UHGV virus genome: UHGV-0149711
Length of the DNA stretch: 19,578 nucleotides
Source of the DNA: a virus
Strand: one strand, 5' to 3'
The notes under the pieces are model-generated. The model searched no databases. It saw only the letters and a program-made list of their open reading frames with translations, and was not told the origin of the DNA. This document shows, one piece after another, positions 1 to 19,578 of the stretch (the stretch's first letter is position 1; the number at the start of each line of letters is the position of its first letter). Made by a program: the position numbers and the translations under genes.

Positions 1-161
1 TGGTATTGCTTACGCCAGAGAAATAACTGGCTGGCTGCTACACCATGTTGCCGGGCAACGAGGGAGACCGTCATCCCTGGTTCAAAGCTCTGCTGAACAA
101 TTGCGATCTTTTCCTGTGTGGTACGCCGTCTGCGTTTCTCCGGTCCTAAGACATCAATCAT
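1..161 (-). CDS. insC: IS2 transposase OrfA (InsC), N-terminal fragment; 3' end lies outside the window
   Basis: ATG at 161..159 on the minus strand. My translation: [53 protein letters not shown]..., which matches the IS2 InsC N-terminus as recalled. It is not in the ORF track because it is partial. Confidence 0.85.
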
Positions 162-252
162 CTGCTCTCCAATGACTAGTCTAAAAACTAGTATTAAGAC
201 TATCACTTAAATAAGTGATATTGGTTGTCTGGTGATTCAGGGGGCCAGTCTA
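1..252 (-). mobile_element. IS2 insertion sequence, left end (partial; continues beyond window start)
   Basis: The reverse complement of 170-252 reads TAGACTGGCCCCCTGAATC...CAATATCACTTA(T)TTAAGTGATAGTCTTAATACTAGTTTTTAGACTAGTCATTGGAGAGCAGATGATTGATGTC, which matches the IS2 left terminal inverted repeat and orfA leader as I recall them. The element boundary is at 252/253. Confidence 0.88.
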
Positions 253-2029
253 CCGGGGTTTTTACCTTCAGTGTTTCATCCGATGTGCTTATTGTGCCCG
301 TGGCAGCATACACAACAGACCATCTATGTGATGTATATCCTAATACAGTCGTATTGTCTGCATCAGGCATGAATCCATTGTACCCGCCAATCTTAAAGTC
401 GCCGCTTGGGTTTCCTGGTGACAATTTACCGTCATAACTCGATAATGTTACCCCCTTTGTACCAGTAGTCGTAGTGAGCAGGATACCTGAATTAGTGGCA
501 CCAAGAATCTGTATTTCACTATTATCGTTGCGTAAGTCCTGAACAGGAGCCTCTAGTACAGATGAGGTAATTTTCCATTTTGTGTCAGAATAAAGCTCGG
601 CCGGAGATGAGTCGTCAGGCTGAATAATAAGCGCCCCTTTACCACTAGAACGCCTACGGCATCCAGTAACGTTTTTCTGGTCTGGGTCCATATTTGAGCT
701 AACAAGAACCCCGTCAAACTGGGATATGCTTTCATAACTGTTAGCACCTTGACGCTGTGCGTTCTCAGTTAGATACACCCATGACCAGTCAAAGTGGTTT
801 TCATAGGTTTTCACATTAAAATCAATCTGATACGGACGAGTACACAACTCGCCAAAAAATCCACGGAAGTGTATATTACCTGCCACTGATGTATCACTGT
901 TCACCGTCTTAACAATACGCACTGCGCATGGCACGTCTGCAGGCCAAGTACCTAGAGTGATATTCTCAGCGTGACCACCAAATACGCGCAAAGTGTCGGT
1001 AGACTCAATCCAAAAGCTACAATTTCCCGTAGCATGATGAGGGTTATATATATGGATGCGCGTATTATTATTATCGCCACTGACGCTGCGTTCAAAATAA
1101 AACCCGCAGTCTACACGCTCAAAGTTAGGGTTCATAATTGAGTGGTAGTATGAGCCGCTGTTTTCACCTGATACTGTTGGTCCCGGCTTGAATTTCAGTC
1201 CGACTTTTACTCCCCTTGCGCGTGGATTCTCCATTACACAAAATTGCTGTGACACACGCATGGTGACCTGAGATTCGTCTTCAGGAGCAATGGCGTAGGC
1301 AATAACGTCAGAGTAGTTATCTGGGTTAATTACTACAGGATTGATTATGTGGCAGAAATCATGGCTCATTCTTAAACATGTAATTCCCGAGTCTCCTGCT
1401 ACGATTGTTGTACCAGTAAAATCAATATACCGTGTAGATGTAACATCCTGTGTATACGAGCCATCGAACTTCATTACAAGACTTTGTGTTATGCGATATC
1501 TCGCACCTACTCTCCCTGTTAATTTACCAAAAGGTATTCCTTCGAGCCATGCTAATGCTGATAACATAGATGTGGTGTCGTCAACAATCCCATCACCAAT
1601 TGCCCCAAACTCTTCAAATGTTTTAATGGCTGTCGCCCGATGCGCTATCTGATCAATTGTTGAGCCATATTTTGTTAGACTCTGCCTTAGCTGATCAGGA
1701 TCATACTTCAGCACGTTTGGAAAATAGAACTGCTGTGCACCATACGCATCATAAACAGCCATAGAATGACCTTGCACCGTAACAAACTTGGCAATCTGTC
1801 CGTTATATACAGGGTAACCAGCAGAATTGATAATGATTGGTTGCGAAACAGGAATGTGAGATCCGTCTTCGTTCTCTACATAAACCTGAATCTGGTTTTC
1901 AGGATTTACCGGGTCAGTATCAATTTTACCGATATAAATTTTGCCATTGGCTACGGCTTTAAAAGAACGCGCCATAGTGAAGAGTTGCGAAGGCATACTC
2001 ACTACAACATTGGCTGTAATGTCTGTCAT
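203..2029 (-). CDS. Tailspike protein (P22 gp9-type N-terminal head-binding domain, divergent receptor-binding domain); 3' end truncated and fused to IS2
   Basis: The N-terminus [17 protein letters not shown]...[20 protein letters not shown]...[14 protein letters not shown]...NVLKYDPDQ is the conserved P22-family tailspike head-binding domain. SD (AGGAG) lies 8 nt upstream of the ATG at 2029. Native coding stops at about 254; residues [16 protein letters not shown] and the stop are encoded by the IS2 terminal repeat. Confidence 0.88.
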
Positions 2030-2193
2030 TTAATTTGCTCCTGACGTAGCAACGCCGAACAAGATGCAACTTGCCCGACATTGCATTAATGTAAGTTATG
2101 ATTTGTTAACTATGAGATGAGTCTATGCAAAAAGATCTGTTGAATATTGCGTTCTACATATTTGGTTTTTGCACGTTCCTGGTGTTTGCGAAG

Positions 2194-4587
2194 CTATTCT
2201 GACAACGCATCAGACTTAGCCCCCTGAGTCAGGGCGTTAATGGCCTTTTGTGCCTGCTGCATGGCTTTCTCGAACGCTGTTGATCCGCGTGGGGTATTTG
2301 CCATTCGGAGCATTGCATTTCTGAATGGTTCGCTCTCATAGGCGCGAGTAAGAAGTCCGTAGCTTACTGCTGCGCCAGTTGTCGCCGGGTTCATTGCCGT
2401 CCCATATCCGATAATGAACGGGATGGTTTGCTGCCCTGTTGGTGTTGTTACTGCCGCTTTTGCAGCCTGTTGCGTTGATTGCAGGTAGCTTTTCAATCCT
2501 TTCAGATAAGCAGCATCCTGACCTTTAAATGTGATGCCAGTCTGGTTTTGCAGGATGTTAAGCTGTCGAATGAACTGGTCAGGGGAACCACCTGATTTCT
2601 CCATCGCCTTTCCAATGATGCCATTGCGCATTTGCGCCCTACCAACACGACCAACTGAGTTATACAGAGTCTTAATTTCCGATTTGTTCTTGCTGAATAG
2701 CATGTTGTTGACAACTTCCGGCGTCAAGTCGCCTTTCATGAGAACATTCTTCAGCCTGGTATTCTTTAGTTTCGCCGCTTCGTCAGCGTAGACGGCATTG
2801 GCCTGCTGATATTTACGGAGAGTATCGTTGCCAAGATTCTGACCAATGGCACCATTGATATCGTCTGTCATCGCCTTGTAAACGCGCTGAATGGCAGCAT
2901 CGGAACGGTTTGGTAACACTGGTCGCTCACCCTTCACGTCCATTCTGAACTGGCTGCGCAGGTCGCTTAATTGCTTCAAATCCAGATTTACCGGACCATC
3001 AGGGCCAGCATTGCGAACAAGCTCATCACGATATGACTGAAGTTTTGAAATAGTCTCGTTATCAGCGACCTTACCAAGCTTCTGCAGGTTAGATATTTCT
3101 GTATCAATCTGCTGAATTGCTCGTGCAGGCTGAATGTTTACTCCTGCCATAGCATTCTGAACCTGCTCCAGTCGATTACCTGCAGCACGACGAATTCCTG
3201 ATGTTTTCGCTTTAAGGCTGTCAATAACAACAGCTGGATCATACTCACCGAATTTATCAGCAAATCTCTGCACCAACTGGCTTCTCGCTTCCTGTTGCGT
3301 TGCTCTCATTCCGCTTGTGCCGGCCAGGGGGATATTTTCCGCTGTCGTCTGCGCCATTTTCCCGACGCGGGAAGTAGGCTGTAACAGGTCTGTGGTGTGC
3401 AGAGGAACTCCTTCACGCTCTGCAAATCTGATAGCCTGCTGCGCTTCTGGCGCAATAGCACCACGAACGCCACGATAAGCAGCACCTAATCCACGTCCGG
3501 CAGCGTTAATAGCACCGCCAGCCAGCACACCAACGCCTAAATCGGTGGCGAGTGCTTCCGCATCATCTTTCGCACTATTTGCAGCAAGTGATCCAACTGC
3601 GTTTTCAGCGAGAAGACGAGTTGCCCCCTGAGCAATTCGCCCAGCAAGTGTTGGTGCCTGTGCTGCCGCTCTCTCAACGCCAGCAGGAGTGAGGTAAGGC
3701 AATGCTTCAGCAAATACCCTTCCCTCTGTCGTTTGTGGAGTCAGCGCGCCTTGCTGAAGGCCAAAGTCCTGCTCTAATCCCTGCGTTGTTACTCGTGGCG
3801 CTGGTTGATATGTACCATCGCCAATGCCGAGTTTACCGCCAGCCCAAGCCGCCGCGCTTGTTACAGCATCAGTGAGTTCAGCAGGTATGTTCGCTACGTT
3901 GATTCCTGCCTGTAGTAAGCCGCGCCCGGTTTCAGCAAGTCCATTACCAAGGTCAGACATTATTCCGCCTTGTTGCTGAACAGGTTTCGGTGCGACAGAA
4001 CTTACGGGTTGAGGTGGCTGCTGACTGGCTGCCTGCTGCTCAATCTGAGCAAATGGATTATTTGGGTCTGACTGCACACCTGATGCCGATACTTGTTCGG
4101 ATGACTGTACTTCCAGTTGTGCAAACGGGTTGTTAGGGTCTTGCTGAGGATGTACCTTTGCAGAGGTGGCGCGCTGTTCGACTGTTGAGTCTGTCACCGG
4201 GTCACCCGCCCATTGAGCAAAGCGATCATCAACGTAACCGCGGCCTTCAGGTCCTGGCGTATATTCACCACGCTTTGCCTTCATAACGTTGCCGGGACCG
4301 TCGTGATAAGCCTGAAGAGCGTCACGCCAGTTACCAAACTGCTGGTACATCTTTGCCAGATAGCGCGCGCCAGCGTCAGCCTGATATTCGGGGTTTTGCA
4401 TTTGCTCATCGGTATAACCCATATCACGCCATGTCCCAGGCATGACCTGAGTCAATCCTACAGCCCCGGCGGAGCTTACTGCGGCAGGGTTGTAAGAAGA
4501 CTCCTTGGCACCCAGTGCAGTCATCAACCCTTCTGGCACACCGTAACGTGCGCCAGCCTGCTCTAACAAATCACGGTAATTAGCCAT
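2194..4587 (-). CDS. Ejection (injection) protein, gp16-position, with N-terminal family-1 lytic transglycosylase (SLT) domain
   Basis: 797 aa. The N-terminal motifs GAKESSYNP...AGAVGLTQVMPGTW...Y are a canonical SLT signature. It starts at a TAAATG junction with the upstream ejection protein gene and is the last gene before the tailspike, as in P22 gene order. Confidence 0.85.
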   Translation of the reverse strand: MANYRDLLEQAGARYGVPEGLMTALGAKESSYNPAAVSSAGAVGLTQVMPGTWRDMGYTDEQMQNPEYQADAGARYLAKMYQQFGNWRDALQAYHDGPGNVMKAKRGEYTPGPEGRGYVDDRFAQWAGDPVTDSTVEQRATSAKVHPQQDPNNPFAQLEVQSSEQVSASGVQSDPNNPFAQIEQQAASQQPPQPVSSVAPKPVQQQGGIMSDLGNGLAETGRGLLQAGINVANIPAELTDAVTSAAAWAGGKLGIGDGTYQPAPRVTTQGLEQDFGLQQGALTPQTTEGRVFAEALPYLTPAGVERAAAQAPTLAGRIAQGATRLLAENAVGSLAANSAKDDAEALATDLGVGVLAGGAINAAGRGLGAAYRGVRGAIAPEAQQAIRFAEREGVPLHTTDLLQPTSRVGKMAQTTAENIPLAGTSGMRATQQEARSQLVQRFADKFGEYDPAVVIDSLKAKTSGIRRAAGNRLEQVQNAMAGVNIQPARAIQQIDTEISNLQKLGKVADNETISKLQSYRDELVRNAGPDGPVNLDLKQLSDLRSQFRMDVKGERPVLPNRSDAAIQRVYKAMTDDINGAIGQNLGNDTLRKYQQANAVYADEAAKLKNTRLKNVLMKGDLTPEVVNNMLFSKNKSEIKTLYNSVGRVGRAQMRNGIIGKAMEKSGGSPDQFIRQLNILQNQTGITFKGQDAAYLKGLKSYLQSTQQAAKAAVTTPTGQQTIPFIIGYGTAMNPATTGAAVSYGLLTRAYESEPFRNAMLRMANTPRGSTAFEKAMQQAQKAINALTQGAKSDALSE

Positions 4588-5919
4588 TTACTGCCCCAAA
4601 GATGGAAGATATCCGTAGCGATTAATGAAGTCGATTGACAGCTCGGGGTGCTGCTTCAGGTAATCTATAGAAGCCTGAGGCGCTTCCACTCGCTTGATAC
4701 CGTTTTGCTGAACGTACTTACCAACCGCCTCATTACGCTTCTGGTTGAGCGTGTTCAGGATGACGCCAGCGTTGCGACGAAAGGACTCCTCGCTCTGCGA
4801 GTTCTGCAGCGAACCAACAGCCTGGTCGAGCTTTTTGCCCTCGGCATCAGAAAGTGCGCCCATGCCTCGCATGGCCTGAACCGCTGTCAGGTATGCTTGT
4901 GATTTAAAGGTATCAAGTCGTGCCTGAGTGTCTGCAGCCTGTGAGCCTGGAACGTTGGGGATTACTCCACGTAAGCCTGTAATGCTCTTAAGTGAAGGAG
5001 AACTAACGATATCGTTCAGAGTGAACATGCTGGTTGTGAGGGTGTTGATGCCGTCTTTGTAGCCATCATTTAGCGCTTGCTGCTTCTGCTGCAACTGCTG
5101 GTTGTTGGCTGCTATGCGGCTCTGTATTTCCTGGCGCTTCAGGTCGTTAGTTTCTGCTGATAGCATCCGGTCAAGGCGCTTATTTTCGTTGTTAATGCGG
5201 TTTGTTTCTGCGTCCAGATTAATGCGCTGCTGACCTAAATTCGCCTGGATATCTTGTCCGCGCATTGTGATTGCCTGATTCCGAGCGGCGGTTTGCGAAT
5301 CCAGATCCTGACCGCGCATGGTAACCTGGCGACCCTGCATTTTATCCTGTAGGTCAAAGTATTTTTCGGGCCCGAGACTGTTCATCCCCAGGTGATCGAC
5401 AAATTCGCCGAACTGCCGCGGGTTCTGTTGGTACATCTGAGCGACGTCATGAGGATTAACGCCAACACGAGCTAACTCACCGGCGTTGTTTTGCAGCCAT
5501 GATTGCATTGCTTCTGGAGAAGATGACGCAAGACGTGCGCCAGCCGCTAATGTACCGATAGAATTACGCTGGTCTTCATCAATGAATCCCATGCCTTTAC
5601 GAACGGATTCAATCTGGTCTGGATATTGAGTAGCCAACTGACGCAAAGCACCGCGATCACCAGAAGCATAAGCATTAGCGTATGCCTGCTGAAATTCTTT
5701 CTGCCGCTGAGCCTGCTTTTCCTGCTGAAACACCCCTGCAATACCTGAAAGACCTTGCAAAGCAGTCAGCCCAACATTGTTAGCGCCTGAACGCTCAATA
5801 TCATTGTTCTGCCTGATAAGCTGAAGCGTATTGCCGATGTCATTTACGCTCGGAGCGTTTGAGTTGACGCCGCCGATACCAGCTAACAATCCGCCATTTG
5901 ATCCTTGCCAAGTAGCCAT
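4588..5919 (-). CDS. Ejection protein, P22 gp20-like
   Basis: 443 aa, Gln/Ala-rich with internal repeats (TMRGQD x2). It sits between the gp7-like and gp16-position genes, with its stop directly abutting the next start. Confidence 0.78.
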   Translation of the reverse strand: MATWQGSNGGLLAGIGGVNSNAPSVNDIGNTLQLIRQNNDIERSGANNVGLTALQGLSGIAGVFQQEKQAQRQKEFQQAYANAYASGDRGALRQLATQYPDQIESVRKGMGFIDEDQRNSIGTLAAGARLASSSPEAMQSWLQNNAGELARVGVNPHDVAQMYQQNPRQFGEFVDHLGMNSLGPEKYFDLQDKMQGRQVTMRGQDLDSQTAARNQAITMRGQDIQANLGQQRINLDAETNRINNENKRLDRMLSAETNDLKRQEIQSRIAANNQQLQQKQQALNDGYKDGINTLTTSMFTLNDIVSSPSLKSITGLRGVIPNVPGSQAADTQARLDTFKSQAYLTAVQAMRGMGALSDAEGKKLDQAVGSLQNSQSEESFRRNAGVILNTLNQKRNEAVGKYVQQNGIKRVEAPQASIDYLKQHPELSIDFINRYGYLPSLGQ

Positions 5920-5928
5920 GATTACCCC

Positions 5929-6621
5929 TTAAAACAACGAGCCAAGCAATCCGATACCAGCACCAATGCCAGCGCCCCAAGGTGTTGATGTTCCCAAAAG
6001 GCTGGCAAGACCTGCACCGGCAATCGCACCAGATGTTCCGCCACTAATTGCAGTCTGAAGACTTGATGGTTTATTGGCATTAGCAGCGGCAAGAGCTGCG
6101 CTTTGCTGTGCAATGCTGCTCATGTTGTTGGCGTATGTCTGCCCGGCGTTTGCCTGACCTTGCAGCGCACCAAGCCCAACGTTTGCCAGATTGTTGTAAT
6201 TGCTCATCTGATTTGATAACCAAGACTGACCGAGTGTCGGCGCGATCGTAGCCAGTTGATTGCTTGTGGCTGTCGAACCAAGTCCACCCGTCGCCTCCGC
6301 AGCAGCAAGACTCTGGTAACGCGCCTGCCCTGCAAGGTCTTTATACTGCTGAGAGTTGTAATACTGATTAAGTGCCTGCCCCTGACCTTCTAAACTGGAA
6401 AGGTTCTGAAGCTGGTTAACATACTGCTCCGCAAGAGGCGTGAACGGAGCAAGGTTTTTCATGATCGTCTGCCACTGCTGATTTTGCAGATCTGCAGCAT
6501 ACTTCTGAGCTTCTGCTGCATACTTTGCGCTTTTATCAGAACTGCCACCTTTCCCGCCTTTTTCAGGGCAATAAGGTTCCTCGCCGCGCAGCTTTCTGCC
6601 CAGCTTAAATGCATATAACAT
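5929..6621 (-). CDS. Ejection protein, P22 gp7-like
   Basis: 230 aa. The N-terminus MLYAFKLGRKLRGEEPYCPEKGGKGGSSDKSAKYAAEA matches P22 gp7 as recalled, with a Gly/Ala-rich C-terminus. Position is conserved. Confidence 0.88.
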   Translation of the reverse strand: MLYAFKLGRKLRGEEPYCPEKGGKGGSSDKSAKYAAEAQKYAADLQNQQWQTIMKNLAPFTPLAEQYVNQLQNLSSLEGQGQALNQYYNSQQYKDLAGQARYQSLAAAEATGGLGSTATSNQLATIAPTLGQSWLSNQMSNYNNLANVGLGALQGQANAGQTYANNMSSIAQQSAALAAANANKPSSLQTAISGGTSGAIAGAGLASLLGTSTPWGAGIGAGIGLLGSLF

Positions 6622-6623
6622 GG

Positions 6624-7079
6624 CTATCTCCCGTGATTCAGGAAGTCGATTAGTTCTTCGCGTGTGGCGCTGTAAAAAGTCACGTCATCCACGCCCTTGA
6701 AGTATTTCTTGATGGTTCCGACACGCTTAAGGCCAATCATTGCGCAGTACATCTGCCCGTGGCGGAATTTGCGTGCAGCGAACGATGTGACGCACTGAAC
6801 GGTGGTGTTAGTCAGAATGTATCGCCAGAACGCCAGCCCGATCTCCTTGCTGAATCCACGAACCTCTGGCAGGTACATGGCGTGGCAATCGAATGTCAGC
6901 GGCTGAATCTCCTGATAGTAAACAATGCCGCCGAACTGCCCGTGCACGTTCACCTCAAAGTAACGGCATTCAGGTTTGTAGTCGTATCCATCACCGTTGT
7001 TGCTCCCGGCGATAATGTCAGGGTGATTTCCTACGGCTTCTATCAGGTCGATGTTTCGCGTTGGTTTGAATGTAATCAT
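6624..7079 (-). CDS. P22 gp14-position protein
   Basis: 151 aa ORF between the needle gene and the gp7-like gene, translationally coupled (1-nt overlap with the upstream gene). Assigned by synteny; I cannot recall the P22 gp14 sequence to compare. Confidence 0.65.
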   Translation of the reverse strand: MITFKPTRNIDLIEAVGNHPDIIAGSNNGDGYDYKPECRYFEVNVHGQFGGIVYYQEIQPLTFDCHAMYLPEVRGFSKEIGLAFWRYILTNTTVQCVTSFAARKFRHGQMYCAMIGLKRVGTIKKYFKGVDDVTFYSATREELIDFLNHGR

Positions 7080-7780
7080 CAGTCAATAAGCCCATGTAAT
7101 CTAAGTGCCGTTTCAAGCGCCAGAATACGCTGCCGCGCCTGCTGCAAACCTGTAGCGAGTGCTGCGACTTCGGATTGTGTGTACGTAGTGCCGACTGTGT
7201 ATGACTGGTTAGCGTTGAATGAGCCAAGAAGAGGTGTACCTGTGGCTGCAGTCCATCCGGTATTTCTTGCTCCAATAACCTGAATTCCATCAACTGAATA
7301 TGATGTTTTTACATCCAGCGGTGACGCAAGAGACTGCGATTCGGTTACGGTTTTCGATACGTAATCACTCTTAATGTCAGATACATCGCTTTCTATGCCA
7401 TCCAGTCTTTGGTCAACAGTGACCAGATGCGCCTGAATAGCGATAACCTCATCCAGCAAGTAATCAACATCGCTACGCAGTACGACTATCTTCCCTTCGG
7501 CGGTTGTTAACCTGACCTCAAGGAGATTTATCGCTTTTGTGTTTGCGGTGATTCTTGCATCGTGGTCAGCCAGTTCGACATCCTGTTCATCGTTTTTCAC
7601 CTGAGCATCGTAAGCGCCCTGTCCGGCCTCGTTGGCCTTGTTAGCCACGTTACCAACATCAGTACCCTGTGCGATAACGTAAAGCAGGTAAGACTGGCTG
7701 AATATATTGCGTGGAAGGATTGATGTATCGAGCCGCGTCGCCTGCACAATAACAGGGGTGTTGAGATTCGAATCAGCCAT
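7079..7780 (-). CDS. Tail needle protein (P22 gp26-like)
   Basis: 233 aa. [43 protein letters not shown]...[24 protein letters not shown]... and the C-terminal ...LRLHGLID match P22 gp26 as recalled. Confidence 0.92.
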
Positions 7781-9198
7781 TACTCAATCCTTATCTGGCA
7801 GCCTGACAGAGTGACAGGTGACTTCGTGATAACGCGCAATTTGAAGCCGACATTTTTCCTGATGCGCCCGACTCGCTTCCACAAAACGCGTTTGTCGTAA
7901 ACGAACGGTTCATTCTGTTCAATCATCTGCTCACGTCCGTAATTTATGCCGTCAGTGGTTGCAGAGAGGAACAGGCTGTCGGCGTACTGAGCAACGCCAG
8001 TTGAAGATTCAACTTCAAGGTCGAAAACTCTGGCGTTATCCGCTTTGAACAGAGGAGTAAACAGCAGGTGTTCCTGTTGCTTGTCGTACTGGCTGCTGAT
8101 ATCGAACTGCAGTTTCCCGGTAACAGATTCCAGCTTATCGCCGCACGTTATCTGATTGCCTTCGTAAATGAAGTCGATAGCGCGGTACACATCGTCATAC
8201 AGGCCTGTTTTCAACACACACCATTGCGGACCATTGGCGCTTGAAGATGCGTCGTACACCAGAACATGGCGCGGAAGATGGATAATCAGCAGCTCATGCG
8301 CATCAAATCGCAGAGACTCCATCACGCCATCAGCCAGTTCATCAGCAGTGTAGGAGCGTAGTATTTTCTCAATGCTCGCGCTGGCGATTGGTGATACCTG
8401 ACCGGAGCCGATGATGTACACAGACGGCGCACCTGTTGCCGGATTGCTGATGAACGCATAAGAATCAGCGAATGGCGTTTTGCAGTAAGTCCCGGCGATG
8501 CCTTTTTGCACCATCAGTGATGGCTGTGCGACATACAAAGCAGCACCAACGGTAGTTGATCCTGTCAGGGAAAAATATTCAATCGTCGATGAACCAAAGC
8601 AGACGATGAAGTCTCGCCATGTCCCGATACCGATGATACCGTCAGGCTGAGACTCGGCACGATATTGTGCGCTGTATCGGTCAGGATGTGATTCGTCTTC
8701 AAGGTCAGTGATAAACCATGAATCAGTGCCGTCTTTTGACCACGCATAACGCCCACGTAAGCGTGTAATGTCGCGGACTGAACCTAACTCATACTGCGTG
8801 AATCCGCTGTCTGTAGGCCAGTTTGAGACGGTTTTAACCGTACCATCATAGCGATACTCGACCAGTTGACCATTAACGCCTACAGCCTGTGATGTCCGAC
8901 CATGTGCCATTGATACGCGACCACTTCCGGCAACGTCACCGACTTCACTTTCGCCTTTGTAGAGCTTGCCACCACACACGCGATAAACAGCATTCTGCGC
9001 CATGTTGTACTCGACACCGCGCGATACACCATTCACATCAGAGCGTTTGGCAATGCCCGGGAATGAGCGAAGATATCCGCTGCTGTTGAGGATTTCTTTG
9101 GGTGTAGCCAGCATATTCACTGGCAGATAGTCGATATAGTCGGCGTTTCGAAAGTCTTTGCCGACACCTTTCATAAGCGGAAGTTGCTGAATCGGCAT
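7780..9198 (-). CDS. Tail accessory/hub protein (P22 gp10-like)
   Basis: 472 aa, the same length as P22 gp10, in the conserved position between gp4 and gp26, with 1-nt overlaps on both sides. Confidence 0.88.
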
Positions 9199-9698
9199 TA
9201 TTCGCTCCCGTTATCGCAAGGTTCCTTTCGGTGGAAGTAATTCCAACCGTTCCACTTCGCCAACTGATTACCGCTACCAACAGGCATACGGTTTGGATAA
9301 CCGGACTTACATTTAGCGGCTTTTGCTCTGTCCATTGCAGACAGTTTGACGAGTCGCTCTTTCCCGTATCTGGCAGTGGTTATAAGTTTTGCAGAGGCTT
9401 CCAGCGCATAATCTGGAGCAATGCGGCATGCAAGGTTGAAAATGACGGCATTGATAGCGTTATTTGATAAACCGTGCTCATCGCCAGGATCCGGAGCGAC
9501 ATCTGCATCAGCAAAAATGTAGCCAACGTTGATCCCAGGTGACGCATCACCGCCAAGCCATTCAGCCATCATCATTTCAAGGTCGTTGACGCTGTCTTCC
9601 ATAGACTGCGGTTCGACATCGGTTAACGTGGCATTTGATGCAACACCGAGCTTACGTAATGCTGCAAGGACTAAATCACCCTTCGTTGTCAGGTTCAT
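9198..9698 (-). CDS. Head-tail adaptor / tail accessory protein (P22 gp4-like)
   Basis: 166 aa. ...[42 protein letters not shown]...HGL...[14 protein letters not shown]... matches P22 gp4 as recalled. Confidence 0.9.
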
Positions 9699-9906
9699 CT
9701 GCTGCCGCCTTAGGTTTTCGACCAGGCTTTTTACGCTGTTTTTCTTCTAGCTCTGGCTCTGCAACATCCTTCAAAAGGTCATCAGGATGTGAAAACCAGC
9801 CAGCATCCAGATATTCCTGAAGCTCTTCGGCTTTCACGATTTCAAAGTCGTATCCAACGCCTTTCCATTCCTTCATGTCTCCATGACGAAAGATCATGTG
9901 TGTCAT
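9676..9906 (-). CDS. Small acidic hypothetical protein between the coat and gp4 genes
   Basis: The track ORF 9676..10086 overlaps the coat gene; I trimmed it to the internal ATG at 9906, which has a GGAGA SD 5-6 nt upstream and lies just after the coat-gene terminator hairpin. 76 aa: [38 protein letters not shown]... Confidence 0.5.
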
Positions 9907-9919
9907 GCTTGTCTCCAGA

Positions 9920-9942
9920 TAAAAAGGGAGCCGAAGCTCCCT
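9920..9942 (-). terminator. Putative rho-independent terminator/attenuator immediately downstream of the coat gene
   Basis: The minus strand reads AGGGAGC-TTCG-GCTCCCT followed by TTTTTATCTGG: a perfect 7-bp GC-rich stem, a TTCG tetraloop and a T-run, starting about 8 nt after the coat stop codon. Confidence 0.6.
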
Positions 9943-9949
9943 CTGGTTA

Positions 9950-11245
9950 TCACGCGGTCTGATTAGGCAGACCAACACCAATTGCCTCTGGTCGTACAGC
10001 ACATGCTGAATACCACACAGCAATACGGCACTTACCAGACAGAGTGTTGATATCACCCTGCGTTGCGAAGATGCCGTTAACACCAATGCCAGGAATGCTG
10101 AAGGAAGAAGTTTTCATGCCAGCAAACAGTTCATGGGTTACCGGGATAGGCTGAGACAGCAGTCGGATTGAGTCATCAGCCCAGAACACGTTAGCGGTGG
10201 TTGTTGCCACGTTCAGAACATTTACCGGAGTGGCATCAGCAAGAGAGGTGTTTACGTTAGCGTAAGCCTTCTCTTCTTTTGTCAGTGACGCGTCATCCAG
10301 TGCAATCGGCTTCGGCGTGATTTCGATGTGAGTACTATCGATCACACGGGTGATTGAGAAAGTCGCATCATCAGTCAGCAAGTTCTTCGCCATCTGAGAC
10401 AGGAATTTCACACCAGTGAAGCTGATTTTGTCGCCGCGCTTAAACCCGGTGGTGGAGGATACGGTCACCGTTGCAACACGGTTGTCGACGTTCTCTTTGT
10501 TACCATCGGTATCAAGGGTGTATGCCTGCGGCTTAAACTTCTGCGCACCAGAAACAGTTACACCAGTAGCGGTTGACTTGGTAACTGCCGGAAGTTTCGG
10601 TGAGCGAAGAATTTCATCAAAGCCAGCAATCTGACGCTGAATAGTACCGTTGCGATACGCGTCTTCAGTAACGCGCCCGAAGATGTCACCATCTACCAGG
10701 TCGCGGCCTGCTTTGCGGTAATCGTCAGGGTTCAGGAAGTAACTGATGCCCATATCGCGGTTTAGCTCACGGGAGAACATCAGGCGCTCTGCATCAGACA
10801 CAAAATCCCAGCCAGACAGGCCAGTAGATGGACCAATTGCGCGGGTATCGTGAACAACAAGTGAGCCCATTTCGGTTGCCTGTTTGGCAATTGCTGACTC
10901 AATGTTATTCGCCAGTTTTTTGGCGGATGCCTGGATGCGGCGACGGTAAGAACGCTCATCACGCAGGTCATCTGCACGAAGCTCGAAGAAATCGTTATCC
11001 GGATCGCCCATGTTGCATTTCACGGACAGCTCCAGAATCCCGGTTGCGTTGCCAGTTAAATCCCAGCCAGTCTGAGTTGGCGCTTCCTGCTCAACAGGCA
11101 TCCACACGGTGTTGCTTGAACGTTGCATGGATTCTGCCGGAGGGGTGTATTTTGTCACTTTGGACGCCATTGGCGTCAGGTTCTGGACGGTTTCGATGAT
11201 TTCATCCAGAGCATACGTGACCAGTTGACCTTCATTTAATGCCAT
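9950..11245 (-). CDS. Major capsid (coat) protein, P22 gp5-like
   Basis: 431 aa. MALNEGQ...[25 protein letters not shown]...RQIAGFD..LRSPKLP..TKSTATG.TVSGAQ.FKP...[35 protein letters not shown]...[13 protein letters not shown] matches P22 coat protein along its whole length as recalled. Confidence 0.97.
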
Positions 11246-12156
11246 TATCGAATTCCTTTATTCAGTTGCGCCTTGAGCTTGCGGTATGTCTCTACATCCC
11301 CTTTGTTTGCTGCCGCTTCCATCTGCTTTTCAATCGCAGAGATATTTGCAGCAACAGCGTGTCCCTGAATGGGTTCATCAGGTAACGGGGCTTCTGAAAC
11401 AGGCTTGGCTCGAGGCTTGAGAGTTAAACGTTCTGACAGTCGAGTGAGTTCAATCAGCGCGGATTGCCCGTCCATCGCCAGCAACTGGCGTGTTTTCTCA
11501 GGATTAGCACCAAGGTGATACATGAGAGCAGCGGATTTCTCCGGGAAGAGGCGCATGATGTCGGCACCGACTGCTGGCGGCACCAGTTGCATGAATGCAT
11601 CCTCTTTCTCCTGATAGTCAGGGATATTGAGCTTTTCCGCTGCATCGTAGTGCTTACGGGCGGCCTCGACGTATTGCGCTGATTGCTGGGTGAACTCCTG
11701 AGTTTTGCGGCCCTGCTCGGCGACAGCCTGGCTTCGTGCGTCCATAGCCTTGATCTGCCATTCACTGTTTGCCTGCTGGAAGGCCGCCAGTGCGCGGCTC
11801 TGGTCATAGTCGTACTTAGCCAGTGCGTCTTCGGAAAGATAATCGTTAGGGTCTGGTTGTTTTGGTAACTCAGGGTTCACCCGCAGGTGCTCCGGCAATT
11901 CTCCACGCTTAACCGCTTCCATCTGCTGCTCAAGCTCACGCTGGCGTTTGCGTTCGATGCGGCGACGGGCAAATTCAGCATTAGTTGCCGGGTCTTGTTT
12001 TGGTTTCTCATCGTCTTTCAGGACAATCTCGAAGCCTTCTTCCTGACCTGCGTTGTCGTTGGCATTATCGACAACTAAGCCATCAGCAGATGCCGCTGCA
12101 TGATTGCCGGGCAGGGTTAATTCTTCAGAAGCCTGAATGTCGGTGGTTTGGTCCAT
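11245..12156 (-). CDS. Scaffolding protein (P22 gp8-like)
   Basis: 303 aa (the same length as P22 gp8), highly charged and helical in character, located between portal and coat, with a 1-nt overlap with the coat start. Confidence 0.9.
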
Positions 12157-12169
12157 GATTAACTCTCTC

Positions 12170-14335
12170 TTATTGAGGTGTCTCGGCTACTCCGCCGGAG
12201 GGGATTTGAACTTGACGCATAAGATTCGCGAAATCCATGCGTTGTGAATGAGTCTGGTCTGCATCTTTAAGAAGCAGCTCAGCGTTAGCACGAGCATCTT
12301 TGCTGCGCTGTTGCTGGAATTGACCTACGAGCTTGAGGTACTCACGCAGTTCTGCCTGCTTGTCGAGGTCCATATTGTTGAAGATTTCTGCAATCTTCGC
12401 GGCGTTGAGTTGGTTTTGAGCTTCAACCTTGGCAGCTTCAACCTGAATCTGCGCCTGTTGGTTCTCTGCCTTGAGCAATTCAGCCTGACCTTGCAGAAGG
12501 ATACCCTGCGCCTGAATTTGCTCTGCTGATGGCTGCTGCGGCTGCTGTTGCGCCTGTTGTACCATCTCCATCTCTTCAGGTGTTTCTGGTTTCTTCAGCC
12601 CCATCATCACCAGTTGCTTGTTCGCGTACTCTCGCATCATCTCGACGCCTTTACCGTCAAGCAGCGTGAAGTATTGCAGCATCAGCATCTGGAACTCTGG
12701 AGTACCTTGCGGAACCTTGGTGAGTAACTCCTGAATCTCTGCGCGGTTCTGTTCCTTCATACTCTGGAAGGATGGTCCAACGTCCGTATAACACTCATAG
12801 CGACCACGAATGTCGTTGAGTGTGACCACATTGCCGGACTGGTAATCTACAACTTGCGCGTAGAGTTGAACGTCTTTCTCGCTTCCGTCTTCAAGAGTCA
12901 GCGTTACATGGCGAGGAACGTCATAAATATCGTTGACCATTGAGGCATAAATCTCGCCATCACGTCGCATTGCGGTAGCCAGGTTATCCTGAAACACGTA
13001 TGTCTCAAGGTCTGCCCGCATGTTCAGTTGATTGACGGTATCGAAAGCGACCTGACCATTTGCCGCCTGCGCATCCACGCCAAGACTAGCCACCTCTTTC
13101 ACTGCGTTGGTGGCTGCCTCAAGCATGTAAGCGTTGGCTTGCGGCACTTCAGGGTTTTCCATGTAGGAGATTGGACCAATCGGCAGGTCGTTACCGTTTT
13201 CATCGGTCCTGTTCTGCAGATAGTACGGATAGTCATCATTTCCACCGTACATGTATTCGTAGCCTTCGATTTGCTCAGGGAAGAAGGTCGGTTTCTTCTT
13301 CGGTGAACGAGCAACAATATCGGCGTTGAACGACATGATCATGTTACGAAGGCGTTGACCGTCTTTCGTCAGCCTTACCACTCCTTCATAGCACTCCTTG
13401 TCACCAGCGAATGACCATTCACCATACACTGGAACGATTGGAATATGCTCTCCGGCTATCTTCTCGCGGTCTTTCAGTATCTGCGTACAGGTGATGATCG
13501 ACTTATACACACGCCGACGCTTCACCTTGCGCTCTGCTACCTTAATGAATCCACGATTAGCCAGGTCGTCGATGACGTCTTTGATATCCTGCTGGTAATA
13601 GCTTACCGGCTCACCTGTCAGCGGGTCGCGGTAGATGAAGACTTTCTCTTTCTTCTCTTCGACCTCGTAATACTCAGCGACGTAGACGACATCATTCGAT
13701 ACCCACGGAAACAGCCATGTATCGTTCGGATTCTGGAAAGATGGCAAGGTGTCCGGATCAATACCGTAATCCTCTGCGAACTCTTTCCAGCCATTGCGCG
13801 ACAAGGCGTTAATCACCGTGCAGTGCTTAGCGTCGCTCTTATCCATCTGCTTGCTGTTGGCGTCCCATATGACGTGTGAGCAGGCTTCATGGATTGGCAG
13901 GCGTCTGATTACCTGGTTGTTGCTTGTTGGATCGTTGTCTTCGTACTGTGTGACCAGACGCCATGCACCAACGCCGGACTCTATCTGCTCACGAACGCCA
14001 ACGTTAACGGCAATTTTTGCCGTGTTATGGCGCATATCGGTACGATACATTCCCATCAACACATCGGCAGCATCAGGATTAGCTCCGTCTTTTGGTCTGA
14101 AGAGAACGTCGATAGGGTTACGGCGCATCTCTGCGACCAGCTTCCTGACCACCGGGCGAACAACATCGAATTGTCCGCGATATTGCAGGGTAGTGTAGTT
14201 TGATAGCCAGTCATCCCATTGCGACACTCGGCTAAAATACAGGTCATTTGTCGCCTCGGTTCTGGCTTCATCGCTCGCCATCCAGTCCGCGTCAAACTTA
14301 CACAGAATGGAATTGAGTCTGTTTTCGTCGGCCAT
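12170..14335 (-). CDS. Portal protein (P22 gp1-like)
   Basis: 721 aa. The N-terminus [66 protein letters not shown]... and the C-terminal Gln-rich barrel segment match P22 portal as recalled. Confidence 0.97.
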
Positions 14336-15835
14336 TTAAGTTCTCCGTGCGATGGGCCTGATTGGGGCTGGTATCTTTTTCTCTTTTGGTTTTTTGATGT
14401 CGCGCATCATTTTGGCGAAGCGGCGCATCATGTATGCATAGCGAACGGCGGATAGCACGTCGTCGTTAAGCTTGACGATCTTCCCGTTTTCATCACGGTG
14501 ATAGAGGCGGAACTCCTCAAAGAATGGCTCACAGGTGTTGAATACTTTGAAGCGACCATCAAGCATCATGTCGCGCAATTCAGTGATTCCAGGCTCCACA
14601 GCGTTACCGCCATCAGGCCATGTCGCATGCTCCTGCAACATCATAAAACCAGCGTCCGCGTACTGCCCTTTGAGCTGCTCACCGCCGCCCTTCTCATGCT
14701 GGTTTCCGTCATGAGGCCATGCGGTTGGCACTTTATGCGCCCATGATTTAACAGCTCCCCATGCCTGAACAGCTGTTTTTTCTTTCGCCTTCCACACGCG
14801 TGAAACGTAGATTGTGTCTGCGTCCTTATCCCACCAAAGCTGAACCTGCGCCTGTGGGTGATCCCATCCAAAATCCATCCCACCAATTACGTAGAAGTGA
14901 TCAGGACACTCGAACGGCTGACACTTAATAGTCTCTTCCGGTATCTGGAAGATTCGACCGCTACCCATCGTAGGAATACCGCGAGCACGCGCCTCTCTCT
15001 CATGCTCGGGATAGGATGCGATGATTTGCTCTTTCTGCTCGTCGGTGTAGTGCTCAGCGTCATAGATGGTCATGTTGACCACTTTCTGCGACTTGCTGGG
15101 ATTCTTCAGGAACTTGGTAACAACGTCAGACATCCCCATCAGCGGGGTAAACGTCAGAATTGAGAATTGCCCGTATTTGTTGGTACGGGTAAGGCCTTCG
15201 CCATAAATGCTGTATGGTGGCTCTTCGTCAAACCACACGCCGTGGATTGTGTCACCCTGCCAGCGAGCGCGGCCTTGCGAGTATGGTTTGAAGTAGCAGA
15301 TTGAAATGCCATCTTCAACGCCATCAGCCGTGTGATGCTTAACCAGAAGATGATCAACAAGGTTCGGAAAGAAAGGAGACTTCTTCCAGCTAATGATGTC
15401 TTCTTTAGGTATGGAACCGTAGCCTGGCTCATCATTCTCTTCGATACGACCACACAGGATGCGTTGAGTCGTTTTGGTTACAGTCTCGTTTGTCTCGCCG
15501 CCAATCCAGAAGACAACAGGCTCATAGAAACGCTTACCTTTCCACTCCCCACCATATTTACCATCAGCCGGATAGCCTTTTGTTCCCGGATAACGCCCGG
15601 TAAGGTGAAACGCGACTTCAGCAGCCCCAGTAAATGACTTACCAAGCTGGTTCCCAGCCATAAAACAGCGCTCTGGATAGTCATGCCCGGCGTCGATGAA
15701 CTCACGCTGTTTGCTGTATGGCGTAAATTCATATAGCAGGTGTGTGTTCCGGTAGTTCTCTTCTTCTTCGAGTAGCTCGAGCAACTCGATTTGCTCTTCG
15801 TCGCTCAGGTTATCAAGAATCGCGTCCAGTTCCAC
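14336..15835 (-). CDS. Terminase large subunit (P22 gp2-like)
   Basis: 499 aa. [37 protein letters not shown]...GNQLGKS (Walker A)... is near-identical to P22 gp2 as recalled. Its start overlaps the 3' end of the small-terminase gene. Confidence 0.97.
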
Positions 15836-16301
15836 GGTTGAATAGCTCCTTGATACGAGAGCGTCGCTTATCGCGATCTCCCTTATCAGGTGTCACGTCT
15901 TCAACTTGCGACTGCTCTTTGAGGCCCAAATCACGGGCGATGATGTTAGCGTTGAGAAGGTCAGCGGCAGCGCCAGAGAATTTCTGGTCGTAGATGATGT
16001 CTTCCGCTCGTGATGTGACGTCAGAAAAACCTTCCATTGACCGGAAGGTTCCCCATGTTTGCCTGGTGATATCAAGGAAGGTACACAATCCTGAAATAGT
16101 CATGGCTCGCATCTTAGGGACATTAGCCTTAATTATTTCTCCCTGATATGAAAATACCTTACCCTCCCATAGCGGGTTATCATCAGCCCACTCGAAGTAT
16201 TCACAACAAGCAGCCCACAGCGCCTCAGGCGATTCGAATTTAGGATTTCGCCCATGACTACTGCGGGCCTCCCAAAATCGGTTGCCCTTTGGTGCTGCCA
16301 T
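15813..16301 (-). CDS. Terminase small subunit (P22 gp3-like)
   Basis: 162 aa. [38 protein letters not shown]...[59 protein letters not shown] matches P22 gp3 as recalled, with a divergent central segment. SD AAGGGA upstream. Confidence 0.95.
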
Positions 16302-16306
16302 ATTGA

Positions 16307-16396
16307 TTATTTCCCTTCTGCTTGCTTATCCCATTCATCGCGGAATTTGGATGGGTTGTCGAAGCCCTGAGAGCCTGAACAAACTTTGATTACCAT
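16307..16396 (-). CDS. Putative 29-codon micro-ORF immediately upstream of the small terminase gene
   Basis: ATG at 16396..16394 overlaps the stop of the upstream Cys-rich ORF (TAATG). SD AAGGAG is 7 nt upstream. It encodes [29 protein letters not shown] and its stop is 5 nt before the gp3 ATG. Not in the ORF track (below its length cutoff). Confidence 0.25.
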
Positions 16397-16590
16397 TACT
16401 TAGCTCCTTTCTGCTTGCCTGTGTTTGATGTCGTTTCAGCAGCAGCCCCAGAGCAATTAACGCTACCCGCAACACCATATCCATAACCAGTCTTGAAGAA
16501 ATTATTGCCAGTAAATTGGTTAACAATCTTCCCGCAGCACGGGCAGCGTTGGCATTGGCAATAAGGGGATTGATTATTCCAGTGATACAT
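16396..16590 (-). CDS. Small Cys-rich / Gly-rich hypothetical protein (64 aa)
   Basis: I trimmed the track ORF 16396..16665 to the ATG at 16590, which has a strong SD (AGGAGA, 6-nt spacer). Product: MYHWNNQSPYCQCQRCPCCGKIVNQFTGNNFFKTGYGYGVAGSVNCSGAAAETTSNTGKQKGAK. It has no transmembrane segment and carries a CxCxxCxCC cluster. Confidence 0.4.
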   Translation of the reverse strand: MYHWNNQSPYCQCQRCPCCGKIVNQFTGNNFFKTGYGYGVAGSVNCSGAAAETTSNTGKQKGAK

Positions 16591-16963
16591 CTTGTTTCTC
16601 CTGAATGAATGGCAGGAAGTGATTAACCATCCTGTCCAGCATGTAACAGTACGTCTCGTTGGCATCTTCAGGCCTTGTCGTCACGCCGACATCAGAGCAA
16701 ACGTAAAAGCAGACGTGGGCGCACTCATGAACGAGCGTAGCGATCTGCTGATCGAATACTCCAATCAGATAGCATCGCTCACCCGTATCAGTGTTTTCAT
16801 AGTTGCTTGCAAACCCAAGATTGAATGGCTTCTCATCCCCGCTGCCGCCAAGGAATTTATCAGCGTGCTGAAACTGTTCTCTGGTTGTTGCGAGGTAGAC
16901 ATGTGCACTTTGAAACAGCGGAATGGTGAACGCCGGGAGTTTGTGCCATTTGGCCTTAGCCAT
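16574..16963 (-). CDS. Putative zinc metallopeptidase (HExxH motif), family unassigned
   Basis: 129 aa with HECAH at residues 79-83 (nt 16715..16729), preceded by hydrophobic residues (IATLVHECAHV) as in SprT-like or ImmA/DUF955-type peptidases. SD GGAG is 8 nt upstream. Its ATG is 1 nt after the stop of the upstream 80-aa ORF. Confidence 0.55.
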   Translation of the reverse strand: MAKAKWHKLPAFTIPLFQSAHVYLATTREQFQHADKFLGGSGDEKPFNLGFASNYENTDTGERCYLIGVFDQQIATLVHECAHVCFYVCSDVGVTTRPEDANETYCYMLDRMVNHFLPFIQEKQDVSLE

Positions 16964-16964
16964 A

Positions 16965-17207
16965 TCACACTCCGGTGGTGAACAGGTCTAACGCTTCCTT
17001 CGATTTACGCACCGCTTCGATAGTTCGGGTCGTGATATCTGAATTAGCGCCACCTGACTGGAAGTGAATTTTGAATAGCTCAAGCTTCAGCTCGTCAGTG
17101 CCAATGAATTGAAATGCTTCTTCTGCGGCTGCGTTCTGGTTCATGACCAGTTTGTAAATCTCTAACTGGAATTTCTGTTCTTCAGTCATGGGAATAATCT
17201 CTGCCAT
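16965..17207 (-). CDS. Hypothetical small protein (80 aa), first gene of the small-ORF string upstream of the terminase
   Basis: MAEIIPMTEEQKFQLEIYKLVMNQNAAAEEAFQFIGTDELKLELFKIHFQ... SD GGAG is 7 nt upstream. It is tightly coupled to the downstream HExxH ORF. Its size and position recall the small ORF I remember upstream of P22 gene 3, but I cannot verify this. Confidence 0.5.
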   Translation of the reverse strand: MAEIIPMTEEQKFQLEIYKLVMNQNAAAEEAFQFIGTDELKLELFKIHFQSGGANSDITTRTIEAVRKSKEALDLFTTGV

Positions 17208-17463
17208 TGTTGGCTCCGTTTATCCGTTAAAAGGGATATCAGTTAAGTTATCCCGTGTAGGGTATAAGCCATTGTCGAGACCACTCATTGAATGGCCTCT
17301 GCAATAACCGATGTCTTTCCATCAGTCCGCCACCACAAAGAATCTTTTTTGCCATAAGGCTGGAGGTTCATCTTTCAGTGGCTGCCAGTGTTATTTCCCC
17401 ACTTACTGGCTTGGGTTGTTTCGCGGTACTGCCGTAATGCAAAAACTGGATTAACCTGCGAAA

Positions 17464-17994
17464 TCACACCATTCCGGGCAAATACATTTGCACTTCATTT
17501 GCCGCTCTCTCACGTGCAACATGAAGCAATCTTTTTCGCCCACCAACGCCCCACTTAGCCATTTGGTTTGCGCACTGGCTTATCGCTTTGGTTTCAGTAT
17601 TGATGATGTGATCGATTCTATTCAGACGGGACATTGCGCCAACGCCGAGACGGACAACCGTTTTGAAAACTTCATAAACTTCGATTTCAAATTCCGGCTT
17701 AATCCATGCTGCATATCTGATTGCCAGAAGTTCAACACCCCACACACCTGGTTCTGCACCACCTTTGATTGTTTTAAGTGGTTGAATTTGTTCCAAAGTG
17801 CTTTTTTGCACTTTGGCCTCCAGTGCTTTTATGAAGCGTTTTATCTGCGCGCTACGCAAAAACTGGCTTGGGCGCTGTTGCTCTGTAGCCTCTCCATTTG
17901 CAACTGCTGCTGCATGGAGATCGTTTAAGTTGTAGCGTCCATCCTCATCAACACGAACGGACACACCATTGACAATAACTGTTGGGTACTTCAT
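17464..17994 (-). CDS. KilA-N domain-like protein (putative DNA-binding/regulatory accessory gene)
   Basis: 176 aa. The N-terminal pattern TVIVNGVSVRVDEDGRYNLNDLHAAAVANG fits the KilA-N/APSES-type signature (I..R.D.DGRY.LNDLH.A.G). It is flanked by non-coding DNA on both sides (17208-17463 and 17995-18339). Confidence 0.55.
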   Translation of the reverse strand: MKYPTVIVNGVSVRVDEDGRYNLNDLHAAAVANGEATEQQRPSQFLRSAQIKRFIKALEAKVQKSTLEQIQPLKTIKGGAEPGVWGVELLAIRYAAWIKPEFEIEVYEVFKTVVRLGVGAMSRLNRIDHIINTETKAISQCANQMAKWGVGGRKRLLHVARERAANEVQMYLPGMV

Positions 17995-18140
17995 CAGTGA
18001 TTACCTTTTAGTGATGAACCTTGTCACACAGGATTCCGGCCCACAGAAAGGCACCGATCACCAAACCGGCATCCTCAAGGGTCATCCTGAAAGGTTCTGT
18101 GTTCAGAAGTCGCGCGTGTGAAGCGCGTTTGTTGCAGATA

Positions 18141-18165
18141 TAAAAAAGCCCCGCGAATGCGAGGC
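18141..18165 (-). terminator. Putative rho-independent terminator downstream of Rz
   Basis: The minus strand reads GCCTCGC-ATTC-GCGGGGC followed by TTTTTTAT: a 7-bp GC-rich stem with one G.U pair and a U-run. A second GC hairpin (CGCGC-N7-GCGCG, 18111-18127) is adjacent. Confidence 0.55.
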
Positions 18166-18339
18166 TAAATCCTGGTGTTTGTGATGACTGGCTCTTATCT
18201 CAACGCAGCCCCTTACCGCGCGCCATATGCTCAATATCAAGCATCAGCAATGAGATGTTTAATCTGGATTCACTCCAGAAGTGATCACCACCCTGTCTAC
18301 AGAGCCAGATGTGAAGGATGATGAGTAAAATTATCGCTA

Positions 18340-18777
18340 TCATCGAAGGCATTGCGTCCTGATGTATTCCTGCAGGTAGTTAACCTGCGCGGTTATCTTG
18401 TCGATTCCACTTCGGAGACGGTAATAATTGAGTTCAGCATCTGCTGTAAGTCTTGGGCTTTCTCCATCGCCCATGCCGCTGGCTCCGGTCGTTGACTTTG
18501 CACAGGTGGCGGCGACTTGCAGGCGCTTACGACCAGCAGAAACATCAGCACGGAGACTTTCGATAGTAGCGTTAGCATCAGCAAGCTCCTTTGTGTATCT
18601 GGCGTCGAGTTCTGCTACGTCACGTTGACGCTTCTGCATGTCAGCGATTGTGGATGCGGCCTTATCTCGCTGCTCTTTGTAGGCGATGGCGTTATCACGG
18701 TAATGATTAACAGCCCATGACAGGCAGACGATGATGCAGATAATCAGAGCGGGGATAATCGCGGTTACTCTGCTCAT
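18340..18777 (-). CDS. Rz: Rz i-spanin (inner-membrane spanin subunit)
   Basis: 145 aa. [37 protein letters not shown] matches the lambda Rz N-terminus (N-terminal TM, coiled-coil periplasmic domain). The C-terminal half is divergent. It overlaps the R stop. Confidence 0.92.
18393..18584 (-). CDS. Rz1: Rz1 o-spanin (outer-membrane lipoprotein) embedded in Rz in the +1 frame
   Basis: 63-aa ORF lying wholly inside Rz. It has a signal peptide ending in a lipobox (VVSA-C) and a Pro-rich mature region ([14 protein letters not shown]...), which is the classic lambda Rz/Rz1 architecture. Confidence 0.8.
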
Positions 18778-19250
18778 ACCTCAATCTCTCTGACCGTTCC
18801 GCCCGCTTCTTTGAATTTTGCAATCAGGCTGTCAGCCTTATGCTCGAACTGACCATAACCAGCGCCCGGCAGTGAAGCCCAGATATTGCTGCAACGGTCG
18901 ATAGCCTGACGAATATCACCGCGATCAATCATCGGTAAAGCGCCACGCTCTTTAATCTGCTGCAATGCAACAGCATCCTGGCTTTTAGGAGAGAAGTCTT
19001 TCAGGCCAAGCTGCTTACGATAGGCATCCCACCAACGGGAAAGAAGCTGGTAACGTCCGGCTGCTGTTGATTTGAGTTTGGGGTTTAGCGTGACAAGTTT
19101 GCGAGGGTGATCGGAGTAATCAGTGAATAGCCCTCCTCCTACAATGACGTCATAACCATGATTTCTGGTTTTCTGACGTCCGTTATCAGTTCCCTCTGAC
19201 CACGCCAGCATATCGAGGAACGCCTTACGTTGATTATTGATTTCCACCAT
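18774..19250 (-). CDS. R: Endolysin, lambda R-type lytic transglycosylase
   Basis: 158 aa. [154 protein letters not shown] is essentially lambda R as recalled. Confidence 0.96.
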
Positions 19251-19557
19251 CTTCTACTCCGGCTTTTTTAGCAGCGAAGCGTTTGATAAGCGAACCTATC
19301 GAGTCAGTACCGATGTAGCCGATGAACACGCTCGTTATATAAGCGAGATTGCTACTTAGTCCGGCGAAGTCGAGAAGGTCACGAATGAACCAGGCGATAA
19401 TGGCGCACATCGTTGCGTCGATTACTGTTTTTGTAAACGCACCGCCATTATATCTGCCGCGAAGGTACGCCATTGCAAACGCAAGGATTGCCCCGATGCC
19501 TTGTTCCTTTGCCGCGAGAATGGCGGCCAACAGGTCATGTTTTTCTGGCATCTTCAT
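19234..19557 (-). CDS. S: Class I holin, lambda S-type (S107/S105 dual-start)
   Basis: 107 aa. [103 protein letters not shown] is near-identical to lambda S as recalled. The Met1-Lys2-Met3 dual-start motif is present, and the gene overlaps the R start as in lambda. Confidence 0.96.
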
Positions 19558-19578
19558 GTCTTACCCCCAATAAGGGGA

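Follow-up and report, generated by a model that had tools for sequence, protein, structure and literature searches.

IS2 interrupts the tailspike gene of a P22-like Escherichia coli prophage and very probably disables the spike by removing its C-terminal chaperone domain

The tailspike gene of a P22-like E. coli prophage is joined, 10 codons into the region for its predicted C-terminal chaperone domain, to the left end of the insertion sequence IS2. We consider it very likely that the whole of this arrangement is explained by entry of IS2 into codon 593 of a 701-codon P22-like tailspike gene, with loss of the chaperone and a nonfunctional spike as the outcome. The window, by which we mean the whole stretch of DNA analyzed, is 19,578 bp long and constitutes an entire metagenome contig (ENA ERZ1743987 NODE_1055, about 6x coverage); it begins, therefore, where the assembly broke within a repeat and not at a biological end, and, because the contig breaks within IS2, the visible part of the element amounts to just 252 bp. 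In the mechanism that we propose, a 1,331-bp IS2 would have transposed into codon 593 of the tailspike gene of a P22-like (Lederbergvirus-type) E. coli prophage. The native protein would consist of a head-binding domain, a β-helix receptor-binding/depolymerase body, a trimeric stalk, and a 119-residue chaperone domain that is predicted to drive folding of the trimer and then to cut itself off at Ser583. The insertion would swap the last 109 residues of the chaperone domain for 16 residues encoded by IS2, the truncated chains would fail to register and trimerize and would be lost to aggregation or degradation, and the induced prophage would package its DNA into otherwise normal particles that, without functional spikes, would not adsorb. 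The prophage would then be passed on vertically as a "grounded" element. The features of the region are listed here by window coordinates and strand.

1 to 252, minus strand: left end of IS2 (IS3 family); 252 of 252 bases as in complete 1,331-bp IS2 copies
3 to 161, minus strand: first 53 codons of IS2 orfA (HTH transposase N terminus), cut at the contig end; a called gene with a match to PF01527 (HTH_Tnp_1)
203 to 252, minus strand: IS2-encoded tail of 16 residues, Val first, and stop codon
203 to 2,029, minus strand: chimeric tailspike ORF of 608 codons (592 phage, 16 IS2-encoded), then a TAA stop
253 to 257, no strand: candidate target-site duplication, the 5 bp adjoining IS2, CCGGG on the plus strand; compare the 5-bp duplications of IS2 in E. 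coli NCTC86 (TGCCT) and VTB97022v (GACAT)
253 to 1,690, minus strand: receptor-binding part (β-helix core and trimeric stalk) plus the first 10 chaperone-domain residues, residues 114 to 592
266 to 283, minus strand: putative Ser/Lys self-cleavage motif S583-D-E-T-L-K588, kept; aligned with TSDARLK of 7y5s and with the S1264A site of T5 pb1 (4uw8)
1,691 to 2,029, minus strand: P22-type head-binding domain, residues 1 to 113; PF09008 with E = 7e-67 and PDB matches to the Sf6 and P22 N-terminal domains

Read from position 252 to position 1, the window matched complete copies of an IS2 variant with 100% identity (252 of 252 bases), and matches were present in thousands of E. coli records. The minus strand of this segment opens with TAGACTGGCCCCCTGAATCACC..., and the terminal base of IS2, in the left inverted repeat (TAGACTGGCCCC...), is window position 252. 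The same base corresponds to the first base of the IS2 copy of E. coli NCTC86 (locus L004), which is 1,331 bp in length and is flanked by the 5-bp duplication TGCCT. The ATG of orfA at position 161 is nucleotide 92 of IS2, in agreement with the annotated NCTC86 copy, and the segment possesses both the left terminal inverted repeat and an orfA with an HTH N terminus about 90 nucleotides from the left end. An earlier note on this DNA had read the minus strand of 1 to 252 as the left end of IS2 with an orfA start at 161, and the sequence identity and the PF01527 match bear out that reading. The element has the same orientation as the tailspike gene, and the tailspike stop codon (203 to 205) lies 42 nucleotides upstream of the orfA ATG on the same strand. 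A consensus scan, which provides weak evidence, revealed no terminator between the two. Because no terminator-like site separates the stop codon from the ATG, phage late transcription probably reads through into the IS2 transposase gene on induction.

The 608-codon ORF is identified as a P22-like tailspike because its first 113 residues correspond to PF09008, and it also occupies the end of the late operon in the order gp7, gp20, gp16, tailspike. Its frame runs from 2,029 to 203 and crosses the IS2/phage junction at 252/253, as had been noted before. The claim that the last 16 residues and the stop codon are encoded by IS2 stands, apart from the detail that codon 593 (GTA, Val) is of mixed origin: its first base, window position 253, derives from the phage, and its second and third bases come from IS2. 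The chimera thus contains 592 native residues followed by 16 that are IS2-derived. The receptor-binding part (253 to 1,690) was delimited on the basis of its 99.6% nucleotide identity to E. coli NZ_OZ197100.1, and the β-helix body, represented by an AF2 model of the related protein P0007, matched the CBA120 spikes TSP3, TSP1, and TSP4 in Foldseek searches.

NZ_OZ197100.1 (locus L001) carries the uninterrupted allele, and it is the sole near-identical copy of this tailspike allele among complete E. coli genomes. Its match to the window begins exactly at position 253; aligned pairwise, the two share identical sequence from there on and are unrelated at lower positions, which sets the break between 252 and 253. 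After ...KVKTP the frame of NZ_OZ197100.1 runs on for 109 further residues (ATNESAEREAANEIRKNIIRYKF...DELIMFLAMYA*), and the native protein is therefore 701 residues long. P0007 (867 aa) has a different N-terminal adaptor and the same native C terminus, with 96% identity over the shared part. The comparison with intact tailspikes that the earlier note had called for accordingly yielded two sequences, NZ_OZ197100.1 and P0007, that both carry the native C terminus. The possibility that intact relatives end in the IS2-encoded peptide was ruled out, as P0007 ends with the native sequence. The allele of NZ_OZ197100.1 (L001 3672-6578) is itself a remnant, its 5′ part having been cut off beside an IS3 element, and the prophage around it, which lies beside intS and tRNA-Arg, is decayed. 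This remnant is an independent case of IS-mediated decay of the same tailspike allele.

A short-read assembler could conceivably have joined the IS2 end to the tailspike gene in error, and the source, a metagenome contig of low coverage (about 6x) that ends within a repeat, lends this explanation some weight. Against it, the join falls at the exact terminal nucleotide of IS2, and the same join is found in the assembly of an independent isolate as well as in other entries of ENA and UniRef, some of which show point differences. The 608-aa fusion or single-residue variants of it are encoded by the draft genome of an E. coli isolate, further ENA contigs, NCBI entries, and a UniRef entry. For the isolate (GCA_028651475.1), contig JAPTQB010000048.1 (34,430 bp) differs from the window by one SNP in 11,841 bp, and it too ends inside IS2, 64 bp in. 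Since the exact-terminus join recurs in independent assemblies, we rejected an assembly chimera, to which we assign a negligible probability. The fusion has spread with point differences, a pattern consistent with a grounded prophage that is passed on vertically. In the NCBI annotation of GCA_028651475.1 the IS2-fused 608-aa product (P0004) is named as a normal "phage tailspike protein"; the draft contigs end inside the IS, and so the truncation is invisible to routine annotation.

As judged by homology, the 109 lost residues are nearly all of a C-terminal intramolecular chaperone domain of the Peptidase_S74 type. The native domain spans 119 residues, of which the chimera keeps 10 (S583 to P592) and loses 109. 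When the C-terminal ~150 residues of the native protein were compared with the PDB by using phmmer, the following entries were matched.

7y5s, phage tail fiber: E = 1.6e-23
9vvr, tail spike: E = 2.5e-18
4uw8, T5 pb1: E = 1.7e-15
3gw6, K1F endosialidase (endoNF): E = 9.5e-11
6eu4, tail spike: E = 5.7e-10
3gud, GA-1 neck appendage (gp12): E = 9e-9

PF13884 (Peptidase_S74) scored 20.9 bits on the native allele, narrowly under the Pfam threshold of 22, and a Pfam search of the 608-aa chimera gave no PF13884 match. The Ser, Asp, and Lys of the self-cleavage motif are invariant in 31 aligned relatives, and the HFGxGAQ motif, located in the lost part of the domain, is conserved in all 31. The IS2 junction lies 10 codons past Ser583 and 4 codons downstream of the S583-K588 motif. 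Structural evidence was drawn from the AF2 model of P0007, for which the mean pLDDT was 61.5, a poor overall value that is expected because a monomer of an intertwined trimer was modeled; residues ~760 to 867 reached 85 to 91 and the β-helix body was also confident, and the confident segments alone were used, global TM-scores not being meaningful here. The C-terminal segment of the model is composed of a helix, strand, helix, strand, helix, long hairpins, and a terminal helix, and in Foldseek it matched 3gud with a TM-score of 0.65 and an rmsd of 3.4 Å, as well as 3gw6 and 4uw8. The native allele thereby combines homology to the family, the Ser...Lys dyad, and (in the P0007 model) the characteristic fold, whereas the window allele has 10 of the 119 residues left and lacks the folded domain. 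The junction after Pro592 is equivalent to P0007 residue 758, ahead of every secondary-structure element of the chaperone domain. By alignment it falls at about Arg1273 of T5 pb1, inside the first loop described for that chaperone (residues 1265-1276; PMC4690869). All 582 residues of the predicted mature spike are kept in the chimera together with the putative cleavage motif, and the elements lost, according to the model, are every helix, the "tentacle" hairpin, and the terminal coiled-coil helix of the chaperone domain.

The far side of IS2 bears on how the truncation arose. In a simple insertion, the element would be followed by a distal copy of CCCGG and then by 327 nucleotides encoding ATNESAEREAANE...FLAMYA and a stop codon, and we regard this as most likely because the independent IS2 in the tailspike gene of E. 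coli VTB97022v is a clean insertion. Alternatively, an IS2-associated deletion or recombination between two IS2 copies may have deleted the 3′ end of the tailspike gene or moved it elsewhere, perhaps together with the end of the prophage, a course of events that we view as rather unlikely while still giving it appreciable weight. It would agree with the contig stopping within IS2 and with the results of searches for the predicted distal junction (GGGGCAAATCCA, CCCGG, and CAACAAACGAGAGTGCGG in succession, with the duplication length left free), which was absent from the genome and JGI metagenome collections. That absence is uninformative, however, as the exact proximal junction is also missing from the genome collection and the JGI metagenomes (0 of 5,426 complete E. 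coli genomes). Similarly, a protein search with the missing 119-aa C terminus returned an empty result, with no separate distal fragment, but a distal fragment that lacks a usable in-frame start codon would not be called as a gene and would therefore be missing from protein databases. An approach to the distal side by way of the gene that normally lies downstream of the tailspike led to one short contig, in which the spike is intact. The IS3-truncated prophage remnant of NZ_OZ197100.1, with the same allele, demonstrates that IS-mediated deletions do occur at the tailspike locus; on the other side, the IS2 in the other P22-like tailspike gene (L008, VTB97022v) is clean, with a 5-bp duplication and a restorable ORF. 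The spike is truncated under either simple insertion or rearrangement. When the distal junction was modeled from the NCTC86 and NZ_OZ197100.1 sequences (L004 and L001), IS2 orfB was in frame with the remaining 109 codons, with only a TAG stop between them.

P22-type heads that lack spikes are non-infectious. The earlier note had judged that a tailspike truncated in this way is unlikely to fold or trimerize, and identification of the lost part as a probable chaperone domain strengthens this view by analogy to two proteins with aggregation precedents, the K1F and phi29 spikes. Both aggregate when expressed without the C-terminal domain (PMC3357383, PMC3742443), and for T5 pb1 folding has been proposed to begin at the C-terminal coiled coil of the chaperone (PMC4690869). 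Because the chaperone domain is needed for folding and trimerization in the homologous proteins, the 608-aa chimera should not form functional trimers, and we infer that the prophage is defective and non-infectious. It is improbable, in our estimation, that the truncated tailspike still functions, either by folding without the chaperone domain or through rescue by the spike or chaperone of another prophage. Residues 1 to 582 of the predicted mature spike are indeed untouched, P22 gp9-type spikes fold without a cleavable chaperone (PMC3357383), and the fusion allele persists in several assemblies. Yet removal of the domain resulted in aggregation in every tested carrier (K1F and phi29), the domain and its HFGxGAQ motif are retained in 31/31 aligned relatives, and persistence of the allele would be equally expected if a dead prophage were simply inherited vertically. 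Because the head-binding domain is highly conserved, a compatible spike could come in trans from a co-resident P22-like prophage, and the particles might therefore not always be dead. The insertion parts the mature spike from its chaperone domain with near-surgical accuracy. We give only the slimmest chance to the idea that the insertion site acts as a rare reversible switch of infectivity, operating through read-through of the orfB stop or precise excision of IS2; if it did, chaperone or spike function would be restorable and the allele would offer a natural test of the chaperone in trans.

The case for a spike disabled by IS2 can be set beside several known systems. E. coli VTB97022v (NZ_CP178670.1, L008 1922-3252) likewise carries a 1,331-bp IS2 in the same orientation in a P22-like tailspike gene, flanked by the 5-bp duplication GACAT; removal of the IS restores a 668-aa ORF, and the gene is annotated as a pseudogene in RefSeq. 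That genome has a different tailspike allele with IS2 right after the head-binding domain, whereas the element here lies 10 codons into the chaperone domain, and it includes both IS2 flanks, whereas the window shows the proximal junction alone. In NZ_AP027957.1 (L009, about 3700-5100) IS2 lies between ant and the tailspike gene of another P22-like E. coli prophage. The tailspike region may be a recurrent target of IS2. The chaperone domains (CIMCD/ICA, Peptidase_S74) of K1F endosialidase, T5 pb1, and GA-1 gp12 are homologous to that of the native tailspike, which shares their Ser/Lys dyad. Engineered C-terminal deletions of the K1F and phi29 proteins aggregate (PMC3357383), and the IS2 allele amounts to their naturally occurring counterpart; it differs in being the work of a transposon, in keeping the first 10 domain residues, Ser583 and Lys588 among them, and in adding 16 foreign residues.

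The head-binding part of the window has 90.6% nucleotide identity to that of CUS-3, a P22-like prophage of E. coli K1. The CUS-3 tailspike is an endosialidase in which a P22-type head-binding domain is combined with a receptor-binding module bearing a cleavable chaperone domain at its end. In contrast, the body encoded here is a β-helix of a kind related to Ackermannviridae spikes rather than a sialidase propeller, and the gene is interrupted. IME10 (Lederbergvirus), a free viable phage, resembles the prophage in its late operon and differs in the receptor-binding part of its tailspike. Comparison of the body-plus-chaperone module (window 255-1678) with P0007 and P0009-P0033 showed that in P0007 the same module, at 96% amino acid identity, is preceded by a PF18668 adaptor (TSP1/Gp66 type, typical of Ackermannviridae). 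The tailspike body also has 74% nucleotide identity to a tail protein of the O157:H7 phage PhaxI. These sequence relationships suggest that podovirus prophages and large lytic myoviruses have exchanged modules.

The remainder of the window contains a full P22-like late operon with holin, endolysin, spanin, small and large terminase, portal, scaffold, and coat genes as well as gp4, gp10, gp26, gp14, gp7, gp20, and a gp16 with an SLT domain. Window positions 2,030 to 19,578 have 97% nucleotide identity over 90% of their length to IME10, and the genes of the two agree in order and length. The collinearity with this viable phage upholds the previous statement that the other late genes appear intact. 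The gp16-type ejection protein (2,194 to 4,587, minus strand; 797 aa) has an N-terminal SLT domain (PF01464) fused to a P22_gp16 domain. An ORF of 176 aa that separates the lysis genes from the terminase (17,464 to 17,994, minus strand) matches positions 1 to 173 of the 273 in phrog_129 and may be a short or truncated phage transcriptional regulator. In related prophages the gene just downstream of the tailspike (L002 1252-2358; L001 2508-3311) encodes a 368-aa protein for which no Pfam match was found; a relative of 57% identity (P0128) is named O-antigen polymerase in UniRef, and serotype conversion is a possible role for the gene. The stretch with this gene is rare, being present in 5 genomes among 5,426 complete E. 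coli sequences, and the L001 copy of the gene seems to have been cut down to 267 aa.

There is ample earlier description of IS2, of P22-like tailspikes, and of the cleavable chaperone domain, and IS insertions in prophage structural genes are routine. We conclude that the insertion is a case of ordinary prophage decay, known in kind, and that its position is the one neat feature. The allele carries a warning for annotation: with contigs that break inside the IS, automated prophage-completeness tools would probably score such a prophage as intact. As a natural deletion of the chaperone domain, it could serve to test whether a P22-type spike requires this domain. Its biological weight is modest and lies in the indication that a single IS hit on the sole adsorption protein would ground an otherwise intact prophage.

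Follow-up and report, generated by a model that had tools for sequence, protein, structure and literature searches.

P22-type tailspikes that lack a chaperone domain fold unaided, and the P22-type N-terminal domain can trimerise. The K1-specific P22-like prophage CUS-3 is a described precedent for the joining of a P22 anchor to a chaperone-bearing endosialidase. In the endosialidase endoNF, S911 and K916 constitute the catalytic dyad, R897 lies in the stalk and is needed for cleavage, and S911 was replaced in an S911A construct (PMC8326128). Within the chaperone domain, GVIAQ is a conserved trimerisation motif, and the domain is required for the triple beta-helix to fold (PMC8326128; PMC3742440).

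The window analysed here was an entire metagenome contig (ENA ERZ1743987, NODE_1055, 19,578 bp), one end of which fell inside an IS2 element. In our reading, held with high confidence, it carried the tailspike gene of a P22-like Escherichia coli prophage, composed of four modules and cut by IS2 at 10 codons into the chaperone-coding region, so that the spike is probably disabled.

Modules of the tailspike encoded by a P22-like late operon

The P22-like late operon lay unbroken upstream of the spike gene (nt 2194 to 19557, minus strand; Pfam assignments and an ORF map free of other disruption), and its gene order was (i) holin, an ORF without a Pfam match at the endolysin position, Rz, KilA-N, and gp3 and terminase (the small and large terminase), followed by (ii) portal, scaffold, coat, gp4, gp10, and gp26-, gp14-, gp7-, gp20-, and gp16-like genes. 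The coat, portal, and terminase were of P22 type, and the gp16-like protein carried an SLT domain. The spike gene was the last of the operon, directly preceded by the gp7-, gp20-, and gp16-like (ejection-protein) genes, and thus held the position of a P22-type tailspike gene. The fused spike ORF ran from nt 2029 to 203 on the minus strand and encoded 608 aa (ORF list and translation): its native part comprised 592 codons (nt 254 to 2029, minus strand; ORF list, translation, and identical or near-identical IS2-fused proteins in other assemblies), codon 593 spanned the spike/IS2 junction, and an IS2-encoded read-through tail added 16 codons plus TGA (nt 203 to 253, minus strand; ORF translation). 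Public records name this 608-residue product 'phage tailspike protein', and the record deserves a flag as an IS-truncated pseudogene product.

The P22-type head-binding (virion anchor) domain occupied residues 1 to 113 (nt 1691 to 2029, minus strand). It covered the PF09008 Head_binding profile fully from 1 to 113 (E=7e-67; 223 bits, the cut-off being 24) and displayed 86-88% identity to the N-terminus of Sf6 gp14 and about 70% to that of P22 gp9, in agreement with the preliminary description, which had assigned roughly the first 110 residues to the P22-family head-binding domain. In phmmer searches against PDB, only residues 1 to 118 aligned to the P22/Sf6 spikes, and no similarity to them was found beyond about residue 118; the accompanying claim that the remaining residues do not resemble the P22 endorhamnosidase region held at the sequence level, while the fold class was still a right-handed beta-helix.

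The core of the receptor-binding/depolymerase module was predicted to be a right-handed parallel beta-helix at residues ~135 to 420 (nt 770 to 1627, minus strand; AF2 and Foldseek). A structure prediction of this domain had been proposed as a check, and it gave a beta-helix of depolymerase-type fold: pLDDT values of 70-95 were reached for residues ~135 to 420 only, with a mean pLDDT of 60.9 over the full length, and global TM-scores of the spike model were low because the remainder of the model was poor. Foldseek retrieved the Sf6 TSP, phi92 colanidase gp150, Acinetobacter spikes, GH28 enzymes, and RbmB lyase; it gave no single close structural match for the beta-helix, and no solved structure was similar by sequence (phmmer, PDB). 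The modelled structure supported a generic depolymerase fold for the receptor-binding module.

The C-terminal stalk of the mature spike was assigned to residues 421 to 582 (nt 284 to 769, minus strand; 4hiz, PF12219, and 3gw6) and ended at the predicted cleavage site T582/S583. Residues 550 to 582 aligned to the final 33 of 4hiz, an endosialidase chain from phi92, a weak PF12219 match lay in the stalk at the C-terminal end of that profile, and the invariant Arg569 was encoded at nt 325 to 323. The chain end of 4hiz was the residue aligned with T582, which fits cleavage between T582 and S583. Directly after the stalk came the first 10 codons of the intramolecular chaperone/autocleavage domain, S583 to P592 (nt 254 to 283, minus strand; invariant TSD...K and alignment with 4uw8/3gw6), starting within the motif TSDETLK, where Ser583 (nt 283 to 281) and Lys588 (nt 268 to 266) were found at the same coordinates as first described and only 4 more native codons followed.

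The S-x4-K spacing of this motif had been taken as the dyad arrangement of peptidase S74 type. The spacing alone was not above chance (3 occurrences in 592 residues versus 2.0 expected from shuffles, p=0.32), another occurrence, YSDTKWK (residues 480 to 486), was also of SD-x3-K form, and the bare motif was dropped as evidence. It was homology that made the motif meaningful, since it was invariant and, in alignments to solved chaperone domains, fell on their catalytic residues: (i) T582, S583, D584, K588, and R569 were invariant in 24 aligned homologues; (ii) Ser583 lay opposite the Ala of the Ser-to-Ala crystallisation constructs TADARLK (4uw8) and TANGERK (3gw6), and Lys588 lay opposite their Lys; and (iii) Arg569 lay opposite the 3gw6 Arg found 14 residues before the mutated Ser, an offset equal to that from R897 to S911 in endoNF. 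Ser583, Lys588, and Arg569 accordingly aligned with S911, K916, and R897 of endoNF, and the assignment to an S74-type dyad stood on these grounds.

The chaperone domain missing from the fused product

An allele from E. coli NZ_OZ197100 was 99.6% identical to that of the window (5 differences in 1,350 nt); its 5' end was truncated by IS3, and its 3' end was intact. From the exact base at which IS2 started in the window, this allele ran on in frame for 109 residues: its DNA across the IS2 point read ...AAAACCCCGG followed by CAACAAACG, and its protein read ...KVKTP up to the IS2 point and then ATNESAEREAANEIRKNIIRYKF...HFGVGAQTV...RYDELIMFLAMYA. Nearly the same tail was present in protein P0006 and in Citrobacter freundii protein P0010. 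The remnant predicted to have been displaced from the window gene includes CAACAAACGAGAGTGCGG....

A reconstructed protein of 701 residues, composed of window residues 1 to 592 and the NZ_OZ197100 tail, was used for the profile search that the preliminary description had proposed. Pfam Peptidase_S74 (PF13884) matched from residue 583 with 23.9 bits for the 138-residue C-terminal segment and 20.2 bits for the full-length protein, against a cut-off of 22, while an NCBIfam search of the reconstructed protein returned no family. In phmmer searches of PDB sequences, its residues 550 to 698 matched 7y5s (Kp7 fibre; 2e-23), 9vvr (8e-19), 4uw8 (T5 pb1; 2e-15), 3gw6 (endoNF; 9e-11), 6eu4 (7e-10), and 3gud (GA-1 gp12 chaperone; 1e-8). 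The window's own ORF gave no PF13884/S74 match in Pfam; having just 10 domain residues before the IS2 sequence, it is to be regarded as a truncated former S74 member and not as a member, the body of the S74 domain being absent from the window product and present in the uninterrupted NZ_OZ197100 allele.

A homologue search with residues 114 to 592 gave 33 proteins, many of which carried a precomputed PF13884 match and three of which corresponded to the IS2-fused product with at most one residue changed. All of the non-IS-fused homologues that reached the motif (28/28) kept TSD-x3-K and then continued for 93-145 further residues, contradicting the possibility, raised together with the original proposal, that homologues of this spike end near the motif without an autocleavage domain; moreover, the motif H-x-G-x-x-A-Q was invariant in the C-terminal homologue alignment. 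The chaperone fold itself was recognised on the homologue P0010, not on the window's own product: when the last 202 residues of this intact relative were modelled by AF2, pLDDT was 86-97 after the motif, the top 13 PDB matches of its tail in Foldseek were all chaperone domains (3gw6, 4uw8, 3gud, and MyRF 7dc3) with noise thereafter, and 3gud matched the tail model with a TM of 0.74 at 3.3 A. Comparison of the tail with phage genomes gave 528 records, including K1F 'gp17-CTD' and T5 'L-shaped tail fibre protein precursor' ('ltf precursor'), and Pfam gave no matches for the genes that follow the spike gene in relatives. Sequence homology together with the modelled fold identified the missing C-terminal part as an intramolecular chaperone domain of peptidase S74 type. 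The other refuting condition set beforehand, a remnant lacking chaperone similarity, was answered in favour of the proposal by way of the near-identical NZ_OZ197100 tail, and the preliminary description had been largely right in its interpretation.

IS2 insertion and its predicted consequence

At nt 1 to 252 (minus strand; alignment to annotated IS2 copies) lay the left end of an element of the IS2 family (IS3 family), which had the orientation of the spike gene and ran off the contig. It displayed both a terminal repeat starting from nt 252 with TAGACTGG and an orfA starting at nt 161, the called IS gene having PF01527 HTH_Tnp_1, and this combination identified the element as IS2-family; its identity was about 99% with the F2_407 variant and about 95% with K-12-type IS2. 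The annotated IS2-family copy in strain F2_407 had the structure TAGACTGG...GGGGCAAATCCA and was flanked by the 5-bp duplication CACGG. The IS homology in the window began at the same TAGACTGG terminus, directly after ...AAAACCCCGG, and a 5-bp target site CCCGG abutting this terminus was predicted at nt 253 to 257 (minus strand) from the intact allele and the CACGG duplication at the F2_407 copy. The insertion point was 10 codons (S583 to P592) into the chaperone domain. IS2 had thus landed in this domain as first described, though at 10 codons instead of the roughly 9 then counted, and the statement that IS2 had removed the domain was too strong: it is displacement of the chaperone coding sequence by IS2 that the junction establishes.

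The domain might be gone from the genome altogether, had an IS2-mediated deletion or rearrangement taken the chaperone remnant and, possibly, the genes downstream of it as far as the integrase. Such a loss would agree with the contigs never reading through IS2, with the heavy erosion of related prophages at the same locus by IS3 and IS1, and with zero matches to the predicted right junction, ...GGGGCAAATCCA-CCCGG-CAACAAACGAGAG..., in pattern scans of genome contigs and metagenome contigs. However, exact-pattern scans of the same collections for the left junction also gave zero matches, which renders the right-junction negative uninformative on deletion, and the junction lay at the precise IS terminus, as simple transposition predicts; a deletion is considered rather unlikely.

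By the preferred reading, in which IS2 interrupted a four-module spike gene, the intact protein would have had about 701 residues, comprising a P22-type anchor (residues 1 to 113), a beta-helix polysaccharide-binding/depolymerase module, a C-terminal stalk, and a C-terminal chaperone. As in the family literature (PMC8326128; PMC3742440), the chaperone would trimerise via its C-terminal helices and template the folding of the upstream trimeric stalk; once the trimer had folded, it would cut itself off at T582/S583 by means of the Ser583/Lys588 dyad, helped by Arg569. An IS2-family element would then have transposed into the gene, 10 codons inside the chaperone domain. The resulting fused ORF contained the whole mature spike (residues 1 to 582), Arg569, Ser583, Lys588, 4 further native residues, and 16 IS2-encoded residues, and its product was devoid of the chaperone body (H-x-G-x-x-A-Q motif and C-terminal helix). 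Deprived of the chaperone, the stalk would fail to trimerise, and the particles would be spike-less, non-adsorbing, and non-infectious, an early stage of prophage decay. What the analysis established is how the spike is built, where the junction lies, which domain is missing, and that this junction recurs in other assemblies. Loss of spike function is the likely outcome in our analysis, with some doubt left because the P22-type N-terminal domain is a trimerisation module in its own right. The insertion looks recent on sequence grounds, the rest of the late operon being intact and the IS2-fused copies being almost identical; beyond the spike gene, the late operon displayed no independent sign of decay. 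As an event, it is an ordinary one of a type already known, namely an IS hit on a prophage structural gene, within a well-characterised domain family.

It is improbable that the fused product still trimerises, nucleated by its P22-type N-terminal domain, and we give an equally low probability to a functional truncated spike, in which the mature part 1 to 582 was kept, the chaperone was dispensable, and the prophage remained viable. The complete mature part was indeed encoded, the remaining late operon was intact, and the fused allele occurred in several samples; nevertheless, the chaperone was kept in every full-length homologue whatever its anchor type, P22-anchored ones included, and a prophage can persist without infectivity. 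Were the fusion to trimerise, it would amount to a natural 'chaperone-deletion' experiment, making the chaperone dispensable in this chimeric architecture, and would account for the persistence of an otherwise intact prophage in several samples.

The same fused protein was called on several contigs, every one of which stopped inside IS2. The NCBI isolate contig GCA_028651475.1 (JAPTQB010000048) had 1 difference from the window in 11,841 nt and ended 14 bp past the fused stop, and a short scaffold (L006) from another metagenome was identical to the window over a stretch that began at its nt 147 and took in the junction. In L006, the upstream sequence and the first ~11 codons differed from the window; unless the scaffold is chimeric, this reflects recombination within the conserved 5' end. 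A chimera assembled at a repeat, in a metagenome of low coverage, would be in keeping with the coverage of about 6x given in the contig name, the contig end inside a multicopy IS, and the differing 5' context of L006, itself possibly chimeric; yet the junction lay exactly at the IS terminus and recurred in an isolate genome assembly and an unrelated metagenome, and this precise terminus together with the independent recurrence makes an artefact of assembly very unlikely. A merely coincidental Ser/Lys motif in a protein naturally ending near it, a reading to which the chance-level frequency of S-x4-K (3 versus 2.0 expected) and the window ORF without an S74 match would be congenial, has a negligible probability and was refuted by the extension of all 28 non-IS-fused homologues for 93-145 residues with a chaperone domain and by the alignment of the invariant motif with known catalytic residues.

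The receptor-binding module, its hosts, and known systems

In the homologue set, the receptor-binding module followed a P22 head-binding anchor in some proteins and a TSP1/Gp66-type anchor (PF18668) in others, and it also occurred without a recognised anchor; the cultured phages carrying it were the Kuttervirus phages SS3, SS9, SeKF_64, phage 38, and PhaxI plus the 41-kb E. coli phage vB_EcoS_P1338. Judged from this distribution, the module is mobile, with one receptor-binding-plus-chaperone cassette found across podophages of P22-like type, myophages of the genus Kuttervirus, a 41-kb phage whose name marks it as a siphophage, and proteins in which no anchor was recognised.

The comparison with the host O-antigen, likewise proposed beforehand, was performed on 5,426 complete E. 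coli genomes with two queries: (i) the spike core nt 600 to 1600 for the module, found in 7 genomes, and (ii) the wzy-wzx segment of the O166:H15 strain JNE21-009 for O166, found in 18. All four genomes carrying the module at at least 90% identity were O166, and so was one of the three with diverged copies (72-77% identity); the hypergeometric probabilities were 8e-11 for 4/4 and 5e-12 for 5/7, values that ignore shared ancestry. E7476 was among the carriers at at least 90% identity and would be O166:H27 provided that it and E7476A, typed O166:H27 (PMC5149512), are one strain. Two or more H types were represented among the O166 module carriers, whose prophages differed in state of decay. A low-stringency O166 search found no O166-related cluster in either of the two non-O166 module carriers (23CRST032 being one of them), and the O166 strain 1190 harbored, at the same intS locus, a P22-like prophage with an unrelated spike lacking a chaperone; the association between module and O166 is one-way.

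From this host association, the receptor-binding module appears to target the O166 O-antigen, which is a circumstantial lead. A polysaccharide specificity different from that of P22 had been implied for it earlier: the sequence was indeed unlike that of P22/Sf6, but specificity was there an implication put too strongly, to which the circumstantial O166 evidence is now added. The O-antigens of E. coli O166 and Salmonella O66 are described as closely related (Liu et al. 2010, as cited in PMC10370184), a likeness that would fit the occurrence of the module in Salmonella phages, and perhaps the cassette also recognises Salmonella O66. No paper tying a tailspike to O166 was found in the literature searched. 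The O166 prediction is testable, and if true, it would give a receptor to Kuttervirus spikes left unplaced by the Ackermannviridae subtype paper, which assigns other spikes of PhaxI, SS3, and SS9 to O157, O78, O4/O9 or O21 and does not mention the module-bearing spike.

Set against the known systems, the locus combined features of several. With endoNF (phage K1F gp17, 3GW6; MEROPS/Pfam Peptidase_S74), it shared the Ser-x4-Lys dyad, the Arg 14 residues upstream, the G-V-x-A-Q motif, the helical C-terminal body, and the position of the chaperone directly after a trimeric stalk, but the identity was about 27%, a sialidase beta-propeller there contrasted with an unrelated beta-helix here, and the window product held just the first 10 residues of the chaperone domain. 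For the end of the stalk together with the chaperone, the T5 L-shaped fibre pb1 (4UW8) and the Klebsiella phage Kp7 fibre (7Y5S) were the nearest relatives of solved structure; both are fibres with other N-terminal parts and receptor-binding tips, having neither a P22 anchor nor a beta-helix depolymerase. P22 gp9 and Sf6 gp14 (Lederbergvirus) shared the head-binding domain, a spike gene that follows those for the ejection proteins, and a right-handed beta-helix as general architecture, whereas their spikes had no sequence similarity to that of the window beyond about residue 118 and carry no autocleaving chaperone domain. The spikes of the Kuttervirus (Ackermannviridae) phages PhaxI, SS3, SS9, SeKF_64, and phage 38 contained the same module, with 76-79% aa identity over residues 114 to 592, and at least that of phage 38 had the same chaperone tail (93.5%); unlike the spike studied here, they are anchored by a TSP1/Gp66-type domain (PF18668) instead of the P22 head-binding domain.

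Cassette exchange and mosaicism of the spike

The cassette composed of the receptor-binding module plus the intramolecular chaperone domain at the C-terminus (window 254-1690; proteins P0004-P0031) was joined to N-terminal parts of at least three types, namely P22 Head_binding, TSP1/Gp66 (PF18668), and none recognised, and it was distributed among Escherichia, Salmonella, and Citrobacter phages of podo-, myo-, and sipho-type; a relative in Vibrio displayed 37% identity. Sequence comparison with loci L002, L003 (E7476), and L007 (MLI104K1) and with the homologous protein P0005 further located mosaic breakpoints within the spike itself, at window ~560-600: alleles H1, H2, and H4 of the O166 prophages shared ~94% DNA identity as far as residue ~489, beyond which they diverged across the stalk and the chaperone domain, and the chaperone domain of P0005 was composed of a first half of window type and a second half of H1 type. 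A second SD-x3-K motif, YSDTKWK (window 572-589; residues 481-486), was found in the stalk, far upstream of the predicted cleavage site, and its S481 and D482 were nearly invariant in the homologues.

The PhaxI homologue P0029 (NC_019452 120253-121689) was recorded as a 474-residue 'tail protein' with unrelated residues at its end; despite this ending, the entire 479-residue query was aligned by tblastn at the same coordinates as a single piece, a result suggestive of a frameshift or an annotation error in the PhaxI record.

IS elements and genes around the spike

The IS at window 1-252 was a diverged IS2 variant with ~99% identity to the F2_407 copy and ~95% to K-12-type IS2, and the differing positions included some in the terminal repeat (CTGAATCACCAG in the window IS and CTGAATCTCCAG in the others). 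An IS2-fused gene was also present in L006, a scaffold of 1,945 bp from a different metagenome, and it was identical to that of the window from scaffold nt 147 on; the upstream region plus the first ~11 codons of L006 (MSDIT...) differed between L006:1-146 and window 1997-2142, owing either to a recombination event within the conserved 5' end that encodes the head-binding domain or to chimerism of the scaffold. Other IS elements repeatedly eroded the related prophages at the argW-intS locus (L001:2773-5679 and L007:2271-5001): (i) the 5' third of the spike was truncated by IS3 in NZ_OZ197100 and (ii) IS1 adjoined the spike start in MLI104K1, with loss of all sequence upstream of IS1.

The spike gene came next after the gene for a 797-aa gp16-like ejection protein (window 2194-4587) that has an SLT lytic-transglycosylase domain at its N-terminus (PF01464 and PF26808); the gap between the two genes was only 164 nt long (window 2030-2193) and contained no immI-type region. 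In E7476 (L003:718-2911), the homologous spike was directly preceded by genes of the Arc family and of P22AR (antirepressor-like) type. A 176-aa KilA-N domain ORF (window 17464-17994) was flanked by the lysis genes on one side and by the small terminase gene on the other.

The receptor-binding module and serogroup O166

The O166 wzx/wzy cluster (L011:17358-20575) was rare, being found in 18 of 5,426 complete E. coli genomes. Among such genomes, it was present in all four carriers of the receptor-binding module (window 284-1627) at ≥90% identity and in five of the seven carriers at any identity; the association was strong and one-way, from module to O166.

O166 strain 1190 harbored a P22-like prophage at the same argW-intS locus, and its 553-residue spike (L014:3672-6012) had no chaperone domain, was followed by an acyltransferase gene, and shared only the head-binding domain with the window spike; thus, O166 hosts carried at least two unrelated P22-type spikes.

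The receptor-binding module was also found in Salmonella Kuttervirus phages, and the O-antigens of Salmonella O66 and E. coli O166 have been reported as close relatives (PMC10370184, citing Liu et al. 2010).

Follow-up and report, generated by a model that had tools for sequence, protein, structure and literature searches.

A predicted lytic transglycosylase head on a P22-type gene 16 ejection protein

Does a phage with P22-type ejection genes carry a wall-cutting domain on its third ejection protein? P22 gp16 is present in virions, leaves them before the DNA and is needed for DNA entry (PMC10883804). According to a 2022 review, P22-like phages form no internal core stack, unlike T7, and lack a lytic transglycosylase domain (PMC8954989). 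We analyzed the viral genome UHGV-0149711, whose whole stretch of 19,578 nucleotides is referred to as the window. Its initial annotation had read the product of the gene in the gp16 position as an injected protein with its own peptidoglycan-cleaving domain. This reading was supported at the sequence level by an SLT domain match, the alignment of Glu29, the match to PHROG 770 and the gene order. We consider it probable that the gene product is the third ejection protein of an E. coli phage or prophage of the P22-like (Lederbergvirus) type, composed of a lytic transglycosylase head, a linker and a gp16-family body, and that it cuts the wall during ejection. The features of the locus are listed in Table 1.

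Table 1. Coordinates of the gene, its parts and other features of the window
Feature	Position	Strand	Evidence
Gene-16-position CDS, 797 aa, third ejection (E-) protein of P22-like type	2194..4587	-	PHROG 770, E=3.8e-240
Predicted N-terminal lytic transglycosylase domain (SLT, GH23 family-1 type), aa 1-125; Pfam match aa 7-110 = nt 4258-4569	4213..4587	-	PF01464, AF2, Foldseek
Glu29 codon, predicted catalytic acid (E-S motif)	4501..4503	-	Aligned with Slt70 478 and T7 gp16 37; invariant in 58 SLT sequences
Q/S/P-rich linker, aa 126-207, predicted disordered, between SLT domain and gp16 body	3967..4212	-	AF2 pLDDT, composition
Motif copy 1, DPNNPFAQLE, aa 150-159	4111..4140	-	Mean column identity 0.93 vs 0.64 in spacer
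Motif copy 2, DPNNPFAQIE, aa 174-183	4039..4068	-	Mean column identity 0.98
gp16 body, aa 208-797, Sf6 gp13 type	2197..3966	-	~95% DNA identity to Sf6 gene 13; AF2; hydropathy
Exchange block vs Sf6, VSe13 and Gally: gp20 C-terminal ~60% (about aa 180-443) and gp16 aa 1-204 (SLT, both motifs, most of linker)	3976..5382	-	Identity profiles
gp20 homologue, 443 aa, predicted periplasmic-tube ejection protein, upstream neighbour	4588..5919	-	PF16928 Inj_translocase, E=6.3e-68; PHROG 2534
gp7	5929..6621		
gp14	6624..7079		
Tailspike	203..2029		
gp4 homologue	9198..9698		
Holin/endolysin/Rz cassette	18340..19557		

Gene setting and the gp16-family body

The ORF proposed for the gp16 position was real. 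On the minus strand it ran from an ATG through 797 codons to a stop, and its ATG directly abutted the TAA of the gp20 homologue. The late genes followed the P22-like order of gp14, gp7, gp20, this gene and the tailspike at the end of the virion operon, so the gene occupied the slot of gene 16 between gp20 and the tailspike. As the initial annotation had stated, the product was longer than P22 gp16 (797 vs 609 aa; PMC8954989). The DNA of the gene was 97.2% identical to that of phage IME10 and about 98% identical to that of 52 complete E. coli genomes.

The body belonged to the gp16 family. PHROG 770, 'DNA transfer protein', matched aa 108-797 over nearly its whole profile (positions 3-666 of 668), and proteins 98-99% identical to the product had a precomputed match to PF26808 (Phage_P22_gp16). 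AlphaFold 2 (AF2) confidently predicted an all-helical domain at aa 375-797, with block pLDDT values of 80-98 (mostly 88-98) at aa 381-710 and aa 741-790 and a dip at aa 711-740. Gly/Ala-rich, moderately hydrophobic segments were present at aa 345-370 and around aa 724; no classical transmembrane helix was detected in the protein at a Kyte-Doolittle mean of 1.6 over 19 residues. A PDB sequence search with the body returned no solved relative, and Foldseek with the full-length model returned nothing below E=0.1, only generic helical bundles. Three proteins (P0231, P0234 and P0236) were considered as possible cases of the same body with a different N-terminal 'cargo' module. They were rejected, being in-frame deletion fusions with gp26, gp7 and NinG; the prophage that holds P0234 is decayed, its portal gene being truncated, and host genes lie next to P0234.

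The N-terminal SLT domain

The initial annotation had named an SLT domain as the head of the protein. The Pfam search gave a strong match of PF01464 to aa 7-110 (E=2.9e-25; 88.5 bits, the curated cut-off being 21.3 bits; profile positions 2-110 of 117). The two proposed family-1 motifs were found, AKESSYNP at aa 27-34, which fixes the codon of Glu29, and GLTQVMPGTW at aa 44-53 (nt 4429-4458). The third family-1 motif, AYHDGPG, was located at aa 93-99 (nt 4291-4311). In phmmer alignments, Glu29 was paired without gaps with the catalytic Glu478 of Slt70 and with Glu37 of T7 gp16, and the Slt70 alignment also spanned the E-S, GLxQ and AYxxG motifs. Seven residues (E29, S30, G44, P50, T52, Y94 and G97) were invariant across an alignment of 58 diverse SLT sequences, and Q47, A93 and Y118 were at least 90% conserved in it. 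Motif II read GLTQ (aa 44-47) and motif III AYHDG (aa 93-97), with Y118 as the downstream Tyr, in agreement with family 1. The proposed assignment of residue 29 as a conserved catalytic Glu therefore held.

The AF2 model of residues 1-125 had block pLDDT values of 87-98 for aa 1-110 and 74 for aa 111-120. All 32 Foldseek matches of this model at E<=0.001 were lytic transglycosylases or T7 gp16, the best being Slt70 (1qte), LtgA, Slt, MltD/E/C/F and T7 gp16 (7k5c_B). The modeled domain was all-helical with a goose-type-lysozyme-like fold. At the sequence level, it was 29-36% identical to the N-termini of T7-group internal virion protein D, PRD1-group transglycosylases and P1 Sit. An NCBIfam search gave only sub-threshold matches to cellular transglycosylases, and it contains no model for the body.

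SLT domains are also carried by some endolysins, and the PHROG matches included families labelled 'endolysin'. Both would fit an auxiliary lysin that works as the lytic cycle ends, or on nearby cells once lysis has occurred, instead of during DNA delivery. We give this explanation hardly any weight. The 'endolysin' families turned out to be internal virion or tape-measure-type proteins of 1000-2000 positions, the SLT domain forms part of a virion ejection protein, this protein lacks a signal or SAR sequence, and the window contains a complete, separate holin/endolysin/Rz cassette. Since sequence and hydropathy revealed no N-terminal signal-peptide-type hydrophobic stretch in the protein, and since the window encodes its own lysis cassette, virion delivery is the only evident route of the domain to the wall.

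Paired linker motifs and co-inheritance with gp20

The linker was mostly predicted with pLDDT below 50, with short helices at aa 134-145, 154-162 and 180-186. The 85 residues of aa 131-215 included 16 Q, 11 S and 10 P. The initial annotation had described a duplicated DPNNPFAQ(L/I)E unit in this Q/P/S-rich linker, visible as an imperfect DNA tandem repeat of about 60 bp. The peptide pair and the composition stood, with a corrected span: the second copy ends the pair at 4039, so the span is 4039-4140 and not 4045-4140. The two 10-mers matched at 9 of 10 residues, a level reached in 0 of 200 shuffles of the whole protein (maximum 8) and 0 of 2000 shuffles of the linker (maximum 7).

The DNA tandem repeat was rejected. 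The motif starts were 72 nt (24 aa) apart with an unrelated 14-aa spacer between the copies, and the two 30-nt units shared 21 of 30 bases. For 7 of the 9 identical residues the codons differed, synonymously, at the third position. With the minimum score set to 30, Tandem Repeats Finder gave no array, and a seed-based repeat finder found only a 16-nt match with 75% identity. Variation in copy number, which the initial annotation had expected among homologues, was also rejected: every full-length homologue listed, from five genera, had exactly two copies, 24 aa apart and at fixed positions. Averaged over alignment columns, identity among the homologues was 0.93 for the SLT domain and 0.93-0.98 for the motifs, as against 0.64-0.67 for the spacer and linker. 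The pair consists of conserved peptide motifs and is not a DNA repeat array. No mention of the motif was found in the searchable literature.

Identity profiles showed that the module with the SLT domain and both motifs is part of a larger exchange block. On both sides of the block, the DNA was 93-95% identical to Sf6, VSe13 and Gally. Within it, Sf6 gave at most a short match of 71%, and VSe13 and Gally gave none. Sf101 was 98.6% identical from gp7 through the end of the block, and the SLT/linker module was 99.7% identical in DNA to Sf101 gp13 (gene nt 1-618). Among 5426 E. coli genomes, the SLT module was present in 70, the gp20 C-terminal part in 69 and the joint block, counted at coverage of at least 80%, in 66. 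A K. aerogenes prophage with an SLT-carrying gp16 had a gp20 whose last 40 aa were 88% identical to those of the window, vs 3-12% in SLT-less phages. The SLT/motif module is co-inherited with the gp20 C-terminal region.

The same module was found in the isolated phages IME10, Sf101, Huey, Dewey, APC_JM3.2 and phiKp_30 and in prophages of Cronobacter, K. aerogenes, Kosakonia and Enterobacter. It remained a minority form: it was present in about 1.3% of complete E. coli genomes, and a scan with a local HMM built from the SLT alignment found the domain in only 3 of the 115 full-length gp16-family representatives examined, a point against the wall-cutting explanation. An alternative is that the module came in recently through mosaic recombination as a functionally neutral passenger and will disappear again. 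All 70 E. coli copies were at least 99% identical, suggesting recent spread, and SLT-less variants of the same body were much commoner, as the gene was matched in 366 genomes and the module in 70. Against a passenger stand the homologues from Cronobacter, Klebsiella, Kosakonia and Enterobacter, which were 72-86% identical overall and kept the whole module, and the column identities given above, which were far higher in the domain and motifs than in the spacer and linker. The more distant podoviruses IME_EC2, Kc166B, P0381 and P0364 also had an SLT domain at this position. A neutral passenger is thus very improbable.

The co-inheritance hints at a gp20-gp16 contact like that between T7 gp15 and gp16. 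It also bears on the possibility that the main role of the SLT domain is structural, within the assembled ejectosome. The N-terminal domain of T7 gp16 sits on the gp15 tunnel, with residues 157-228 forming a 'molecular tape' (PMC8954989). The inheritance of the SLT/linker module with the gp20 C-terminal region in 66-70 E. coli genomes, and the gp20 ends of the SLT-carrying and SLT-less phages, would suit such a role. However, the residues of the catalytic motifs were strictly conserved across genera, which argues that activity is under selection, and the adjacency of the gp20 and gp16 genes means that co-inheritance may reflect linkage alone. We regard a mainly structural role as unlikely. It overlaps the explanation of a wall-cutting ejection protein and excludes nothing in it.

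For the motifs themselves, one doubtful but possible role is docking. Both might be short linear motifs by which the SLT domain is tethered to the C-terminal region of the gp20 tube in the periplasm, in which case they would correspond, in the P22 type, to the 'molecular tape' of T7 gp16. If so, the gp20 C-terminus and the gp16 SLT/motif module would be a co-adapted functional cassette, passed on whole when P22-like phages recombine. The ejectosome architectures of P22 and T7 would then be tied together, and the motifs would be a new class in phage ejection proteins. In a more remote variant, the motifs would bind a host periplasmic protein; its one basis is the likeness that we take NNPF to have to the TolB-box 'ENNPW' of colicin E9.

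Proposed role and comparison with known systems

The wall-cutting ejection protein remains our preferred explanation. Most likely the protein, once ejected, cuts peptidoglycan locally in the manner of T7 gp16; we infer its packaging, ejection and enzymatic activity together, from the analogy with T7 gp16 and P22 gp16. It would be packaged in the capsid and exit via the portal/tail channel after adsorption. The SLT domain would refold in the periplasm and cut glycan strands locally, with Glu29 as the single catalytic acid. The predicted cut is at the MurNAc-GlcNAc bond, with a 1,6-anhydroMurNAc product. Opening of the murein mesh would allow the gp7/gp20/gp16 trans-envelope conduit to form and the body to engage the inner membrane.

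Related phages whose protein has nearly the same body but no SLT domain (Sf6, VSe13 and Gally) are viable, indicating that the SLT domain is dispensable for the basic ejection mechanism. In addition, another wall-degrading activity has been reported in gp4 of P22-type virions (PMC5380687), and the window has a gp4 homologue, so the SLT domain could be redundant. Its activity would probably be conditionally important, for example with a highly cross-linked wall, rather than always essential. The same applies to T7, whose gp16 N-terminal domain is required to bring the genome into the cell if the peptidoglycan has a high degree of cross-linking (PMC8954989).

The searchable literature contained no published experiment on this protein or a close homologue and no description of a P22-like gp16 with an SLT domain; the main comparative papers, Casjens & Thuman-Commike 2011 and Casjens & Grose 2016, lay outside that scope and may mention one earlier. 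RefSeq already calls this protein type 'lytic transglycosylase domain-containing protein'. The name has spread to thousands of 665-aa homologues without the domain, which is an annotation problem. Contrary to the 2022 review, a subset of P22-like phages and prophages appears to have a T7-style wall-cutting head on gp16. Near-isogenic bodies with the domain (IME10 and the window) and without it (Sf6 and Gally) offer a natural experiment for testing when a virion transglycosylase matters.

An ORF of IME10 encoded a protein 99% identical over the full length, in records without a CDS annotation over the gene, and the top E. coli prophage proteins under the RefSeq name were 98-99% identical. Sf101 gp13 (911 aa, 'transglycosylase' in GenBank) had the same SLT/linker module on another gp16 body, with 45% protein identity overall. 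The reverse was seen for Sf6 gp13 (665 aa). Its DNA was 90-100% identical over the body (about aa 234-797; ~95% overall), whereas its 93-aa N-terminus was unrelated and had no Pfam domain. P22 gp16 (609 aa) had no N-terminal Pfam domain either. Sf6 gp13 and P22 gp16 have the same operon position as the window protein and a Q/P-rich stretch before a conserved 'MSDLG' core, which is common to all three, but the adjoining gp20 C-terminal region is of a different type in Sf6 and P22.

Among other podoviruses of the P22 supergroup, Murrayvirus IME_EC2 gp26 and Kosakonia phage Kc166B had SLT domains 50-63% identical to that of the window, in the same slot after gp7-like and gp20-like genes. They also had two copies of a related N-x-F-(A/D)-(Q/E)-aromatic motif. 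Their copies lie on either side of the SLT domain (at aa 3-8 and behind it), whereas both follow it here. The bodies were different (1007 aa in IME_EC2). In Kc166B a separate 310-aa ORF encodes the SLT part.

T7 gp16 (internal virion protein D) likewise has an N-terminal SLT domain on the third, largest ejection protein, and the T7 ejection genes have the same order of small, middle and large. The catalytic Glu is equivalent (E37 in T7, E29 here), a non-globular segment follows the SLT domain in both, and the T7 chain 7k5c_B was matched by the predicted structure. The SLT domains were about 24-35% identical. Similarity was undetectable beyond roughly residue 190, where the window protein continues as a P22 gp16-family body (PF26808/PHROG 770), and T7 gp16, at 1318 vs 797 aa, is nearly twice the size. 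The T7-type PHROG 342 matched aa 3-190 only and not a T7 C-terminal body of ~1100 residues, and PDB sequence and fold searches gave no T7 gp16 match to the body. The window protein thus lies outside the T7 gp16 family, and by analogy it would work in the manner of the T7 gp16 N-terminal domain.

Late operon and neighbouring genes

On its minus strand, the window carries the late operon of a phage or prophage of the P22-like (Lederbergvirus) type. Among isolated phages, IME10 of E. coli comes closest (96.8% identity, 83% of the window covered).

Genes of the late operon, identified by Pfam and PHROG scans
Gene	Position (nt)	Strand
Holin	19234-19557	-
Endolysin	18774-19250	-
Rz	18340-18777	-
Small terminase	15813-16301	-
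Large terminase	14336-15835	-
Portal	12170-14335	-
Scaffold	11245-12156	-
Coat	9950-11245	-
gp4	9198-9698	-
gp10	7780-9198	-
Needle gp26	7079-7780	-
gp14	6624-7079	-
gp7	5929-6621	-
gp20	4588-5919	-
SLT-gp16 ORF	2194-4587	-
Tailspike	203-2029	-

The tailspike retained the P22-type head-binding domain (aa 1-113, PF09008), and its top PHROG label was 'tail spike protein with colanic acid degradation activity'. IME10 resembles the window only from nt 1691 (1-1690 unmatched) and so lacks a match to the receptor-binding part of the tailspike, indicating that the host-range module was exchanged independently of the ejection genes. The gap between gene 16 and the tailspike (2030-2193) is only 164 nt, like that of Sf6. 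The immI region (sieA, mnt, arc, ant), which P22 has at this position, was absent from the gap, and a scan of it gave no terminator-like site and one weak promoter-like site. The interval from the lysis cassette to the terminase genes holds genes (17464-17994, 16574-17207) for a KilA-N domain protein (176 aa), a DUF2560 protein (80 aa) and a PHROG 1365 protein (129 aa). Between gp4 and coat, a mechanically listed 136-aa ORF with a TTG start (9676-10086) overlapped the 3' end of the coat gene at 9950-10086, and its match to PHROG 1175 (72 positions) was limited to aa 61-134. The real gene there is therefore probably about 75 aa, with a later start.

The lytic transglycosylase domain and the gp16 body

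The ORF in the gene-16 slot was as the initial annotation had described it: 797 aa from an ATG, longer than the 609-aa gp16 of P22. The ATG directly follows the TAA of gp20, and a GGGG run lies just upstream. The described lytic transglycosylase (SLT) motifs were in place, AKESSYNP at aa 27-34 (containing Glu29) and GLTQVMPGTW at aa 44-53, and a further motif, AYHDGPG, was found at aa 93-99. The Pfam SLT profile matched aa 7-110 (E=2.9e-25). The top PDB sequence match of the N-terminus was E. coli Slt70 (E=2.3e-11). Because this alignment was gap-free up to that point, Glu29 aligned with Slt70 residue 478, the established catalytic glutamate. In the T7 gp16 alignment, Glu29 stood opposite residue 37, named as catalytic in a review (PMC8954989). 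Among 58 aligned diverse SLT domains (33-99% identity to the query), E29, S30, S38, A42, G44, P50, T52, Y94 and G97 were invariant. With the profile matched and the glutamate conserved, the proposal of an injected protein with its own peptidoglycan-cleaving activity was supported. A mainly structural role for the SLT domain is rather unlikely.

An AlphaFold 2 (AF2) model of aa 1-240 had block pLDDT values of 87-98 at aa 1-110 and 74 at aa 111-120. Foldseek searches with this model gave significant matches exclusively to lytic transglycosylases (Slt70, LtgA, P. aeruginosa Slt, MltD, MltE, MltC and MltF) or T7 gp16 (ejectosome and core structures).

The rest of the protein is a gp16-family body. 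PHROG 770 ('DNA transfer protein') matched aa 108-797 (E=3.8e-240), and the precomputed Pfam family on 98-99%-identical proteins was PF26808 (Phage_P22_gp16). In a full-length AF2 model based on 113 family representatives, aa 375-797 formed a confident all-helical domain (block pLDDT 80-98 at aa 381-710 and 741-790, lower in between at aa 711-740), and aa 105-364 were of low confidence. Neither PDB sequence search nor fold search found a solved relative of the body. SLT-gp16 had neither an N-terminus resembling a signal peptide nor a strongly hydrophobic helix.

We infer that SLT-gp16 is most likely packaged and later ejected via the tail. Its SLT domain would cleave peptidoglycan locally, allowing a gp7/gp20/gp16 conduit to span the envelope, and its body would engage the inner membrane. 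By analogy with T7, SLT activity would be expected to be important with a dense or highly cross-linked wall. What the analysis itself establishes is the identity of the domain, the conservation of the motifs, the predicted fold, the synteny and the mosaic structure. The lysis genes form a separate cassette in the window, and a role of the SLT domain as an auxiliary lysin is highly improbable.

The duplicated motif and the gp20-C/gp16-N block

The peptide duplication noted by the initial annotation was confirmed, with DPNNPFAQLE at aa 150-159 (nt 4111-4140) and DPNNPFAQIE at aa 174-183 (nt 4039-4068). The best 10-mer match was 9/10, against shuffle maxima of 8 (whole protein, n=200) and 7 (linker, n=2000), far above chance. 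The accompanying claim of a ~60-bp DNA tandem repeat was rejected: the units start 72 nt apart with an unrelated 14-residue spacer between them, 21/30 bases are alike, 7 of the 9 identical codons differ synonymously, and TRF detected no repeat.

Every one of the 96 listed homologues with an SLT domain and a length of at least 700 aa carried two copies 24 residues apart (sources: E. coli, Cronobacter, K. aerogenes, Kosakonia and Enterobacter), starting at aa 150 and 174 or correspondingly shifted where N-terminally truncated. Over 64 distinct N-termini, mean column identity was 0.93 and 0.98 in the motifs; the spacer had 0.64 and the Q/P linker 0.67. AF2 placed a short helix at each motif within a disordered stretch. 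A related motif also occurred twice in more distant proteins that have an SLT domain and occupy this gene slot (NIFDQF and NVFDQF in IME_EC2 gp26; NMFAQY and NLFAEY in Kosakonia phage Kc166B), but with one copy before the SLT domain and the other after it. In two further distant podovirus proteins (P0381 and P0364), an F-x-Q-like position aligned after the SLT domain. Residues 157-228 of T7 gp16, after its SLT domain, are a gp15-binding 'molecular tape' (PMC8954989). Given this analogy and the motif conservation, putative docking of the motifs on gp20, the predicted periplasmic-tube protein, is a reasonable hypothesis. The motif had no mention in the searchable literature.

In SLT-gp16 variants of 877-886 aa (P0216; P0226, L014 5001-7643), a ~90-aa module without a Pfam match directly follows the second motif (consensus GNIDxxNRPxVxNxDGSISTVRSMS...IPTVSDDGRIMSDDEAI...TGKHLGxF). 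A gp16-family protein of 1043 aa (P0358) has this module as well, close to its C-terminus and upstream of an InPase domain (PF18823, E=5e-56). This suggests that additional cargo domains can be accommodated in the gp16 family.

The gene is a mosaic. Over nt 1-618 (aa 1-206) it shared 99.7% identity with the beginning of Sf101 gene 13, whose 911-aa product, annotated 'transglycosylase', has a different body. From gene nt 721 onward, 60-nt windows were 90-100% identical (~95% overall) to Sf6 gene 13, whose 665-aa product has no Pfam domain. The window differed from the SLT-less Sf6, VSe13 and Gally in one contiguous block (3976-5382), comprising the C-terminal ~60% of gp20 and gp16 aa 1-204; Sf101 was 98.6% identical to the window from gp7 through the end of this block. 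A survey of 5426 complete E. coli genomes found the SLT module in 70 (each copy at least 99% identical), the gp20-C part in 69, and the joint block, with coverage of at least 80%, in 66. For the final 40 residues of gp20, identity to the window was 88% in a prophage of K. aerogenes whose gp16 is SLT-bearing (and 76% identical), versus 3-12% in the SLT-less Sf6, VSe13, Gally and P22. Thus, the SLT module travels with the gp20 C-terminus, which may reflect plain linkage or co-adaptation. That the module is a neutral passenger is very improbable.

Relatives, database names and known systems

GenBank and RefSeq give the 665-aa Sf6-type gp16 (VSe13 gene 013, L004 2222-4219; P0237 and P0240, with clusters of 1304 and 2252 members) the name 'lytic transglycosylase domain-containing protein'. 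Neither Pfam nor NCBIfam gave an SLT match for P0237, for which PF26808 was the only precomputed domain. The name appears to have spread from SLT-bearing relatives via the common body. IME10 has an intact 797-aa gene-16 ORF (L003 3001-5394; NC_019501 31064-33457) whose protein is 99% identical to the window's, and 3/3 IME10 records annotate no CDS over it. In P0231, P0234 (loci L007 and L008) and P0236, gp26 needle, gp7 or NinG is fused in frame to the gp16 body. The junction in P0231 and P0234 is in the Q-rich linker, just upstream of a 'GG(I/F)(M/I)SDLG' core, and P0234 lies in a decayed prophage with a portal gene truncated to 231 aa and an adjoining host LysR gene. We rejected these fusions as functional variants, as they resemble deletion products.

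The SLT call itself is not new. RefSeq names the E. coli relatives 'lytic transglycosylase domain-containing protein', Sf101 gp13 is 'transglycosylase' in GenBank, and PHROG 21143 covers the SLT module. This analysis adds the invariant motif pair and the joint inheritance of gp20-C and gp16-N as one block. Among the best 150 P22 gp16-family matches, 3 of 115 full-length 50%-identity representatives had an SLT domain, so this architecture is in the minority among family members, although clustering at 50% identity conceals N-terminal variants. In the searchable literature, P22-like phages are stated to lack an SLT domain (PMC8954989), or gp4 alone is given as the P22 virion-associated lysin (PMC5380687). 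SLT-gp16 belongs to the P22 gp16 family plus Pfam SLT. By analogy it would work like the N-terminal part of T7 gp16, but it stands outside the T7 gp16 family because its body is unrelated. It is another putative virion-delivered lytic transglycosylase on a podovirus ejection protein, already annotated automatically.

Follow-up and report, generated by a model that had tools for sequence, protein, structure and literature searches.

Four coupled small genes between the lysis and DNA-packaging genes of a P22-like prophage: separately exchangeable cassettes that include a predicted mini-zincin

The window analysed here, a stretch of 19,578 nucleotides from the virus genome UHGV-0149711, carries a chain of four minus-strand ORFs (80, 129, 64 and 29 aa) that leads from the lysis genes to the DNA-packaging genes of a P22-like prophage. 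The chain, its sub-features and its two neighbours are listed below in coordinates of the window.

KilA-N domain protein: 17464..17994, minus strand; upstream neighbour outside the coupled chain (PF04383, 4e-18)
orf80: 16965..17207, minus strand; 80-aa DUF2560 protein, P22 Orf80 homologue
orf129: 16574..16963, minus strand; 129-aa predicted stand-alone mini-zincin of the Orf129/HkcC family
HECAH motif: 16715..16729, minus strand; H79, E80 and H83 of Orf129 (residues 79-83), in the first long helix of the model
N102-E103: 16655..16660, minus strand; putative third zinc ligand of Orf129, located where the last helix begins, 20 residues after H83
orf129 3' end (~10 last codons): 16574..16603, minus strand; contains the AGGAG and ATG of cys64, left mosaic joint
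cys64: 16396..16590, minus strand; orphan peptide of 64 aa; N-terminal Cys cluster, tail rich in Gly and Tyr
cysteine cluster of cys64: 16534..16560, minus strand; C11-Q-C-Q-R-C-P-C-C19
micro-ORF: 16307..16396, minus strand; 29-aa peptide made of a 10-residue and a 19-residue part
micro-ORF core: 16307..16371, minus strand; widely shared part, with the right mosaic joint at ~16371
gp3, small terminase subunit: 15813..16301, minus strand; downstream boundary (PF16677, 8.3e-31; phrog_606, 3.5e-71)

The original prediction had described four chained ORFs, all on the minus strand, and their coordinates and junctions were reproduced exactly: orf80 and orf129 meet at TGA-t-ATG, orf129 and cys64 overlap by 17 nt (16574-16590), cys64 and the micro-ORF are joined by TAATG at 16394-16398, and a gap of 5 nt (16302-16306) separates the micro-ORF from gp3. 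The names it gave to the flanking genes, KilA-N and gp3, agree with their Pfam matches. It had also claimed clear SD sequences for three of the ORFs; the SDs are present but the number was too low, since a GGAG or AGGAG lies 6-7 nt before the ATG in all four (GGAG, 6 nt 5' of the ATG, for orf80; AGGAG, 7 nt, for the micro-ORF). For cys64, the longest mechanical ORF begins at an upstream ATG at 16665 and would encode 89 aa, whereas the conserved start is the SD-preceded ATG at 16590.

Two of the products belong to catalogued families, P22 Orf80 and phage L Orf129/HK620 HkcC, which the original prediction had not recognised; the set is thus not one undescribed module. Orf80 matches Pfam DUF2560 (PF10834) over profile positions 1-72 of 72 (1.1e-43; 147.7 bits, cutoff 25) and phrog_571 (2.7e-41), and the orf80 DNA is 95-98% identical to that of P22-like phages. 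Judged by sequence, orf80 is a homologue of P22 Orf80, with which it shares the full-length match above the gathering threshold and the same upstream position, and from which it shows no notable difference. The 129-aa ORF is, on the same kind of evidence, a member of the Orf129/HkcC family (phrog_1365; 4.6e-37, covering 3-121 of 127), with tblastn identities of 61% to the Orf129 that fills this slot in phages L, ST64T and epsilon34 and of 35% to HkcC of HK620/P22. The family comprises more than 200 clusters across Enterobacterales and in varied phages occupies either a late-operon position flanked by lysis genes and terminase, the order found here, or the immI moron. The L, ST64T and epsilon34 proteins and HkcC have the same length, the same slot between orf80 and the gene before gp3 and the same HExxH...NE; the C-terminal ~10 residues of the present Orf129 differ from those of L, ST64T and epsilon34 because another downstream cassette is attached. 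The homologue in epsilon34, gene 70, carries no annotation beyond that of a conserved hypothetical protein, hkcC is listed among the genes of unknown function in the epsilon34 genome paper (PMC2629481), and a literature search found no function reported for Orf129, HkcC or DUF2560. In the profile-HMM searches no characterised family was found to cover the ORFs; the 129-aa ORF did match phrog_1365, and the 64-aa ORF was without a match. The ORFs are conserved and fall in no characterised family with a known role, and none of the outcomes that the original prediction had named as refuting it was seen.

Since ORFs of 29-64 aa are frequent by chance (a 4.6-kb stretch contained 79 ORFs of at least 20 aa), whether the two smallest ORFs are genes depends on comparative evidence. 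Neither is called in the PGAP annotation of 18 E. coli genomes, and this empty space would be accounted for if the 272 nt between orf129 and gp3 were a non-coding leader, acting as a translational or packaging control region or left behind by deletion of a dec-type gene. The lack of family matches for both products, the lack of an AF2 fold for cys64, the frequency of chance ORFs of such size and the alteration of the cys64 frame in three variant clusters (P0006 frameshifted, P0004 truncated, P0003 a fusion) are also consistent with a leader. However, both ORFs are unbroken in 18/18 related loci with differing flanks, although the proteins diverge by up to 36% (one cys64 starts with GTG), and the good SDs and the stop/start overlaps (TAATG, TGATG, ATGA) are kept across these loci. 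Within the proposed frames dN/dS was 0.16-0.49 for cys64 and 0.04-0.26 for the micro-ORF (0.03-0.08 for orf129), against an omega of ~1-2 when the 64-aa region is read in its two other frames, and a paralogous form of the micro-ORF keeps its Arg despite a change of codon from CGC to AGG. Purifying selection on the 64-aa and 29-aa ORFs is confined to the proposed frames. There was also no Rfam match at E up to 1 in 15700-18400 (an asX2 match elsewhere was irrelevant), and neither the DNA nor the protein is similar to Dec. A non-coding leader is therefore highly improbable, and the four ORFs appear, from these comparisons, to be real, translationally coupled late-operon genes. A hydrophobic ORF of 63 aa in an alternative frame (16335-16526) was also considered as the true gene and rejected, as it is truncated in the L008 locus and has an omega of ~1-2.

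The HECAH motif at 16715-16729, singled out in the original prediction as a HExxH zinc-peptidase signature, was borne out as residues 79-83 of the 129-aa product and as a conserved motif of catalytic type, with H79, E80 and H83 invariant among 59-61 family members. N102, E103, Y105 and Y107 are equally invariant, and C81, C89 and C106, which lie around the predicted active site, nearly so. The AF2 model of Orf129 (pLDDT 85.6) has a beta-alpha-beta-beta-alpha-alpha, zincin-like topology that fits the published description of the zincin core (PMC5512222). In this model the helix spanning residues 74-91 bears the HECAH motif and the next helix begins at residue 103. The resulting spacing of 20 residues between HExxH and the Glu is what we take to be the thermolysin-type gluzincin pattern. 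As judged from sequence and model, Orf129 is a predicted zincin, with an HExxH on an alpha-helix and a putative Glu ligand on the following helix. Among known systems it most resembles the SprT-like/MPTase-PolyVal zincins (Pfam clan MA; Iyer et al. 2017, PMC5512222), in which an HExxH helix is likewise followed by a Glu helix and with which it also shares a three-strand sheet with an N-terminal helix and a phage origin. It differs from the polyvalent-protein MPTase in being a stand-alone protein of 129 aa instead of part of a multidomain protein, and from SprT in having no zinc ribbon. Stand-alone proteins of 123-136 aa are the rule in the family, the sole extensions being a Lys/Glu-rich tail or miscalled N-termini.

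A fold search of Orf129 against solved structures gave no significant match, and its structural neighbours in BFVD include proteins annotated as SprT-like, PolyVal metallopeptidase and metalloprotease. At the profile level Orf129 stays below every curated HMM threshold: the match to Pfam SprT-like (PF10263) reaches 12.8 bits (cutoff 25.6) and is confined to the HExxH helix, a similar sub-threshold match being found in 38 of 59 relatives, and that to the aKG-HExxH peptide beta-hydroxylase model (TIGR04267) reaches 17.9 bits (cutoff 40) over 30 residues around the motif only. We infer that Orf129 is an active peptidase, its predicted zinc-binding and catalytic residues being intact. The weak TIGR04267 match led us to consider a RiPP-type system, in which a HExxH hydroxylase would modify a Cys-rich precursor; this was rejected, the match being far below cutoff and restricted to the motif, with no other maturation genes present. 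The idea that cys64 is a C-terminal domain of Orf129, joined by frameshift or fusion, was likewise rejected: the 194-aa homologue of mEp515 has an unrelated Lys/Glu-rich tail, and the other long Orf129 homologues are N-terminal miscalls.

Conservation of the block across related prophages, which the original prediction had named as a check, was confirmed. The full block is present in 16 E. coli genomes and the segment of cys64 plus micro-ORF in 18; the block also recurs in 13 IMG/VR contigs, in Atlantibacter and in one Logan contig. The block is nevertheless not the single undescribed module that had been proposed, as its pieces recombine independently at joints in the orf129 3' end and in the micro-ORF. 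At the left joint, orf129 of the L024 and L025 loci is of ST64T type (73-97% identity per 30-nt window) up to ~nt 360, and its last 30 nt are 100% identical to the UHGV-0149711 sequence; E. coli orf129 homologues without cys64 lose homology at about the same place. As read from these alignments, the last ~10 codons of orf129 travel with cys64. The right joint falls inside the micro-ORF, at ~16371. Elsewhere the neighbour of Orf129 is Dec, a Lys-rich 46-aa ORF together with an Ig-like ORF, a PhageMetallopep protein, or TerS directly, and Orf129 paralogues are located in the immI region. The four genes are, on this comparative evidence, separately exchangeable cassettes comprising at least three independent mosaic pieces, and not one machine. 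The left joint sits where sequence conservation favours homologous recombination.

The product of cys64 is rare, with 6 clusters among 5.8 billion proteins. No remote homologue emerged from an exhaustive profile search, in which the matches were one variant with a frameshift and three giant proteins of repetitive sequence aligned on the low-complexity tail, which are spurious, and Pfam, PHROG, NCBIfam and PADLOC gave no match. The AF2 model is uninformative (pLDDT 39.9, no predicted fold). Five cysteines, C11, C13, C16, C18 and C19, are kept without exception in every variant, even in the L008 copy with its 64% identity, and the codons around the cluster show synonymous differences only. The dense CxC, CxxC and CC motifs, the short length and the lack of a hydrophobic core recall what we take to be features of metallothionein-like and zinc-knuckle proteins, from which cys64 differs in having just five clustered Cys, no family match and no predicted fold. 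That the peptide binds metal through its CxCxxCxCC cluster is, in the absence of a predicted fold, a guess from composition. In its position cys64 recalls Dec of phage L, which occupies the same slot after orf129, is expressed late and is overlap-coupled to its neighbours; the 64-aa and 29-aa products are half the size of Dec or less and have no sequence similarity to it, and in a distant blastn comparison of 16290-16680 with ST64T and L only the orf129 3' end matched.

The peptide may act with or on the Orf129 zincin, which it adjoins in every locus found, these loci all being fairly close relatives. In its strongest form such a link would make Orf129 and cys64 a dedicated two-component unit acting on a host target, for example a defence protein for which terminase or portal is the trigger, with the peptide as substrate, as a metal-donating or metal-cluster partner or, by capping the catalytic zinc, as a latency factor or inhibitor of the cysteine-switch type. 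This would be in keeping with the position of cys64 directly 3' of orf129 in 18/18 loci, with its SD and ATG inside the orf129 3' end, with its joining to two orf129 alleles that are only ~61% identical, with the near-invariant cysteines around the Orf129 active site and with the strict conservation of the Cys cluster. However, the Orf129 clusters outnumber those of cys64 by more than 200 to 6, and most Orf129 genes have unrelated neighbours, so that the peptide is dispensable for the zincin, which also weakens the protease/substrate idea of the original prediction; no Orf129-cys64 fusion was found among the homologues, no PADLOC or defence-related match was obtained, and a recombination joint within conserved sequence can account for the co-occurrence. 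We therefore regard a dedicated unit as unlikely and favour independent cassettes.

The micro-ORF circulates more widely. Its core, as a 70-nt segment alone, matches ~200 E. coli genomes in a set of 5,426 complete ones, and there it forms a 23-aa ORF directly after orf80. In IMG/VR, 121/121 matches keep the core in frame with both start and stop, and it lies 5 nt before either of two unrelated small-terminase types. The closest known family is Pfam DUF2740, of 43-aa enterobacterial proteins; the match is weak (12.7-13.4 bits, below the gathering threshold of 27), too low for membership, and recurs in all variants tried over a 12-residue core at profile positions 19-32. The micro-ORF product probably acts as a peptide and not through an RNA or DNA site. 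As a conserved gene that annotation has passed over, it is the newest element of the four. A more specific proposal, that the micro-ORF (23-30 aa) is a functional micro-protein missed by annotation, existing in two paralogous forms and in many lambdoid (pro)phages of IMG/VR, which acts at the switch from lysis to packaging and is joined here to cys64 as a thiol/zinc regulator of Orf129, seems to us quite improbable as a whole. Roles that would suit such a micro-protein include modulation of the small terminase or of late translation.

The position of the block had earlier been read as a moron slot, and anti-defence or superinfection exclusion had been suggested as its function. Morons do often sit between functional modules, and the HkcC paralogue adjoins sieA in P22, so that a lysogenic-conversion or superinfection-exclusion moron expressed from the prophage had to be considered. 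No sigma-70-like promoter or terminator was found to bracket the block, the counts of such elements being at shuffle expectation, the GC content (0.45-0.50) is like that of the flanks, and translational coupling links the genes to one another and to gp3, all on the late strand. With no private promoter or terminator and no shift in composition, the four genes are not classic morons, in the sense of an autonomous transcription unit. None of the four products matched PADLOC-DB at E up to 1, and nothing links the gene set to anti-defence or exclusion. We consider a prophage-expressed moron very unlikely.

Instead, the block is probably an accessory stretch of the P22-like late operon, made up of four coupled, genuine small genes in independent mosaic cassettes. 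It would open the virion-assembly section of the operon and be reached by Q-antiterminated late transcription. The first cassette would be Orf80 (DUF2560), and the second Orf129, a predicted cytoplasmic stand-alone mini-zincin that most likely cuts, at a late stage of infection, one specific protein of phage or host. The last ~10 codons of orf129, cys64 and the N-terminus of the micro-ORF would form the third, and the fourth would be the core of the micro-ORF, which encodes an acidic peptide of 23-30 aa and circulates alone in lambdoid late operons. Our best guess is that the set supplies a late-expressed cytoplasmic metallopeptidase, a metal-binding peptide and a micro-protein.

P22-like phages have a recombination hot spot between their lysis and terminase genes, and it carries non-essential late genes, of which Dec is the sole characterised one. 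To this the present analysis adds two small genes that are real yet invisible to standard annotation, the assignment of the Orf129/HkcC family as a probable mini-zincin with intact catalytic residues, and the independent movement of the pieces. At present this amounts to an annotation of uncharacterised accessory genes and not to a new kind of system; it would be of real interest if the zincin proved to have a protein of host defence or of phage assembly as its substrate, or if packaging were under the control of the micro-protein, and the four genes are cheap and concrete targets for deletion, expression and pull-down. Upstream of the coupled chain, the slot held here by the KilA-N gene is occupied in related loci by Rha, Gp49, other genes or no gene.

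The four small ORFs were found to be as tightly coupled as the original prediction had described: sequence checks returned TGA-t-ATG at the orf80/orf129 junction, a 17-nt overlap of orf129 with the 64-codon ORF (cys64), TAATG between cys64 and the 29-codon micro-ORF, a 5-nt gap from the micro-ORF to gp3 (small terminase subunit), and the HECAH motif at the expected position. The clear Shine-Dalgarno sequences proposed for three of the ORFs were present but undercounted, as all four starts have GGAG or AGGAG 6-7 nt upstream. The features of the region are as follows.

19557-19234, minus, holin
19250-18774, minus, lysozyme
18777-18340, minus, Rz
17994-17464, minus, KilA-N
17207-16965, minus, orf80
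16963-16574, minus, orf129
16729-16715, minus, HECAH motif of orf129
16590-16396, minus, cys64 (64-aa ORF)
16396-16307, minus, micro-ORF (29-aa ORF)
16301-15813, minus, gp3
15835-14336, minus, gp2

The region holds four coupled late-operon genes, one of them with a conserved zincin active site. A 63-aa ORF with a lipoprotein-like N-terminus, embedded in Rz in another frame (18393-18584, minus), is the expected Rz1 o-spanin. Directly downstream of Rz, within the late operon, lies a strong terminator-like hairpin (18147-18166, minus; 8 bp, 6 of them GC, with a T-run), with matching rho-independent terminators in the annotation of Emek and HK544 at this position, which implies that downstream expression, that of the four small genes included, depends on Q antitermination.

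From its position between the lysis cassette and the terminase, the block had been read as a possible moron with an anti-defence or exclusion role. However, it lacks promoter-like and terminator-like sites of its own, and in GC content it does not differ from its surroundings; it therefore belongs to the late operon itself and is not a classic moron. None of the four products matched a PADLOC model, which leaves the anti-defence proposal without a hit, and together with the lack of own expression signals makes an exclusion moron expressed from the prophage very improbable.

Chance alone readily yields ORFs of this size (the 4.6 kb examined hold 79 of 20 aa or more), and conservation as genes was therefore the deciding question. 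orf80 encodes a full-length DUF2560 protein (PF10834, 1.1e-43; phrog_571), equivalent to P22 Orf80. The orf129 product falls in phrog_1365 (4.6e-37). It shares 61% identity, and its slot, with Orf129 of phages L and ST64T and with epsilon34 gene 70, and has 35% identity with HkcC from the immI region of HK620 and P22. Gene 70 is annotated as a conserved hypothetical protein, nothing more, and hkcC is listed among genes of unknown function in the epsilon34 genome paper (PMC2629481). Clustered at 90% identity, the family numbers over 200 clusters, from Escherichia, Salmonella, Citrobacter, Klebsiella, Enterobacter, Cronobacter, Pantoea, Erwinia, Yersinia and Pectobacterium. A subgroup of 180-194 aa in non-P22-like coliphages (P0122-P0126; mEp515, L004, 2501-3085) is extended at the C-terminus by a Lys/Glu-rich stretch of some 55-65 residues that ends in …KKGKRKPKAKEA…RFKRG and resembles a tail for binding nucleic acid or capsid.

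Across 59-61 aligned Orf129 members, H79, E80, H83, N102, E103, Y105 and Y107 were invariant and C81, C89 and C106 nearly so. The Glu lies 20 residues past the second His, which is the spacing of thermolysin-type gluzincins. An AlphaFold2 model (pLDDT 85.6, pTM 0.81) gave the order strand 20-25, helix 28-37, strands 50-56 and 63-69, and helices 74-91 and 103-128, with HExxH on the first of the last two helices and E103 opening the second; this is the topology of the zincin core described by Iyer et al. (PMC5512222). Profile matches stayed below threshold, both for SprT-like (12.8 bits against 25.6 needed, the same weak match appearing in 38/59 relatives) and for TIGR04267 (17.9 against 40). 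Comparison with predicted viral structures gave 30 matches at E ≤0.001, most of them uncharacterised phage proteins of 110-160 aa and a few annotated as SprT-like, PolyVal metallopeptidase or metalloprotease. We therefore place Orf129 in the Orf129/HkcC family as a putative stand-alone zincin peptidase, and assign it to neither the SprT-like nor the polyvalent-protein MPTases. It would be produced late in infection and act in the cytoplasm as a zinc peptidase; its sequence shows neither a signal peptide nor a transmembrane segment.

In E. coli genomes with this DNA, the PGAP annotation is blank from orf129 to gp3. A protein search nevertheless placed the cys64 product in six clusters, one with 90 member sequences named 'hypothetical protein' by NCBI. 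Among related loci from IMG/VR (13), GTDB (Atlantibacter subterraneus), Logan and E. coli, orf129, cys64 and the micro-ORF were intact and in the same order in 18/18, stop/start overlaps included (one copy starts with GTG). The flanks varied. Upstream stood KilA-N, Rha, Gp49 or nothing; the downstream neighbour was gp3 of the P22 type, a 141/146-aa small terminase unrelated to it and paired with another large terminase, an additional ORF of 110 aa, or one of 172 aa resembling Dec. Nei-Gojobori dN/dS between divergent copies was 0.03-0.08 for orf129, 0.16-0.49 for cys64 and 0.04-0.26 for the micro-ORF, against 1.0-2.0 when the 64-aa region was read in either of its other frames. The five-Cys cluster CQCQRCPCC and its surrounding residues 9-29 were invariant even in a 64%-identical copy, whose codons there differ synonymously only. 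Intact frames, in-frame constraint and the retained cluster indicate that cys64 and the micro-ORF are most likely translated, and it is hard to credit that this region is non-coding. Three cys64 variants with at most three member sequences each, a fusion with the micro-ORF (P0003, 89 aa), a truncation (P0004, 51 aa) and a frameshifted form (P0006, 84 aa), may be sequencing errors or a sign of tolerated gene loss.

The cys64 product matched nothing in Pfam, PHROG, NCBIfam and PADLOC searches, gave no remote homologues in an exhaustive profile search and was left without a predicted fold (pLDDT 39.9). Of the four ORFs, two belong to catalogued though uncharacterised families, cys64 is an orphan already in nr as a hypothetical protein, and the micro-ORF is a conserved micro-gene missed by annotation. 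Nothing in the block is a new kind of system; it is of value for assigning Orf129/HkcC as a zincin, for its two small genes, now validated, and for a map of mosaic joints.

These joints speak against the single module originally proposed. Up to about nt 360, the orf129 of Atlantibacter and of one IMG/VR contig is ST64T-type, and its last 30 nt, which contain the AGGAG and ATG of cys64, are 100% identical to the window. In nine E. coli genomes the homology of an 89%-identical orf129 ends near the same point, and a PhageMetallopep protein plus DUF2280, or the small terminase directly, follows; elsewhere Orf129 precedes Dec, a 46-aa Lys-rich ORF with an Ig-like 156-aa ORF, or a Sequestin-family ORF. 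One joint thus lies at ~16603 and a second at ~16371, and the four ORFs make up at least three exchangeable cassettes. Independent accessory cassettes are the reading we judge reasonably probable; the cluster of cys64 would bind metal, and cys64 may modulate the upstream zincin or be processed by it. A dedicated zincin/Cys-peptide pair could draw on cys64 having been seen solely after orf129 among the loci found. Orf129 clearly does without the peptide, a natural fusion of zincin and peptide did not turn up, and we consider such a pair unlikely.

Other occupants of these slots were seen. A 110-aa ORF that separates the micro-ORF from the small terminase, in the Dec slot of phage L (locus L008, 1671-2003; L024 and L025, with ST64T-type orf129, 3287-3619), has a weak, sub-threshold DUF1737 match and may be another decoration-type or accessory protein. 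In a Klebsiella aerogenes prophage (L031/L032, 2874-3484) the 46-aa ORF overlaps the 3' end of the Orf129 homologue as cys64 does in the window, and the 156-aa ORF after it (Ig_3 and PKD matches sub-threshold) is possibly a Hoc-like capsid decoration protein. In E. coli ABWA45 (L036, 1801-3334) the 89%-identical Orf129 is directly followed by a second metallopeptidase, unrelated and 212 aa long (Pfam PhageMetallopep, 4e-43), and by a DUF2280 protein, with the terminase after these; two different zincins adjoin where the packaging genes begin.

No piece of the block is as widespread as the micro-ORF. About 200 further E. coli genomes match the last 70 nt only (16371-16302), which in these and in phages APC_JM3.2, E212 and EC.P3 form a 23-aa ORF starting 2 nt after orf80 and ending 5 nt before gp3. 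A back-translated pattern scan found at least 120 IMG/VR stretches, and start and stop were in frame in 121/121 scored matches (two loci fetched earlier included), a set that, being chosen by peptide pattern, says nothing on selection; among the matches listed, copies precede two unrelated small-terminase families. In Emek and HK544 a paralogous 23-aa form with its own GGAG, flanked by KilA-N on one side and orf80 or HNH on the other, retains an Arg despite a CGC to AGG change. Substitutions were synonymous-biased in copies retrieved independently of the peptide, and with the differing contexts this argues for a peptide-level function, in which the micro-protein would itself act, rather than a terminase leader element. 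DUF2740 was a recurrent but sub-threshold match. The window's KilA-N/orf80 spacer (17220-17464, minus) is homologous to that of Emek (L033, 1400-1690) and HK544 (L034) and lacks their paralogous micro-ORF; the 'orf53' annotated in Emek, in another frame than the conserved micro-ORF, is probably a miscall.

Follow-up and report, generated by a model that had tools for sequence, protein, structure and literature searches.

The window considered in the current work, i.e. the whole 19,578-nt stretch of DNA that was analysed, corresponds to the late operon of an E. coli prophage that is P22-like (Lederbergvirus-type), read on the minus strand. Between its lysis and terminase genes it harbours a series of small abutting genes, arranged in the order DUF2560 (80 codons), HExxH (129 codons), Cys-cluster (64 codons, referred to below as the Cys-rich gene), a 29-codon ORF and gp3. 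The features that are relevant to the analysis are the following:

18340-18777, minus strand: holin, endolysin and Rz genes
following Rz, minus strand: ORF of 50 codons
17464-17994, minus strand: Rha/KilA-type gene
16965-17207, minus strand: DUF2560 gene of 80 codons, the 5' neighbour of the HExxH gene (Pfam PF10834, E=1.1e-43)
16574-16963, minus strand: HExxH gene of 129 codons
16588-16621, minus strand: 34-nt block CACTTCCTGCCATTCATTCAGGAGAAACAAGATG, corresponding to HExxH residues 115-125 (HFLPFIQEKQD) and to the Cys-rich initiation region
16597-16602, minus strand: Shine-Dalgarno sequence AGGAGA, as read from the sequence, followed by the 6-nt spacer AACAAG and the ATG at 16590
16574-16590, minus strand: out-of-frame overlap of 17 nt, in which the Cys-rich gene begins before the HExxH gene has ended
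16396-16590, minus strand: Cys-rich gene of 64 codons
16307-16396, minus strand: 29-codon ORF, as read from the sequence
15813-16301, minus strand: small terminase subunit gene (gp3, P22 type), the 3' neighbour of this chain of genes
14336-15835, minus strand: large terminase gene, after which the portal and head genes are located

The TGA stop codon of the DUF2560 gene, the product of which is labelled 'DUF2560 family protein' by PGAP in the identical E. coli locus, is positioned 1 nt before the HExxH ATG (TGATATG). E. coli chromosomes contain an identical stretch, and the full 591-nt query was retrieved from 16 of the 5,426 complete genomes. Promoter and terminator scans returned nothing at the junction between the HExxH and Cys-rich ORFs.

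The HExxH ORF terminates with a TAA at 16576-16574 and, because 16963-16590 equals 373 (3x124+1), the Cys-rich frame represents its +1 frame. This frame, which is preceded by a TGA at 16683-16681, is open from 16680, contains a first ATG at 16665 and a second at 16590, and ends with a TAA at 16398-16396, the overlap with the HExxH ORF being 92 nt if counted from 16665 and 17 nt from 16590. When the codons of the HExxH ORF were shuffled, 43% of the shuffled versions contained at least 30 open codons in the Cys-rich frame upstream of 16590, and the open stretch is therefore at chance level and carries no information. The ATG at 16665 is not kept, other lineages having KTPTK or ATQTK at that site, while the +1-frame translation upstream of 16590 differs by lineage (RQGLKMPTRRTVTCWTGW versus QPSRKTPTKLTATCLIAW) and has a pN/pS of 1.5-5.

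Approximately 25 related loci, of which 20 are distinct, were gathered from E. coli genomes, IMG/VR viral contigs and metagenomes, together with the genome of Atlantibacter subterraneus (L009) and a Logan assembly (L007); a scan of the genome collection with the HExxH protein yielded a single locus, its peptide patterns being too specific. All loci with an intact HExxH gene exhibit the same two-gene layout, with an overlap of 17 nt; in L007 the HExxH stop codon is located one codon earlier and the overlap is 14 nt. This layout is kept across lineages which differ at 67% of synonymous sites. The Shine-Dalgarno sequence AGGAGA itself is invariant in all related loci, and the complete arrangement of AGGAGA, 6 nt and ATG is invariant in 19 of the 20 distinct loci, the remaining locus (L021) having GTG at the start position. 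In a 680-nt alignment, counted over the 18 distinct loci that are intact and so without the two frameshifted ones, the 34-nt block represents the least variable window of that size, with 2 variable columns versus a median of 14. Both changes belong to L021 (AAGATG to AAAGTG), in which the start codon is kept because the ATG becomes GTG. The conservation of this block can be explained by the Shine-Dalgarno sequence, spacer and start codon overlapping with coding sequence.

The first-pass annotation, the coordinates of which were all found to be correct on re-reading (the ORFs, the ATGs at 16665 and 16590, and AGGAGA 6 nt before the latter), had put forward, as one of two alternatives, independent initiation from this Shine-Dalgarno sequence and the ATG at 16590. 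At the level of sequence comparison such initiation is supported by the conserved start region, the GTG of L021, the two-gene layout of the related loci and the PGAP call in E. coli HCM-25C-3 (L032), which uses the same ATG as start codon.

The predicted 64-aa Cys-rich peptide (MYHWNNQSPYCQ...) reads MYHWNNQSPYCQCQRCPCCGK... followed by a variable Gly/Ser/Thr/Ala-rich tail, and contains the motif CQCQRCPCCGK. The corresponding ORF is probably a real gene, as judged from its pattern of substitution: in three pairwise comparisons pN/pS was 0.19-0.44 in the Cys-rich frame versus 0.97-2.4 in the other two frames, a signal of moderate significance, the diverged comparators (L007, L009 and L021) being few and not fully independent. 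As calibration, the HExxH gene displays a pN/pS of 0.07-0.32 in its own frame. In the Cys-rich ORF, third codon positions hold an excess of variable columns (P=0.028), and all six substitutions that separate its core (codons 8-29, SPYCQCQRCPCCGKIVNQFTGN) from that of L007 are synonymous. The L007 indel is in frame, being 6 nt long, and the length of the ORF is kept at 63-64 codons, with only 61 of 94 aligned bases of the 3' stretch being identical to L007. The C-terminal Gly/Ser/Thr-rich half evolves fast (pN/pS 0.64 versus L007).

A 74-aa homologue (P0268) is encoded on an unrelated phage contig (L024), with YCQCQRCPCCGK being common to both proteins. Its gene stands alone as part of a series of small genes that are coupled through ATGA junctions, and the 3.1 kb of that contig which was examined contains no HExxH ORF. 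In E. coli HCM-25C-3 (L032, 1288-1576) the HExxH gene is 5'-truncated and adjoins a Gp49-family gene, while the Cys-rich ORF is intact and is called by PGAP/RefSeq as the same 64-codon CDS (WP_130553454.1). In most RefSeq genomes, including those with an intact HExxH gene, PGAP leaves 16302-16573 unannotated. None of the 50,697 sequenced phage records contains the Cys-rich gene, its product matches no family in Pfam, PHROG, NCBIfam or PADLOC (the latter returning no matches at all), AF2 produced no confident fold for it (pLDDT 40), and a literature search on these ORFs retrieved nothing. The protein shares the CPCCG motif with Pfam PF14206 (Cys_rich_CPCC). P0268 possesses a second CPxC knuckle approximately 20 residues further on and a match to this family which is sub-threshold (E=0.61, 10.4 bits, cut-off 24.5), whereas the protein encoded here is without the second knuckle and does not match PF14206 at all. 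The CxCxxCxCC cluster may bind metal.

Among approximately 27 variants of the Cys-rich ORF, four are disrupted: A10 and L008 carry 1-nt deletions, P0004 is truncated and P0003 is fused to the 29-codon ORF; the Cys-rich gene is therefore dispensable, or these cases represent assembly errors. The deletions in A10 (L002, 2507-2800; CCC to CC) and L008 (Logan, 130-384; AA to A) are independent, and both shift into the third frame (16335-16526, minus strand), so that each yields a similar chimera of 84 aa which includes a hydrophobic stretch. This third frame, which encodes the TM-like sequence LVMDMVLRVALIALGLLLKRH, was for that reason considered as a real gene in itself and rejected: in L007 only 26 codons are open, in L009 the TM-like stretch is broken up by prolines, and pN/pS in this frame is at least 1. 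As the third frame is unconserved elsewhere, both shifts probably reflect decay or assembly errors. A10 was likewise considered as an independent case of an autonomous module, and was set aside as a microhomology-joined deletion derivative with an added frameshift. Its deletion (L002 2446-2562 versus 18200-18352 and 16574-16640 of the window) joins the 50-codon ORF to the HExxH tail across the microhomology GACAGG.TGGT.ATCACTTC, removing the Rha and DUF2560 genes and most of the HExxH gene, and PGAP labels the remnant as a partial Rz.

The HExxH protein, annotated by PGAP as WP_089583697.1, carries HECAH at residues 79-83 (positions 16729-16715) and matches PHROG 1365, a family of unknown function (E=4.6e-37). 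Its AF2 model is confident (pLDDT 85.6): a small sheet leads into the HExxH helix, which is followed by a long C-terminal helix; the structural neighbours of this model include many small uncharacterised phage proteins, a few being named SprT-like, PolyVal or metalloprotease. Points of likeness to the SprT-like and other zincin metallopeptidases with a C-terminal zinc ribbon are the position of the HExxH motif, on a helix that follows a small beta-sheet, and neighbours with SprT-like names. The match to PF10263 (SprT-like) is sub-threshold (E=0.11, 12.8 bits, cut-off 25.6) and covers residues 73-91 only, and the sole NCBIfam match obtained among the proteins searched, to TIGR04267 (aKG-HExxH peptide beta-hydroxylase), is also sub-threshold (E=0.0024, 17.9 bits, cut-off 40) and limited to residues 75-104, corresponding to the HExxH helix. 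The protein is best described as a stand-alone zincin-like protein and not as an established SprT member.

Orf-129 of phages ST64T and L has the HExxH...NETYCY core and the C-terminal end point in common with the HExxH protein encoded here, and its gene is likewise positioned between lysis and terminase genes. In ST64T and L the HExxH gene is followed by the decoration protein gene dec (PMC8022706). There, dec (orf-134) comes next through a TAATG overlap, whereas in the window the Cys-rich gene comes next through an overlap of 17 nt. The gene located 3' of the HExxH homologue accordingly varies, being dec in ST64T, a PF18894 metallopeptidase gene in ABWA45 and the Cys-rich gene here. The respective proteins end with ...HFLPFFHEPEKEGAK (ST64T/L Orf-129), ...AFLPYIKQD (ABWA45) and ...HFLPFIQEKQDVSLE (the window), i.e. 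the HExxH ORF stops where its homologues stop, the tails past HFLP(F/Y) amounting to 3-12 variable residues. Throughout the family the residues past HFLPF are short, hydrophilic and variable, and their sequence tracks the next gene. In ABWA45 (L003, 2501-3514) the 123-aa HExxH homologue is followed by an unrelated 212-aa HExxH protein (PF18894, PhageMetallopep), two different small metallopeptidase-like genes thus adjoining upstream of the terminase genes. Chimeric proteins were observed in other E. coli prophages (P0261 and P0212), pointing to repeated illegitimate recombination within the HExxH gene; P0261, which is named 'protein NinF', combines a NinF N-terminus with the last ~48 residues of the HExxH protein.

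A fused, single-ORF form was sought from both sides of the junction. An exhaustive HMMER search with the HExxH protein of 1.84 billion cluster representatives retrieved 307 relatives, the best 150 of which, at a median length of 122 aa, align to query residues ~1-120, and a second search, of 5.8 billion clusters, yielded 206 closer relatives, the best 120 of which are nearly all 123-136 aa in length. Among the relatives listed, the few longer homologues have miscalled N-termini or Lys/Glu-rich tails, and none contains the Cys cluster. From the Cys-rich side seven relatives were found in 5.8 billion protein clusters, all of 51-89 aa. A fusion of HExxH and Cys-cluster sequences was found neither among the best 150 of the 307 and the best 120 of the 206 HExxH relatives, nor among the seven Cys-rich relatives. 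The Cys-rich ORF, in its 64- and 89-aa versions, matches no Pfam family at E<=1 and is for that reason not an SprT-type zinc ribbon.

These searches bear directly on the possibility, raised in the first-pass annotation, of a single ancestral gene that was split by a frameshift. In its full form, this reading starts from an ancestral metallopeptidase whose C-terminus carried a Cys-rich zinc region resembling that of SprT, the two ORFs then being the halves of a pseudogene or of a gene divided recently. Such an origin would fit with the sub-threshold PF10263 match of the HExxH protein, the few viral structural neighbours that are named SprT-like, and a distant family member (P0028) which ends in a short CPVCSC motif. 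The HExxH homologues, however, share one end point and lack a Cys-rich extension, neither search side produced a fused protein among the relatives listed, the Cys-cluster homologue of L024 stands alone, the +1-frame translation upstream of 16590 is unconserved, and the two-gene layout, with its overlap of 14-17 nt, recurs in lineages as diverged as those described above; together with the missing Pfam match of the Cys-rich ORF, these findings render a split gene extremely improbable and leave the suggested SprT-like Cys-rich region without a counterpart. Also considered was a programmed +1 frameshift within 16590-16680, by which a fraction of ribosomes would generate an HExxH/Cys-rich fusion and which is judged to be just as implausible. 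All related loci keep 30 open codons of the +1 frame ahead of 16590, and conservation of the 34 nt leading up to the start is unusually high, both of which speak for recoding, yet openness of this kind is at chance level and the conserved block can be accounted for by the initiation signals and the coding sequence that they overlap, the GTG of L021 at the exact start position being relevant to initiation only. Joining the two frames requires a +1 shift, whereas no slippery heptamer (X XXY YYZ) is present in the whole HExxH ORF, no homopolymer of at least four identical bases occurs in the overlap, and no prfB-like or Ty-like +1 motif was recognised in an informal scan by eye of the HExxH codon listing. 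The RNA fold of 16540-16660 is no more structured than that of shuffled sequences (z=+0.43), and Rfam contains no family that matches the 19,578-nt stretch. No single-ORF homologue was found among the relatives listed, and related loci have the same two-gene layout, the outcomes that the first-pass annotation had named as refuting its single-gene reading; the part of the earlier interpretation which invoked a split or recoded single gene is therefore not supported, while the part which invoked independent initiation from the ATG at 16590 stands.

An explanation of a different kind is that the Cys-rich ORF is not a gene, in which case 16302-16573 would represent an untranslated spacer or a decaying remnant, with a fortuitous Shine-Dalgarno sequence and ATG. 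This would be in line with PGAP mostly leaving the stretch unannotated, with family, fold and function searches that gave no assignment, with the absence from sequenced phage records and with the frameshifts of several variants. It is nevertheless unlikely in view of a pN/pS below 0.5 in the Cys-rich frame only in three comparisons, the exclusively synonymous changes of the Cys core, the in-frame indel of L007, an ORF length that is kept despite the divergence of the 3' stretch, the homologous motif in a separate ORF of L024, the conserved initiation region and the PGAP call in HCM-25C-3. It was also considered that the HExxH protein and the Cys-cluster peptide form a functional pair, produced at a fixed ratio from the overlapping genes. 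By analogy with alpha-KG HExxH RiPP enzymes (PMC12636437; compare the faint TIGR04267 match), the former could be a small metalloenzyme which processes or modifies the Cys/Gly/Ser-rich peptide in a RiPP-like enzyme-substrate relationship; alternatively, it could be a zincin whose zinc-binding module is provided in trans. Such a pairing is not favoured and is regarded as quite improbable: the HExxH family is broad (307 representatives), whereas the Cys-rich protein has only seven relatives, HExxH genes elsewhere precede unrelated genes, and both the L024 homologue and the intact HCM-25C-3 copy are without an intact HExxH partner.

The explanation that is preferred, and which on the basis of these comparisons is very probably correct, is that the junction consists of two separate prophage genes with a 17-nt out-of-frame overlap, the Cys-rich gene starting at 16590 and the open stretch upstream being a by-product. 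The segment 16574-16665 would then constitute the 3' end of the HExxH gene, coding for the variable hydrophilic tail of its product, and this tail would double as the ribosome-binding region of the Cys-rich gene. Because the HExxH tail carries AGGAGA, the spacer and the ATG, translation of the Cys-rich gene would begin 17 nt ahead of the HExxH stop codon and in the +1 frame. Initiation at 16590 would occur either de novo on the Shine-Dalgarno sequence or by re-initiation after termination at 16574, 14 nt downstream, and the two polypeptides would be made separately from their respective genes. The open stretch up to 16665/16680 would represent a chance by-product of the HExxH codons and would lie outside the translated Cys-rich protein. 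P22-like and lambdoid late genes are carried on a single late transcript (PMC2629481, PMC8022706). As here, the late operons of these phages contain chains of ATGA/TAATG-type junctions, and overlapping, translationally coupled genes in which the next start codon and its Shine-Dalgarno sequence are located within the last codons of the upstream gene. The overlap described here differs in being 17 nt in length as compared to the commoner 1 or 4 nt of phage operons, and its translational coupling is presumed.

The Cys-rich gene is followed by the 29-codon ORF, the ATG of which overlaps with the Cys-rich stop codon (TAATG) and the end of which is located 5 nt before the gp3 ATG. This ORF is conserved in L007, L009 and L032 with a pN/pS of 0.13-0.43, and in the sequenced phages EC.P3, APC_JM3.2 and E212 there is a 23-codon version that has DUF2560 and gp3 as its immediate neighbours; the ORF may encode a conserved micropeptide or act as a leader ORF for the small terminase gene. 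The Cys-rich ORF ends with ...KQKGAK within the cassette AAAGGAGCTAAGTAATGG, which provides the Shine-Dalgarno sequence and start codon of the 29-codon ORF. The core of this cassette, AAGGAGC[C/T]AAGTAATGG (16394-16411, minus strand), also links Orf-129 to dec in ST64T (L005, ~2180-2200). Cassettes of this type (Shine-Dalgarno sequence plus stop/start overlap) were observed to recur between unrelated gene pairs, with unrelated small proteins ending in (K/E)GAK, and the cassette may serve as a boundary sequence for module exchange.

The sequence that is common to other contexts has its left edge at ~16621-16636, as judged from L009, L021 and A10, and its right edge just past the 29-codon ORF, after which L013, L015, L002, L007, L009 and L021 diverge. 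Because of these two edges, the Cys-rich gene, the 29-codon ORF and the initiation region behave as a mosaic module, which includes ~45 nt upstream of the Cys-rich ATG and which has different neighbours on both sides. In the prophage analysed here this module would be an insertion that separates the HExxH gene from the terminase genes.

With neither recoding nor a broken gene supported at the junction, the locus does not call for re-sequencing. The overlap is an ordinary phage arrangement. The Cys-rich gene is rare. For annotation purposes, the gain consists of two ORFs of 64 and 29 codons between the HExxH and small terminase genes, which display coding-type conservation and are usually unannotated in RefSeq. 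The locus also illustrates how the ribosome-binding site of a following gene can set the final codons of a small phage gene, the tails here being ...QEKQDVSLE or ...(K/E)GAK, and the junction cassettes coincide with mosaic boundaries.

Follow-up and report, generated by a model that had tools for sequence, protein, structure and literature searches.

The KilA-N domain gene of the window, the whole 19,578-nt stretch of viral DNA analysed here (UHGV virus genome UHGV-0149711), is headed by a conserved structured mRNA leader. The leader begins with a GC hairpin (H1), the 110 nt that follow include a second, irregular hairpin (H2), and an intrinsic terminator (T) precedes the leader on the same minus strand. 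The basis for our interpretation is its structure, the covariation of its helices, a pseudoknot between the H1 loop and an internal loop of H2, the predicted occlusion of the Shine-Dalgarno sequence, the modular association with unrelated cargo genes, and the lack of any promoter or conserved open reading frame (ORF) in the leader. We propose, with a probability of roughly 0.6, that the unit is a terminator-insulated, translation-silencing cassette head, the fold of which would close the cargo ribosome-binding site in cis, and that the KilA-N gene is one of several interchangeable cargoes of an accessory-gene slot that separates the lysis genes from the packaging genes in a P22-like (lambdoid) prophage.

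The KilA-N gene (17464..17994, minus strand) encodes a protein of 176 aa. The earlier note had recognised this ORF as KilA-N-like, and a profile search bore this out (PF04383, E=4e-18, 65.7 bits against a gathering cut-off of 23.8, residues 9-113). The protein also matched phrog_129, 'transcriptional regulator', with E=4e-60, and homologues of 89-99% identity were found on 80 IMG/VR contigs. In relatives, the slot held Rha, T5orf172/GIY-YIG-like, antirepressor or HNH genes instead, between the same flanks. The right-hand neighbour of the slot was conserved; it is a DUF2560 gene homologous to P22 ORF80 (16965..17207, minus strand; PF10834, E=1e-43), with GGAG at 17216-17213 as its Shine-Dalgarno sequence.

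T consists of a stem-loop at 18166-18147 followed by a U-tract at 18146-18139. The 8-bp stem (six G-C pairs; -13.6 kcal/mol) has the sequence AGCCUCGC-AUUC-GCGGGGCU and runs into UUUUUUAU. It was the best-ranked terminator-like site of the entire window, and its counterpart after Rz is already annotated as a terminator in epsilon34. Both T and H1 were far beyond chance, and their structure was kept in relatives of different sequence. A hairpin with a T-run preceded the leader in 68 of 77 distinct upstream flanks, despite differing stem and loop sequences. The minus-strand terminator motif that had been placed at 18141-18165 is real and conserved, and only its coordinates had to be moved by a few bases. 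The KilA-N module has its 5' boundary at T, which is at the same time a mosaic joint, and homology to Rz-linked relatives and to KilA-N-linked relatives overlapped precisely at 18111-18165. T is not an obligatory part of the unit, because three internal copies in tandem arrays had the leader unit without an upstream terminator. In the Stx phage Lyz12581Vzw, the leader unit was located between R and Rz and was preceded only by a weak hairpin and an interrupted T-run, which failed the terminator test.

A consensus scan of the minus strand from the terminator to the ATG (17995-18166) revealed no sigma-70-like site, which argues against the promoter of its own that had been suggested for the KilA-N gene. 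By-eye inspection found no convincing or conserved match to a LexA box, an IHF site, a P22 boxB/nut-like hairpin or CsrA sites. All of the terminase, portal, scaffold, coat and tail genes are encoded downstream of T on its strand, and no promoter accompanies them. A single Q/gp23-antiterminated promoter serves the late operon of P22-like phages, in which intra-operon terminators are common, with a role that is unexplained but possibly consists in stopping non-antiterminated transcription (bioRxiv 10.1101/2020.10.05.325894). As the virion genes beyond T are all promoterless and the late operon has a single promoter, we infer that T must be largely read through in lytic growth. For the same reasons, the attenuation of late transcription after the lysis cassette, as proposed in the earlier note, was not upheld.

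These observations bear on the possibility that the KilA-N gene is a classic moron with its own promoter in the 345-bp gap on the Rz side, expressed for instance in the lysogen, with T attenuating late transcription beyond the lysis cassette. A moron, in the sense reportedly given to the term by Juhala et al. in 2000, is an inserted gene that is expressed independently. The gene is present or absent and swapped among related phages (Rha, T5orf172, HNH and others occur between the same flanks), so this part of the moron claim stood. A strong terminator motif also exists, and some relatives carry a perfect TATAAT between H1 and H2. However, the TATAAT was absent from the window and from most sequence classes, and we rejected it as a promoter because it was unconserved and lacked both a TG extension and a -35 element at 16-18 bp. 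T precedes the gene rather than following it and lies in the path of the transcription that all virion genes need, and no terminator-like site was found downstream of it on the minus strand at 17208-17463. In addition, H1, which is upstream of the supposed promoter, covaries with H2, implying that the functional RNA starts further upstream. Independent expression of this kind is therefore quite improbable. An antisense RNA with H1 as its plus-strand terminator was also rejected, since no antisense promoter was found at the leader and covariation links the H1 loop to H2 on the sense strand.

The leader was examined by folding and by covariance analysis, and all its elements are on the minus strand. 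H1 (CGCGC-UUCACAC-GCGCG, 18111..18127) had been listed in the earlier note as a second GC hairpin; it is present, but it is not a second terminator and instead belongs to the pseudoknotted leader RNA. The single-stranded linker between H1 and H2 (18096..18110) includes GAA (from 18097), the 5' extension of the anti-Shine-Dalgarno strand. H2 is a 93-nt hairpin (18095-18003) with a minimum free energy of -34.9 kcal/mol. Its helices are P0 (18095-18090 with 18008-18003), P1 (18088-18082 with 18017-18010), P2 (18080-18076 with 18023-18019) and P3 (18075-18071 with 18034-18030), and its apical part is variable (18070-18035). The asymmetric 6-nt internal loop on the 3' side (GUGUGA, 18024..18029) is the kissing partner of the H1 loop bases UCACAC (18121-18116). 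The Shine-Dalgarno sequence of the KilA-N gene (AAAGG, 18004..18008) is paired in P0 with the upstream CCUUU. When folded individually, every sequence class gave the same H1 and H2 shape with the Shine-Dalgarno sequence in the basal helix. The covariance model hit 17989-18131 (107.9 bits, E about 1e-24), which was the sole hit in the window with filters off.

Covariation was assessed in 88 distinct leaders aligned by the covariance model; all members come from freely recombining enterobacterial lambdoid phages and fall into roughly 6-10 classes, so that independent evolutionary events are far fewer than sequences. In the nested helices, 94.4% of cells were paired versus 80.9% in shuffles (0/500), double-change cells numbered 322 versus 97, and 22 of the 30 nested pairs had compensatory changes on both sides; the alignment was fitted to the model's own structure, which favours such counts and is offset by the single-sequence folds and by a control in which partners were slid by 1-3 columns, where pairing was at most 47%. 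RNAalifold predicted the same helices from the same alignment, with compensatory changes in 21 of 28 pairs. The H1 stem pairs were kept in 100% of cases, two of the four with compensatory changes. The flank of the Shine-Dalgarno sequence covaried with the 5' strand of P0 (CCUUU/AAAGG, CCUA/UAGG and CCUUA/UAAGG), placing the Shine-Dalgarno sequence inside a conserved helix with compensatory changes.

The pseudoknot was preserved in a similar manner. Eleven complementary combinations of H1 loop and H2 internal loop were found across the leaders, including UCACAC/GUGUGA, UCUCAC/GUGAGA, UCGCA/UGCGA, CCGCA/UGCGG, UUCUCG/CGAGAA, CGCAC/GUGCG, UCGCG/CGCGA (extendable to UUCGCG/CGCGAA) and UCACG/CGUGA. 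Cognate loop-loop helices had a mean length of 5.3 bp versus 3.4 bp for non-cognate ones (permutation, 0/100,000), and on fixed columns 95% were paired, with 47 double changes versus 10.9. G-U pairs were frequent (for example, 53 sequences at one pair), and the covariance model scored about 20 bits on the reverse strand versus 108-141 on the sense strand, both pointing to the sense strand as the functional one. The idea that tandem copies require different kissing codes was not upheld; the codes differed in eight of nine multi-copy loci, but the Stx phage had two identical ones, and such differences are often expected by chance (P about 0.06).

The predicted accessibility of the Shine-Dalgarno sequence was very low. 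In the window its probability of being unpaired was 0.002, compared with 0.44 when the upstream sequence was shuffled, and over 86 leaders the median was 0.003, compared with 0.33 in controls. The case for translational repression by the leader is a thermodynamic prediction, and the block may be mild, because freeing the Shine-Dalgarno sequence costs only ~5.6 kcal/mol on average. In the proposed mechanism, the unit would be transcribed solely within the Q/gp23-antiterminated late operon. T would halt polymerase lacking antitermination and so insulate the cargo in the lysogen. Once T has been read through, the ribosome-binding site of the resulting mRNA would be held shut by the compact H1-H2 fold. 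The potentially harmful DNA-binding protein would then be made at a low level, or only once the leader had been opened or processed.

The leader might also be a two-state riboregulator, in which the anti-Shine-Dalgarno strand GAACCUU (18097-18091) would pair either with the Shine-Dalgarno sequence (OFF) or with the P2 3' strand AAGGUUC (18022-18016; ON), the balance being set by the pseudoknot or some factor. When the Shine-Dalgarno sequence was kept from pairing, the window folded best with exactly the GAACCUU:AAGGUUC helix, at only +5.7 kcal/mol, and the same alternative helix appeared in 34 of the 88 leaders. The duplex with the P2 3' strand was stronger than that with the Shine-Dalgarno sequence in all classes (-9.6 versus -5.1 kcal/mol), and in the class of the window it was stronger than P2 itself. 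GA[A/G] covaried with [U/C]UC, with 15 double changes at one pair. However, the column test gave a moderate result (79% paired versus 74% in shuffles and 61% in one slid register), non-cognate duplexes were nearly equal (-8.0), and the likeness may merely reflect the presence of two CCU-rich and two AGG-rich strands. We therefore regard two alternating states as doubtful.

Two small RNAs of P22 correspond to parts of this region. P22F, an 89-nt RNA at 21,301-21,389 of P22 seen by sequencing and RT-PCR, and P22G, an RNA of 204 nt, are recorded in the sRNA table and section 2.4 of the study describing them, where no function is assigned to either (Noncoding RNA 2026;12:21, PMC13397905). P22F is the P22 rha/ORF201 counterpart of H2, and P22G is the counterpart of the window spacer from 17437 to about 17290. 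As recorded there, both show that counterparts of H2 and of the spacer exist as stable sense-strand RNAs during infection. The same table and section contain no secondary structure, pseudoknot, Shine-Dalgarno pairing, H1 or terminator, or family distribution. The study suggests an IsrK-like role in trans (PMC13397905). P22F could be a trans-acting RNA or a mere nuclease-resistant decay remnant.

Another interpretation is that the leader is a processing module. RNase III or RNase E would enter at H2 and cut the late polycistron there, with T protecting the 3' end of the lysis mRNA; cleavage would free the Shine-Dalgarno sequence (activation) or cut between it and the AUG (inactivation). Phage RNase III sites, such as those of T7 and the lambda N-leader, are long irregular duplexes, and H2 is similar, with about 28 stacked bp and an internal loop. 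The terminator hairpin is also located directly upstream. On the other hand, RNase III sites to our knowledge normally need no conserved loop-loop pseudoknot, and the cleavage itself is a prediction. P22F as recorded has defined ends within the leader: it begins between P0 and P1 and stops 6 nt short of the AUG (PMC13397905), as would be expected from cleavage, but these ends derive from small-RNA reads and are approximate. On balance, a role mainly in processing appears rather unlikely.

P22F also raises the possibility that the leader is mainly the gene of a small trans-acting RNA, released from the late transcript by analogy with IsrK. The recorded accumulation of an 89-nt RNA equal to H2 in P22-infected cells and vesicles (PMC13397905) and the very stable hairpin (-35 kcal/mol) are consistent with this. 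However, minus-strand scans of the leader found neither a promoter nor a terminator of its own, as an independent sRNA gene would have. The leader was always directly 5' of an ORF whose Shine-Dalgarno sequence was in the basal helix, and the flank of that sequence covaried with the 5' strand, as described above for P0. Nearly all bases are paired internally, which leaves little seed, and H1, the kissing partner, is outside the 89-nt species. A leader that acts chiefly in trans is thus unlikely, and a trans role and the cis model are compatible rather than mutually exclusive.

A more far-reaching reading, which we put forward tentatively, is that T-H1-H2 is an unrecognised, widespread class of pseudoknotted riboregulator and a portable conformational switch. 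Translation of antirepressor-like and homing-endonuclease-like cassettes in late operons might be gated jointly by a variable kissing-loop 'address' and the alternative anti-Shine-Dalgarno pairing. The gating might answer a phage or host factor or RNA processing, and the excised H2 (P22F) might act in trans.

The cassette-head model was also compared with the possibility that the gaps are conserved because they encode small proteins. Counted between ORFs of at least 60 aa, the gaps measured 345 bp on the Rz side (17995-18339) and 256 bp on the terminase side (17208-17463), the sizes given in the earlier note; however, the Rz-side gap holds a 50-aa ORF, and the looser packing is not unique to this locus (16302-16573, for example, spans 272 bp). 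The 50-aa ORF (18200..18352, minus strand) overlaps the Rz stop, ends 34 nt from the terminator stem, matches phrog_11822, and is the equivalent of Sf6 gene 65 and of epsilon34 gene 67, which is annotated as a gene. The other candidates were a 25-aa ORF within the leader (18008-18085) and ORFs of 22-35 aa in the second gap. The 25-aa and 50-aa ORFs match PHROG families, GenBank records annotate similar ORFs, and the 50-aa ORF was open in 54 of 56 homologous loci. On the other side, the 50-aa ORF had 22 non-synonymous versus 8 synonymous substitutions and no third-position bias. The 25-aa ORF lost its stop or gained early stops in other sequence classes, and we rejected it as a toxin-like or leader peptide. 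No frame was open in more than 27 of the 88 leaders, which indicates that the leader is not coding, and substitutions in it kept base pairs rather than codons. Insertions interrupt the second gap at several points. Small proteins are accordingly a very improbable cause of the conservation.

The spacer 3' of the cargo (17208..17463, minus strand) was itself conserved and structured. Bases 17435-17208 had ~98% identity behind differing cargo genes in HK97, epsilon34, P22 and others, with empty insertion slots at about 17309 and at 17222-17248. The RNA fold had a z-score of -3.5, and the hairpin at 17309-17267 showed compensatory changes. The part from 17451 to 17380 weakly resembled Proteo-phage-1 (RF03044), at 20.9 bits versus a gathering score of 42. 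The GGGATA-N10-TATCCC inverted repeat that had been pointed out in the leader of ORF80 is present at 17233-17254, within the spacer, but it carries no significance; 38% of shuffles of the 256 bp contained a 6-bp inverted repeat, and this one was invariant in relatives with zero compensatory change. A regulatory hairpin formed by this repeat was therefore rejected.

The leader unit preceded genes with KilA-N, Phage_pRha (Rha), P22_AR_N (P22 antirepressor-like), T5orf172/MUG113 and HNH_3+AP2 domains, in P22, HK97, epsilon34 and Stx phages, and tandem arrays also occurred. Similar sequence was present in 1228 of 5426 complete E. coli genomes (about 23%), at up to nine places per genome. A pattern scan of genome contigs with GCGGGGCTTTTTT-N(10-25)-GCGC-N(5-9)-GCGC was too loose, as 119 of its 120 loci were G+C-rich noise. 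We used 100 of these loci as a specificity control (752 kb of unrelated genomes with a terminator and GCGC hairpin), and the only one above 25 bits was a true Raoultella copy. Within 17989-18166 of the window, Rfam 15 yielded zero hits with E allowed to reach 5, and at gathering thresholds the leaders of the window and of 16 related loci matched no family. The papers on BTP1 transcriptomics and on rha/IHF contain nothing about the element. The leader is thus absent from the RNA family library.

Lambdoid phages are textbook gene-regulation systems, and the control of the rha, kilA-N and ant-like genes between their lysis and packaging modules is unreported, as is mostly their function. A 140-nt unit with a covarying pseudoknot heads accessory genes in P22, HK97 and the Stx phages of E. 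coli O157:H7, and provides a testable handle on how potentially toxic accessory genes may be silenced within an essential operon. It may explain why there are puzzling terminators within these operons and what the two small RNAs of P22 are, and it offers a defined boundary element for mosaic cargo exchange. Genome annotation is also corrected, because several 'hypothetical protein' calls fall on the leader. Should the unit prove to be a true switch, medically relevant prophages would carry a riboregulator of a new class.

Several known systems resemble the unit in part. At the IsrK-orf45-anrP locus of Gifsy-1, a terminator read-through transcript precedes an antirepressor-like gene; its inhibitory fold keeps it translationally silent, another fold is active, and activation occurs via a short trans RNA and an upstream 45-codon ORF (PLoS Genet 2016, PMC4825925). 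The read-through transcript, the translationally silent fold and the antirepressor-like cargo also belong to the model proposed here. However, the IsrK locus is located just after a Q-like gene and has its own promoter and no loop-internal-loop pseudoknot, and Rfam gave no IsrK match in the window. Proteo-phage-1 (RF03044) and int-alpA (RF02996) are also structured RNAs beside prophage accessory genes, and the latter stands at the head of a DUF551 cassette that a relative carries as an insertion in the adjacent slot (L329:2822-2884, 45.1 bits); neither matched the T-H1-H2 leader. In the Pistol ribozyme, the pseudoknot partner is on the 5' strand of the P2/P3 internal loop, within a core of about 50 nt that has a conserved G-U cleavage site. 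Here the partner is on the 3' strand of an element of about 125 nt with no Rfam hit, so Pistol or another self-cleaving ribozyme was rejected. The anti-sRNAs of EHEC prophages (Tree et al. 2014) were also discarded, being located at a different site.

Lambdoid late operons likewise contain intra-operon terminators and moron slots, with a terminator annotated after Rz in epsilon34 and a cargo that varies by phage. However, the slot that separates Rz from the small terminase gene differs from the 'ant moron' of the epsilon34 and phage L papers, the KilA-N gene is without a promoter, and T belongs to a more extensive RNA unit that is conserved. In the repZ/repA leaders of IncI-alpha/IncB plasmids, a hairpin loop pairs with a distal sequence near a sequestered Shine-Dalgarno sequence in the same leader, as in our unit. 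That activator pseudoknot forms after translation of a leader peptide, activates translation and is blocked by an antisense RNA, whereas neither a conserved leader ORF nor an antisense promoter was found here. Finally, the homing-endonuclease genes of T4, both free-standing and in introns (mobE, I-TevI), are the subject of a review (Virol J 2010;7:290). In these genes, ribosome-binding-site hairpins silence selfish or accessory nucleases inside essential operons. The likeness lies in accessory nuclease or DNA-binding genes that are kept quiet, as proposed here, and some cargoes of our unit are HNH-AP2 or GIY-YIG-like. Each T4 gene has a short hairpin specific to it, and late promoters located within or beyond that hairpin circumvent it. 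The element described here, in contrast, is a portable 140-nt unit with a pseudoknot and an upstream terminator, common to unrelated genes.

The prophage is P22-like (Lederbergvirus-type), and the window covers its late region, with every gene on the minus strand. Holin (19234-19557), lysozyme (18774-19250) and Rz (18340-18777) are followed by the KilA-N ORF (17464-17994), DUF2560/ORF80 (16965-17207), orf129, the small and large terminase, portal, scaffold, coat and the remaining genes. A profile search identified ORF 17464-17994 as a KilA-N protein (PF04383, E=4e-18), and the gaps on its Rz and terminase sides measured 345 bp and 256 bp, both as the earlier note had stated. The closest sequenced phage overall was IME10 (83% coverage, 96.8% identity), and the 182 nt under study had a 100% identical copy in the E. 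coli PM4-5 chromosome (NZ_CP096834.1; E. coli genome search, query 17989-18170). By sequence comparison, the region is a mosaic slot: related phages have the flanks in common but differ in the genes that lie there. Rz-linked relatives (CUS-3, Sf101, epsilon34) were homologous over 18111-18339 and KilA-N-linked ones (ST64B, ST104, Stx phages, Klebsiella phages) over 17995-18165; the part common to both stretches is precisely that of the terminator plus GC hairpin. The first ~8 codons were common to KilA-N (MKYPTVIVNG; 17971-17994) and Rha (MNYPTIVNGIDF) cargo, the exchangeable genes of this slot, as at related locus L094. The domains behind these codons differed, placing a mosaic joint inside the coding sequence, just past the start. 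By eye, the C-terminal ~50 residues of the KilA-N protein (…AKWGVGGRKRLL…LPGM; 17464-17630) resembled ORF11CD3, the C-terminal domain of Rha and KilA-N cargo proteins in relatives; Pfam reported no ORF11CD3 match for the window protein.

The gap after Rz had been described as non-coding. The gap exists, but it contains a 50-aa ORF (18200-18352, minus strand) that overlaps the Rz stop, is annotated in epsilon34 (gene 67) and matches phrog_11822. Its N-terminus is hydrophobic, and its frame was open in 54 of 56 loci. The substitutions (22 non-synonymous versus 8 synonymous) looked neutral, and judged by this pattern the sequences do not show selection on the protein. Both gaps around the KilA-N gene are real, but loose packing was not peculiar to them, as other stretches of the window were similar. 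One is the 272 bp from orf129 to the small terminase gene (16302-16573), where a 29-aa ORF resembled a small ORF that relatives (L054) carry as an insertion at another place; no remnant of Dec, which ST64T-type phages carry there, was found in this stretch. The proposed minus-strand terminator was present, with a stem at 18166-18147 (-13.6 kcal/mol) followed by UUUUUUAU, and it was the top terminator-like site of the entire 19.6-kb window. The GC hairpin at 18111-18127 was present too, but what had been listed merely as a second hairpin is the first element, H1, of a structured leader. The sequence observation in the earlier note was sound and its interpretation right only in part; what stands out here is an RNA leader motif that is new and widespread.

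Leaders were collected upstream of 80 KilA-N homologues, from 120 contigs in which the invariant GC-hairpin 15-mer occurs, and downstream of 80 Rz homologues. They fell into 6-10 sequence classes, mutually only ~60% alike, and each class folded alone into one common shape: the small hairpin H1 and a long irregular hairpin, H2, composed of helices P0-P4 and a 6-nt loop confined to the 3' side. On the minus strand of the window, H1 lies at 18127-18111, H2 at 18095-18003, its internal loop GUGUGA at 18029-18024 and the KilA-N AUG at 17994. In the basal helix P0 (ACCUUU/AAAGGU; 18095-18090 with 18008-18003), a CCU-rich strand pairs with the Shine-Dalgarno of the downstream gene. P0 covaried with the Shine-Dalgarno flank (CCUUU/AAAGG, CCUA/UAGG, CCUUA/UAAGG), and covariation was also seen in P2 (CCUUG/CAAGG, GAGCCUG/CAGGCUC, GAACCUG/CAGGUUC, CCUUUG/CAAAGG). 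A covariance model built from 24 representative leaders found a single window copy (17989-18131, 107.9 bits; the remainder at most 9 bits with filters off). Of 80 Rz-neighbour loci, 56 had one copy behind Rz. Unrelated genomes totalling 752 kb, chosen beforehand for 'terminator + GCGC hairpin', yielded one true copy (Raoultella), and the next best score was 24.6 bits.

When 105 leaders (88 distinct) were aligned by fitting to the model, 94.4% of nested-helix cells were paired versus 80.9% in shuffles (0/500), changes on both sides occurred in 22 of 30 nested pairs, and double-change cells numbered 322 versus 97 in shuffles. When the partners were slid by 1-3 columns, at most 47% paired. RNAalifold predicted the same helices from this alignment, with compensatory changes in 21 of 28. 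The frequent G-U pairs and the reverse-strand scores of ~20 bits indicated that the structure sits on the mRNA strand. We consider it highly probable that this RNA structure exists. Because the best reading frame was open in no more than 27 of the 88 leaders, the 25-aa ORF at 18008-18085 and the 'hypothetical proteins' that some GenBank records place on the leader are not conserved genes. Leader ORFs annotated as genes (phrog_16173; window 18008-18085, L001:3561-3725, L407:2530-2649) are probably mis-annotations of structured RNA.

Despite differing sequences, every class had an H1 loop complementary to its H2 internal loop. The window and most other leaders carry the H1-loop/internal-loop code UCACAC/GUGUGA, epsilon34 carries UCGCA/UGCGA, P22 rha CCGCA/UGCGG and HK97 UUCUCG/CGAGAA; the other codes were UCUCAC/GUGAGA, CGCAC/GUGCG, UCGCG/CGCGA (extendable to UUCGCG/CGCGAA) and UCACG/CGUGA. 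Over 11 distinct combinations, cognate Watson-Crick helices averaged 5.3 bp versus 3.4 bp for non-cognate ones, a total reached in 0 of 100,000 permutations. On fixed alignment columns, 95% of pseudoknot cells paired versus at most 51% in slid registers, and double changes numbered 47 versus 10.9 in shuffles (0/500). Two near-identical H2 backgrounds (window type and L042/L230) bore different matched codes. The codes differed within 8 of 9 multi-copy loci (L042, L049, L083, L127, L171, L116, L111, L139, L407), a trend that was not significant (about P=0.06), and the two copies of the Stx phage had an identical code.

The ensemble probability that the window Shine-Dalgarno is unpaired was 0.002, versus 0.44 with shuffled upstream sequence. 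Over 86 leaders the median was 0.003, with values below 0.1 in 71, and the predicted cost of opening averaged ~5.6 kcal/mol. These data show a conserved, strand-specific, pseudoknotted fold that contains the Shine-Dalgarno of whichever gene follows, with an intrinsic terminator in front. The isolated position of the KilA-N gene behind a terminator had suggested a moron with its own promoter. A sigma-70 consensus scan of the minus strand from terminator to ATG found no promoter for the cargo within the leader, and we regard this model as unlikely. Lambdoid late operons have one promoter and are transcribed by a Q-modified, terminator-resistant polymerase. We favor a terminator-insulated translational silencer, with a probability of about 0.6. 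The terminator (18166-18139) would stop unmodified polymerase, late transcription would pass through it, and the folded leader would hold cargo translation low until opened or processed. Since unmodified polymerase would be blocked, the cargo would be silent in the lysogen. Reading the leader as a processing site gives a variant compatible with this silencer, and so does reading it as a two-state switch. The anti-Shine-Dalgarno strand (18097-18091) is equally complementary to the P2 3' strand (18022-18016) and to the Shine-Dalgarno on the minus strand. In the best Shine-Dalgarno-free fold of the window (+5.7 kcal/mol), it re-pairs with the P2 3' strand; this helix, a possible ON conformation 5.7 kcal/mol above the closed fold, showed some covariation with only moderate statistical support.

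The unit of terminator, H1 and H2 was modular. It heads KilA-N genes with or without ORF11CD3 or P63C, Phage_pRha and P22_AR_N antirepressor-like genes, and T5orf172/MUG113 (GIY-YIG-like) and HNH_3+AP2 genes. We take this cargo set to be the one that Iyer, Koonin and Aravind (2002) described as shuffled DNA-binding and nuclease domains of viruses. Some contigs had two or three tandem leader-cargo cassettes ~1 kb apart (L042:925-3006), and Stx phage Lyz12581Vzw carries two leaders, of which one lies within the lysis cassette, between R and Ant, and the other between Rz and Rha. With the terminator plus leader as query, blastn found similar sequence, including some partial matches, in 1228 of 5426 complete E. 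coli genomes, with a median of 2 and a maximum of 9 leader-like places per genome; the O157:H7 strains listed had 4-6, upstream of 'phage antirepressor N-terminal domain' genes. A terminator-like hairpin and T-run preceded the leader by 4-17 nt in 68 of 77 distinct flanks. These hairpins differed in sequence and the DNA further upstream was unrelated; the terminator after Rz was already annotated in epsilon34. Terminators inside the single-promoter late operon are common and unexplained in P22-like phages, and it has been suggested that they may stop non-antiterminated transcription (phage L genome paper, bioRxiv 10.1101/2020.10.05.325894).

The second gap (17208-17463, minus strand) reads as a series of conserved linkers that contains empty insertion points. 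Whether KilA-N, Rha or a GIY-YIG-like gene precedes it, the segment 17435-17208 was ~98% identical in HK97, epsilon34, P22 and many others. Insertions at ~17309 in other phages comprise DUF551-like genes, small ORFs, others and a 118-126-aa gene, which is probably what some records annotate as Gp49 family or anti-CRISPR; these inserts often finish with their own terminator. In P22, an insertion of 631 bp lies at 17222-17248, and divergence begins at 17256 in SE1-type phages (slots at ~17309 and 17222-17256 seen in L019, L065, L059, L055, L329, L396 and L005). The RNA of 17208-17463 was predicted to be unusually structured and stable (z=-3.5), and a hairpin at 17309-17267 had three compensatory pairs in a variant. 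The inverted repeat GGGATA-N10-TATCCC pointed out at 17233-17254 does occur, but no more than by chance, as 38% of shuffles contain one, and no compensatory change was found in it among relatives.

No Rfam 15 model matched the window leader at E up to 5, the leader was unmatched at gathering thresholds in the window and 16 related loci, and among the papers searched we found no description of its fold, pseudoknot or family. In the second gap, 17451-17380 (minus strand) resembled the 3' half of Rfam Proteo-phage-1 at 20.9 bits, far below the gathering score of 42. A compensatory difference distinguished the window (AAGCCAGU...ACUGGCAGCC) from the consensus (AAGCCGGU...ACCGGCAGCC), and the stem of the second Proteo-phage-1 hairpin was absent. 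In a relative, this slot holds a DUF551-like cassette headed by Rfam int-alpA (RF02996; L329:2822-2884, 45.1 bits versus a gathering score of 35.8), implying that other cassettes of the region carry a different structured leader. Reading the leader as a trans-acting RNA is also a variant compatible with the silencer. In a 2026 survey of small RNAs during P22 infection, P22F is an 89-nt RNA at 21,301-21,389 and P22G an abundant RNA of 204 nt (PMC13397905). By our comparison, the P22F sequence coincides exactly with H2 of the P22 rha leader, ending 6 nt before the rha AUG, and P22G is the P22 counterpart of the window spacer from 17437 to about 17290. The survey gives the function of both as unknown and suggests an IsrK-like role (PMC13397905).
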